Shown: in pieces, positions 1 to 45,828 of the stretch
Numbering within the stretch: position 1 is the stretch's first letter
Layout of the letters: the number at the start of each line of letters is the position of its first letter
Source: an uncultured bacterium
Lineage (GTDB): Bacteria; DYJV01
Length of the DNA: 45,828 bases
Assembly (NCBI GenBank): GCA_964543655.1
Contig: CAZIZE010000087.1
Location: 1-45,828, forward strand
Reading direction: 5' to 3'
Notes under the pieces: model-generated
Databases searched by the model: none
Seen by the model: only the letters and a program-made list of their open reading frames with translations
Told to the model about the DNA's origin: nothing
Made by a program: the position numbers and the translations under genes

Positions 1-117
1 TATTTGATAATTATTATTAACTTTTTGAAAAAATAAAGTCAAGGTAATATTAAAAAATTATAGCAATATTTTTTATTATATGTTACAAATAGAAAACTTT
101 CAAGAAAGGATAAAAAC

Positions 118-594
118 ATGAAAAAATTTTTATTATTAATTGCTTTGTTTATGTTTACCTGCAATTTATATGCAGGGAATAACACAGGAATTGCTACTGC
201 ACAAAAATTATTTAAGACAATGAATTTATCTGCAACTTATCAGGAAACTATTCAAAAAGGCGTTGATTTTCAAATTAGAACTAACCCACAGTTAGCACCA
301 TTTAAAAATGTAATGCTAAAATTTTTTCAAAAATATATGGGTTGGAATAGCATTAAAGATGAACTTGCCAAAATTTATTCACAACACTTTACTGTAAAAG
401 AAATGAATAAACTTATCCAATTTTACCAAACTCCTGTTGGTCAAAAATCTATTAAATTAATGCCATACCTTTATGAACAGGGTAGCATTATTGGTCAGAA
501 AAAGGTTCAGGAACATATTATGGAATTACAAAAAATGATTGCTGAAGAAGCCAAAAAATTACAAGACAAAAATAAAAAGAATCCCAAAAAGTAA
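118..594 (+). CDS. DUF2059-domain secreted/periplasmic protein
   Basis: N-terminal signal peptide (MKKFLLLIALFMF..LYA); IYSQHFTVKEMNKLIQFYQTPVGQK matches the DUF2059 signature; AAGGA SD upstream. Confidence 0.8.
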   Translation: MKKFLLLIALFMFTCNLYAGNNTGIATAQKLFKTMNLSATYQETIQKGVDFQIRTNPQLAPFKNVMLKFFQKYMGWNSIKDELAKIYSQHFTVKEMNKLIQFYQTPVGQKSIKLMPYLYEQGSIIGQKKVQEHIMELQKMIAEEAKKLQDKNKKNPKK

Positions 595-597
595 TGA

Positions 598-1710
598 ATG
601 ATAGGAATAGACAGAAGATTAATTAATAATTTCAACTGGTTGCTATTTGTGGTGGCATTGCTTTTAACTTCTATTGGCATTGCCACTATTTATAGTGCCA
701 ATTACAATCCAGAAGGTGTATCATACTTATCTTTTATTCATGTTAAAAAGCAGTTGATTTGGCTTATTGTGTCTTTTTTTTCAATGATAATATTTATAAG
801 CTTTGATTATAAAAAATTAGAAGCTTACGTTTTCCCTCTCTACATCTTTAATGTAATTCTTTTAATAGCTGTTTTAATAATTGGCAAAACTTCAATGGGA
901 GCTCAGAGATGGCTCTCTCTTGGTGGGTTTAATTTCCAGCCTTCAGAGCTTTTTAAATTTACCACCATTTTAATTGTTGCAAAATTTTTCTCAAATGAAA
1001 GTAAAATAAAAGAATACTCTTTAATTGAGGTATTAAAATTAATTTTAATGATACTCTTTCCTGTTGCTCTTATTGTAAAACAGCCTGACCTTGGTACAGG
1101 TTTATTAATTTTATTTGTGTTTTCATCAATGCTTCTATTTGTAGGGATTAAACGTTCTTCATTAATAAAAATAATAGCCGCTGGTTTGATTTTTGCCCCA
1201 TTAAGCTGGAATTTTTTAAAAACATACCAGAAAAAAAGAATTTTAACTTTTCTTTTTCCAGAAAAAGACCCTCTTGGTGCAGGGTATCATATAATTCAAT
1301 CTAAAATAGCAGTTGGTTCAGGAAAGCTTTTTGGTAAAGGTTATCTACATGGTACACAAAATAAGCTCCATTTTTTGCCAGAGGAGCATACTGACTTTAT
1401 TTTTTCTGTTTTTGCTGAAGAATGGGGTTTTATAGGCACTCTTATTTTAATTTCAATTTATATTGTTTTTTTCATCACCATGATTAATATTTCCCAAAAG
1501 GCTCGTGATAACTTTGGAGCTTTAATTGTAATAGGAGTTTTGTTTATTTTCTTCTGGCAATTTTTTATAAATATAGGAATGGTTATTGGGATTCTACCTG
1601 TTGTTGGCATCCCGCTACCATTAATTAGCTATGGAGGCACATCTCTTGTTGTTTCTTACTCATTAATTGGACTTGTTTTAAATGTTGGTATGAGGAGATA
1701 TATTTTTTAA
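598..1710 (+). CDS. rodA: Rod shape-determining SEDS peptidoglycan glycosyltransferase RodA
   Basis: SEDS motifs GAQRW, FQPSELFK, QPDLGT, GYHIIQSKIAVGSG, LPEEHTDFIF, PLISYGGTS; multi-TM. Confidence 0.95.
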   Translation: MIGIDRRLINNFNWLLFVVALLLTSIGIATIYSANYNPEGVSYLSFIHVKKQLIWLIVSFFSMIIFISFDYKKLEAYVFPLYIFNVILLIAVLIIGKTSMGAQRWLSLGGFNFQPSELFKFTTILIVAKFFSNESKIKEYSLIEVLKLILMILFPVALIVKQPDLGTGLLILFVFSSMLLFVGIKRSSLIKIIAAGLIFAPLSWNFLKTYQKKRILTFLFPEKDPLGAGYHIIQSKIAVGSGKLFGKGYLHGTQNKLHFLPEEHTDFIFSVFAEEWGFIGTLILISIYIVFFITMINISQKARDNFGALIVIGVLFIFFWQFFINIGMVIGILPVVGIPLPLISYGGTSLVVSYSLIGLVLNVGMRRYIF

Positions 1711-4355
1711 TGTATATTACCTGCGACCTACATATCCATTCAAAATTTTCACGTGCCACATCAAAAGATATGAATCTCTTAAAAATAGCTGAAATTGCTC
1801 AGATTAAAGGAATTGATGTTATTGCAACAGGAGACTTTGTTCATCCAGGATGGCTTGATGAGATAAAAGATAATCTCATTGAAGCAGAGCCTGGTCTATT
1901 TAAATTAAAGGATTCTAATTTAAAAACAAGGTTTATACTCAGTACAGAAATTAGTTCAATATATAAAAAAGGAGATAAAACAAGAAAGGTACACAATCTT
2001 GTTTTAATGCCTTCAATTGAAGCTGCTGAAAATTTTTCAAAAAAACTTGGAAAGATTGGGAACATTACATCAGATGGCAGGCCTATTCTTGGTCTTGATT
2101 CAAAAAATTTACTTGAAATTGTTTTATCAATATCTGAAAATTCAATTTTTATACCGGCACATATATGGACACCATGGTTTTCATTGTTTGGTCAGAAAAG
2201 TGGCTTTGATTCAATAGAAGAATGCTTTGAGGAACTCACCAATTACATTTATGCACTTGAAACAGGGCTTTCATCTGACCCGCCTATGAACTGGCGATGG
2301 TCTGCACTTGACAGATTTACTTTAGTATCAAATTCTGACGCCCATTCTCCAATGAAAATTGCAAGAGAAGCGAATCTTGTTAAAGCTGAGAAAGATTATT
2401 TCTCCATAAGGGAGAGCTTAAAAAAGAAAGCCAATGTTCACACATTAGAATTTTACCCGGAAGAAGGTAAATATCATTTTGATGGTCATAGAAAATGTAA
2501 TATTTGTATTTCTCCAGATGAAGCTAAAAAAAATGGAAATATCTGTCCTGTATGTGGTAAACCTCTTACAATGGGAGTTTATCATAGAATAGTTGAGCTT
2601 GCAGACAGAGAAGGTGCTATAGAAAAGCAGCAAGAATTTATTAGTATTGTGCCGTTGCAGGAAATTGTCTCAGAAATTATAGGAATTGGCGTTAATTCAA
2701 AAAAGGTATTGAATATATATAATCAGTTAATTAATATTTTTGGAAATGAGTTAAAACTATTAATTGAAACAGATATTGACCATATTCAAAAAGAAGCAGG
2801 AGAATTACTTGCAAGAGCAATTGACAACATGCGAAGCAACAGAGTTACTGTTATTCCTGGATATGATGGCGAATATGGTAAAATCATTCTTTTAACAGAT
2901 GAAGAAAAAGAATATTTTTCAATGAAAAGAGGAATTTTTAAAGATCTTGAAATAAAATTAAAAAAAGAGCAAAAAAAGAGTATTAACTATAAATTGAAAA
3001 AGGATACTTCCATACAAAATAGAGCAAAGGTTAACAGCAGTGTAGATGAATTTCAACAAAAAGCTATTAATTGTAGTAATACAATTATAACCGTACAGGC
3101 TGGCCCTGGCACAGGGAAAACATACACCCTTGTTCAAAAGGTAAAGCATCTTATTAATAATTCAGTTCATCCCAATAAAATAGCAGTTATTACTTTTACA
3201 AACAAAGCATGTGAGGAATTGGAACAAAGAATTAATATTAATGGAATAAAAATTGCAACCTTTCATAAACTTGCCATTGAGCTACTTGTTAAATCTGGCA
3301 AAAAATTTGATATTTTTACTCCTGAGCAGCAGATAGAATTTTTAAAAAACAGAGATATTGCCAATAAAATTTCAATTTATAAGAAAAGTGGTGTGATAGA
3401 TAAAGAGCTTAGAGGTATTTATGAAAAATATCAGACTTATTTAATTGAAAATAATTTATATGATTTTGATGATTTAATAATTAATTCTTTAAATTGCACT
3501 GATTATTTTGATTACAATTACCTGCTCATTGATGAATTCCAGGATATTGATAATGTGCAGTTTCAGTTAATAAAGAAAGTGTTTCCAAAATTAAGAATGT
3601 TATTTGTTATTGGAGACAAAAATCAATCCATCTATGGTTTTAGAGGATGTAGTAATAAATATTTTGATGAGATAAAAAAATTAGACAATAACTTTGTTGA
3701 AATTACACTTGTTCACTCTTATAGAGCGTGCCAGAACCTTTTAGATTGTGCACACACTATTTTAAACAAAGAAAATTTATTAAAATCAGTTCGCTCATGT
3801 AGAGGGGAAATTGAGTTTTTAAAATTTTCCAATGATGATAAAGAAGCAGAATTTATTGCTCATAAAATAAAAGAGTTAGTTGGTGGACTTGATTTTCACA
3901 GCTCAGGTCATAATGATAACACTTTAAGTTTTAAAGATATTGCAATTTTATTTAGATTAAATTTTATATCAAGAAAAGTGGAAAAAATATTGAGCAGAGA
4001 AGGGATACCATTTCAAAAATCAAATGATAAACTCCTTCAAGAGCTTGATGATATAGATTTAAAAGCAGAAAAGGTGAAACTTTTTACATTTCATGCATCA
4101 AAAGGGCTTGATTTTAAAGTTGTCTTTATTATAGGTTGTGAAGAGCAAATTATTCCATTTGGCGAGGATATTGATGAAGAGAGAAGATTACTATACGTTG
4201 CAGCAACAAGGGCAAAAGATAAAGTTTTCTTTACTACATGCAATAATAGATTTCTATATGGAGAATTTTTAAAAGGGAAAATTAGCAGATTTTTAACTGA
4301 TTTTAAATTTAAAAATTTTTTTAATAAAAAAAATAAAAGAGGGATATTCTTTTAA
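1710..4355 (+). CDS. Endonuclease Q-family PHP domain (with Zn finger) fused to a compact UvrD/PcrA-like SF1 helicase
   Basis: DLHIHSKFS, PAHIWTPW, SNSDAHS, GKYHFDGHRKC..CPVCG, PGYDGEYG (EndoQ-like); helicase motifs AGPGTGKT, TFTNKA, DEFQD, GDKNQSIYGFRG, HASKGLDF, ERRLLYVAATRAK. Confidence 0.9.
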   Translation: MYITCDLHIHSKFSRATSKDMNLLKIAEIAQIKGIDVIATGDFVHPGWLDEIKDNLIEAEPGLFKLKDSNLKTRFILSTEISSIYKKGDKTRKVHNLVLMPSIEAAENFSKKLGKIGNITSDGRPILGLDSKNLLEIVLSISENSIFIPAHIWTPWFSLFGQKSGFDSIEECFEELTNYIYALETGLSSDPPMNWRWSALDRFTLVSNSDAHSPMKIAREANLVKAEKDYFSIRESLKKKANVHTLEFYPEEGKYHFDGHRKCNICISPDEAKKNGNICPVCGKPLTMGVYHRIVELADREGAIEKQQEFISIVPLQEIVSEIIGIGVNSKKVLNIYNQLINIFGNELKLLIETDIDHIQKEAGELLARAIDNMRSNRVTVIPGYDGEYGKIILLTDEEKEYFSMKRGIFKDLEIKLKKEQKKSINYKLKKDTSIQNRAKVNSSVDEFQQKAINCSNTIITVQAGPGTGKTYTLVQKVKHLINNSVHPNKIAVITFTNKACEELEQRININGIKIATFHKLAIELLVKSGKKFDIFTPEQQIEFLKNRDIANKISIYKKSGVIDKELRGIYEKYQTYLIENNLYDFDDLIINSLNCTDYFDYNYLLIDEFQDIDNVQFQLIKKVFPKLRMLFVIGDKNQSIYGFRGCSNKYFDEIKKLDNNFVEITLVHSYRACQNLLDCAHTILNKENLLKSVRSCRGEIEFLKFSNDDKEAEFIAHKIKELVGGLDFHSSGHNDNTLSFKDIAILFRLNFISRKVEKILSREGIPFQKSNDKLLQELDDIDLKAEKVKLFTFHASKGLDFKVVFIIGCEEQIIPFGEDIDEERRLLYVAATRAKDKVFFTTCNNRFLYGEFLKGKISRFLTDFKFKNFFNKKNKRGIFF

Positions 4356-4377
4356 AAATTATTTGGAGGGAAATAAA

Positions 4378-5604
4378 ATGGAGCCTTTTAAAGCTGGTAA
4401 AAAAATGAAAGAATTAATGAGCAACTATTTTCACGATGTTTATGAAGCAAGTAAAAGCGATTCTGAGAAAGTTGCATGGGTTACAAGTGTTGGACCTGCT
4501 GAACTGCTTCACAGTTTTGGATTTAAGGTGTATTATCCAGAGAATCATGGTGCAATGCTTGGTGCAAGTAAAAAAGCTGCTGAATACATACCTTATGCAA
4601 ATTCAATTGGTTATTCACCAAACATCTGCTCATATTTAACAAGTGATGTAGGGGCTTTTTTAAAAAAAGAAACTCCTCTTCAAAAATCGTATGGAATTCC
4701 AGAAGTGCCAAAACCAGATGTGTTGGTTTATAACACTAATCAATGTAGAGATGTTCAGGATTGGTTTTTATTTTATGGCAAACATTTTAATGTTCCTGTT
4801 ATTGGCATTACCTCACCTAAAAATGTAAATGAAGTTGATGAGGTTTTAATTAATGATGTAGCTAATCAAAAAAGAGCCTTGATTCCAACTCTGGAACAGG
4901 TTTCCGGGAAAAAATTTGACCCTGACAGATTTAAAGAAGTTGTAAAATTATCTTATGAAACTACCCTTCTATGGAAAGAATGCCTTTTCTTTGGTACAAA
5001 GGTTCCATCACCTTTAACATTTTTTGACTACAATATTTTCATGGCACCTGCTGTTGTTTTAAGAGGTTTACCTGAAGCAGTAGATTTTTATAAAGAGCTA
5101 AATGCTGAAATAAGAGAGAGGAGTTCAAAAGGTATAACAACTGTTCCAGATGAAAAAGTTCGACTTTACTGGGATGGAATGCCTGTATGGGGAAGATTAA
5201 GAATGCTATCTGAGCTTTTTAAAGAATTAGGCGCATCAATAGTTGTATCAACCTACTGTAATTCATGGATTTTTGAAGCATTTGGAGATGACCTCGACAA
5301 GCCTTTTGAAAGCACTGCCAAAGCTTATCTTGAACTATTCATTGTTAGATCTGAACCTGTTAAAGAAAAAATAATAACCAACTGGATGAATGAATTTAAA
5401 GTTGATGGAATTATTTTTCATGATGCCATGACCTGCCCATACAACACAAACAGCAGATATGGAATGCCTCAGAGGATACAAAAGACTACAGGGAAACCTT
5501 ATCTTGTAATTAATGGTGATTTAAATGATATGAGGCTTTTCTCAGATGAGCAGACAAAAACAAATGTAGAGGCTTTTGTTGAGCAGATATTAGATAATAA
5601 ATAA
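4378..5604 (+). CDS. 2-hydroxyacyl-CoA dehydratase / benzoyl-CoA reductase family subunit (HgdA/BcrB-like)
   Basis: YPENHGA, ICSY, NQC, DGIIFH..TC and C-terminal QTKTNVEAFVE typical of the HGD-D family; start moved from TTG 4363 to ATG 4378 because GGAGG lies at 4365-4369. Confidence 0.85.
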   Translation: MEPFKAGKKMKELMSNYFHDVYEASKSDSEKVAWVTSVGPAELLHSFGFKVYYPENHGAMLGASKKAAEYIPYANSIGYSPNICSYLTSDVGAFLKKETPLQKSYGIPEVPKPDVLVYNTNQCRDVQDWFLFYGKHFNVPVIGITSPKNVNEVDEVLINDVANQKRALIPTLEQVSGKKFDPDRFKEVVKLSYETTLLWKECLFFGTKVPSPLTFFDYNIFMAPAVVLRGLPEAVDFYKELNAEIRERSSKGITTVPDEKVRLYWDGMPVWGRLRMLSELFKELGASIVVSTYCNSWIFEAFGDDLDKPFESTAKAYLELFIVRSEPVKEKIITNWMNEFKVDGIIFHDAMTCPYNTNSRYGMPQRIQKTTGKPYLVINGDLNDMRLFSDEQTKTNVEAFVEQILDNK

Positions 5605-5605
5605 C

Positions 5606-6538
5606 ATGGAATATAAACATATTTTTGGCCCTGTTCCATCAAGAAGATTAAATCTATCACTTGGAATTGATTTAGTGCCGTATAAAACCTGCAACCTAAA
5701 TTGCGTTTACTGTGAATGCGGTATTACAACTATGCATACAAATTGCAGGGCAAATTATGTTGATTACAAGGAAGTAATTAAAGAGCTTCAACATTATTTA
5801 AGTAAAAATATAACTCTTGATTACATTACTTTTTCTGGTGCTGGAGAGCCTCTTTTAAATTCTAATATCGGGAAAATTGTTGATTTTTTAAAAACCAATT
5901 TTCCACAATATAAACTGGCTCTCCTGACCAATGGAATTCTTCTATCTCAATTAGATATTTTAAAAGAAATTAGCAAAATTGACCTTATTATCCCATCTCT
6001 TGATGCAGGCAGGGAAGATACTTTTAAAAAGATTAACAATCCAGTAAAGGGAATAGATTTTTACAAATATATTGATGGATTAATAAATTTAAAAAAATTT
6101 TATAAAAATCAGGTGTGGATTGAAGTTTTTTTAGTTAAAAATATTAATGACAGCAGCAGTGAATTAGAAAAATTAAATGAGATAATAAAAAAAATTTCTC
6201 CTAATAAAATTCAATTAAATACCATTGATAGACCACCAGCTTTTAGCAATATAAAGGGACTTAACCAGAAAGAGATGGAAAAGGCAAAAAGTTTTTTTCC
6301 TAATAATTGTGAAATAATAAAAAGCTTTACATCTAAAAAAGTTATTTCCCAGAGTAACATTGACCTGATTATCAATTGTTTACAGAGGCGTCCTCTTACA
6401 CTTGAAGACCTTATGGTATTAACTGGGTTAAAGGTTAATCAGATTAACAAAATTTTAAGACAGCTTGAAGCTGAAAAGAAAATTACAACTACTAAAAGTA
6501 AAAGAAGTGTCTTCTACTCTGTTAAAAACCTGAAATAG
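5606..6538 (+). CDS. Radical SAM protein (Tyw1-related COG0731-like) with probable C-terminal HTH
   Basis: FGPVPSRRL..SLGID, CNLNCVYC (CxxxCxxC), TFSGAGEP; C-terminal RRPLTLEDL..LTG helix-turn-helix-like tail. Confidence 0.8.
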   Translation: MEYKHIFGPVPSRRLNLSLGIDLVPYKTCNLNCVYCECGITTMHTNCRANYVDYKEVIKELQHYLSKNITLDYITFSGAGEPLLNSNIGKIVDFLKTNFPQYKLALLTNGILLSQLDILKEISKIDLIIPSLDAGREDTFKKINNPVKGIDFYKYIDGLINLKKFYKNQVWIEVFLVKNINDSSSELEKLNEIIKKISPNKIQLNTIDRPPAFSNIKGLNQKEMEKAKSFFPNNCEIIKSFTSKKVISQSNIDLIINCLQRRPLTLEDLMVLTGLKVNQINKILRQLEAEKKITTTKSKRSVFYSVKNLK

Positions 6539-7371
6539 AGGTTTTTTAATTTTGAAATAATATTTGGCCTGTGCTGAAGTTTAAAATCCTCTATAGATAA
6601 TATTGGATAAATTCCAGATAGAGAATTGGTAAAAAAAGCACCATCTATTTTTTTTAAATCATTAAACTTGAAATTTCTGTACCTAACTGTAAATTTCTCC
6701 TCTGAGTATTTTTTAATTGCTCTAATTAGAATCTCCCTTGTTACACCTTTGAGAAAAAGGTCATCCTCATTTGAAGTGTAGAGCACTTTTCCTTTGTAAA
6801 AAAATAAATTTGCAGTAATACCTTCAATTAGATTGTTATATTTGTCAAGAAAAATCACATCATCATAACTTTTTCTATTTAAAAAACCTATAATTGAAGG
6901 AAGATAGTTAATTGTCTTATAATTGTAAAGAATATTTTTCTCCTTTTTAAAAGAGAAAAGAATAGTAGCATGAACCCCTTTTTCTGCTTTATCCACCACA
7001 TATTGAGGTAGTAACTTTACCTCAATTACCACATTGGGCTGATGCTCTTTTTTTATTGATGGGCCATGAGGATCTTTACCTCTTGTAATGGTAATTCTAC
7101 AATAGCAATCTCTTCCTTCAAGGCCATTCTCTTTTTGAAGCTCTTTTATCTTTTCCAATATATAATCTTTACTGTAATCCACTTTTATATTTAAAAATTT
7201 AGCAGTTTTAACCAATCTTTTATAATGAAAATCAAAATCGTAAAAATTATCCTTATAACTTCTCAAAGTTTCAAAAAAACCATCACCATATAAAAAACCT
7301 CTATCATTTACAGGAATAAAAGTCTTTGATAAAAGGGTTATTTTCCCATTAAAAAAAATAAAACTATCCAT
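6514..7371 (-). CDS. pabC: Class IV PLP enzyme, probable aminodeoxychorismate lyase
   Basis: DRGFLYGDGFFET, YKTINY (PLP lysine), EGITANLF, LKGVTR; overlaps the 3' end of pabB. Confidence 0.75.
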   Translation of the reverse strand: MDSFIFFNGKITLLSKTFIPVNDRGFLYGDGFFETLRSYKDNFYDFDFHYKRLVKTAKFLNIKVDYSKDYILEKIKELQKENGLEGRDCYCRITITRGKDPHGPSIKKEHQPNVVIEVKLLPQYVVDKAEKGVHATILFSFKKEKNILYNYKTINYLPSIIGFLNRKSYDDVIFLDKYNNLIEGITANLFFYKGKVLYTSNEDDLFLKGVTREILIRAIKKYSEEKFTVRYRNFKFNDLKKIDGAFFTNSLSGIYPILSIEDFKLQHRPNIISKLKNLYFRFLTE

Positions 7372-8737
7372 TACTTAACTCCTTAAGAGTTTTGGTAAAG
7401 CTCTCAGCTTTTACTATTGTCTCAATGTACTCTTCTTCCGGGTTTGAATCAGCAACAATTCCACCACCTACCTGAAAAAAAACCTTCTCATCCTTTACAA
7501 TAGCTGTCCTTATAGCAATATTCAAATCAATGTCTCCATCAAGTCCAATATATCCAATGGAACCTGTGTAAACAGAGCGATAAGTTGGCTCAAGCTCATC
7601 AATTATTTCCATTGAGCGAATTTTTGGTGCACCAGTAATTGAACCTCCAGGGTAAGAATTTTTTATACAATCAATTATATGAAATTTTGAACCTATTTCA
7701 GCTGCAACAGTTGATACCATATGATGAACATTTGCATAAGTTTCAACTATCTCAAACTCTGTAACCTTTACACTGTTAAATTTTGCTATTCTCCCAAGGT
7801 CATTACGCTCAAGGTCAACTATCATCAAATGCTCAGCTTTATCTTTTTCACTTGAAAGTAGCTCCTTTTTTAAAATATTATCTTCCTCTAAATCTCTACC
7901 TCTCTTTCTTGTTCCTTTAATTGGTCTTGTCTCAATGTATCTATTTTTAATCAACAAATATCTCTCAGGTGAATTTGACAAAATCTGAAAATCACCATAA
8001 TCTAAAAAAGCACCAAAAGGTGCAGGACTAAGTTTCCTAAAAATTTTATAAAATGAGTATGTATCACCAGAAAAATCTGTGTGAAACCTCTGAGATAAAT
8101 TTACCTGATAAATATCACCTGAAAAAATATACTCTTTGGCAATTTTTATAATATTTTCATAATCCTTTTTCTTAAAATTGGATTGAAGAGTTTTTCCAAT
8201 CTGAAATTTTGGGGTAATAGCCTCATATTTTTTTAGAGCATCTTCAAAAAATTTTGCTTTTTTTTCACTATTCTCACCAAAATTGTACCCTGCTACAAAA
8301 AATTTTTTTTCTACAAAATCGTAAATATAGATAACATCATAAAGTGCAAAATATATTTCAGGAAGATTATAATCATCCACTCTTGAGTCAGGAAGTTTTT
8401 CAATATATTTACCAAGCTCGTAACTTAAATATCCAACAAATCCTCCCTGAAAAGGAAATTTTTTACCTTTTCTTTTCACTCTAAACCTATCAATTATCCT
8501 TTTAAAAAATTTAAAAGGAGCTTCATTAATATATCTTTCTATACCATTTTCCATAAAAACTATTCTGTTGTTTTTAAACTTGAAGGTAATCAATGGCTCA
8601 AACCCAAAGTATGAGTACCTTCCAAGGTGTTTAAAATAAGCACCGCTATCAAGATAAAATGGTAAATTTTTCCCTCTTAAAATCTCAATAATATCTTCAA
8701 CAGGTATATTTTCAACTTCTTTGCAAAAATAACTCAT
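7364..8737 (-). CDS. pabB: Aminodeoxychorismate synthase component I
   Basis: GDIYQVNLSQRF, TRPIKGT, KDKAEHLMIVDLERNDLG, PGGSITGAPK, GGGIVADS. Confidence 0.9.
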   Translation of the reverse strand: MSYFCKEVENIPVEDIIEILRGKNLPFYLDSGAYFKHLGRYSYFGFEPLITFKFKNNRIVFMENGIERYINEAPFKFFKRIIDRFRVKRKGKKFPFQGGFVGYLSYELGKYIEKLPDSRVDDYNLPEIYFALYDVIYIYDFVEKKFFVAGYNFGENSEKKAKFFEDALKKYEAITPKFQIGKTLQSNFKKKDYENIIKIAKEYIFSGDIYQVNLSQRFHTDFSGDTYSFYKIFRKLSPAPFGAFLDYGDFQILSNSPERYLLIKNRYIETRPIKGTRKRGRDLEEDNILKKELLSSEKDKAEHLMIVDLERNDLGRIAKFNSVKVTEFEIVETYANVHHMVSTVAAEIGSKFHIIDCIKNSYPGGSITGAPKIRSMEIIDELEPTYRSVYTGSIGYIGLDGDIDLNIAIRTAIVKDEKVFFQVGGGIVADSNPEEEYIETIVKAESFTKTLKELSNG

Positions 8738-9600
8738 TAATCATTACTCCTTGGATGTTTCTTAAAATATTCCTCTTTAATTTTTTTAAGAGAAACATGT
8801 GTATATATCTGCGTTGTAGAAATATCACTATGTCCTAAAAGCTTCTGCACACTTCTTAAATTTGCACCTCCCTCAATGAGATGCGTTGCAAAAGAGTGCC
8901 TTAAAAGATGCGGATAAACATTTTTGTCAAGCCCCGAAATAGTAGCATATTTTTTAACAATTTTCCATAAAAATTGTCTTGTTAATTGGCCACCATTCCT
9001 TGTTAAAAAAAGTATATTTGAATTTTTTTTATTAAAAATAGCTCTTACATTTTTTATATATCTCTCTATAAAATCAATAGCCTCATAATGAAGCGGTATA
9101 ATCCTCTCTTTTGAGCGTTTACCTAAAACTTTTATTGTGCCGCTGTTTCTATCAAAATCAGTTACTTTAAGGTTAAGAAGCTCTGAAACCCTTATACCAG
9201 TAGCATAGAGGAGTTCCAATATTGCTCTGTTTCGTAGTCCCGTAAGACTGCTAATATCTATTGCTTCTAACAATTGAACAATATCTGAGAAATTTAAAAA
9301 ATTAGGTAACAATGTTTTTTTCTTTGGAATTTGAACTGCTTCAAACTCATCATTATTTAAAAATTTAAAAAACATTTTCAGAGAAGATAATTTTCTGAGC
9401 ATTGAGGATATTTCATAATTATTATCATGGAGAAAAATCAAGTATTCATCAACATCAAATTTGGATAGATTCTCAATATCACCATTAATTACCTCTAAAA
9501 ATTGCTTTATATCCCTGCAATAATCCTCTGCTGTTTTATAAGAAAGTCCTTTATCAATAGTTAAAAAAAATTTGAATTTTTCAATAACTTTGTTATTCAT
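8737..9600 (-). CDS. xerD: Site-specific tyrosine recombinase XerD
   Basis: ELLYATGIRVSEL, GKRSKER, PHLLRHSFATHL, LLGHSDISTTQIYTHV; 287 aa; housekeeping context. Confidence 0.85.
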   Translation of the reverse strand: MNNKVIEKFKFFLTIDKGLSYKTAEDYCRDIKQFLEVINGDIENLSKFDVDEYLIFLHDNNYEISSMLRKLSSLKMFFKFLNNDEFEAVQIPKKKTLLPNFLNFSDIVQLLEAIDISSLTGLRNRAILELLYATGIRVSELLNLKVTDFDRNSGTIKVLGKRSKERIIPLHYEAIDFIERYIKNVRAIFNKKNSNILFLTRNGGQLTRQFLWKIVKKYATISGLDKNVYPHLLRHSFATHLIEGGANLRSVQKLLGHSDISTTQIYTHVSLKKIKEEYFKKHPRSND

Positions 9601-9602
9601 TT

Positions 9603-11822
9603 CTATCCTGTTGAAACAAATTTCCCTCTGTTAATAAAAAAATTTTTAAATCTATTTTTCAAACATGGAAAATTGTCAAGATTTAAATCAAAATTAATAA
9701 TTTCTTCTGCGTCATTTTTAGCATTAACAAGGATTTTATAATCCCTTATTATATCTGCAAATTGAAACTCCGCAACACCAGATTGCTTAACTCCAGAAAG
9801 CTCTCCACCACCTCTAATTTTCAAATCTGCTTCAGCTATTTCAAATCCATCATTGGTTTTTACCATAATGTTTAACCGCTCTGCTGCTTCCTTTGATAAT
9901 CTATTAGAGGAGATTAAGTAACAGAAAGATTGAAACTTGCCCCTTCCTATTCTACCTCTAAGTTGATGGAGCTGAGAAAGCCCAAATCTTTCACTATGCT
10001 CAATAACCATAACAGTTGCATTTGGCACATCTATTCCTACTTCTACAACAGTTGTTGAAACCAAAATATCAATCTCTCCTTTGGAAAATTTTTTCATAAC
10101 ACTATCTTTCTCCTGAGGTTTCATTTTACCATGCAGAATACCCAATTTATAGTTATTAAAATATTTATGTTTTAAAATTTCACTCATTTTTACTACACTT
10201 TTTAAATCAAGTTTATCTGAGTCCTCTACAAGAGGATAAATAAAATATACTTGCCTACCCTTTTCAAGCTCCTCTTTTATTTTCTCCATAAATATATCTC
10301 TTTGAGATTCTTTAAACCAAAAAGTTTTTATTGGCTTCCTACCAGAGGGTAGCTGATCAATAATGGATACATCAAGGTCACCATAAAGGGTCAAAGTTAA
10401 TGTTCTCGGTATTGGAGTGGCAGTCATAATAAGTGTATGGGTAAGATTACCTTTCTCTTTTAAAAACATCCTCTGTTTAACTCCAAACTTATGTTGTTCA
10501 TCAACTATATTTAATTTTAAATTTTTAAATTTAACATCTTCCTGAATTAACGCATGGGTGCCAACTATAAAATTTATTTCACCACTTTCTATCCCCTCCT
10601 TTATTGTAATTTTCTCTTTTTTACTGGTACTTCCAACTAAAAGCTCTACTTTTACTGGAAGATTAAAATTTTTTATATTGTTGTAATGCTGCTCTGCAAG
10701 AATCTCAGTAGGTGCCATAAACGCCACTTGCCCTCCATTTTCTATTATTAAAAGTGCAGAAATAATAGCAACTACTGTTTTACCACTTCCCACATCACCT
10801 TGAATTAATCTATTTAAAACTTTCCCCTGCTTTAAGTCATTAAATATCTCTCTGAGCACTTTTCTCTGTGCATCTGTGAGCTTAAAGTTTAAATTATCAA
10901 TAAAAGGTTTAATAATAGTACCTTTATAAGTAATGGGCTCTGTTTTTAATTTATCCTTTTTTGCTTTCTCTTTCGCAACTGCAAGCATTGTAAAAAAGAG
11001 CTCATCATAGATTAATCTTTTTTTTAAAGACTCCACCTTTTCAAGATTATCTTTATCTGGAAAGTGTAGATATTGGAAACATTTTAAAATTTCCAAAAAA
11101 TCTCTTTTTATTAAAATATGAGCTGGCAAATATTCATAGGTGAAAAATTTTAATTTTTTAAAAACATTTTTCATAATCTCAACTACAATATTATTTGAAA
11201 TATTGGAGATATTAGGATAAACAGGCTCTATAGATTTTAATAAATTTTTCTCCTCTTTAATCAATGGATGGATAATTTCACGCTGAAAATTAAAGATAGA
11301 TATTTTACCATAAACAATAAATTCTTTTTCAGAGATAAAAAATTTTTTCAAATGTGTTAAATTAAAATTAAACCACTTCAATAATATTGAAGATGTATCA
11401 TCATAAAACTCAGCTTCAAGAACCTTTCTTTTACCAAAATTCACCACTCTATATTTTCTAAATTTAAGTTTCAACACTGCAACTTCATTAATTATAGTCT
11501 GAGAAACTTTCAATATTTTAGAGTAATCTCTGTATGTTGAAGGGATGAATTTAAGTAGATCCTCAATTACATTTATTCCTCTACGTTTAAAAATTTCAGC
11601 TCTTCTGGGACCCACACCTTTTAAAAACTGAATATCCTGCATTAAAAATTTCACACAAGCCTGAAATTCTGTAAAATTTTCTTTTTGAATATAAGAAGAT
11701 ATTCGAAGAATTAACTCATTAATATTACCTTTTGATTCATTGGAAAATTTTTTAAAAATATTATTATCTGCAACTGAGGAAAGGTCATTCTGATTAATTA
11801 TCTTTTTTAATAGATTCTTCAT
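9603..11822 (-). CDS. recG: ATP-dependent DNA helicase RecG
   Basis: QGDVGSGKT, MAPTEILAEQH, DEQHKFG, MTATPIPRTL, QLHQLRGRIGRG, DGFEIAEADL. Confidence 0.97.
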   Translation of the reverse strand: MKNLLKKIINQNDLSSVADNNIFKKFSNESKGNINELILRISSYIQKENFTEFQACVKFLMQDIQFLKGVGPRRAEIFKRRGINVIEDLLKFIPSTYRDYSKILKVSQTIINEVAVLKLKFRKYRVVNFGKRKVLEAEFYDDTSSILLKWFNFNLTHLKKFFISEKEFIVYGKISIFNFQREIIHPLIKEEKNLLKSIEPVYPNISNISNNIVVEIMKNVFKKLKFFTYEYLPAHILIKRDFLEILKCFQYLHFPDKDNLEKVESLKKRLIYDELFFTMLAVAKEKAKKDKLKTEPITYKGTIIKPFIDNLNFKLTDAQRKVLREIFNDLKQGKVLNRLIQGDVGSGKTVVAIISALLIIENGGQVAFMAPTEILAEQHYNNIKNFNLPVKVELLVGSTSKKEKITIKEGIESGEINFIVGTHALIQEDVKFKNLKLNIVDEQHKFGVKQRMFLKEKGNLTHTLIMTATPIPRTLTLTLYGDLDVSIIDQLPSGRKPIKTFWFKESQRDIFMEKIKEELEKGRQVYFIYPLVEDSDKLDLKSVVKMSEILKHKYFNNYKLGILHGKMKPQEKDSVMKKFSKGEIDILVSTTVVEVGIDVPNATVMVIEHSERFGLSQLHQLRGRIGRGKFQSFCYLISSNRLSKEAAERLNIMVKTNDGFEIAEADLKIRGGGELSGVKQSGVAEFQFADIIRDYKILVNAKNDAEEIINFDLNLDNFPCLKNRFKNFFINRGKFVSTG

Positions 11823-12174
11823 GTTGAATTTTTAAAAATGAATTTACCAATCTATCCCTTTCAAGTTCATCAATTAAAATATAGTTAATAGCAAAACCTT
11901 CTTCAAGTAATCTAACTACTTTTGATACAAGATAAATGTCATCTTTGAAAATTGGGATAGTAAATTTAACAAGTAAAAAATCATCTTTTTTAATTTTATC
12001 CTTTAAAATATCTGTATAATAAACAAACATTCCATTTGCACTAATATCTTTTGTCTGAAGTAGTGTCCAGGTTTTATCAAGATAAAACTTATCACTTTCT
12101 TTATTATAGTAAATTTTTTTCAAATAGATTTTAAGCTTTAGCTCAAGTCTAAAAAAATGTCTACTCTGCGGCAT
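11794..12174 (-). CDS. PilZ-domain (c-di-GMP-binding) protein
   Basis: RHFFR (RxxxR) and DISANG (DxSxxG) motifs; next to stator genes. Confidence 0.85.
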   Translation of the reverse strand: MPQSRHFFRLELKLKIYLKKIYYNKESDKFYLDKTWTLLQTKDISANGMFVYYTDILKDKIKKDDFLLVKFTIPIFKDDIYLVSKVVRLLEEGFAINYILIDELERDRLVNSFLKIQHEESIKKDN

Positions 12175-12176
12175 TG

Positions 12177-12830
12177 CTACTCACCTTTTATAACTATTTC
12201 TATTCTCCTGTTTTTTGCTCTATTAGCTGGAATTGGTGGATAAAGTGGCTTGTATTGGGCATAACCACTTGCTTTGAATCTGTGAGGATCCATATACTCT
12301 TTGTTAATTAAATATCGTATAACACTACACGCTCTTGCACTGGAAAGCTCCCAGTTTGATGGATAAATTTTGCTTTTTATTGGAAGATCATCAGTGTGCC
12401 CGATAACTTCTATTTTCTTGTCAGTTGCTTTTAAAATAGGAGCAATAGATGATAAAAACTTTTTTATTTGAGGGGTTAATTTTGCACTTCCAGAATTAAA
12501 AAAAATATCACCTTTCCCTCTAATAATTATATTCTTTCCATTAGTTGCCACAACAATACTGTCATTTAACTTACTTTTGCTAATAACTCTATTTAACTCT
12601 CTTACCATTAATCCAAGGTCAAGAATCCCCTCACCTGAGCCACCATTTTCAGCAATTATACTTGTGCCACCAAATGTGTTGGAAAACATATTTGCAATTT
12701 TTTTAAACTTTCCTTTATTCACAGAAGATATAGCATAAAGCAGAATAAAAAAAACCAATATAAGAGTAATCAGATCACCATAGGTAACCAGCCATTCCTG
12801 GTCATCAGATGATTTTTTTTTATCTTTCAT
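12177..12830 (-). CDS. motB: Flagellar stator B subunit (MotB/MotS/PomB family)
   Basis: WLVTYGDLITLILVFFILLYA TM with the conserved Asp; OmpA-like GHTDD, SNWELSSARA, NRRIEI. Confidence 0.93.
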   Translation of the reverse strand: MKDKKKSSDDQEWLVTYGDLITLILVFFILLYAISSVNKGKFKKIANMFSNTFGGTSIIAENGGSGEGILDLGLMVRELNRVISKSKLNDSIVVATNGKNIIIRGKGDIFFNSGSAKLTPQIKKFLSSIAPILKATDKKIEVIGHTDDLPIKSKIYPSNWELSSARACSVIRYLINKEYMDPHRFKASGYAQYKPLYPPIPANRAKNRRIEIVIKGE

Positions 12831-13602
12831 TTTTTAACCTGCTCAACATTTCCTGCCTAAGATGTTTTGGCAGGAATGAATTTAATTTTTTCTCAATAAT
12901 TCTTGGATTAACTCCATCATAAATCATTAAAACACCTTCAAGTGCAATTTTACTTTCAATATATTCATTTTCTGAAATAGCAGCTAATTTTTCTGCTATT
13001 GGATTAAAAAGTAGGTTAGACAACATTGCTCCATAAAAAGTTGTAATCAAAGCAGTAGCCATTGCTGGACCTAATCCTGAAGGAGATGAAATACCAAGGC
13101 TTCTCAACATTGCAATTAACCCAATTAGTGTACCTATCATACCAAATGCAGGAGCTACTTTACCCATAAATCTAAAAAGAGCTTCTCCTCTCTCATGTCT
13201 ATCCATCTTATTTTGAATTTCAAGTTCAAGAATATCTTTTATAGATTCTTTGTTGTAACCATCAACAAGAAGTCGAACTCCTTGCTCTAAAATATCATTT
13301 TCAAAAGAATCTAATAACCCTTCAAGAGCAAGAAATGATTCACGTCTTGCTTTTACAGAGCATCTTAAAACATCAAGAATTATTACTGTTGCTGAATCAG
13401 CTTCTTTTAAAAAAGCTTTTCTAAATACTTTAAAAATTTTAAAAATTTGTGGTAAAGGATGTGCAATTAAAGTGGATGCAACAATACCACCAATTACAAT
13501 TATAATTGAATTAATATCAAAAAAAACCTTTACTCCGCCCTGATTATAAAGGGCAATTCCAAAAAGCACAAGACTTGCAAGAATGCCTACAATTGTTGCC
13601 AT
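12820..13602 (-). CDS. motA: Flagellar stator A subunit (MotA/MotP/PomA family)
   Basis: APAFGMIGTLIGLI, GPAMATALITTFYG, PIAEKL, GVNPRII. Confidence 0.93.
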   Translation of the reverse strand: MATIVGILASLVLFGIALYNQGGVKVFFDINSIIIVIGGIVASTLIAHPLPQIFKIFKVFRKAFLKEADSATVIILDVLRCSVKARRESFLALEGLLDSFENDILEQGVRLLVDGYNKESIKDILELEIQNKMDRHERGEALFRFMGKVAPAFGMIGTLIGLIAMLRSLGISSPSGLGPAMATALITTFYGAMLSNLLFNPIAEKLAAISENEYIESKIALEGVLMIYDGVNPRIIEKKLNSFLPKHLRQEMLSRLKNER

Positions 13603-14660
13603 GAGTCAATATTCTCCCTATTAATTATAATATCACCTGATATTTTATTGATAATATCTAATCTTTTATCAAGAATTCTAATGGTTACCCCTGGATAAAT
13701 AGTATTGCATCTTAAAAATGATTTTAAATTAGCAAGATTATGTTGAGGAAAATTTTTTATCTTTTTCTTAATCAACCGAGCTTTTTCTAATAGTTTTATA
13801 CTTTCTATAGCTTCTAAAAGCATATTCTTTTGTAAATCCTCTTTATCAAGATTTTTCATTACAAAGTCAATATAATCATTATCATTGATTAGAGTAATGT
13901 TAAATTTTCTTTCAAGAAATTCTCTATTTTTCTTTAAAGTCAATAAAATATTTTTTAGATTATTTTTCATTTGCTCAAGAAAAAATTTTAATTTAAAATT
14001 GTATCCAATAGACACAGAGGTTTTTATTATATTTTCTGAACCTAAAATTTTTGCATTAATTTTATCTTTTGCATAAATTTTACCACCAATAATTTCACCT
14101 TTATTTTTTATTTCAAGTGATGATGCTGTAAATAGTGTTGAATGTCTGATTAATTCTCCAACTAATATGTCTCCATAGCTTATAAACTTTGCACCTGTAA
14201 TGGACTTAACATAGGCATTTCCCCTAACAATAATATTTGCTTTTTCCTGACCGTACAGATTGCCCAAAATTATTATAGAGCCATTACATTTTATTATACA
14301 ATTCTCAACAGTTCCATCAATTTGAAGATTTCCATCTACTATTAATCTACTACCTGAGTAAACATCTCCCTTTATCCACAATGATGAAAAAAATTTTTTG
14401 GTTCCATGTTTAAAATCAAAATTACCATCTATTATTTCAAGAGAATCTATAAAGAATTTGTCTCCTATTACTCTTACATAGCCATCTTTTTCAGATATTA
14501 ATGCTAACTGTTTTTCATCTACAACTGTGCCCTTACCTGCTCTGCTTTTTAAAGATGCTAAATTATCACCTTTAAAAATAATTTCACCTTTACTAACCTT
14601 TTTAGTGTTATTAAAAGTTACTATTTTATCTTTTACAATTCCAAAAGTTTCAAAACTCAC
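13587..14660 (-). CDS. FapA/DUF342-family flagellar assembly protein (short form)
   Basis: Beta-helix-like repeats (GDVYSG..GNLQIDGTVE..GEIIGG) and C-terminal IYPGVTIRI; GTG start; adjacent to motA. Confidence 0.75.
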   Translation of the reverse strand: MSFETFGIVKDKIVTFNNTKKVSKGEIIFKGDNLASLKSRAGKGTVVDEKQLALISEKDGYVRVIGDKFFIDSLEIIDGNFDFKHGTKKFFSSLWIKGDVYSGSRLIVDGNLQIDGTVENCIIKCNGSIIILGNLYGQEKANIIVRGNAYVKSITGAKFISYGDILVGELIRHSTLFTASSLEIKNKGEIIGGKIYAKDKINAKILGSENIIKTSVSIGYNFKLKFFLEQMKNNLKNILLTLKKNREFLERKFNITLINDNDYIDFVMKNLDKEDLQKNMLLEAIESIKLLEKARLIKKKIKNFPQHNLANLKSFLRCNTIYPGVTIRILDKRLDIINKISGDIIINRENIDSWQQL

Positions 14661-14663
14661 TGT

Positions 14664-15752
14664 TTAATCTCCAAAAGTTAACCAATTTTTGCAAAATGGG
14701 CATTGAAAATAAAAATTCTCCACAATACTGCTACATTTTTTACATTTAAAAGAAAATTGCAGAATTTTTTTTACTTTTTTTAAAGCAATAATATCTTTTG
14801 TCTCAATTAATTCAACAATAAACAATAGATTTTTTAAAAAAATAACAGATTGATTTTCAATAATAAGAAATTTTAAAACCTCTTTTGCTTCTGAAATTTT
14901 CCCATTAATTATTAAATCTCTAACAGCCAAGCATTTAATTAAAAAATGCTCTCCTTTTAATTCATCTAATTTTGTTCCCAATCTATTAAGTTTTACTCTT
15001 AATTTCAATATTGTATAAGGATTAATTTCAATAGCTTTTAAATAAGCCTCTTTTGCTTTAATTAATTTTTTTTTTGAAAAAAAATAATCACCTAAAACCA
15101 CATAGGTAAAGTAATTTGCACCATATATTTTAAGAGATTTTTTTAAATAACTATATGCTTTAAAATAGTTACCTTTTTTAATAAACTCTTTACCAAGCTT
15201 TGTGTAAATTGATGAAAAGTTTATCAGGCTTTGCTTATCAAGCCTGGCAATATTCTTCTTATATAAATTTAATAAGTTTTCAAATTGATTCCCAAAAGAA
15301 AATATTTTAATTTTTTCATAAAGTATATTAATGTCCTTTTTATCTATCTTCTCACATTCCTGCAAAACATTTAATGCCCTTTGAAAAAAACCATACTTTC
15401 TAAAATCTCTTGACAGATTTAGCAAAGCAATTTTTTTAACTTCTTCATCAATGTTTTGCTGAGCTAAAACAGCCTTATGAATCCTGATACTTTTTTCAAC
15501 GTCCCCTCTTTTTCTAAATAGATTCCCAAGTGTAACATAGATTTCTGCATTTCTTGCATTAATCTCCGCAGCATTGATAAATTCTTTTAAAGCTTCATCT
15601 TCTCTGTTATTAAGTAAAAAATCTATTCCTTTTAAAAAATTTGCTGGTACTGAATATTTCCTTTTTTTCTGTCTGAATTTAACAGATAATCTTCCTGCAA
15701 TAAAGCTTATTAATGAAAAAAATATAATCAGAAGTACTTCATTGTTGTTCAT
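14664..15752 (-). CDS. lapB: LPS assembly protein B (TPR plus rubredoxin-like domain)
   Basis: N-terminal TM, FLKGIDFLL, TLGNLFRKRGD..IRIH, C-terminal CKKC..CPFC. Confidence 0.85.
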   Translation of the reverse strand: MNNNEVLLIIFFSLISFIAGRLSVKFRQKKRKYSVPANFLKGIDFLLNNREDEALKEFINAAEINARNAEIYVTLGNLFRKRGDVEKSIRIHKAVLAQQNIDEEVKKIALLNLSRDFRKYGFFQRALNVLQECEKIDKKDINILYEKIKIFSFGNQFENLLNLYKKNIARLDKQSLINFSSIYTKLGKEFIKKGNYFKAYSYLKKSLKIYGANYFTYVVLGDYFFSKKKLIKAKEAYLKAIEINPYTILKLRVKLNRLGTKLDELKGEHFLIKCLAVRDLIINGKISEAKEVLKFLIIENQSVIFLKNLLFIVELIETKDIIALKKVKKILQFSFKCKKCSSIVENFYFQCPFCKNWLTFGD

Positions 15753-16051
15753 TCTTTCTCTGTTTCTTCTGAAATATCTATCTTTTTTAATTCTTGAATC
15801 TCTTTTTCTAAGTTTTCAATTGTTTTATTTTTCTTTCTCAAAATTATAAAGTTTTTCATTTTTATTAAAGAGATTATTAAAATAAGAATTCCTATCCAGA
15901 AAATAAAAAAATAGTATAAAGGAAATTGAATATTCTTATAGGAATAAAATGTAAAATGCAATGTGGTTGTTAAAGTTGTTAAATTTTGAAGAGTAAAAAG
16001 GCTAACCAAAATGATTAATATAATGTAAAAAAGAGCTTTAATATATATCAT
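15749..16051 (-). CDS. lapA: LapA-family small membrane protein
   Basis: Two TM segments with FTLQN, basic coiled-coil tail; directly upstream of lapB. Confidence 0.7.
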   Translation of the reverse strand: MIYIKALFYIILIILVSLFTLQNLTTLTTTLHFTFYSYKNIQFPLYYFFIFWIGILILIISLIKMKNFIILRKKNKTIENLEKEIQELKKIDISEETEKE

Positions 16052-16539
16052 ATTTTTATTTCCTGAAAATGCTTTTTAAGATTAGCATATGTATCTTTTA
16101 AACTTTGTGGAACTACCCTTGTATCTGAAAAAACAGGCATAAAATTGGTATCTCCAATCCATCTTGGAACAATATGGTAGTGTAAATGCTCATCTATCCC
16201 AGCACCAGCAGCTTTACCAAGATTGAGCCCAACATTGAAACCATCAGGATTCATCTCTTTCTTTAAAATTGAAATAGAGAACCTCAAAAGTTTGTTAACA
16301 TCTAAAAGCTCATTGTCTCCAAGCTCTTCAAATTCACTAACATGCCTGTAAGGAACAACCATTAAATGACCACTATTGTATGGATAGCGATTCATTATTA
16401 CAAATGAAAACTTGCCTCTATAAAGAATAAGATTTTCTAAATCATTATTTTCACCTGGTTTTTTACAAAAAATACAACCTGTTTCTTTTTCACTTAAAAT
16501 ATAATCAATTCTCCATGGAGCCCACAATACTTTTTTCAT
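16048..16539 (-). CDS. HIT-family nucleotide hydrolase (Ap4A phosphorylase-like)
   Basis: LWAPWR, CIFC, NRYPYNSGHLMVVP, HLHYHIVPRW triad. Confidence 0.92.
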   Translation of the reverse strand: MKKVLWAPWRIDYILSEKETGCIFCKKPGENNDLENLILYRGKFSFVIMNRYPYNSGHLMVVPYRHVSEFEELGDNELLDVNKLLRFSISILKKEMNPDGFNVGLNLGKAAGAGIDEHLHYHIVPRWIGDTNFMPVFSDTRVVPQSLKDTYANLKKHFQEIKI

Positions 16540-16545
16540 AGGTTA

Positions 16546-16574
16546 ATATTATACAAAAAAAGCCTTATTGTCAA
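16546..16574 (-). promoter_or_regulatory. Sigma70-type promoter for the HIT-lapAB-mot-recG run, probably leaderless
   Basis: Minus strand TTGACA (16574-16569), 17 nt, TAATAT (16551-16546); ATG 6 nt further; no SD. Confidence 0.65.
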
Positions 16575-16617
16575 ATTATTATCCATTTTTATTGTAAACA
16601 ATAACTATAACTTTTTA

Positions 16618-16646
16618 TTGACAAAACTATACTTAAAAGTTATTAT
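16618..16646 (+). promoter_or_regulatory. Sigma70-type promoter for the sensor kinase pair
   Basis: TTGACA (16618-16623), 17 nt, TATTAT (16641-16646). Confidence 0.65.
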
Positions 16647-16670
16647 AATAATTAGTCAGGATGGTTTTTT

Positions 16671-19600
16671 ATGTCATTTAAAAAATTTTTTAAAAAAATT
16701 TTTATTACAACTCTATTAGTTCTAATTATTGGTATTGCAGGGATTTTACTTCTTAACAACAATAAATTACTACCCTATATAAATAACATTTCCCAAAAAA
16801 TAATCTATTCTAAATATAGTGCTATTTTAAAAGAACAGCACAATTCTATTAAAAACTTTATACAATTTAATGAAATTTTACTTTTAAAAAAATATAAAAA
16901 AAGATTAAAAGAAGAGGTTAATTTTGCCTACAATATTTCATATAATATTTTTGAAGAAAATATTAATAATCCGGAAGTTCAATACGCTAAAAATAAAATT
17001 ATTGCTATTTTAAGAACACTAAAATTTAATGAAGGAGGATATTTTTTTATATTTGATGTTAATGGAAATGTTGTTTTGAATCCTGCAAGGCCATTATTAG
17101 AAGGTAAAAATATTCTTAAGTTAAAAGACATTAATGGCAATTTTTATATAAAAAAAATTATCCGTTTAATATTGCTAAAAAGGAAGGGTTATTACGAATA
17201 CCTTGTAAAAGACCCTTTGAAAAAAAATAAAACTTACAGAAAAATTGCTTTTTTCAAATTATTCGAACCATACAACTGGATTATTGGTACCAGTGAAAAC
17301 TACTCAACTATTTTAAATATTGTTTTAAAAGATGTAATAGATAGAATTAAATTATTAAATTTCTCTCCTGAATATGGCTTTATTTTAAAGGATAATCACA
17401 ATATCTTAATAAAGAAAAATGCTCCTGATAAACTACAATTTCTTAATAATAAAACAGACTATACTGTTTTAAAAACCTTTCTCCCAGAATTGCAATGCAC
17501 TTTAATTAGTTTTTTTAATAAAACAAAGGTTTCAAATGAGATTTATACTCTAACAAATGAAATTTACAATCTTATAAAAATTTTAGCCACTATTTTTATA
17601 CTTATATTAATAGCCATTTTTTTAATCTTACTTATTCTCTTTAACAAATTTGGGAAAAATTTTGCCAATGATATAATAAGATTTTTTAAATTTTTCAAAA
17701 AATTTCCAATTGTTTATTCTAATATTAACTCTGAAAAACTAATTCTCAATGAATTTAAAGAGCTTGCAAATTATGCAAATAATATGGCAGACACCCTTAA
17801 AAATCTCTTTGAGGAAATGAAAAAAAGAGATGAATTTCTTGAAATTATAACAGAGAATTCAGGTATTGGCATTACTATTATTAATAGAGATAAAAAAATT
17901 GAATATTGCAACTCTGAATTTAGGACAATTATTAACTTTGAAAATGAAAATTTTAAAGAGGAATGTTTTAAATTATTTAAAATAAAAAATTGTAATGGTA
18001 GATGCGATATTGAAGATGAAAATTGCATAATATCAAATATTTTTATTCATAAAAAGCCATTTATTTCCCAGACTGACTCTATTATTACCTTTGATAATAG
18101 AGAAGTTCCTGTTTTTATTATTGCTAATCCTATTATTGAAAATAATATTGCCAAAAGAGTTATCTTGATTTTTAGAGATATTTCAAATGAGAGGGTAATT
18201 AGAAATGAACTTTTAAAATATAAAAGAGCAATTGAGCAGGCACCTATTTCCATTGTAATTACAGACACTAAAGGGACAATTGAGTTTGTTAATCCATTTT
18301 TCTGTAAAATAACAGGCTACTCTTTTGAAGAAGCTATTGGGAATAATCCTAAAATTTTAAAAACAAAGTATAATGAAAAATTTCATAAAGATTTATGGGA
18401 AACAATTCTTTCTGGCAATATATGGACTGGTGAATTTTTAAATAAAAAGAAAAATAAGCAATTATACTGGGAAAAAGCTGTTATAGCACCTATTTTTGAT
18501 GACCAGAACAAGATAATTAATTTTGTTGCAATTAAACAGGATGTTACTGAGCTGAAAAATTTACAGAAAAAATTATTAAAAGAGAAGCTTAAAGCTGAAA
18601 ATGCCAATAAAGTCAAATCTGAATTTTTAGCAAGTATGAGCCACGAGATTAGAACTCCAATGAATGCTATTATGGGTTTTATTGACCTGCTTTATGATAC
18701 TGAGCTTACTGAAAATCAGAAACATTATCTTGAAATAATTAAGTCATCATCTAAAAATTTACTTAAGATTTTAAATGATATCCTCAATTTATCCAAACTT
18801 GAAGCTGGCAAAATGGAATTTGAGTCAGTTAACTTTAACATTAAAGAGCTTGTTTCCAATTGCATTAACATCTTTTCAAAAAAAGCTGGTGAAAAAGGAT
18901 TGGCTCTTAGATACACTATAGATGATAATATCCCTCAATGGTTAAAAGGTGATATTACCAGAATTTCTCAAATTATAAATAATCTTTTAAGTAATGCTAT
19001 TAAATTTACAGAAAAAGGTGAAGTTGGAGTTAATGTTAAATTAAAATCAAAAGATAAAGATTTTGCTGAACTTCTCTTTACAGTTTATGATACTGGTAGT
19101 GGAATTCCTAAAGAAAAATTAAAATCAATTTTCGAAGCTTTTACACAGGCTGATTCTTCAATTACAAGACATTATGGTGGTACTGGTCTTGGGCTTACCA
19201 TAATTTCAAAAATAGTTCAGGCATACAATGGGAATATTTGGGCTGAAAGTGAAATAGGTAAAGGTTCAAAATTTCATTTTACTTTAAAATTAAATATTGG
19301 AGATGAAGAAACCACAGAAAAGAAAGAGTTAGAATCTGATCTAAATGTTAATTTCTATGGTAGCAAAGTTCTTGTTGCAGAAGATAACATTACAAATCAA
19401 ATTTTAATAAAAGAGATTTTAAAAAGATTCAATGTTGAATCAGATATGGTTGAAAATGGATTAGAAGCTCTTAAAAAACTTGCTTATAATGATTATAATT
19501 TAATTTTCTTTGACTGGCATATGCCAATAATGGATGGTGTCGAAGCAATTAAAATTTTAAGAAAAATTGAAAACAATGAAATGATTGATGATGAAAGAGT

Positions 19601-20090
19601 AGATGCTGAAATTTTGGATAAATTAAAAAATAAAAAGTTTACAGTTATTGCTTTAACTGCCGCTGTTATGAATGAAGAAAGGCAGGTTTTATCTGATGTT
19701 GGATTTGATGAATTTTTATCTAAACCTATTATCAAAGAGGAGTTATTGAAAGTTTTAAATAGATACCTTAAAGTTAGCAAGGAATCTTTTATTAAAGAGG
19801 ATATCTCTGCATTAAAAGAATTTATAGGAGATAACGAAGAATTAATGAATACATTACTCAACTCATTTAGAAAAACATTTAATGAAAATATCTTAAAAAT
19901 AGAAAAAGCATTGGAAGCAAAAGATACAGAGTCTATCAGGTTTGCTGCACATTCAATTAAAGGGACAGCTTACAATATTAAGCTTAATCTTATTGGAAAA
20001 ATCGCAGAAGAAATTGAAAACAGTATAAAAGAAAACAACTTTGAAAAAGTAAAAGCACTTGTTGAGAAAATTAAGAAGGTCTCTGTATGA
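16671..20090 (+). CDS. Hybrid sensor histidine kinase (TM-Cache-TM-PAS-PAS-HisKA-HATPase-REC-Hpt)
   Basis: Cache GYFFIFD..LEGKN..PYNWIIGT; PAS; SHEIRTPMN; NAIKFT, GGTGLGL; REC AEDN..FDWHMP; Hpt AHSIKG. Confidence 0.93.
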   Translation: MSFKKFFKKIFITTLLVLIIGIAGILLLNNNKLLPYINNISQKIIYSKYSAILKEQHNSIKNFIQFNEILLLKKYKKRLKEEVNFAYNISYNIFEENINNPEVQYAKNKIIAILRTLKFNEGGYFFIFDVNGNVVLNPARPLLEGKNILKLKDINGNFYIKKIIRLILLKRKGYYEYLVKDPLKKNKTYRKIAFFKLFEPYNWIIGTSENYSTILNIVLKDVIDRIKLLNFSPEYGFILKDNHNILIKKNAPDKLQFLNNKTDYTVLKTFLPELQCTLISFFNKTKVSNEIYTLTNEIYNLIKILATIFILILIAIFLILLILFNKFGKNFANDIIRFFKFFKKFPIVYSNINSEKLILNEFKELANYANNMADTLKNLFEEMKKRDEFLEIITENSGIGITIINRDKKIEYCNSEFRTIINFENENFKEECFKLFKIKNCNGRCDIEDENCIISNIFIHKKPFISQTDSIITFDNREVPVFIIANPIIENNIAKRVILIFRDISNERVIRNELLKYKRAIEQAPISIVITDTKGTIEFVNPFFCKITGYSFEEAIGNNPKILKTKYNEKFHKDLWETILSGNIWTGEFLNKKKNKQLYWEKAVIAPIFDDQNKIINFVAIKQDVTELKNLQKKLLKEKLKAENANKVKSEFLASMSHEIRTPMNAIMGFIDLLYDTELTENQKHYLEIIKSSSKNLLKILNDILNLSKLEAGKMEFESVNFNIKELVSNCINIFSKKAGEKGLALRYTIDDNIPQWLKGDITRISQIINNLLSNAIKFTEKGEVGVNVKLKSKDKDFAELLFTVYDTGSGIPKEKLKSIFEAFTQADSSITRHYGGTGLGLTIISKIVQAYNGNIWAESEIGKGSKFHFTLKLNIGDEETTEKKELESDLNVNFYGSKVLVAEDNITNQILIKEILKRFNVESDMVENGLEALKKLAYNDYNLIFFDWHMPIMDGVEAIKILRKIENNEMIDDERVDAEILDKLKNKKFTVIALTAAVMNEERQVLSDVGFDEFLSKPIIKEELLKVLNRYLKVSKESFIKEDISALKEFIGDNEELMNTLLNSFRKTFNENILKIEKALEAKDTESIRFAAHSIKGTAYNIKLNLIGKIAEEIENSIKENNFEKVKALVEKIKKVSV

Positions 20091-22021
20091 TTATAAAAAA
20101 AAAGACTCTCTTTTTAATACTCTTTATTGCAATTCTAATTTTATCAGAATTCATAATTTATCTAAGCTTTGAAACACTTCAGAAAAATTTTTTTTTAAAA
20201 CAGTGCCATCTTGTAGAGAATTTTCTTTATAATGAGCTTGACAAACAGATGCAAACAACAATTGATTGGGCACAATGGGATGATACTGTCAACTTTGTAG
20301 AGTATAAGGAAAATGATTTTATTATTTCAAACATTGATGAAAATACATTGAAAAATATTGGCATTAATTTTATGATATTTTTTGATAAATTACGGTCACC
20401 TTTTTATAGCTATTTTTCAAATAATCAAAAACTCACTGAAAATGAAAAAGAAGTGTTTTCATTAAAATTCCAGACAAAATTTTTTCACTATCTTTCAACC
20501 CCTGATAATTTAAAAAAAATTAAAACCTTTGCAAAGTTTGATAATAAATTTTATATGCTGACATTTTACCCTATTTTAAAAAATTCAGGAAATCCACCTG
20601 CATATGGTACACTTGTTTTTGGAAAAGAGATTAACAACAATTTTTTAAACACCTTTACCAAGATTTTCAAATATAAAATTAAATTAATCAAAAACTTTTA
20701 CAAAAAAGATAAAAAAATAGAACTAAAAAATTTTAATGGTTTTATACCAATAAAAGATATTAACAATAAAACTGTATTCCTTGTGGAAATATCTTTTAAC
20801 CAGAGCAAATCATTCCAGATATTAAAATTTGTTATTTTTTCAACCATTCTATTTATAATTTTTATTGTTGTATTTTTCATGAAATTCACATCCAAACAAG
20901 AGCAAATCAGAATAAAATCTGAGCTTGACTTACTTTATCAAGCAATAGAGCATTCTAAAACTGGAATTATTTTAACTGAGTTTAACAGCAACATTTTCTA
21001 TGTAAATAATATTGTCTGTGAAATAACCAAATTTACAAAAGATGAGCTTTATGGAAAAAGTGCAACTGTTCTACTTGATGAAAAAATTCTTACAAAAATT
21101 TTCACCACTGGCTTAAAAAACAAAGGCTTTTGGAAGGGAGAAATTTTTGGGAATACAAAGGATGGTGAAAAAATAGATTTAGAAATAAACATTTCACCTG
21201 TATTTGAACCAAACAACAGTAACCGTATTAGATGTTTTATTACAACTTGCGAATTTATTTCTGATAAAAAGAGAATGATTAAAGAATTGGAAAAAGCCAA
21301 AAAAGAGTCAGAAGAATTTAATAAAATGAAATCCTCAATTCTACTTAATCTTTCCCATGAAATAAAAACTCCATTAACCGGGATTCAGGGGTTCATTGAA
21401 TTATTAGAAGAAACTGACCTAACAGATTCACAGAAAGAATATTTAAACTATTTGAAGAACTCCTCAGAGAGATTAACAAAGCTTTTAACCAACTTTGTTG
21501 AACTTGCCAAGCTTGAAGCTAATCTTTATTCCATAAAAAATTACCCATTTTCCATTGAATCATTTAATAATATTTTAATAAAAAAATTTAAACCTATTGC
21601 AAATCAAAAAGGATTAACTTTCAAATATTTCATGGATGCCACTCTACCCAGTATGGTTATTGGACCAGAGGAACTTTTAAATAAAGCTATTAGCCTTGTA
21701 ATGGACAATGCCATTAAGTTTACAGAGCATGGTGAAATTCTTTATAAGTGTGAAATGCTTGAAATTAAAAATGATAAAATTAAAGTATGTTTCACAATTA
21801 AAGATACTGGTATTGGCATACAGAAAGAGCACTTTGAGAAGGTATTTACATCATTTACGCAAGTAGATACATCAACAACAAGAAAATTTGAAGGTATGGG
21901 AATTGGACTTGCACTTGCCAAAAAGTATATTAATTCAATTTCTGGTGAAATCTATCTCTCCAGTGAAAAAAACAAAGGCACTGAGTTAAAAATAATTGTA
22001 AATTTTGATATTAAAAAGTAG
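20087..22021 (+). CDS. CHASE4-PAS sensor histidine kinase
   Basis: DWAQWDDT (CHASE4), PAS, LSHEIKTPL, NAIKFT, DTGIGI, GMGIGL; no receiver domain. Confidence 0.9.
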   Translation: MIIKKKTLFLILFIAILILSEFIIYLSFETLQKNFFLKQCHLVENFLYNELDKQMQTTIDWAQWDDTVNFVEYKENDFIISNIDENTLKNIGINFMIFFDKLRSPFYSYFSNNQKLTENEKEVFSLKFQTKFFHYLSTPDNLKKIKTFAKFDNKFYMLTFYPILKNSGNPPAYGTLVFGKEINNNFLNTFTKIFKYKIKLIKNFYKKDKKIELKNFNGFIPIKDINNKTVFLVEISFNQSKSFQILKFVIFSTILFIIFIVVFFMKFTSKQEQIRIKSELDLLYQAIEHSKTGIILTEFNSNIFYVNNIVCEITKFTKDELYGKSATVLLDEKILTKIFTTGLKNKGFWKGEIFGNTKDGEKIDLEINISPVFEPNNSNRIRCFITTCEFISDKKRMIKELEKAKKESEEFNKMKSSILLNLSHEIKTPLTGIQGFIELLEETDLTDSQKEYLNYLKNSSERLTKLLTNFVELAKLEANLYSIKNYPFSIESFNNILIKKFKPIANQKGLTFKYFMDATLPSMVIGPEELLNKAISLVMDNAIKFTEHGEILYKCEMLEIKNDKIKVCFTIKDTGIGIQKEHFEKVFTSFTQVDTSTTRKFEGMGIGLALAKKYINSISGEIYLSSEKNKGTELKIIVNFDIKK

Positions 22022-22100
22022 TTTTTTCAATAACTAATATAAAACCAAATTATAATCCAACAGCAATTTTTTTACAAGTGTTCTTATTCATCACAAAAGT

Positions 22101-22133
22101 TGTCATTTTGAGGGCTTCAGCCCGAAAAATCTC
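22101..22133 (+). repeat. Single REP-like palindromic element
   Basis: TGTCATTTTGAGGGCTTCAGCCCGAAAAATCTC: GC hairpin GGGCT-TC-AGCCC within a GTCATT..GA..CGAA.AATCT frame like widespread extragenic palindromes; one copy in this window. Confidence 0.55.
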
Positions 22134-22286
22134 TTGGTTCAGGGCTGGTTTTGTATAAAAAGTCTTTCTCAATATTCAATATTCTCATAAAATTTTCCCA
22201 ATATTGTAAATGGAAAGGAAAAATTTTAAATTGAAAAATAAAAAAATCTATGTTAGCAAAGGTGAAAAAATTTTAAGGGGTAAAAT

Positions 22287-25200
22287 GTGCCTAAAAGAGA
22301 AGATATTAAAAAGATTTTACTTATAGGTTCTGGGCCAATTATTATTGGGCAGGCATGCGAATTTGACTATTCTGGAACTCAGGCAGTTAAAGCATTAAAA
22401 GAGGAAGGATATGAAGTAATTTTAATTAATAGCAACCCTGCTACCATTATGACAGACCCAGAATTTGCAGATAAAACATATATAGAGCCATTAACACCTG
22501 AATTTCTTGAAAAAATAATAAAAAAAGAGCGCCCAGATGCTCTTTTACCTACTCTTGGAGGACAAACAGCTCTTAATCTTGCTGTTGCAGTTGCAGAAAA
22601 TGGCACTCTTGAAAAGTATAATGTAGAGTTACTTGCAGCAAGCCTTGAATCTATTAAAAAAGCTGAAGATAGAGAGCTTTTCAAAGCTGCTATGAAAAAG
22701 ATAGGCCTTGAGCTACCAAAAAGTGGATATGCCAATAGTATGGAAGATGCTAAAAAGATAATTGAGGAGATAGGATTTCCAGTTATTATCAGACCATCTT
22801 TTACACTTGGTGGCACAGGTGGTAACATTGCATATAATTATGAGGAATATGAAGAGTTTGTTAGATGGGGGCTCGATTGTTCTCCTGTTAATGAAATTCT
22901 TGTTGAAGAGTCTGTTGTTGGCTGGAAAGAATATGAACTTGAAGTAATGAGAGATAAAAATGACAATGTTGTTATAATTTGCTCCATAGAAAACCTTGAC
23001 CCAATGGGTGTGCATACAGGTGACAGTATTACAATTGCACCTGCACAAACTCTCACTGATAAAGAATACCAGATAATGAGAGATGCAGCAATTAGGGTTA
23101 TTAGAGAGATTGGTGTTGATACTGGAGGTTCTAATATCCAATTTGCTGTTAATCCTGAAAATGGTAAGCTTGTTATAATAGAGATGAATCCACGTGTTTC
23201 TCGTTCATCAGCATTAGCTTCAAAAGCAACAGGATTTCCAATTGCAAAAATTGCTGCTAAACTTGCAGTTGGTTACACCCTTGATGAAATTCAAAATGAT
23301 ATAACCAAAGAAACCCCTGCATCCTTTGAGCCTACAATTGATTATGTTGTTACGAAAATTCCAAGATTTACCTTTGAAAAGTTCCCTGAAGCTGACAGAG
23401 TGCTTACAACTCAAATGAAATCTGTTGGTGAGGTAATGGCTATTGGCAGAACTTTTAAAGAATCATTACAAAAGGCTATGAGATCACTTGAAGAGGATAC
23501 TTATGGTTTTGATTTAGAGGATGCAGAGACACTTCAAGATGAGCAGTTGAAAGATAAGCTAAAAATTCCTAATAGCAGGAGGCTCTGGTACATTGGTGAA
23601 GCTTTTAGACGGGGATATTCCATTGATGATATACATGAAATAACTTTTATAGACAGATGGTTTTTACATAATATAAAACAGATTATTGATGAAGAGATAG
23701 AGCTAAAAAATAGTAAAGAACTATCTATGGAAAAGTTAAAATATCTAAAAGAGATGGGTTTTTCTGATATTAGAATAGGTCAGCTTACTAACAGAAGTGA
23801 ATTGGAAATCAGGGAAATTAGAAAACAGCATGGAATTATTCCTGTTTATAAAATGGTGGATACCTGTGCTGCTGAGTTTAAAGCTTACACCCCTTATCTC
23901 TACTCAACATATGAAAAAGAGGATGAATGCAATAGAACTAATAGAAAAAAAGTGATGATTTTAGGTGGTGGCCCCAATAGAATTGGACAGGGTATAGAAT
24001 TTGATTATTGTTGTGTTCATGCTGTTTTTGCACTTAAAGAAGAGGGTTATGAAGCTATAATGGTTAACTGCAATCCAGAAACTGTTAGTACAGATTACGA
24101 TATATCTGACAAGCTCTATTTTGAACCATTAACATTTGAAGATGTTATGAATATAGTTGAAGCTGAGAAACCAGATGGAATTATTGTTCAGTTTGGTGGT
24201 CAGACTCCACTAAAACTTGCTAACAAATTAAAAGAAGCAGGTGCTCCAATAATAGGCACTGACCCAGATAGTATTGACATAGCTGAAGATAGAGAAAGAT
24301 TTAAACAGCTTTTAAACACTTTAAAATTAAAACAGCCTGACAATGATACTGCTCTTAATTTTGAACAAGCATTGAAAATAGCTAAAAAAATAGGATTTCC
24401 TGTGCTTGTCAGACCATCTTATGTTCTTGGTGGTAGAGCTATGGAAATTGTTTATGATGAAAAAAGCCTTGAAAATTATATGAAAAAAGCTGTAAAAGTA
24501 TCTTATGAGCACCCTGTTTTAATTGATAAATTTCTATCTGAAGCAATTGAAGTTGATGTTGATTGCGTTGCTGATGGTAATGAAGCTTTTATAGGTGGAA
24601 TTATGGAGCATATAGAAAGTGCTGGTATACATTCTGGCGACAGTGCATGCTCATTGCCACCATACTCTTTATCAGATAATATTATTCAGGAAATTAAAAA
24701 ACAAACCATTGCCCTTGCATTGAGCTTAAATGTTAAAGGATTGATGAATGTTCAATATGCAGTTAAAGGAGATGAAATATATATTCTTGAAGTAAATCCA
24801 AGGGCATCAAGAACAGTGCCTTTTGTTTCAAAATCAATAGGTATTCCACTTGCCAAGGTTGCAGCTAAAATTATGATTGGCAAGACAATCAAAGAACTTG
24901 GCATTAAAGAAAATATCCACCCAAACTACTTCTGTGTAAAAGAAGCTGTTTTCCCATTTTCAAAATTTATTGGCGTTGACCCTTTACTTGGACCAGAGAT
25001 GAAATCAACAGGAGAAGTAATGGGTATTGATGAAGATTTTGCAATGGCATTTTTAAAAGCACAAATTGCAGCAGGAAACATTTTACCTGAAAAAGGAAAG
25101 GTTTTAATTACTGTATGGGATAAAACAGGTATTGAAAAAATTGCTGAAAAATTTCAATCACTTAATTTTGAAATTTACGCCACAGGTGGCACATCAAAAT

Positions 25201-25484
25201 ATTTATTGGAAAAAGGAATCAGCAATAAAAAAGTATTGAAAGTTCAGGAAGGAAGACCTAATATTGTTGATTATATTAAAAATAGAGAAATAGACCTAAT
25301 AATAAACAGTCCTGCTGATATTAAATCTAAAGAAGATTCAACTGCTATTAGAAGCAATACAATTGTCTACAATATTCCATATTTTACCACCAAAGAGGCA
25401 GCAAAAGCAGCTACCCTTGCAATTGAAGCTATGAATAAAAAGGATAAGCAGGTAAAGCCACTACAAATGTTTTACAATATTTAA
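22287..25484 (+). CDS. carB: Carbamoyl-phosphate synthase large subunit
   Basis: [47 protein letters not shown]-like tail; GTG start. Confidence 0.98.
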
Positions 25485-26185
25485 GGATTCTGGAATTTTT
25501 TCCTTTTTCTTTCAAGAATTTTTGCCATTTTAGCTTTATCTTTACCTTGCAAAGCACCAACAGGGCAAACTTCAACACATTTTAGACATCCTTTACAATA
25601 GGTGTCTGAAATTTCTTTTTTTACAAAAAAAGTAATTATTGTGTTGTAACCTCTTTTTCCAAAATCAATAGAATCTTTTTTATTAATCAAACTGCACATA
25701 TACACACATCGTCCACATAAGACACACTTTTTATAATCATAGAGTATATGTGGATGAGTAGAATAATCAATATTGCTGTCTCTTTCAATAATTGGTAATT
25801 TCTCTGGTCTCAATGGAACTTTAAGAAAATTAGCTATTTTCTGTAATTCACAAACATGGTTAGCAATACATTCACGGCAATAACTTTTATCTATAGAAAG
25901 TAGAAGCTCAAATGCCCATTTCTGTAATTTTCTAACTTCTTTTGTATTTGTTCTCACAACAAGCCCTTCTTTAACTTTTACTGTACATGAATTAACAGGT
26001 TCCTTTACACCTTCAATTTCAACAAAGCATAATCTGCAAGAAACTGGCGGCTCTTCCATTTGTGGTAGATAACATAGGTTTGGAATGTAAATTCCATTTT
26101 CAAGACACACCTTTAAAAGGGTTTCTCCCTCTTTTGCATCTATTTTTCTACCATCAACAGTAATGGACACTATATTATCAGACAT
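25481..26185 (-). CDS. NuoG-N-terminal/HoxU-like Fe-S protein with no catalytic domain
   Basis: [2Fe-2S] [49 protein letters not shown]; only 234 aa. Confidence 0.88.
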
Positions 26186-26200
26186 TTTAACTCCTTCACA

Positions 26201-28102
26201 TTATTCAGTAATAATTGGTGCAAGTTCTGGTGGTGAAACTATTTCCACAGCATCGTATTCAGGAGGACATGCTTTAACACATTCACCACATTTTACACAT
26301 TTCTCCTGATCTATAGCTTTTTTTCTTGATTTTTTTGTGGTAAAAATAGCTTCAGTTGGACAGCATCCAACACAGGCATCACATCCTCTTGCACACTTTT
26401 CAAGGTCAATATAAAATGCAATCAAAGACCTGCACATTAGTGCTGGGCACCTATGCTCTTTTATATGTGCTATATACTCATCTTTGAAATATTTTAAAGT
26501 TGTAAGAACTGGATTTGGAGCTGTTTTGCCAAGACCACAGAGAGAGCCTTTAATAATAACTTCACAAAGCTCTTCTAAAATTTGAAGGTCATTTTCACTA
26601 CCCTCTCCTACAGTTATTCTCTGGAGAATTTCTAATAGCTGCCTTGTGCCTATTCTGCAAAATGTGCATTTGCCACAAGACTCTTTCTGAGTAAAATCAA
26701 GAAAATATCTTGCCACCTCAACCATACAGCTTGAGCTATCCATAACCACCATCCCACCTGAGCCCATCATTGCTCCTGCTTGTTTTAATGAATCAAAATC
26801 AATAGGAGTTTCTAAAAAGCTCTCAGGCAAACAGCCTCCTGATGGGCCACCAATTTGAACAGCTTTAAATTCTCTGTCATCTTTTATTCCACCGCAAATA
26901 TCAAAAATAAGATGATTTAATGTAACACCCATAGGTATCTCAACAAGACCAGGATAATTAACATCTCCAACAATAGAGAATATTGCTGTACCTGGACTAT
27001 TTTCTGTGCCAATCTCTTTGAATTTCTCAGCACCATTTTTTATAATATATGGAATATTTGATAATGTTTTAACATTGTTTATCAATGTAGGCTCACCTCT
27101 AAACCCTTTTTCAGCAGGGTAAGGTGGCTTAACACGAGGCATACCTCTTTTACCTTCTATTGACGCTATAAGTGCTGTTTCTTCACCACACACAAAAGCT
27201 CCTGCTCCCTGAAAAACAGAAACATTAATATTTACCCCTGTGCCAAGAATATTTTCACCAAGTAAATTTAATTTTTTTGCATCATTTATTGCAGCTTTAA
27301 CTGTGTTAACAGCAAGTGGATACTCTGCTCTAATATATAAAATCGCATTTTCTGCACCTATGGCATAAGCACCAATTAGCAATCCTTCAAGAAGCTGGTG
27401 GGGATTGCTCTCCATAATAGTTCTATCCATATATGCACCAGGGTCACCTTCATCTCCATTGCAAATAATTGTTTTAAAATTTCCTTTTGCATTGTAGGTA
27501 ACTTCCCACTTAATTCCTGTGGGAAATCCAGCTCCACCTCTACCTCTTAATTTTGAGTTTTTAATCTCTTCTATTATCTCCTCAGGTGACATCTGCAATG
27601 CTTTTACCAGAGCTTTGTATCCATCATTGGCTATGTAATGGTAGATATTGTATGGGTCTATATAACCACAAAGCTCCATAACAACTTTTTTTTCAAATAA
27701 AAATCTTGGGTAATCATTTATTGTAGGGAAATTTTCATCAGGGATAAGGGAACCTATTAAATAATCAAAACAAGGGTCTCCTTCAAGTAAAAATGCTCTA
27801 ACTAAAACTCCTGCTTCACCAGGGTTAATATTTTTATACATTAAAGGTGGAAATCCAGGATTCTGAATAATAACAAGCGGCTCAGCATAGCAATGTCCAT
27901 TGCAACCAACAGAAATAACTTTACCTTTTAAATTGTTCTCCTCAAGCAATTTTTCAAATGCAGCAATTGTTGCCTGAGAGCCTGCTGCTCTACCGCAAGT
28001 TACATTTCCAACGTAGATTACTATATCCTCAGAATTTTTCAAGTTATTCCATTCTTCTAATGCTTTGCTATGTAATGATTCATATTTTTCATTAAGCTCC
28101 AT
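26201..28102 (-). CDS. NuoF/HoxF/HydB-like FMN-NADH-binding subunit with extra Fe-S domains
   Basis: RGRGGAGFPTG, NGDEGDPGAYMDR, GAGAFVCGEET, GGPSGG, ESCGKCTFCR; N-terminal thioredoxin-like 2Fe-2S; C-terminal 2x[4Fe-4S]. Confidence 0.93.
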   Translation of the reverse strand: MELNEKYESLHSKALEEWNNLKNSEDIVIYVGNVTCGRAAGSQATIAAFEKLLEENNLKGKVISVGCNGHCYAEPLVIIQNPGFPPLMYKNINPGEAGVLVRAFLLEGDPCFDYLIGSLIPDENFPTINDYPRFLFEKKVVMELCGYIDPYNIYHYIANDGYKALVKALQMSPEEIIEEIKNSKLRGRGGAGFPTGIKWEVTYNAKGNFKTIICNGDEGDPGAYMDRTIMESNPHQLLEGLLIGAYAIGAENAILYIRAEYPLAVNTVKAAINDAKKLNLLGENILGTGVNINVSVFQGAGAFVCGEETALIASIEGKRGMPRVKPPYPAEKGFRGEPTLINNVKTLSNIPYIIKNGAEKFKEIGTENSPGTAIFSIVGDVNYPGLVEIPMGVTLNHLIFDICGGIKDDREFKAVQIGGPSGGCLPESFLETPIDFDSLKQAGAMMGSGGMVVMDSSSCMVEVARYFLDFTQKESCGKCTFCRIGTRQLLEILQRITVGEGSENDLQILEELCEVIIKGSLCGLGKTAPNPVLTTLKYFKDEYIAHIKEHRCPALMCRSLIAFYIDLEKCARGCDACVGCCPTEAIFTTKKSRKKAIDQEKCVKCGECVKACPPEYDAVEIVSPPELAPIITE

Positions 28103-28628
28103 TAGATGTCTCCTTGCTCTTTCTTTGCTCCATCTCTTCCTCTATTCTATGTTTCTCTATTATTCCTTCAACTTTACTTGGCATCATATATCCTTCAACA
28201 TCCTCATTTATAACAACTACTGGTGCAAGAGAGCAACATCCAACACATGCAACTCTTTCAAGGCTGTATTTTCTATCTTTTGTAGTTTCACCTTCATGAA
28301 TACCTAATTTTCTCTCAAAATTTTCAAGAATAATTTCAGCACCTTTAACATGGCATGCAGTGCCAAGGCAAACTTTAATCTGATATTTACCTGGTGGATT
28401 AAACTTAAACTGATTATAGAAAGTTGCTATTCCATAAACTCTGTTGTGAGAAACATCAAAGTATTCGCCAATTAATGCAAGGCTTCTCTTTGGAATATAG
28501 CCATACTTCATCTGAATTGTCTGAAGTGCAGGGAGAATATAAAAAGTATCTTTTTTAAAAGATGTTAATAATTCTTCAATTTCTTCAAGAATCTTTCCTT
28601 CATCAAAATCTTCTATATATTGAGACAT
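28092..28628 (-). CDS. NuoE/HoxE/HydC-like [2Fe-2S] subunit
   Basis: ATFYNQF, VCLGTACHVKG, ACVGCCSLAP. Confidence 0.93.
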   Translation of the reverse strand: MSQYIEDFDEGKILEEIEELLTSFKKDTFYILPALQTIQMKYGYIPKRSLALIGEYFDVSHNRVYGIATFYNQFKFNPPGKYQIKVCLGTACHVKGAEIILENFERKLGIHEGETTKDRKYSLERVACVGCCSLAPVVVINEDVEGYMMPSKVEGIIEKHRIEEEMEQRKSKETSNGA

Positions 28629-28690
28629 GTTAATCCTCTCATAAAATTTTAAATTTTTGTATCATATAATAATTTTTTTTTCAATAAATA

Positions 28691-28719
28691 TTGTGAAACT
28701 CTGCAATGTATGATATAAT
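28691..28719 (+). promoter_or_regulatory. Extended -10 sigma70 promoter for the GT2 gene, probably leaderless
   Basis: TTGTGA (28691-28696), 17 nt including TG, TATAAT (28714-28719); ATG at 28726; no SD. Confidence 0.7.
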
Positions 28720-28725
28720 TCTAAA

Positions 28726-29562
28726 ATGGAAGTTTCTGTAATTATTTCTGTTTACAACAGGCATAAGCACCTTTACTGGTGCTTAAAAAGTTTACAGAAT
28801 CAAACATACAGAGATTTTGAAATATTAATAGCTGATGATGGCACAGAAGGGATAAATCTTGATAAAGTAAAAGAAGTTATTACCCTGTTTTCCAGCGATT
28901 TTTCAATAAAGCATATCTGGCATCCTGATAATGGGTTTCAAAAATCTCTTATTCTGAATAAAGCTGTAAAAGAATCAAAAGGAGAGCTTTTAATTTTTCT
29001 TGACTGTGATGTTGTTGTTGAAAAAAATCATATTGAGAAAATTTTGCAAATTTACAAGAAATTTAAAAATAAATTTGAAAAATTATTAATAACAGGAGAC
29101 CTTATATTTTTAAAAAAAGATATTAGCATAAAAATTTTAAATAATAGAAATCTAAATGTGGATAATGTTATTAAAATGATACATAATGATTTTAATGCAA
29201 ATGAAATTTTATATCGTGAATTCAGGTACCTGAAATATTTTTATTACAAGCTTTTTAAAATAAAATTTGCTAAAGCATGGGGTGCTAATTTTGCTGTTAC
29301 CAGAAAAGCTTTTTATTCAGTAAATGGTTTTAACAATCAATTTAAAAATAGAGGTGAAGATACAGATTTTATGAAACGACTTGTGTTAAATGGTACCAAA
29401 AGATTGGGATTTAATAGAACTCTTAAAGCATATCATCTCTTTCATAAAATGGTAATAGAACCAGAGGAAATGAGAAAAAAAATTAGAGAAAGATTAAAAT
29501 GGGATTTTTATAAAAAAAATCCTCATATCATTGTGGCACAGGATGGAATAAACAATATTTAA
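28726..29562 (+). CDS. Glycosyltransferase family 2
   Basis: VSVIISVYN, IADDGT, FLDCD (DxD), VNGFNNQF..GEDTD. Confidence 0.9.
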   Translation: MEVSVIISVYNRHKHLYWCLKSLQNQTYRDFEILIADDGTEGINLDKVKEVITLFSSDFSIKHIWHPDNGFQKSLILNKAVKESKGELLIFLDCDVVVEKNHIEKILQIYKKFKNKFEKLLITGDLIFLKKDISIKILNNRNLNVDNVIKMIHNDFNANEILYREFRYLKYFYYKLFKIKFAKAWGANFAVTRKAFYSVNGFNNQFKNRGEDTDFMKRLVLNGTKRLGFNRTLKAYHLFHKMVIEPEEMRKKIRERLKWDFYKKNPHIIVAQDGINNI

Positions 29563-29666
29563 TTCAAAATTTTACTCACCTTTTATTAAATTATCATTTG
29601 ACTTTTAAAAGAGTTATTGCTAATTAGAGAAACTTTTAATTTTAGTATACAAAGTGGATTTATAAA

Positions 29667-31022
29667 ATGATTTCACCATCACTTCGAATCAAGTTAGATG
29701 CTGTTAAAAAACTTATACGGAAAAATGCAAAACCAAGTCTTGAAAAGGTTTTAAATAAGTTACACCCTGCTGATATTGCCTTTATAATCAAGAATTTACC
29801 TGATCTTGACAGAAAAAAAATTTGGGAATTTATCAGTAATAAAACAAAAATTGCCAATATTATCCTTGAGCTTGAAGATTCACAAATAATAGAATTTTTT
29901 GAAGACATGGAGCCTCAGGAAATTGCTAATATCCTTAATGAAATGGAAAGTGATGATGCAGCAAATATTTTGAGGCTTTTTGAGGAAACAAAGGTTAATG
30001 AAATTTTAAAATATATGGCAAAAGATGGGTTAGAAGCAGTTGAAGAGTTACTGCATTATCCAGAGGATAGTGCAGGTGCTGTAATGAACCCAAACTTTTT
30101 TGCTCTTCATGAAAAAACCACTGTAAAAGATGCTACTAAAACTTTGCAAAAAGCTGAAGATGTAGAAATGGTGTTTTACGTTTATGTTGTTGATGATGCT
30201 AACAGGCTTGTTGGAGTTGTCTCTCTCAGGCAATTAATTATCAATCCTCCAGAAAAAACTTTAAAAGAAATTATGATTACAAATGTAATAAAAGTTACTG
30301 TGGATATGGACAGGGAGGATGTTGCTAAAATAGTTGAAAAATATGACCTGCTTGCTGTTCCTGTTGTAGACGAGCAGAATATACTTGTTGGTATAATTAC
30401 AGTTGACGATATTATTGATATTATCAGGGAAGAGGCTACAGAAGATATTTATAAAATGGCAGGAACATCAGAAGATGAGGTTCTTCTTGGTGATAAGTCT
30501 TTAAAAATTGCCAAAGTTAGATTACCGTGGCTTTTAATTACCTTTGTTGGAGAACTAATCTCCGGATTTGTTATTACCTTTTTTCATGGGAGAGTGCAAC
30601 AATTTGCTATTCTGTCAAGTTTTATGCCATTAATAATGGCAATGGGTGGTAATGTTGGAAACCAATCATCCACCATTCTCATTCGTGGTATGGCACTTGG
30701 GAAAATAGATAAAAAAAATCTTGGAAAAGTTATGCTCAAAGAGGTTAGAGTTGGTATGATTATGGGTTTAATTATGGGGATTTTGCTCGGTATAGTTGCT
30801 CCTTTATGGCATGGTGATCCAAGGCTTGGGTATGTGGTAGGTGCAGCTATGTTTTCAGCTGTTACTTTTTCAGCTTTTACAGGTACATTTGTTCCAGCAT
30901 TACTTGTAAAATTTAATTTTGACCCTGCTGTTGCTTCAAGTCCATTTATCTCCACATTAAATGATATTACTGGCCTTACAATATACTTTACAGTTTCAAT
31001 AACACTTTTATCCATTATTTAA
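29667..31022 (+). CDS. mgtE: Magnesium transporter MgtE
   Basis: LHPADIA N-domain, CBS pair, RLPWL, MGGNVGNQS, DPAVASSPFISTLNDITG. Confidence 0.96.
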   Translation: MISPSLRIKLDAVKKLIRKNAKPSLEKVLNKLHPADIAFIIKNLPDLDRKKIWEFISNKTKIANIILELEDSQIIEFFEDMEPQEIANILNEMESDDAANILRLFEETKVNEILKYMAKDGLEAVEELLHYPEDSAGAVMNPNFFALHEKTTVKDATKTLQKAEDVEMVFYVYVVDDANRLVGVVSLRQLIINPPEKTLKEIMITNVIKVTVDMDREDVAKIVEKYDLLAVPVVDEQNILVGIITVDDIIDIIREEATEDIYKMAGTSEDEVLLGDKSLKIAKVRLPWLLITFVGELISGFVITFFHGRVQQFAILSSFMPLIMAMGGNVGNQSSTILIRGMALGKIDKKNLGKVMLKEVRVGMIMGLIMGILLGIVAPLWHGDPRLGYVVGAAMFSAVTFSAFTGTFVPALLVKFNFDPAVASSPFISTLNDITGLTIYFTVSITLLSII

Positions 31023-31025
31023 AAG

Positions 31026-32741
31026 ATGTTTCTTCCTATATCAAAGCAGGAATGCTATAACCTTGGCTGGAAAGAACTTGATATAATATTTGTTACAGGT
31101 GATGCATATATTGACTCTCCATATATTGGGGTTGCACTTCTCGGGAAACTGCTTGTAAAAAATGGCTTTAAAGTTGGTGTTATATCCCAACCTGACACAA
31201 AGAGTAGCAAAGATATTCTCTCTCTTGGTATTCCAAAGCTTTTCTGGGCTGTAACAGCAGGAAGCATTGATTCAATGGTTGCAAATTATACTCCACTTTT
31301 AAAAAAAAGGAGAAAAGATGATTTTACACCTAATGGGGTTAATAACAGAAGGCCTGACAGAGCAACAATAAGATATGTAAACCTTATAAAACAATATTGT
31401 AAAGAGAAAAGACTCATTGCAATAGGTGGAATTGAAGCAAGTCTTAGAAGAATAGCTCATTACGATTATTGGTCAGATAAAATCAAACGCTCAATACTTT
31501 TTGATTCCAAAGCTGATGTGTTAATATATGGTATGAGTGAAAAAACTATTTTAGAATTTGCAAAAAAAGTTTTGACTAAAGACTCTTACAGAGGAATCAG
31601 GGGCTTATGCTATATTTCAAATGCTCAAATAGATAGTTTTATAAAATTACCTTCATTTGAAGAAGTAAAAAATAGCAAAGAGAAATTTATAGAAATGATG
31701 AAAATTTTTTATGAAAACCACGACCCTTTAAATTCAAGGGGTTTATTTCAAAAATATGATAATAGATATTTAATACACAATCCACCTCAATTTCTGCCAT
31801 CTCAAAAGGAGCTTGACTCATTTTATGAGCTTGATTTTGAATATGATGTGCATCCCTTAATAAAAAAGCAAGGAGAAGTAAGGGCAATTCATACTATAAA
31901 AAATTCAATTACAATTAATAGAGGTTGTTTTGGAGAGTGTAATTTCTGCTCAATAGCTGTTCATCAGGGCACAACTGTTATTAGCCGTTCACCTGAATCT
32001 ATTTTAAGAGAGATAGAAAAAATAAAAAAAAGTAAATATTTCAAAGGAATAATAAATGACCTTGGTGGAGCCACTGCAAATATGTATGGGTATGAGTGCA
32101 ACAAAAAGTTAAATCATGGAAAATGTAAAGATAGAAGGTGCATATTCCCTGAACTTTGCAGGGGAATGAAAGTATCACATAAAAAATTAATTGAATTACT
32201 GAAAAAAGTTAGGCAAATCAAGGGAATTAAACGAGTATTTATCCAGTCTGGATTACGTTATGATTTAATTGTGAAAGATAAAAAATTTGGGGAAAAATAT
32301 TTAAAAGAAATTATAAAATATCACATTTCAGGACAAATGAAAATTGCGCCTGAGCACTTCAATAACGAAATTCTAACCTTAATGGGTAAACCATCAAATG
32401 AAATCCTTAAAAATTTTATAAAAAAATTTTTTCAATTAAATAAACTTTTAAATAAAAAGCAATTTTTAACTTACTATTTTATTGTTTCACATCCAGGGTG
32501 TACTTTAGATAAAACTGTTAAATTAAAGGAAAAAATATTAAAAACAATGCATTTTATTCCAGAGCAGGTACAGATTTTTACACCTCTACCATTAACCTGG
32601 TCATCTGTTATGTATTATACAGAAAAAAATCCTTTTACTGGTAAAAAAATCTCTGTAATTAAACAGTTGAAAATTAAAAGAAAACAAAAAGAGATAATTT
32701 CAAAATTTCGTAAAAATCTAACAGAAAAAAGTGAGTTTTAA
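31026..32741 (+). CDS. ygiQ: YgiQ-family radical SAM protein
   Basis: VTGDAYIDSP, GGIEASLRR, RGCFGECNFC, DLGGATANMY, PEQVQIFTP. Confidence 0.9.
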   Translation: MFLPISKQECYNLGWKELDIIFVTGDAYIDSPYIGVALLGKLLVKNGFKVGVISQPDTKSSKDILSLGIPKLFWAVTAGSIDSMVANYTPLLKKRRKDDFTPNGVNNRRPDRATIRYVNLIKQYCKEKRLIAIGGIEASLRRIAHYDYWSDKIKRSILFDSKADVLIYGMSEKTILEFAKKVLTKDSYRGIRGLCYISNAQIDSFIKLPSFEEVKNSKEKFIEMMKIFYENHDPLNSRGLFQKYDNRYLIHNPPQFLPSQKELDSFYELDFEYDVHPLIKKQGEVRAIHTIKNSITINRGCFGECNFCSIAVHQGTTVISRSPESILREIEKIKKSKYFKGIINDLGGATANMYGYECNKKLNHGKCKDRRCIFPELCRGMKVSHKKLIELLKKVRQIKGIKRVFIQSGLRYDLIVKDKKFGEKYLKEIIKYHISGQMKIAPEHFNNEILTLMGKPSNEILKNFIKKFFQLNKLLNKKQFLTYYFIVSHPGCTLDKTVKLKEKILKTMHFIPEQVQIFTPLPLTWSSVMYYTEKNPFTGKKISVIKQLKIKRKQKEIISKFRKNLTEKSEF

Positions 32742-32843
32742 TTTTTATCAATCTATGTTATTTAACAAAATATAATAAAAAGGGAAAACCTTTGAACAGC
32801 ATCTTTACTGAGATACTGAAATTTTTATAATGGATTTATTAAA

Positions 32844-33887
32844 ATGAAAAATCTGTTAAATCTAACTTATGAAGAATTATCAGACTGTCTTAATAATATT
32901 GGAATGCAGAGTTTCAGAGCTAAGCAAATTTTTCAATGGGTTTTTCAAAAAGGTGTTTTTGATTTTAATAATATGTCCAATATTTCCAAAAAACATAGGG
33001 AAGTTTTAACAAAGAATTTTAATATTAATTTCCCTGAAATAGTAACTCGTATAGAATCAATTGATGGCACAGAAAAATTTGCATTAAAACTATCAGATGG
33101 AAATATTGTAGAATCTGTTATTATTCCAGATGAGAAAAGGATGACATTATGCATTTCCACACAGGCAGGATGCAGGATGGGTTGCAAATTTTGCCATACT
33201 GCCACTCTTGGATTTAAAAGAAATTTATTGACATCTGAAATTATAGCACAGATTCTCATTGCACAATTTAAAATTTTAAAAAATAAAAAAATTACCAATT
33301 TAGTTTTTATGGGTATGGGTGAGCCTCTTGATAATTATGAAAATTTAAAAAAATCTTTACAAATTATCTACAATGAATTTGGTCTAAATTATTCATACAG
33401 AAAAGTTACTGTTTCCACTGTTGGTATAATTGAAAAAATGATGCAACTTGGTAATGATTTTGACATAAACCTTGCTGTATCCCTTCATGCTGCAAACAAT
33501 GAAGTAAGAAGTAGTTTAATGCCTGTTAATAAAAAATTTCCACTTAACTCTTTAATAGAGGCTTGCAAAAAATTCCCTGTAAAAAACAGACAGAGAATAA
33601 CTTTTGAATACATTTTAATAAACAATGTAAATGACTCTATTAATGATGCAAAAAATCTTTTAAAAATATTATCAAATGTTAAAGGAAAAGTGAATTTAAT
33701 AAAATTTAATCCATTTCCAGGGTGCAAATACACTCCATCAACCAACGAAAATATAAAAAAATTTCAGGAATATTTAAATAAAAAAGGTCTTACTGCTATT
33801 TTAAGAAAGAGCAAAGGTGAAGATATTTTAGCTGCATGTGGCCAGCTAAGTGGAAAATTAAAGAGAAAGGAATATGATTATGAGTAA
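32844..33887 (+). CDS. rlmN: 23S rRNA (A2503-C2)/tRNA methyltransferase RlmN
   Basis: CISTQAGCRMGCKFC, FMGMGEP, LAVSLHA, DILAACGQL. Confidence 0.96.
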   Translation: MKNLLNLTYEELSDCLNNIGMQSFRAKQIFQWVFQKGVFDFNNMSNISKKHREVLTKNFNINFPEIVTRIESIDGTEKFALKLSDGNIVESVIIPDEKRMTLCISTQAGCRMGCKFCHTATLGFKRNLLTSEIIAQILIAQFKILKNKKITNLVFMGMGEPLDNYENLKKSLQIIYNEFGLNYSYRKVTVSTVGIIEKMMQLGNDFDINLAVSLHAANNEVRSSLMPVNKKFPLNSLIEACKKFPVKNRQRITFEYILINNVNDSINDAKNLLKILSNVKGKVNLIKFNPFPGCKYTPSTNENIKKFQEYLNKKGLTAILRKSKGEDILAACGQLSGKLKRKEYDYE

Positions 33888-34653
33888 AGAGGTTTTATTT
33901 GAAGTAGAGGATAATATTGGAATAATAACCATTAACAGGCCAAATGAAAACAATGCATTTTCAAAGTCAATGCTTGCTAAATGGTTGCAATATTTGAAAA
34001 CTGTTAAAGAAGATGATTCAATAAAAGCAATGATTCTCACAGGTAAAGGGAAAGTTTTTTGTACAGGTGGAAGCATTAAAGAAATGGCAAATGGAGAGTT
34101 AAGCGGTTGGAAAATGAAAAAATTTTTAACAGACTTTGTGCATAAAATTGCACTTGAAATGAAAACATTGTATAAACCAACTCTTGCAGCAATTAATGGA
34201 TACGCAATTGGTGCAGGTCTTGATATGGCTCTTATGTGCGATTTTAGAATTGCTGTTGAAAATGCTGTATTTGGAGAAAGCTATATTAAGCTTGGATTGG
34301 TAGCTGGTGATGGTGGATGTTTTCTTTTACCTCGAATTATAGGTGTTCCAAGAGCACTTGAGCTGTTGCTCACATCAAGGTTTATTGGAAGTGACACAGC
34401 ACTTGATTGGGGGCTTATAAATCTAATTGTACCTGATAATGAAAAATTATTAAGTGAAAGTATAAAATTTTTAAAAAATATTACTCAATTTCCTGATGAA
34501 GCTGTAAAACTAATGAAACAACTTGTTTATAACAGTTTAAATGAAAATTTTGAAGAACATCTTTCAAAGGTTTCATCACATATGGGTATGCTTAGCCAGA
34601 GAGATGAGTTTTATAATAATGCAAAAAAACTGCTAAAAAAAATATCATCTTAA
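33880..34653 (+). CDS. Crotonase/enoyl-CoA hydratase-isomerase family protein
   Basis: ITINRP..NA, FCTGG, KPTLAAINGYAIGAG, GLVAGDGG; second ATG (33880) fits the AAGGA SD better than 33874. Confidence 0.88.
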   Translation: MSKEVLFEVEDNIGIITINRPNENNAFSKSMLAKWLQYLKTVKEDDSIKAMILTGKGKVFCTGGSIKEMANGELSGWKMKKFLTDFVHKIALEMKTLYKPTLAAINGYAIGAGLDMALMCDFRIAVENAVFGESYIKLGLVAGDGGCFLLPRIIGVPRALELLLTSRFIGSDTALDWGLINLIVPDNEKLLSESIKFLKNITQFPDEAVKLMKQLVYNSLNENFEEHLSKVSSHMGMLSQRDEFYNNAKKLLKKISS

Positions 34654-34666
34654 TAAAGGAGATAAA

Positions 34667-35209
34667 ATGAAACAAAGGCTCAAAAATATTATAAAAAACT
34701 ACTCTTATGAAAAAAGGGAAGTTACACTTGCATCTGGTAGAAAGAGCAACTTTTACTTTGACGGTAAGCAAACAACTTTAAATGCTGAAGGTGCTTATCT
34801 TGTTGGTAAATTAATGTTTAACATTATCAAGGAATTACCTGTAAAAATAGATGCTGTTGGCGGACCAACAATTGGAGCAGATCCAATTGCCACGGCAATA
34901 GCAATTGTTTCATATCTTGAATCTACGCCTCTTAATGCTTTTATTGTAAGAAAAGAGCCAAAAGGTCATGGTAAAAAATTATGGATAGAAGGGAATAAAA
35001 ATTTAAAAAAAGGTTGCTCTGTTGCAATTGTTGAAGATGTTATAACTACTGGTGGCTCTATTTTAAGAGCAATTGATATTGTTGAAAAAGAAGGTTATAA
35101 AATAGGTGCTGTTATTGTGCTTGTTGATAGAGAGGAAGGTGGCAGAGAAAATATAGAGAAAGCAGGATATAAATTATATTCTCTATTTAAAAAAAGCGAA
35201 ATTGTATAA
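34667..35209 (+). CDS. pyrE: Orotate phosphoribosyltransferase
   Basis: TLASGRKSNFYFD, VRKEPKGHG, VEDVITTGGS PRPP motif. Confidence 0.95.
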   Translation: MKQRLKNIIKNYSYEKREVTLASGRKSNFYFDGKQTTLNAEGAYLVGKLMFNIIKELPVKIDAVGGPTIGADPIATAIAIVSYLESTPLNAFIVRKEPKGHGKKLWIEGNKNLKKGCSVAIVEDVITTGGSILRAIDIVEKEGYKIGAVIVLVDREEGGRENIEKAGYKLYSLFKKSEIV

Positions 35210-37084
35210 TTAACCTTTAGCTACAAAGAAGCAGACTATAAAAATTAGAAGGATATAAATTATATACCAGTATATCTTTCCATTCATCAAAACACGTGCA
35301 ACAAAATATCCTACATTAATTGCTACTTTTTTGCAAAAATTATATGGAAAAATAAAAATATCAGTAACTTCAATTATGAATCTGTTACCTTTAACAATTT
35401 CCTTTGTCCTGTAAATTTTTTGTAAAATATGCTCCAAAATATAGGAATAAGCTGGTGCTGTGAAATACTCATTTTCCTGCAAAGGTAAAGCACCATTAAA
35501 TGAGTTAACCTTTCTCACTCTCCTTCTTGTAGAGTAGTAAATTGCAAAAGGAAATAGAAACAGCACACCTATAACTATAAAAAGAAAAGTTGGAGCAATT
35601 ACACCAAAAATAGGATTACCTGACATTATTAAAAATGGCTTTGGTACACCAAGCAACCCACCAAGCATATAAGAATATCCAAACATTTTAAAGAGCAGTG
35701 GTGCAAAAACCCCAGAAAAAATAACTAAAAAAATCAACAATAATTCAGAGAATTTAATGAGCTTATCAGGGAACCTTTTTGTTTTTATATTATGGTCAAA
35801 CCCAAGAGCTGTATAACCAATCAGCTTACTCATTGCAAAACCAGTTAACCCAATACCAATGGCAATTAATATTCCTACAAATGTTCCAAAAAATCTGTAG
35901 AAATTATTGGATAATTTAAAAGATTGGAAAATAGATTCTAATAGCATCCATTCTCCAACATAACCTATTAGAGGTGGAAAAGCACTTAAAGATAATCCTG
36001 AAACAAGAATCCCAGCAGCTGGAATTTTACCAACACCTTTCCACACTCCTCTAACCTCATCAATAACATGGGCCTGATAAGCTTCTTTTGCATGGCCAAC
36101 AGAAATAAACAATAATGATTTTGCAAGTAAATGGCCAAAAGCTATTATTAACCCTGTTGCAAATGCAAAATTTGAAAGATATGAGTTTTTCACAAGAAAT
36201 GAAAACGCTATTGCACTTAAAATCAATCCATTATTCTCAACTGTAGAATAAGCTGGAAGAGTTTTTAAACCACCAGTGGCAACTGCGTTTAATGCACCCC
36301 AGAATGCTGATAAACCACCTAATGCAAGTAACACAACATAATATTCATTAATTCCAATATCACATAATTTGACAATTCTCACCATACCATAAACACCCAT
36401 TAAGGTAACTGGACCACTTAAAATAGCGCAAACATTTGTAGGTGCTTTATCATATACATTTCTCATCCATGTATGAAATGGTATTATATCCATTTTTATA
36501 ATAAAACCCATTGTTGTAAAAATAAGAAAAAGCAAACCACCACTTTTAATAAAATTAAAATCTACTGACCTATTTGACAAAAATAGAGTGGCAAACCCAA
36601 TAATAATCAATACAGTTGAAAGCTCTCCATAAGCAAGAAAAGCAAAAGCTGATTTGAAGCGAACTTCTCTTTCTGCAATAATCATAAGAAAAATAAATAT
36701 AGTCATCAATTCCCAGCCAAATAGAAAGGTAATTCCATCAAAGGCAGTAAGTACAAGCACCATTCCTAAATATGTCAGATTAATTAATGCACCTGAGCTT
36801 TTACCATGATGAATCCCATATTCTATAGAAAATATTGAAATGGCAAACCAGCTTATTGATGAAAAAATCAAAAAAATAGCTGTTAAATGGTCAACTTTTG
36901 TTATTAAGTGAAAATTTGAAAATATTGGGATATTAAAAATATTGTATGGAGAGCTTAACCCTAATACTCCACCAATAAATAGAAAAAAAGATGCTATAAC
37001 TCCAATAACGTATCCTCTCTTTTTTTTAAATGAAATCAAAGCTCCAATTAAAAATAAAAACATAGCAATTATTGTAAAAGCCAC
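35210..37084 (-). CDS. HyfB/NuoL/MrpD-like antiporter-type membrane subunit of an Ehr-like complex
   Basis: FLFGWELMT, IKMDIIPFHTW, AYSTVENNG, HLLAKSLLF, PPLIGYVGEW; many TMs; GTG start with AGGAG. Confidence 0.88.
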   Translation of the reverse strand: MAFTIIAMFLFLIGALISFKKKRGYVIGVIASFFLFIGGVLGLSSPYNIFNIPIFSNFHLITKVDHLTAIFLIFSSISWFAISIFSIEYGIHHGKSSGALINLTYLGMVLVLTAFDGITFLFGWELMTIFIFLMIIAEREVRFKSAFAFLAYGELSTVLIIIGFATLFLSNRSVDFNFIKSGGLLFLIFTTMGFIIKMDIIPFHTWMRNVYDKAPTNVCAILSGPVTLMGVYGMVRIVKLCDIGINEYYVVLLALGGLSAFWGALNAVATGGLKTLPAYSTVENNGLILSAIAFSFLVKNSYLSNFAFATGLIIAFGHLLAKSLLFISVGHAKEAYQAHVIDEVRGVWKGVGKIPAAGILVSGLSLSAFPPLIGYVGEWMLLESIFQSFKLSNNFYRFFGTFVGILIAIGIGLTGFAMSKLIGYTALGFDHNIKTKRFPDKLIKFSELLLIFLVIFSGVFAPLLFKMFGYSYMLGGLLGVPKPFLIMSGNPIFGVIAPTFLFIVIGVLFLFPFAIYYSTRRRVRKVNSFNGALPLQENEYFTAPAYSYILEHILQKIYRTKEIVKGNRFIIEVTDIFIFPYNFCKKVAINVGYFVARVLMNGKIYWYIIYILLIFIVCFFVAKG

Positions 37085-37106
37085 TTTATAAACTCCTTTT
37101 ACTCTT

Positions 37107-37565
37107 TTATCTAATAATATTCAACAATACAGAGAGTAACTCATTAGGTGAAATATTCTTATTAATAACTGCAATCACATTTGGAATATCCAGACTATTT
37201 ATAGAATTCTCTATATAATTCTCCTCATTGATAACCAATACTCCAAAATCTTCAGGCATTTGATTAATTGTCTCCATAAGAGGCTCTTTCATTTTTACAT
37301 TTAGTGGGCCAAGAACAATCAGCAGGTCAGCATGCTTTGGAGTCTCTGTAAAAAAAATCCCAAATCTGTGGATATTATATTGTGGTGCTTTTAATGCTTT
37401 TATAGTAAAATTTAACAGATTAGAATTACCAACATCAATTACAAATAGATGTAATGACTTCTTAAATACTTTATTTTTTAAAACAGGGTTTATTCTGAAA
37501 CAATCATCCCTTTTCTCTTTTTCTGTAAAATAGTTAGTAATGCCTATTAAAGGCCACCATTTCAT
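37107..37565 (-). CDS. Degenerate HyfI/HycG/NuoB-like small subunit lacking Fe-S cysteines
   Basis: FKKSLHLFVIDVG, YNIHRFGIFFTETPKHADLLIVLGP..KM match the family, but the CxxC, G-x-C and GCPP positions are substituted; strong GGAGG SD. Confidence 0.85.
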   Translation of the reverse strand: MKWWPLIGITNYFTEKEKRDDCFRINPVLKNKVFKKSLHLFVIDVGNSNLLNFTIKALKAPQYNIHRFGIFFTETPKHADLLIVLGPLNVKMKEPLMETINQMPEDFGVLVINEENYIENSINSLDIPNVIAVINKNISPNELLSVLLNIIR

Positions 37566-37583
37566 AAAAACCTCCTGAATTAA

Positions 37584-38819
37584 TTATCTTGCAGCATCAG
37601 CAAAATTAACTCCAAAAGATTCAACAGTAAAAACAAAATCAGTAAAAATCTGGTTAACAAGTGAGTCAGCTATAGCTTTAAAACCAAATAAAGATGGTGT
37701 AACAATATAAGAAAAATCAATTTTTCCATTAATTATTGATAAAAAATAGCATAATGTACCTGATGGTGATTCAACAGCTCCATAACCTTTGCCATTTTCA
37801 ATATTAAATTGAGGTATATCTTTTTCCACTTTTAAATTTAAAATTTTTTCTAAACACTCTTTTATTAAATTAATAGATATAAATATCTCTTCTGCCCTAA
37901 CTTCCATTCTTGAAAGTGAATCCCCCTCCTCTTTTACTGGAATATCAATTGAGTTGTAATAATTGTCAAATTCCCTTAAATCCTCCCTAACTCCTGATGC
38001 TCTCAATGATGGACCTGTTAAACCTATTTCAATAGCCATATTAGTTGAAACAATTCCAGTGTTGTGTAATCTGTCAAGATAATTACCACTTTCAAGGCTT
38101 TTCTTGTAAAGCAAAGAAAATCTTTTCTCAATTTCATTTAATTTAATTAAAATCTTCTCTATTTTGGTTTTCTCAAATGAATTTTTAACTCCCCCAATTC
38201 TGTTAAAAGATAACAGATGCCTTGACCCTGAGAAAAGTTCATTAATTCTTAAACATTCTTCAAATAAATATTGCAAATGCGAAGTCAAAACCTTTTGAGC
38301 TGCTCCTTTTGCAAGCTCTGTTATTACATAAATATGATTGTAAAGCCTTTCAAGCTCAAGAGCTACAACTCTTAAAAGCCTGTGTGACTCTGAAATCTTA
38401 ATATTAAAAATATTCTCAACAGCTTTACAAAAAGCAAGTGAATGTGAAAATGCAAAGTTACCACATACAGATTCAGCCATATTCAAAGCTTCTGATAAAT
38501 TTTTATTAATCATTTTATTTTCAATATTTCTTCTTTTAAATGTTACATCTATTTCTACTGATAATATTCTCTCACCAGATGTATGGATATTATATATTCC
38601 TGCTTCTGCTACCCCACCAGTAACAGGGCCATATCTAAAATTAAACACAGTTTCTCCATTAATCTTACTATTCCCAATAATTAAATTACGATTCTTTATT
38701 AATGTGTAATTTTTAGGCTTTACATAATTTTTAGCATTTAAAATAGAGACAGTGCCATTTTCTTGGAAAATAAACAGCTCTTCATTTTTATAATTTATAA
38801 TTCCCAGTAACTTTTTCAA
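37584..38819 (-). CDS. HyfG/EhrL/NuoD-like large subunit without NiFe motifs
   Basis: YGPVTGGVAEAG, GERIL, ALELERLYNH, GLTGPSLRASG, VESPSG, FTDF..ESFG; no CxxC pairs; TTG start. Confidence 0.88.
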   Translation of the reverse strand: MKKLLGIINYKNEELFIFQENGTVSILNAKNYVKPKNYTLIKNRNLIIGNSKINGETVFNFRYGPVTGGVAEAGIYNIHTSGERILSVEIDVTFKRRNIENKMINKNLSEALNMAESVCGNFAFSHSLAFCKAVENIFNIKISESHRLLRVVALELERLYNHIYVITELAKGAAQKVLTSHLQYLFEECLRINELFSGSRHLLSFNRIGGVKNSFEKTKIEKILIKLNEIEKRFSLLYKKSLESGNYLDRLHNTGIVSTNMAIEIGLTGPSLRASGVREDLREFDNYYNSIDIPVKEEGDSLSRMEVRAEEIFISINLIKECLEKILNLKVEKDIPQFNIENGKGYGAVESPSGTLCYFLSIINGKIDFSYIVTPSLFGFKAIADSLVNQIFTDFVFTVESFGVNFADAAR

Positions 38820-38831
38820 AGCTCTTTCCTT

Positions 38832-40175
38832 CTATATATTTATTAAAAATATAATAAAAAATGACATTAAAATATTAATTAAAGGAACGTAATTCACAAG
38901 AGATTTCCTCTCTTTTACATCTTTCTCTTTTTCTGAAAATATCATTCTACCAGTGTAATAATTTGCAGAGATAAATGCTATAGAAATAAAGACTCCAAGA
39001 ATTAGAGCAATAATCCATCCATATATTGAAATAATTTTTGAAAAAATTAAAATCTCACCAATAAAAGTGGCAAATGGTGGAGCACCTGTAGCAGCAAGAA
39101 TTGCAAAAAATAAACAAAATCCTGTAAAAGGCATCTTTTTTATAAGACCTTTTATACCACTTATTGTGGCATCTTTAAATCTAATTAAAATATTTCCTGA
39201 TAAATAGAATACTGCTGATTTTGCAAAAGCATGACATATAATTACAATTAATGCACCAGTTAGAGCTTTGCCACCAAGGGCAAAACCAATAAGTGCTATT
39301 CCCATATTTTCCATTGATGAATATGCAAAAAGCCTTTTATAAAATTTCTGAACTGTCATAAGTAACGCTGCAACAGCAACTGATAAAAAACCAAGAATAA
39401 ACATAAACATTCTGATTTCATGGGAAAAACAGATATTGCTAACTCTCAAAATACCAAATAATGCAACTGGTAATAGGACACCAGAAAATATTGCACTAAC
39501 AGGAGATGGTGCCTTTCCATGTACATCAGGAAGCCATGTGTGCATTGGAAATATTCCAGCTTTTGTGCCATAACCAACAATTGAAAGTAAAATCCCTAAA
39601 ATTACTATTTTACCAGAAGCATGAGAGTTAAGAGCTACTGAAATATCAAGTGAATGCACTTCTCCATATATTAAAATTGTTCCAAGCAAAGACATTATAA
39701 GCCCGCATGAAACAATCAAAATATAACGCCATGTTGCCTCAATTGATTCTTTTTTGCCTTCTATTGCAATAAGTAGAGCACTTGTAACAGTTGTAGCTTC
39801 TATTCCTACCCATAAAAGTCCTAAGTTGTTAGTTTCAACAGAAAAAAACATTGATAAAGCAAAAAAATTCATCCATGCAAAGTAGTGATTTGTATGGAAC
39901 AGTGGATTGTCTATATATTTCACATAACTGATAGAATATATTACTGTAGCAGTATAAATTGCTGCTATAACAAAAATCATAACTTTTGATATGTAATCAA
40001 TATAAAAAGAAGAGTTAACAAAATTTTCTCCTCTGAAAATAATTATTGAGCAAACCAGCACACTAATTGATGAAATAGCTGAAATAAACTCAGCAACACC
40101 TTTCTGTTTGAGTAATGAAATTAATCCAGCAATAGCACTTAATATTATTGGCAGATAATAGATATAGTTCTGCAT
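38832..40175 (-). CDS. HyfF-like antiporter-type membrane subunit
   Basis: WVGIEATT, EATWRY, GYGTKAGIFPMHTWLPDVHGKAPSPVSA, KRLFAYSS, HAFAKS. Confidence 0.9.
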   Translation of the reverse strand: MQNYIYYLPIILSAIAGLISLLKQKGVAEFISAISSISVLVCSIIIFRGENFVNSSFYIDYISKVMIFVIAAIYTATVIYSISYVKYIDNPLFHTNHYFAWMNFFALSMFFSVETNNLGLLWVGIEATTVTSALLIAIEGKKESIEATWRYILIVSCGLIMSLLGTILIYGEVHSLDISVALNSHASGKIVILGILLSIVGYGTKAGIFPMHTWLPDVHGKAPSPVSAIFSGVLLPVALFGILRVSNICFSHEIRMFMFILGFLSVAVAALLMTVQKFYKRLFAYSSMENMGIALIGFALGGKALTGALIVIICHAFAKSAVFYLSGNILIRFKDATISGIKGLIKKMPFTGFCLFFAILAATGAPPFATFIGEILIFSKIISIYGWIIALILGVFISIAFISANYYTGRMIFSEKEKDVKERKSLVNYVPLINILMSFFIIFLINI

Positions 40176-40178
40176 ATT

Positions 40179-40823
40179 TTATCCTTTTAATTCTTCAATT
40201 TCTTCAAGAGTATCAGGGACATAGTTCTCTCTGAGTTTATTAATAATCCCACTTATCATTACAATACCTAATAGATCGAGGATTATTCCTGCTTCAAATA
40301 TAAAAGGCAAATTAGGAAATAGAGATGCACCAAATAACAGCACTCCATTTTCCATAATCATATAGCCTATTAACTGAACAAAAGTATTCCTCTTGGATAT
40401 TATTAAGAAAAGCCCCTGCAAAATCATTGCAAGAGGGAGAGCACCTGCTCTCACTTTGAGGTAATTGTATAAGGTAAAAGTATACACTATGTAACAAAGA
40501 ATAACTATCAAAATTGAACAAATTATCCCAGATGCAGTACCCATTGTAGGAGCTGATTCTCTAACTCTCCAATGCTCTTTTGTAAGCTTAACAATCATAA
40601 ATCTTGGTATAAAAATCGTTCTTACAATTATTGTAAGTATTGCTATAAAAATAAGAGAGCTTTCTCCTTTGGCGCTTCCAAGAAAAAAAAGATATATTGC
40701 AAGTATAAAAGAGCTTATTGCAAAAGTAATAATGTTCTTTTTAATGTAAACCTGCCACTGTATGAATACCACCAATAAAATTTGAAAAGATGTGAAAAGT
40801 AGAAAAAGTTTTTCAAAATCCAT
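40179..40823 (-). CDS. HyfE-like membrane subunit
   Basis: Multi-TM, IFIPR, QLIGYMIMENG, LP.IFEAGIILD, C-terminal ELKG. Confidence 0.88.
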   Translation of the reverse strand: MDFEKLFLLFTSFQILLVVFIQWQVYIKKNIITFAISSFILAIYLFFLGSAKGESSLIFIAILTIIVRTIFIPRFMIVKLTKEHWRVRESAPTMGTASGIICSILIVILCYIVYTFTLYNYLKVRAGALPLAMILQGLFLIISKRNTFVQLIGYMIMENGVLLFGASLFPNLPFIFEAGIILDLLGIVMISGIINKLRENYVPDTLEEIEELKG

Positions 40824-40876
40824 GAATTCTCCTCTTATAAAACTTTATGATTCAAGGTCTATAAGTAAAAATTTTA

Positions 40877-41830
40877 TTAAAAGATTCCTTTTGTAGTATA
40901 AATAGCTATAACTCCAAGAAGAGTTAAAACAAACGCAACAGCCATATAATCAAAAATTTTGTATAATCTATATTTTGAAATTGACTCCTCTAACAGTGCA
41001 ATGATTGTAACGAGCACTACCATTTTAATAAAGTGAATAACAGAGTAAATTATAACATATCCAAATGAAGCTCCCTCCATTGGCACCCAAAATGGCAATG
41101 AAAAAACATTGAGAAAAACGCTCATTAAAAGAAAATGTTTAATATAACTGCCCCATTTGTAAATTGCCAGGTCAGGCCCTGAGTATTCCAACTCCATAGC
41201 CTGATCTATCATTCCAAACTCAGCTTGAGTTTTAGATTCTATAGGCAATTTCCCTGTTTCAATAATTATAATCATACCAAAAGCTGATGCTATAAATAGG
41301 TGAACAATAGATGTAAACCATGTATGAGAAGTTTGAAAAATATTATTAATTACATAAGGGTTATTTGTATTTGAAATTATTCCACATAAAATGAATATTA
41401 ATACAACCATAGGGTCAGCAAGTGAACCAACACTTGCTGCTCTTGCAGTTCCAAGGTGAGAATAATTATTGCGACTGTCAAGTGCTGTAATTTTCTTAAT
41501 TAATCCAGCTGCTCCAAAAATTAATCCACCACCAATAAAATCAGCTGTAGGGCCAAATGTTAAGGGAAATCCTGTAATAATTGGTAGAATTATAATAAGG
41601 AGCATATAAAATGCAAAATTAATATATGGCCCCAACCTGAAAAGTGGAGAAGCAACCTGAGGTACAAGGCTCTCCTTTTTTAAAAGCTTAAAAATATCGT
41701 AATATGGCTGAAAAATTGAAGGTCCCTGTTTTGATTCAAGACGCTCTTTTAATTTAGCAAGAATACCAACTAAGAGAGGTGCCAATAAAATCACATAGAT
41801 AAGCTGTAAAATTGAATAAATTAGAAGCAA
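40877..41830 (-). CDS. HyfC/HycD/NuoH-like membrane subunit
   Basis: LAPLLVG..K.RL..GPSIFQPYYDIFKLLKKE, ETGKLP, MELEYSGPDLA; TTG start with AAGGAG. Confidence 0.92.
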   Translation of the reverse strand: MLLIYSILQLIYVILLAPLLVGILAKLKERLESKQGPSIFQPYYDIFKLLKKESLVPQVASPLFRLGPYINFAFYMLLIIILPIITGFPLTFGPTADFIGGGLIFGAAGLIKKITALDSRNNYSHLGTARAASVGSLADPMVVLIFILCGIISNTNNPYVINNIFQTSHTWFTSIVHLFIASAFGMIIIIETGKLPIESKTQAEFGMIDQAMELEYSGPDLAIYKWGSYIKHFLLMSVFLNVFSLPFWVPMEGASFGYVIIYSVIHFIKMVVLVTIIALLEESISKYRLYKIFDYMAVAFVLTLLGVIAIYTTKGIF

Positions 41831-41831
41831 A

Positions 41832-41878
41832 ACAATACTCCTTGTTTAAGTAATAAGAACTTAAACAGGAGTTATTGT
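41832..41878 (-). promoter_or_regulatory. Riboswitch expression platform: SD-sequestering (possibly terminator) hairpin
   Basis: ACAATAACTCCTGTTTAAG (41878-41860) pairs with CTTAAACAAGGAGTATTGT (41850-41832), which contains the SD AAGGAG (41843-41838); followed by the TTG start. Confidence 0.8.
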
Positions 41879-41917
41879 CTCGCTATGCGAGAGGTTAAAG
41901 GTGAACTCCACCACCTG
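41864..41917 (-). ncRNA. Fluoride (crcB-class) riboswitch aptamer, variant
   Basis: Minus strand AGGTG-GT-GGAGTT-CACCT-TTAACC-TCTCGC-ATA-GCGAGA-CAAT-AACTCC-TG: P1 AGGTG/CACCT, P2 TCTCGC/GCGAGA, pseudoknot GGAGTT/AACTCC; lies in the 5' UTR downstream of TTGACA (41957-41952). Confidence 0.8.
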
Positions 41918-41953
41918 AAATTGAATCCTGATTAGCATAAGAAAAATTTATTG

Positions 41954-42769
41954 TCAAGAATTTAAATTTTTATAAACATGAATATCCATTTGTGGGTAAG
42001 GTATTCCAATACCTTTTTCATCAAAAGTTAATTTAATTTTTTCTAATAAGTCAAAATACACATCCCAGTAATCAGATGATTTTACCCAGGGTCTAACAGC
42101 AAAATTCACACTACTATCTGCAAGCTCTGATACAGCGACAATAGGTGCAGGTTCTTTTAATATTCTACTGTCAGAGGATAAAATTTCATAAAGGGTTTCT
42201 TTTGCTAATTTTATATTATCATTGTAGCCTATTCCTATTGTTAAGTCTATTCTTCTTGTATCTTTTGCAGAGTAGTTTATAATGTTATTTCCAAGAATAT
42301 TTGAATTAGGTACAATAATAGCCTTGTTGTCTGGTGTTTTTAACTCAGTATTAAATAATGTAATTTTTTCCACTACTCCACTAACACCTCCAACGTCAAC
42401 AAAATCACCTATTTTAAAAGGTCTAAAAAGCATTAAAACAACACCTGCCCCAATATTTGACAGATTATTCTGAAGTGCCAACCCAATAGCCAATGTTGCT
42501 GCACCAACAATAGCAACAAATGAAGTCATTTTTATTCCAAGAGTGCTTAATGATGCAAGTACAACAAGAACCATTAAGCCAATATATGTAAGGTCACCAA
42601 GGAAGGTTGCAAGAGTTGCTTCAACTTTAGCTTTTTTCATTATATTTCTTAAAAATTTTGTAATTAAATTGGCAAAAAATTTACCAACAATGAAAATAAC
42701 AACAGCACCAAGAATTTTAATCCCATATTGAATTGCATAATTTGTTATGGTTGTTGTAATATTTTCCAT
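41954..42769 (-). CDS. mscS: Small-conductance mechanosensitive channel
   Basis: GAATLAIGLALQ..SN..AG, RPFKIGD, TPDNKAIIVPNS, RRIDL, IPYPQMD. Confidence 0.95.
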   Translation of the reverse strand: MENITTTITNYAIQYGIKILGAVVIFIVGKFFANLITKFLRNIMKKAKVEATLATFLGDLTYIGLMVLVVLASLSTLGIKMTSFVAIVGAATLAIGLALQNNLSNIGAGVVLMLFRPFKIGDFVDVGGVSGVVEKITLFNTELKTPDNKAIIVPNSNILGNNIINYSAKDTRRIDLTIGIGYNDNIKLAKETLYEILSSDSRILKEPAPIVAVSELADSSVNFAVRPWVKSSDYWDVYFDLLEKIKLTFDEKGIGIPYPQMDIHVYKNLNS

Positions 42770-42825
42770 TCTTTCCTCCTAATGATTGGCATATAGAATA
42801 AATAGTGGAATAAGATTGAAAAGTC

Positions 42826-42860
42826 AATAAAAAATCCCCTGAAATAGGGGATTTTTATTT
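42826..42860 (-). terminator. Intrinsic terminator after htpX (symmetric)
   Basis: AAAAATCCCCT-GAAAT-AGGGGATTTTT stem-loop with T-tracts on both strands. Confidence 0.85.
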
Positions 42861-43708
42861 TATCTGTTTTGAGCCATAAGCTCTAATCTTCTTACTCTTT
42901 CCTCTATTGGTGGGTGAGTGCTGAAAAGGTTTAAAACTGCCCTACCACCACTTAATGGGCTTACAATAAACATATGAGCAGTAGCAGGATTAACATTGTT
43001 TTCTGTTAATCTAATACCAGCATCAAGTTTTTTAAGAGCATTTGCAAGGAAAAGTGGGTTACCGCTATATTTAGCCCCTCCTTCATCTGCAAGAAACTCT
43101 CTTGACCTTGAAATAGCCATCTGTACAAGCATTGCTGCAAAAGATGCTATTATACTGAAAAGGAGGGCAAATATTATATTACCACCTTCCTCATCATCTC
43201 CACCAAGACCTAAAAATGCACCCCATTGCAACCAGTTTGCTATCATACTGATAGCTCCTGCCATTGTAGCTGCAACTGTTTGAATCAGGATATCTCTATG
43301 TTTTATATGTGAAATTTCATGAGCTAACACACCAAATAATTCATCTTCACTTAAAAGATGCATTATACCTGTAGTAACAGCAACTGCTGAATGCTCCGGA
43401 TTCCTACCTGTTGCAAATGCATTTGGCATTGATGTGTCAATAATGTAAACTTTAGGTTTTGGGATCTCTGCTCTCTCTGCAAGTAAATTAATCATTTTGT
43501 GCAATGTTGGCGCTTCAGCCTCTGAAACCTCTTTGGCACCGTACATTTTCAAAACAATTTTGTCACTAAACCAGTAACTAAAAAAGTTCATTACTCCAGC
43601 AAAAATCAGAGCTATTATCATCCCTGACTTTCCACCAAAGAAGTTCCCTAACATTACTAAAATCACAGTTAGTAATGCCATTAGAAAAAAAGTTTTCACA
43701 TGGTTCAT
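42860..43708 (-). CDS. htpX: Membrane zinc metalloprotease HtpX
   Basis: [17 protein letters not shown] (HExxH), [18 protein letters not shown] 43708 fits the GGGGG SD better than GTG 43714. Confidence 0.96.
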
Positions 43709-43779
43709 AAACACCCCCTACTTTTTTATATCATTTTACTTTAACCATTATTCTTAAAATATATAATTAAAAATTTTTG

Positions 43780-43806
43780 TCAAGTTTTTTAAAATTAAAC
43801 CGATTT
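43780..43806 (+). promoter_or_regulatory. Putative sigma28 (FliA) promoter for the lipoprotein gene
   Basis: TCAAGTTT, 11 nt, ACCGATTT versus consensus TAAAGTTT-N11-GCCGATAA. Confidence 0.55.
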
Positions 43807-43841
43807 AATATTTGCAAATAATCTATAAAAAGGAGGAGAGC

Positions 43842-44435
43842 ATGAAAAAAGCTGTTCTAATATTTCTTTCCTGTTTTATTGCTATCTATTTTTCAGCATG
43901 CTGCACAACTCAGCAATGCTGTACAGCGCAAACAAAGCAAATAACTCCTGCACCAGCAGCACCAATTGGAAAAAGCAGTAAAAGCTTGCCTCATATAGGT
44001 AGCTCATCTCATGATGATTGCTATATTACACTTTATGCAGTGGGAAGAGGTGCTCCACCAAAAGATTCTGAATTTAGTGAGGTGCAAAAATATCTTCTTG
44101 CAGAGAGAGCTGCTATTTCAGATGGTTATAGGCTGCTTTCTGAAAAATTAGAAGGTGTTTTTGTTGATGCTTATTCAAAAACAAGTGATTATGTAGTTGA
44201 TTATGACAGAATTCATCTTGCAACAAGAGCTTTCCTAAAAGGAGTGGAGATTACCAGTATCAAGCATAAAGATAATGGTGTATGTCAGGTTGAAATGAAA
44301 ATTACCATATTTAGAGATCTGTTATGTGAATATTTCCCAAAACCTGTAGTGTATAATTTAAAAACTTGTGCTACGCAAGCTGTAAACTGTCCAACTTGTC
44401 AAAGAGTTGCTAATCAGAGCAATTGCTGCAATTAA
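43842..44435 (+). CDS. LPP20/FlgP-like lipoprotein with Cys-rich termini
   Basis: AGGAGG then ATG 43842; lipobox FSAC; A.G.GAPP..QKYLLAERAAISDGYR.LSE.L.GV core resembles LPP20/FlgP. Confidence 0.72.
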   Translation: MKKAVLIFLSCFIAIYFSACCTTQQCCTAQTKQITPAPAAPIGKSSKSLPHIGSSSHDDCYITLYAVGRGAPPKDSEFSEVQKYLLAERAAISDGYRLLSEKLEGVFVDAYSKTSDYVVDYDRIHLATRAFLKGVEITSIKHKDNGVCQVEMKITIFRDLLCEYFPKPVVYNLKTCATQAVNCPTCQRVANQSNCCN

Positions 44436-44464
44436 AAAAATCCTGCACATTTGTGCAGGATTAT
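44434..44464. terminator. Intrinsic terminator between the convergent lipoprotein and aor genes
   Basis: AATCCTGCAC-ATTT-GTGCAGGATT stem; the A7 run gives a U-tract on the minus strand. Confidence 0.85.
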
Positions 44465-44466
44465 AT

Positions 44467-45828
44467 TCATTCCCAACCATGCAATTTATAATAATCTGAA
44501 AGCATTTTCTCAAATTCTTCTCTTTTTAAAACATTTTCTCCGTTATTTATAGGTTCATTAAAAAATCTTGCTGGTATTGAATCATCTTTTTTTGTTAATC
44601 CACATTTATTATTGAAAAATTTTGTTAAATCTAAAACATTTAATGCAAGCTTTTTCAATTCTTCTTTATTCAATTTTAATCCTGAAGTAATATATATTAT
44701 TTCACCAAGTTCGTCCCACATATATAAATCTCTGTAAAATCTGCATACAATAAGGCAGTCATGTATGGTTAATCTTTCCTCAAAATCAAGAAAAAGCTCT
44801 GCTTTTCCATCAATCTGGTTTTTATCTATAAGCCCAGCAAGTTCAGCCTTGTAAAAGGTAGCTCTCAAATGACATGCTCCCCTTGGTGAAGTTGCATACG
44901 CAAGCCCCATCCCTTTTAGGACTCTTGGCTCATATCCTGCTGGTTCAAGTCCTTTTACATGGATTGCCATACCTTCCATATCCCATTTTTTTGCTGCAAA
45001 TTTAATCCCTTCAGCAAGAATATCACCTATACCTTTTCTAAAAACTATCATCTCTATTAATTCAGCAGCTTTTTCAGAATCACCATAAGAGATTTTATAA
45101 TCTATTTTTCCAAGTTCACTTGCTTCCATGGTAAATGCAACAAGATTTCCCGCTGTTATTGTATCTATTCCGTAATTGTCGCATAAATCATTAAGATAAG
45201 CTATTTCTCTCAAATCATCAATTAAACATAATCCACCAAAAGCATATATAGTCTCATATTCTGGTCCCTCTATTTTCAACCCTTTATGTTTTCCATCTTT
45301 TACTTCAGAAAGTTTTCCACATGCCATAAAGCATCTGGGGCATGCTTTGGGTCTGGGATTAAGAATATCTTTCATTGCATCTGCTGATATTTTCTCCCAC
45401 CTGTCAAATGTCCCCTGATGCCAGTACTTGGAAGGAAAACCTTTAATAGAGTTATTAATAGCAACAAGCATCGGTGTACCAAGTTCTCTATATGCTTTTA
45501 CTCCTATGTCATCTTTAGCTCTCTCAAGAATTTTTTTTGTAAATTCATTTACTCCCTCTTCTGAAAAAACTTCTCTTTTTTTATTACCTTTAAATGCTAT
45601 TGCTTTTACTTTTTTAAAACCAAGAACCGCTCCAACACCTGTTCTCCCGGCACTGCGCCAATAATTATTTTCTATAACAGCAAATTTAACAAGGTTTTCA
45701 GCAGCCTGGCCTATGGTAATAATGCCACTATCCTTTCCAATTCTATCTCTAATAATGTCTTCTGTTTCATAGGTGCCTTTGCCCCAGATATCACTTGCAT
45801 TGTGAAAAACAACCTGATTTTCAGAAAT
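44467..45828 (-). CDS. aor: Tungstopterin aldehyde:ferredoxin oxidoreductase family protein (5' end outside the window)
   Basis: Frame stays open from 45471 to the window edge (..IGQAAENLVKFA..SAGRTGVGAVLGFKKVKAIA..LGT); CPRCFMAC, GPEYET, CDNYGIDTI, HVKGLE..YEPR, RGACH. Confidence 0.92.
   Translation of the reverse strand: MSENQVVFHNASDIWGKGTYETEDIIRDRIGKDSGIITIGQAAENLVKFAVIENNYWRSAGRTGVGAVLGFKKVKAIAFKGNKKREVFSEEGVNEFTKKILERAKDDIGVKAYRELGTPMLVAINNSIKGFPSKYWHQGTFDRWEKISADAMKDILNPRPKACPRCFMACGKLSEVKDGKHKGLKIEGPEYETIYAFGGLCLIDDLREIAYLNDLCDNYGIDTITAGNLVAFTMEASELGKIDYKISYGDSEKAAELIEMIVFRKGIGDILAEGIKFAAKKWDMEGMAIHVKGLEPAGYEPRVLKGMGLAYATSPRGACHLRATFYKAELAGLIDKNQIDGKAELFLDFEERLTIHDCLIVCRFYRDLYMWDELGEIIYITSGLKLNKEELKKLALNVLDLTKFFNNKCGLTKKDDSIPARFFNEPINNGENVLKREEFEKMLSDYYKLHGWE

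What the first reader, a model, noticed from the sequence alone, without database searches (positions are those of the whole stretch)
35210..41957. Fluoride-riboswitch-controlled, apparently cofactor-less Hyf/Ehr-like complex: candidate new ion-transport or fluoride-response system
Seen: a six-gene operon (HyfC, HyfE, HyfF, HyfG-like, HyfI-like, HyfB) behind a crcB-class riboswitch. The large subunit has no NiFe CxxC pairs, the small subunit has no Fe-S ligands, and no HyfH/NuoI ferredoxin gene is present. Both antiporter-like subunits keep their charged residues (WVGIE/GTK/HAFAK; GWE/IIK/HLLAK). Known: Ehr complexes lack the NiFe site but normally keep an Fe-S small subunit, and fluoride riboswitches have been reported upstream of genes annotated as formate hydrogenlyase without a functional explanation. 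Inference: this complex cannot do electron transfer by itself and may act as an Mrp-like secondary transporter (F- export, or cation/H+ exchange offsetting HF-driven acidification) with a vestigial soluble cap.
Basis: partly seen in the sequence, partly recalled or inferred. Interest (0 to 1): 0.92.

Follow-up and report, generated by a model that had tools for sequence, protein, structure and literature searches.

The report
Fluoride-switched, cofactor-free hydrogenase-like membrane complex
A six-gene relative of membrane hydrogenases and respiratory complex I has lost the amino acids that hold its metal centres but keeps its ion-pumping parts, and it sits behind a fluoride-sensing RNA switch in many heat-loving bacteria, so it is probably a new kind of fluoride-defence ion transporter, not a hydrogen-making enzyme.

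Summary
Window 35210-41830 (- strand) holds six genes: NuoH/HyfC-like, HyfE-like, HyfF-like, NuoD/HyfG-like, NuoB/HyfI-like and HyfB-like. They lie behind an RF01734 fluoride riboswitch at 41859-41924 (36.5 bits, cut-off 34).

- **Cofactor ligands:** the large subunit keeps 1 of 4 NiFe cysteines. The small subunit keeps none of the 4 Fe-S cysteines. No NuoI or NuoC gene is present.
- **Conserved module:** I found the operon in 34 genomes of three unrelated lineages. The riboswitch lies directly before the first gene in 33 of them.
- **Selection:** all six genes are under purifying selection (dN/dS 0.02-0.23). The proton-path Glu/Lys/His residues of both antiporter-like subunits are invariant.
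- **Known exporters:** only 3 of the 34 carriers have CrcB, and none of the 5 checked has a CLC-F signature. In several genomes this operon's riboswitch is the only one.
- **Sister class:** "type I" has the same gene order and riboswitch and also lacks NiFe ligands, but it keeps the Fe-S cysteines.

These are the genes that the fluoride literature calls "formate hydrogenlyase". They are Ehr-type complexes and cannot be hydrogenases. My best reading is a fluoride-induced, redox-inert ion translocator. The ion it moves is not settled: it could be cation/H+ exchange or F- export.

The parts
41929..41957 (-). Promoter-like site: TTGACA (41957-41952), a 17-nt spacer, then a TG-extended TAATCA (41934-41929). 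The -35 hexamer overlaps the TGA stop of the upstream MscS gene.
   Evidence: Read directly from the sequence. TTGACA and TATGCTAA are conserved in the four genomes of the window's own order (alignment). The consensus scan did not call it, because its rule needs T at position 6 of the -10 hexamer. Inferred, not shown.
41859..41924 (-). Fluoride riboswitch aptamer (RF01734, crcB motif)
   Evidence: 36.5 bits against a gathering score of 34, E = 1.3e-6, model positions 1-64 of 64. The core GG.G.TGGAG..C.CC ... A..CTCCT is invariant across 7 orthologous leaders, and P1 changes on both sides (GGTG/CACC to GGCG/CGCC).
41826..41884 (-). Expression platform. A hairpin pairs the aptamer's 3' strand (..ACUCCU..) with the Shine-Dalgarno AAGGAG (41843-41838) and the UUG start codon (41830-41828). 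A U-rich tail follows.
   Evidence: The 111-nt leader (41820-41930), which contains this hairpin, folds at -36.8 kcal/mol with z = -5.3; 0 of 200 shuffles fold as well. Anti-SD/SD pairing is also visible in the G001, G004, G005 and G293 leaders (by eye). Reading it as an ON switch is inference from the known class.
40877..41830 (-). NuoH/HyfC/HycD-like membrane subunit (317 aa, TTG start)
   Evidence: PF00146, 3.4e-28. Closest solved chain is E. coli HycD 7z0s_D, 8.7e-36. It is the most conserved subunit: 55-60% identity across lineages and 125 of 317 columns invariant, including the Asn-rich motifs ALDSRNNY and TNNPYVxNNI.
40179..40823 (-). HyfE-like (NuoK-type) membrane subunit (214 aa)
   Evidence: NF008556, 6.9e-17, and a weak PF00420 hit. 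The membrane Glu residues in 'IGYxxxEN' and 'xxxEAGIxLD' are invariant in 7 of 7.
38832..40175 (-). HyfF-like antiporter-like subunit (447 aa)
   Evidence: PF00361, 8e-52, and NF005042, 397 bits. Aligned to MbhH 6cfw_H at 5.9e-26. The TM5 Glu, TM7 Lys, TM8 His/Lys and TM12 Glu are invariant in 7 of 7.
37584..38819 (-). NuoD/HyfG-like 'large subunit' without a NiFe site and without a NuoC domain (411 aa)
   Evidence: PF00346, 6.5e-33. Closest solved chain is MbhL 6cfw_L, 1.5e-29. Only C119 of the four NiFe cysteines is kept. dN/dS 0.09-0.20.
37107..37565 (-). NuoB/HyfI-like 'small subunit' with none of the four Fe-S cysteines (152 aa)
   Evidence: No Pfam hit; weak partial NuoB hits in NCBIfam. 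80 related clusters at 40-100% identity, none carrying PF01058. The Cys positions are replaced by 'IDVGNSNxLNFE' or deleted. The AF2 model has pLDDT 80, and its best Foldseek hits are MbhJ 6cfw_J and HycG 7z0s_G, TM about 0.6. dN/dS 0.02-0.23.
35210..37084 (-). HyfB-like (NuoL-type) antiporter-like subunit (624 aa, GTG start)
   Evidence: PF00361, 2.5e-32, and NF005046, 357 bits. The TM5 Glu, TM7 Lys and TM8 His/Lys are invariant; the TM12 residue is Glu, or Asp in G293.

Best explanation
This is a fluoride-induced, redox-inert member of the Ehr (energy-converting-hydrogenase-related) complexes.

Regulation. When cytoplasmic fluoride binds the leader RNA, the aptamer holds the ACUCCU strand. 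That strand would otherwise pair with the ribosome-binding site and the start codon, so binding allows the six genes to be expressed.

The complex. The products assemble into a small complex-I-like machine. Its membrane arm consists of the NuoH-like, HyfE-like, HyfF-like and HyfB-like subunits, and its proton-transfer chain is intact. A two-protein cap (NuoD-like plus NuoB-like) has lost nickel-iron, iron-sulfur and ferredoxin parts but is still under selection.

Proposed work. It cannot make hydrogen or pass electrons. I propose that it works as a secondary ion translocator driven by the membrane potential. My favoured version is cation/H+ exchange. That would trade the pH gradient for other gradients and so limit the weak-acid accumulation of fluoride and the acid load that HF brings in. 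The cap would serve as a coupling or gating element on the NuoH-like subunit.

Shown here:
- the anatomy;
- the loss of ligand residues;
- conservation and purifying selection;
- the riboswitch linkage;
- the distribution across genomes.

Inferred:
- induction by fluoride;
- assembly of the complex;
- ion translocation, its direction and which ion moves.
For: (1) Ligand loss is family-wide. 48 aligned small subunits have 16 invariant columns, and none of them is a Cys. The large subunit keeps 1 of 4 NiFe Cys in 7 of 7 orthologues.

(2) The operon is not decaying. dN/dS is 0.00-0.23 for all six genes in the five informative pairs (G000-G001, G293-G401, G401-G402, G166-G414, G319-G405; the NuoB-like value of G000-G001 could not be computed because dS was saturated). 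Cap subunits are as conserved as membrane subunits.

(3) The ion-path residues of both antiporter-like subunits and the HyfE-like Glu residues are invariant.

(4) The riboswitch and operon form one module.
- The small-subunit family scores 147 bits or more in 31 genomes: 7 of 401 in a broad sample, 2 more of the 4 in one order, and 24 of 37 in one phylum, two of which were already in the broad sample.
- RF01734 lies 4.19-4.29 kb upstream on the same strand in 29 of these 31.
- G423 has the junction split over two contigs.
- Three further genomes show riboswitch + NuoH-like/HyfE/HyfF cut by a contig end.
- Total: 33 of 34 carriers.
- G138, a congener of G293, lacks the operon, the riboswitch and CrcB together.

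(5) Fluoride context.
- CrcB (PF02537) is found in 3 of 34 carriers, against 188 of 401 in the broad sample.
- All 11 CLC genes of five carriers have the chloride-type G[KR]EGP motif. None has the CLC-F signatures.
- In G005, G293, G319, G401 and G402 this is the only RF01734 hit in the genome.

(6) Na+/H+ antiporters are the second most common class of genes associated with fluoride riboswitches (PMC11139923, passages read). An ion-exchange response to fluoride therefore has precedent.

(7) The sister type I keeps its Fe-S cysteines behind the same riboswitch, while type II lost them. This argues that the fluoride-related job does not need electron transfer.

(8) The cap is predicted to assemble.
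- ipSAE is 0.94, against a best control of 0.19. That mark was reached by 58 of 80 solved complexes and by 2 of 110 mismatched pairs.
- The runs share at least 87% of their contacts, and the partner's pLDDT is at least 80.
- Like complexes are solved, so this pass shows likeness, not binding.
Against: - No expression, transport or metal data exist. No RNA run holds the locus.
- A plain antiporter would not need a NuoD/NuoB cap or a NuoH-like subunit, and Mrp has neither. Strong selection on the cap therefore hints at a job that this model does not explain.
- The MrpB, E, F and G subunits thought to form the Na+ path are absent.
- Type I keeps Fe-S clusters and a ferredoxin-like domain, so the ancestral fluoride-linked function may have been redox-driven. 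Type II might dock to a partner encoded elsewhere.
- Lack of CrcB is common: 213 of 401 sampled genomes have none. The 34 carriers fall into only three independent lineages, and in the window's own lineage 3 of 4 carriers do have CrcB.
- CLC-F was checked by motif in only five genomes.
- Two of the riboswitch hits in the own order (G001, G004) and three elsewhere score 30.9-33.5 bits, just under the Rfam cut-off.
Confidence: 0.5

Rival explanations
1. The complex is itself a fluoride exporter of a new kind. The membrane arm lets protons flow in, and the energy drives F- out from the former substrate chamber at the NuoH-like/NuoD-like/NuoB-like junction. It would replace Fluc and CLC-F in lineages that lack both.
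For: - 31 of 34 carriers have no CrcB.
- None of the 11 CLC genes in five carriers has a CLC-F signature.
- In five genomes this is the only fluoride-riboswitch target. Elsewhere the only other target is a dynamin-like GTPase, which is not a transporter.
- In the G166/G319 phylum the single genome with CrcB (G421, 95% complete) has no hit for the operon.
- The lost cofactor sites are replaced by conserved Asn/Ser/Phe-rich motifs: 'GNSNxLNFE', 'CGNFAFSHS', and in the NuoH-like subunit 'TNNPYVxNNI' and 'ALDSRNNY'. That Asn, Ser and Phe line the fluoride sites of Fluc and CLC-F is recalled, apart from the 'GNNLI' signature quoted.
- The ex-NiFe and ex-Fe-S motifs touch each other in the predicted interface.
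Against: - No member of the complex I, Mrp or hydrogenase superfamily is known to move an anion (recalled).
- The chamber of complex I opens to the membrane and cytoplasm, not to the outside (recalled).
- G000, G001 and G004 carry both CrcB and the operon.
- The motif argument is by eye and was not tested.
- Lack of CrcB is common in the background.
Confidence: 0.2
2. It is still a redox enzyme. It would use a partner encoded elsewhere (a ferredoxin, a formate dehydrogenase or another oxidoreductase) or a cofactor bound by non-cysteine ligands, and would pump ions as other group-4 relatives do.
For: - Type I relatives behind the same riboswitch keep four Fe-S cysteines plus a CxxCxxC ferredoxin-like extension.
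- One NiFe-site Cys (C119) is conserved in 14 of 15 family members.
- FDH-Ehr partnerships have been proposed for other Ehr complexes (PMC6349859 and PMC7894505, passages read).
Against: - All four ligands of the cluster that would have to relay electrons are gone, and two of the ligand regions are deleted.
- No conserved Cys or His pattern replaces them.
- No NuoI or NuoC gene is present. No redox gene is conserved next to the operon in the 7 loci read: the neighbours differ in every lineage.
Confidence: 0.1
3. It is a membrane-stress or regulatory device, not a transporter. It might, for example, work with the co-regulated dynamin-like GTPase in membrane maintenance under fluoride or acid stress, or act as a sensor.
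For: A homologous dynamin-like GTPase of about 580 aa is the other fluoride-riboswitch target in the window's own lineage and in the G166/G319 phylum. It was seen in 8 genomes full-length and in 2 truncated, and again in G415 and G418.
Against: - The full set of proton-path residues in two antiporter-like subunits is invariant, which is hard to explain without ion movement.
- The two units are not adjacent.
- G293's lineage has the operon but no second riboswitch.
Confidence: 0.08
4. It is a decaying remnant of a formate hydrogenlyase or Hyf operon with no function.
For: Loss of every cofactor ligand. All NCBIfam Hyf and Nuo scores are below their cut-offs.
Against: - Intact frames in all carriers read.
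- dN/dS far below 1 for all six genes.
- 30-125 invariant columns per protein across three lineages.
- A conserved riboswitch.
Confidence: 0.02

Closest known systems
Ehr (energy-converting hydrogenase-related) complexes, such as Geobacter sulfurreducens Ehr (GSU0739-45) and those of Nitrospira and Margulisbacteria
   Same: A group-4-hydrogenase-like cluster whose large subunit lacks the NiFe CxxC motifs. It has NuoL-like, HyfE-like and NuoH-like membrane subunits and only a large and a small soluble subunit. Its function is described as unknown (PMC7894505, PMC6349859, PMC10284858; passages read).
   Different: Here the small subunit has also lost all four Fe-S cysteines, and the operon always stands behind a fluoride riboswitch. 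No paper that I could search links Ehr to fluoride. Whether the Geobacter EhrS keeps its cysteines I could not check.
'Type I' fluoride-riboswitch Ehr operons found here (G184, G195, G242, G263, G299)
   Same: RF01734 lies 4.8-6.3 kb upstream of the small-subunit gene on the same strand in 5 of 5. The gene order is the same (NuoH-like, HyfE-like, HyfF-like, large, small, HyfB-like). The large subunit has no NiFe Cys. The NuoH-like subunit is 33% identical to the window's.
   Different: In type I the small subunit carries 8-13 Cys and an N-terminal CxxCxxC ferredoxin-like extension (5 of 5). The Cys-containing cluster motifs were read in G184, G195, G242 and G263 but not matched in G299. The large subunit of G184 is fused to a NuoC domain (Pfam). 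The large subunits of G242 and G263 are of like length and that of G299 is 475 aa; that of G195 is 395 aa. The window's type II has lost all of these.
E. coli formate hydrogenlyase (Hyc; structure 7Z0S) and hydrogenase-4/FHL-2 (Hyf)
   Same: The best NCBIfam names are HyfB, HyfE and HyfF. HycD is the closest solved relative of the NuoH-like subunit (8.7e-36), and HycG is a top structural match of the small subunit. This is why such operons are annotated, and cited in the fluoride literature, as formate hydrogenlyase.
   Different: No NiFe site, no Fe-S clusters, and no HycF/HyfH, NuoC domain, HycB or FdhF. All Hyf models score below their cut-offs. It cannot evolve H2.
Pyrococcus furiosus membrane-bound hydrogenase MBH (6CFW)
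   Same: The closest solved chains for the large subunit (MbhL, 1.5e-29), the HyfF-like subunit (MbhH, 5.9e-26) and the small-subunit fold (MbhJ). The same logic applies: a cap on a NuoH-like subunit next to antiporter-like subunits.
   Different: MBH has NiFe, three Fe-S clusters, MbhN and MbhK, and an Mrp-type Na+ module (recalled). None of these is present here.
Mrp multisubunit cation/H+ antiporters
   Same: A redox-free machine built on two antiporter-like subunits and a NuoK-like subunit. MrpD and MrpA chains match the HyfF-like subunit at 1e-15 to 1e-22. The proposed work is the same: ion exchange driven by the membrane potential.
   Different: Mrp has no NuoH, NuoD or NuoB homologues, and it has MrpB, E, F and G, which are absent here.
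Fluc (CrcB) channels and CLC-F antiporters
   Same: Regulation by the same riboswitch class. Possibly the same physiological end, which is fluoride tolerance.
   Different: No sequence relation. Those are single small proteins with proven F- transport, whereas this is a six-subunit complex with unproven function.

Membership tests
Fluoride riboswitch (Rfam RF01734, crcB motif) | Covariance-model score at or above the curated gathering score | tested here: met
   36.5 bits against 34, E = 1.3e-6, full-length match. Orthologous leaders score 30.9-59.9 bits.
Fluoride riboswitch (Rfam RF01734, crcB motif) | Conserved core nucleotides and helices kept through compensatory change | tested here: met
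   In the alignment of 7 leaders, 22 columns are invariant, 20 of them in the aptamer core. P1 reads GGTG/CACC in five leaders and GGCG/CGCC in two, and the P3 sequences differ but still pair (read by eye; no formal covariation test was run).
Fluoride riboswitch (Rfam RF01734, crcB motif) | Lies in a 5' leader with an expression platform | tested here: met
   It ends 28 nt before the start codon. A hairpin links the aptamer's 3' strand to the SD and the start codon; the 111-nt leader that contains it folds with z = -5.3.
Fluoride riboswitch (Rfam RF01734, crcB motif) | Binds fluoride and switches expression | not testable with these tools
   Needs in-line probing or a reporter assay.
Group 4 [NiFe]-hydrogenase / formate hydrogenlyase (Hyc, Hyf) | Two CxxC pairs in the large subunit that bind NiFe | tested here: not met
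   Only C119 remains. The C-terminus reads SFGVNFADAAR.
Group 4 [NiFe]-hydrogenase / formate hydrogenlyase (Hyc, Hyf) | Four Cys in the small subunit that bind the proximal 4Fe-4S cluster | tested here: not met
   All four positions are substituted or deleted in the window protein and in the aligned family members. A few members carry a stray Cys at a single position.
Group 4 [NiFe]-hydrogenase / formate hydrogenlyase (Hyc, Hyf) | Ferredoxin-type subunit (HycF/HyfH/NuoI) and a NuoC-type domain | tested here: not met
   The operon has six ORFs only. No PF00329 and no ferredoxin domain was detected in them.
Group 4 [NiFe]-hydrogenase / formate hydrogenlyase (Hyc, Hyf) | Partner formate dehydrogenase | tested here: inconclusive
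   None lies in the operon or among the eight neighbouring genes that were scanned. The rest of the genome was not searched for FdhF.
Ehr complexes | Group-4-like gene cluster whose large subunit lacks the NiFe ligands | tested here: met
Ehr complexes | NuoH-like plus antiporter-like membrane subunits in the same operon | tested here: met
   PF00146 once and PF00361 twice.
Mrp cation/H+ antiporter | MrpA/MrpD-type subunits with conserved TM5 Glu, TM7 Lys, TM8 Lys/His and a TM12 charge | tested here: met
   Invariant in 7 of 7 orthologues for both subunits, with Asp for the HyfB-like TM12 Glu in G293.
Mrp cation/H+ antiporter | MrpB, MrpE, MrpF and MrpG subunits | tested here: not met
   The six ORFs are all assigned to other families, and there are no further ORFs in the operon.
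Mrp cation/H+ antiporter | Cation/proton exchange activity | not testable with these tools
   Needs vesicle or complementation assays.
Respiratory complex I (Nuo) | NADH module (NuoE, F, G), NuoI, NuoC, NuoA, NuoJ and the N2 cluster | tested here: not met
   Absent from the operon. The N2 ligands are absent. The genome has other PF01058 genes elsewhere.
Fluc (CrcB) / CLC-F fluoride exporters | Homology to PF02537, or a CLC with the GREGT/V, GEVTP and GNNLI/GMGLI signatures | tested here: not met
   None of the six proteins hits these families. The genome's CrcB lies on another contig, C96.

The most novel reading that the evidence does not exclude
The six-subunit complex is a new class of fluoride exporter. 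In this reading a complex-I-type machine runs 'in reverse' on the proton-motive force. Its former NiFe/Fe-S chamber has been rebuilt with conserved Asn/Ser/Phe residues into an anion site. It would replace Fluc and CLC-F in thermophilic lineages that sense fluoride but have neither exporter. It would be the first member of the complex I/Mrp/hydrogenase superfamily to move an anion, and it would give the Ehr complexes their first assigned function.
Probability: 0.2. Interest if true: 0.95.

Novelty: new variant of a known kind. Interest (0 to 1): 0.74.

Why it matters
1. It corrects an annotation that has shaped thinking on fluoride biology. The "formate hydrogenlyase" genes counted among the commonest fluoride-riboswitch targets, and explained as a metabolic shift, lack the hydrogenase active site (types I and II). 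In type II they lack every redox cofactor ligand. The explanation must therefore be about ions, not about formate.

2. Ehr complexes are widespread and their function is still called unknown. A fluoride switch gives a concrete condition and phenotype to test.

3. A complex-I-like module that occurs naturally without cofactor ligands and is under selection is a rare test object for how the NuoH/NuoD/NuoB junction couples to the antiporter-like subunits without redox chemistry. That coupling is a central open question for complex I.

4. Many carriers sense fluoride yet lack both known exporters. Either this complex or an unknown protein must handle fluoride in them.

Tried and rejected
- **Genome-contig scan.** The scan with the single small-subunit protein returned only one relative, 71% identical, which is the same contig as G001.
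- **Metagenome-contig scan.** The scan with alignment A2 failed four times because the machine was busy or silent. The wider metagenomic sample was therefore never examined.
- **Baker et al. 2012.** This is the primary source for the fluoride-"FHL" association. It is not held under its PubMed id or under the PMC id I recalled. I rely on the review PMC11139923. Its supplement, which may list these very operons, could not be seen.
- **RNA evidence.** No RNA holder is listed for the locus, and read laying was not used.
- **Promoter scan.** The consensus scan called no promoter in 41700-42100. The TTGACA-N17-TAATCA site is my own reading.
- **MscS gene (41954-42769).** I rejected it as part of the system. 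The upstream gene differs in every lineage: a glycosyltransferase, HAD, GGDEF-EAL, a dehydrogenase or a CLC.
- **Decaying operon.** Rejected.
- **True formate hydrogenlyase.** Rejected.
- **Other Ehr clusters.** I asked whether the NiFe-less cluster of G015 shares the riboswitch. It does not: G015, G181 and G381 have Cys-to-Asp small subunits and no RF01734 hit in their genomes. Only G015's large subunit was read.
- **Redundant search.** The "class of G166" and "phylum of G319" searches returned the same 37 genomes, so one search was redundant.
- **Timed-out script.** A MAFFT run timed out and was repeated with faster settings.
- **Too-close pair.** The dN/dS values of the G319-G407 pair rest on too few changes (dS 0.01-0.02) and were ignored.

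Full report
**What is in the window**

Six tightly packed ORFs lie on the - strand between 35210 and 41830. By Pfam and NCBIfam they are, in order:
- a NuoH/HyfC-like subunit (317 aa, PF00146, 3.4e-28);
- a HyfE-like subunit (214 aa, NF008556, 6.9e-17);
- a HyfF-like antiporter-like subunit (447 aa, PF00361, 8e-52);
- a NuoD/HyfG-like "large subunit" (411 aa, PF00346, 6.5e-33);
- a 152-aa protein with no Pfam hit and only partial NuoB matches (2.5e-9);
- a HyfB-like antiporter-like subunit (624 aa, PF00361, 2.5e-32).

Every Hyf and Nuo model of NCBIfam scores below its curated cut-off. The next gene downstream is convergent. The neighbours on both sides are unrelated housekeeping genes. The window has 30% G+C. 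The only listed holder of nearly all of this DNA is labelled a hydrothermal vent metagenome.

**The riboswitch**

Rfam's fluoride family RF01734 matches 41859-41924 (-) at 36.5 bits (gathering score 34, E = 1.3e-6) over the whole model. Upstream, TTGACA-N17-TAATCA with a TG extension lies at 41957-41929. The -35 hexamer overlaps the stop codon of an MscS gene. The consensus scan did not call this site, so it is my own reading.

Downstream, the aptamer's 3' strand can pair with the AAGGAG ribosome-binding site (41843-41838) and the UUG start codon (41830). The 111-nt leader that contains this hairpin folds with z = -5.3, and none of 200 shuffles folds as well. This is the usual design of an ON switch, in which bound fluoride holds the ACUCCU strand in the aptamer.

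An alignment of seven orthologous leaders keeps the aptamer core invariant and changes P1 on both sides.

**Loss of the cofactor ligands**

Aligned to P. furiosus MbhL, its closest solved relative (6cfw_L, 1.5e-29), the large subunit reads "SVCGNFAFSHS" where MbhL reads "RMCGICSFSH". It ends "SFGVNFADAAR" instead of a DPCxxC motif. One of the four NiFe cysteines remains.

The small subunit's only Cys lies in its variable N-terminus. Against two canonical relatives in the same alignment, the positions "DCTSCNGC..E", "GACACSGG" and "PGCC" are replaced by "IDVGNSNLLNF" or deleted.

An AlphaFold model built on 48 family members (pLDDT 80) matches MbhJ, HycG and complex-I PSST/NuoB chains at TM about 0.6. 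The fold is kept while the cluster site is gone. There is no NuoI/HyfH gene and no NuoC domain.

**A conserved family, not a wreck**

The small subunit has 80 relatives at E <= 1.7e-27 and 40-100% identity among 5.8 billion clusters. None of them carries PF01058. The sources name species of Hippea, Athalassotoga and Thermodesulfobium and a Bacteroidetes MAG. Forty-eight aligned members share 16 invariant columns, and none of these is a Cys.

Between the window and three distant carriers (G166, G293, G319), identities are:

| Subunit | Identity |
|---|---|
| NuoH-like | 55-60% |
| HyfE-like | 44-48% |
| HyfF-like | 47-49% |
| Large subunit | 43-49% |
| Small subunit | 37-50% |
| HyfB-like | 42-44% |

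The cap is as conserved as the membrane arm.

Nei-Gojobori dN/dS is far below 1 for all six genes in every informative pair. For G166-G414 it is 0.04-0.09. For G000-G001 it is 0.045-0.12, with the small-subunit dS saturated. For G293-G401 it is 0-0.2, and for G319-G405 it is 0.11-0.23.

The TM5 Glu, TM7 Lys, TM8 His/Lys and TM12 acidic residue of both antiporter-like subunits are invariant in 7 of 7. So are the two membrane Glu residues of the HyfE-like subunit. The NuoH-like subunit carries invariant Asn-rich motifs, ALDSRNNY and TNNPYVxNNI, the second of which is partly an insertion relative to HycD.

A complex prediction for the large and small subunits passes. The score is 0.94 against a best control of 0.19, a mark reached by 58 of 80 solved complexes and 2 of 110 mismatched pairs. 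The runs share at least 87% of their contacts, and the partner's pLDDT is at least 80. Because MBH, FHL and complex I are solved, this shows likeness and does not prove binding. In the model, the ex-NiFe motif (residues 116-121 and 405-408) and the loop 65-73 touch the ex-cluster motif of the small subunit (41-50).

**Riboswitch and operon travel together**

With the family profile, full-length hits of 147 bits or more occur in:
- 7 of 401 genomes of a broad sample (G000, G001, G004, G005, G166, G293, G319; the next best hit scores 88 bits);
- 3 of the 4 genomes of G293's order;
- 24 of the 37 genomes of the phylum that holds G166 and G319.

These make 31 genomes in three unrelated lineages. 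The seven loci read in full show the same six-gene order.

An RF01734 match lies 4.19-4.29 kb upstream of the small-subunit gene, on the same contig and strand, in 29 of the 31. In G423 the junction is split between two contigs. Three genomes without a small-subunit hit (G415, G416, G420) have the riboswitch followed by NuoH-like, HyfE-like and HyfF-like genes that are cut off by a contig end. Altogether 33 of 34 carriers show the junction. The exception, G427, is 76% complete.

G138, a congener of G293, lacks the operon, the riboswitch and CrcB together.

**Fluoride context of the carriers**

CrcB (PF02537) is found in the window's genome, on another contig and without a riboswitch hit, and in G001 and G004. 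It is not found in the other 31 carriers. In the G166/G319 phylum it occurs in 1 of 37 genomes (G421), and that genome has no hit for the operon.

The base rate in the broad sample is 188 of 401, and the carriers form only three lineages. This is therefore suggestive, not conclusive.

All 11 CLC genes of G000, G005, G166, G293 and G319 carry the chloride-type G[KR]EGP motif. None has the CLC-F signatures quoted in the review.

In G005, G293, G319, G401 and G402 the operon's riboswitch is the only one in the genome. Elsewhere the second riboswitch controls a homologous dynamin-like GTPase of about 580 aa.

**A sister class**

The best-scoring "canonical" small subunits of the broad sample (79-88 bits, in G184, G195, G242, G263 and G299) also have RF01734 4.8-6.3 kb upstream on the same strand, in 5 of 5. 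Their operons have the same gene order.

Their large subunits also lack the NiFe cysteines; G184, for example, reads "VERFSGTSAFAHSM ... STAESDR". The G184 large subunit is fused to a NuoC domain by Pfam. Those of G242 and G263 are of like length, while G195's is only 395 aa.

Their small subunits are Cys-rich (8-13 Cys) and all five carry an N-terminal CxxCxxC ferredoxin-like extension. The Cys-containing cluster motifs were read in G184, G195, G242 and G263 but not matched in G299. The G184 NuoH-like subunit is 33% identical to the window's.

So there is a series. It runs from true Hyf/FHL, to type I (no NiFe, Fe-S kept, fluoride switch), to type II (the window: no NiFe, no Fe-S, no NuoC, no ferredoxin domain, fluoride switch).

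Among the 142 full-length representatives related to the large subunit, many are Cys-less. The type II clade itself is small, with about 11 representatives of 229 bits or more at 50% clustering. Another NiFe-less cluster, in G015, has Cys-to-Asp at three of four small-subunit positions and no fluoride riboswitch in its genome. Small subunits in G181 and G381 show the same changes.

**What is known**

[quoted passage not shown] It explains this as a metabolic shift. It also states that Na+/H+ antiporters are the second most common class. The primary paper is not held, and its supplement could not be seen.

Papers on Ehr describe NiFe-less relatives of group 4 hydrogenases of unknown function, sometimes with a proposed formate dehydrogenase partner (passages read).

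Six full-text searches found no paper that links Ehr or cofactor loss to fluoride. This absence holds only for the open-access library that was searched.

**Reading**

The complex cannot be a hydrogenase or a formate hydrogenlyase, and it has no path for electrons. It keeps everything that moves protons in complex I, MBH and Mrp, and it is wired to a fluoride sensor.

The most economical model is a fluoride-induced secondary ion translocator. I favour cation/H+ exchange, which lowers the pH gradient and with it the weak-acid accumulation of fluoride (confidence 0.5 for the redox-inert translocator reading as stated).

Three things keep a bolder reading alive, in which the complex itself exports fluoride (0.2):
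- the selected cap;
- its rebuilt, polar former active site;
- the many carriers that sense fluoride without any known exporter.

A hidden redox partner (0.1), a non-transport role with the dynamin-like GTPase (0.08) and decay (0.02) are less likely.

**Verdict**

This is a new variant of a known kind: Ehr complexes, and fluoride-riboswitch "FHL" genes. It has a clear and testable functional handle.

Noticed in passing
G000:C55:35779-35840 (-), locus L001 1501-1562; gene in L068 at about 3010-4750 (-): The genome's second and stronger fluoride riboswitch (56.6 bits) controls a bacterial dynamin-like GTPase of about 580 aa (PF00350), followed by a HemN-like radical SAM gene and an M18 aminopeptidase. 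Homologous GTPases stand behind RF01734 in G001, G004, G166, G404, G412, G415, G418, G421 and G432, and truncated in G406 and G429. As far as I recall, this fluoride-riboswitch target has not been described.
   Followed up: partly
L075 (G184:C18) 2613-10367; also L082, L083, L084, L085: A sister 'type I' operon. It has a fluoride riboswitch and the same six-gene order. The large subunit lacks NiFe ligands; in G184 it is fused to a NuoC domain. The small subunit is Cys-rich with a CxxCxxC ferredoxin-like N-terminus. Seen in 5 of 5 genomes checked.
   Followed up: partly
L075 10844-14831: Directly after the type I operon of G184, a second fluoride riboswitch (41.5 bits) precedes two proteins with only MutS domain V and a HEAT-repeat protein.
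   Followed up: no
G299:C1:3458275-3483855: A 'fluoride island': six RF01734 matches (three over the cut-off) within 26 kb, together with a type I operon and a crcB gene at 3475266-3475610.
   Followed up: no
L044 (G015), L046 (G181), L051 (G381); L011 for the G015 large subunit: Small subunits in which three of the four Fe-S cysteines are Asp ('GSDNACE', 'GDDAI', 'PGDPP'). In G015 the large subunit on the same contig ends in the Cys-less 'NKSFNLSYSGNDL'. None of the three genomes has a fluoride riboswitch.
   Followed up: partly
window 41954-42769 (-): An MscS mechanosensitive channel gene ends 30 nt before the riboswitch, and its stop codon lies inside the putative -35 hexamer of the operon's promoter. 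The adjacency is not conserved in other lineages.
   Followed up: yes
L055 (G319) 10284-11423 (+) and 2758-3592 (-): In G319 a short chloride-type CLC gene is divergent from the riboswitch. A small zinc-ribbon/HEAT-like ORF and a HAD-type hydrolase follow the operon on the same strand. In G005 a HAD hydrolase is divergent upstream. HAD genes are known companions of fluoride riboswitches.
   Followed up: no
L053 (G166) 11799-11918 (+): A molybdenum-cofactor riboswitch (RF01055, 87 bits) lies right after the HyfB-like gene, followed by a solute-binding protein gene.
   Followed up: no
window 40877-41830 (NuoH-like protein): Invariant Asn-rich motifs ALDSRNNY and TNNPYVxNNI in the NuoH-like subunit. 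The second is partly an insertion relative to E. coli HycD. Their role is unknown.
   Followed up: no
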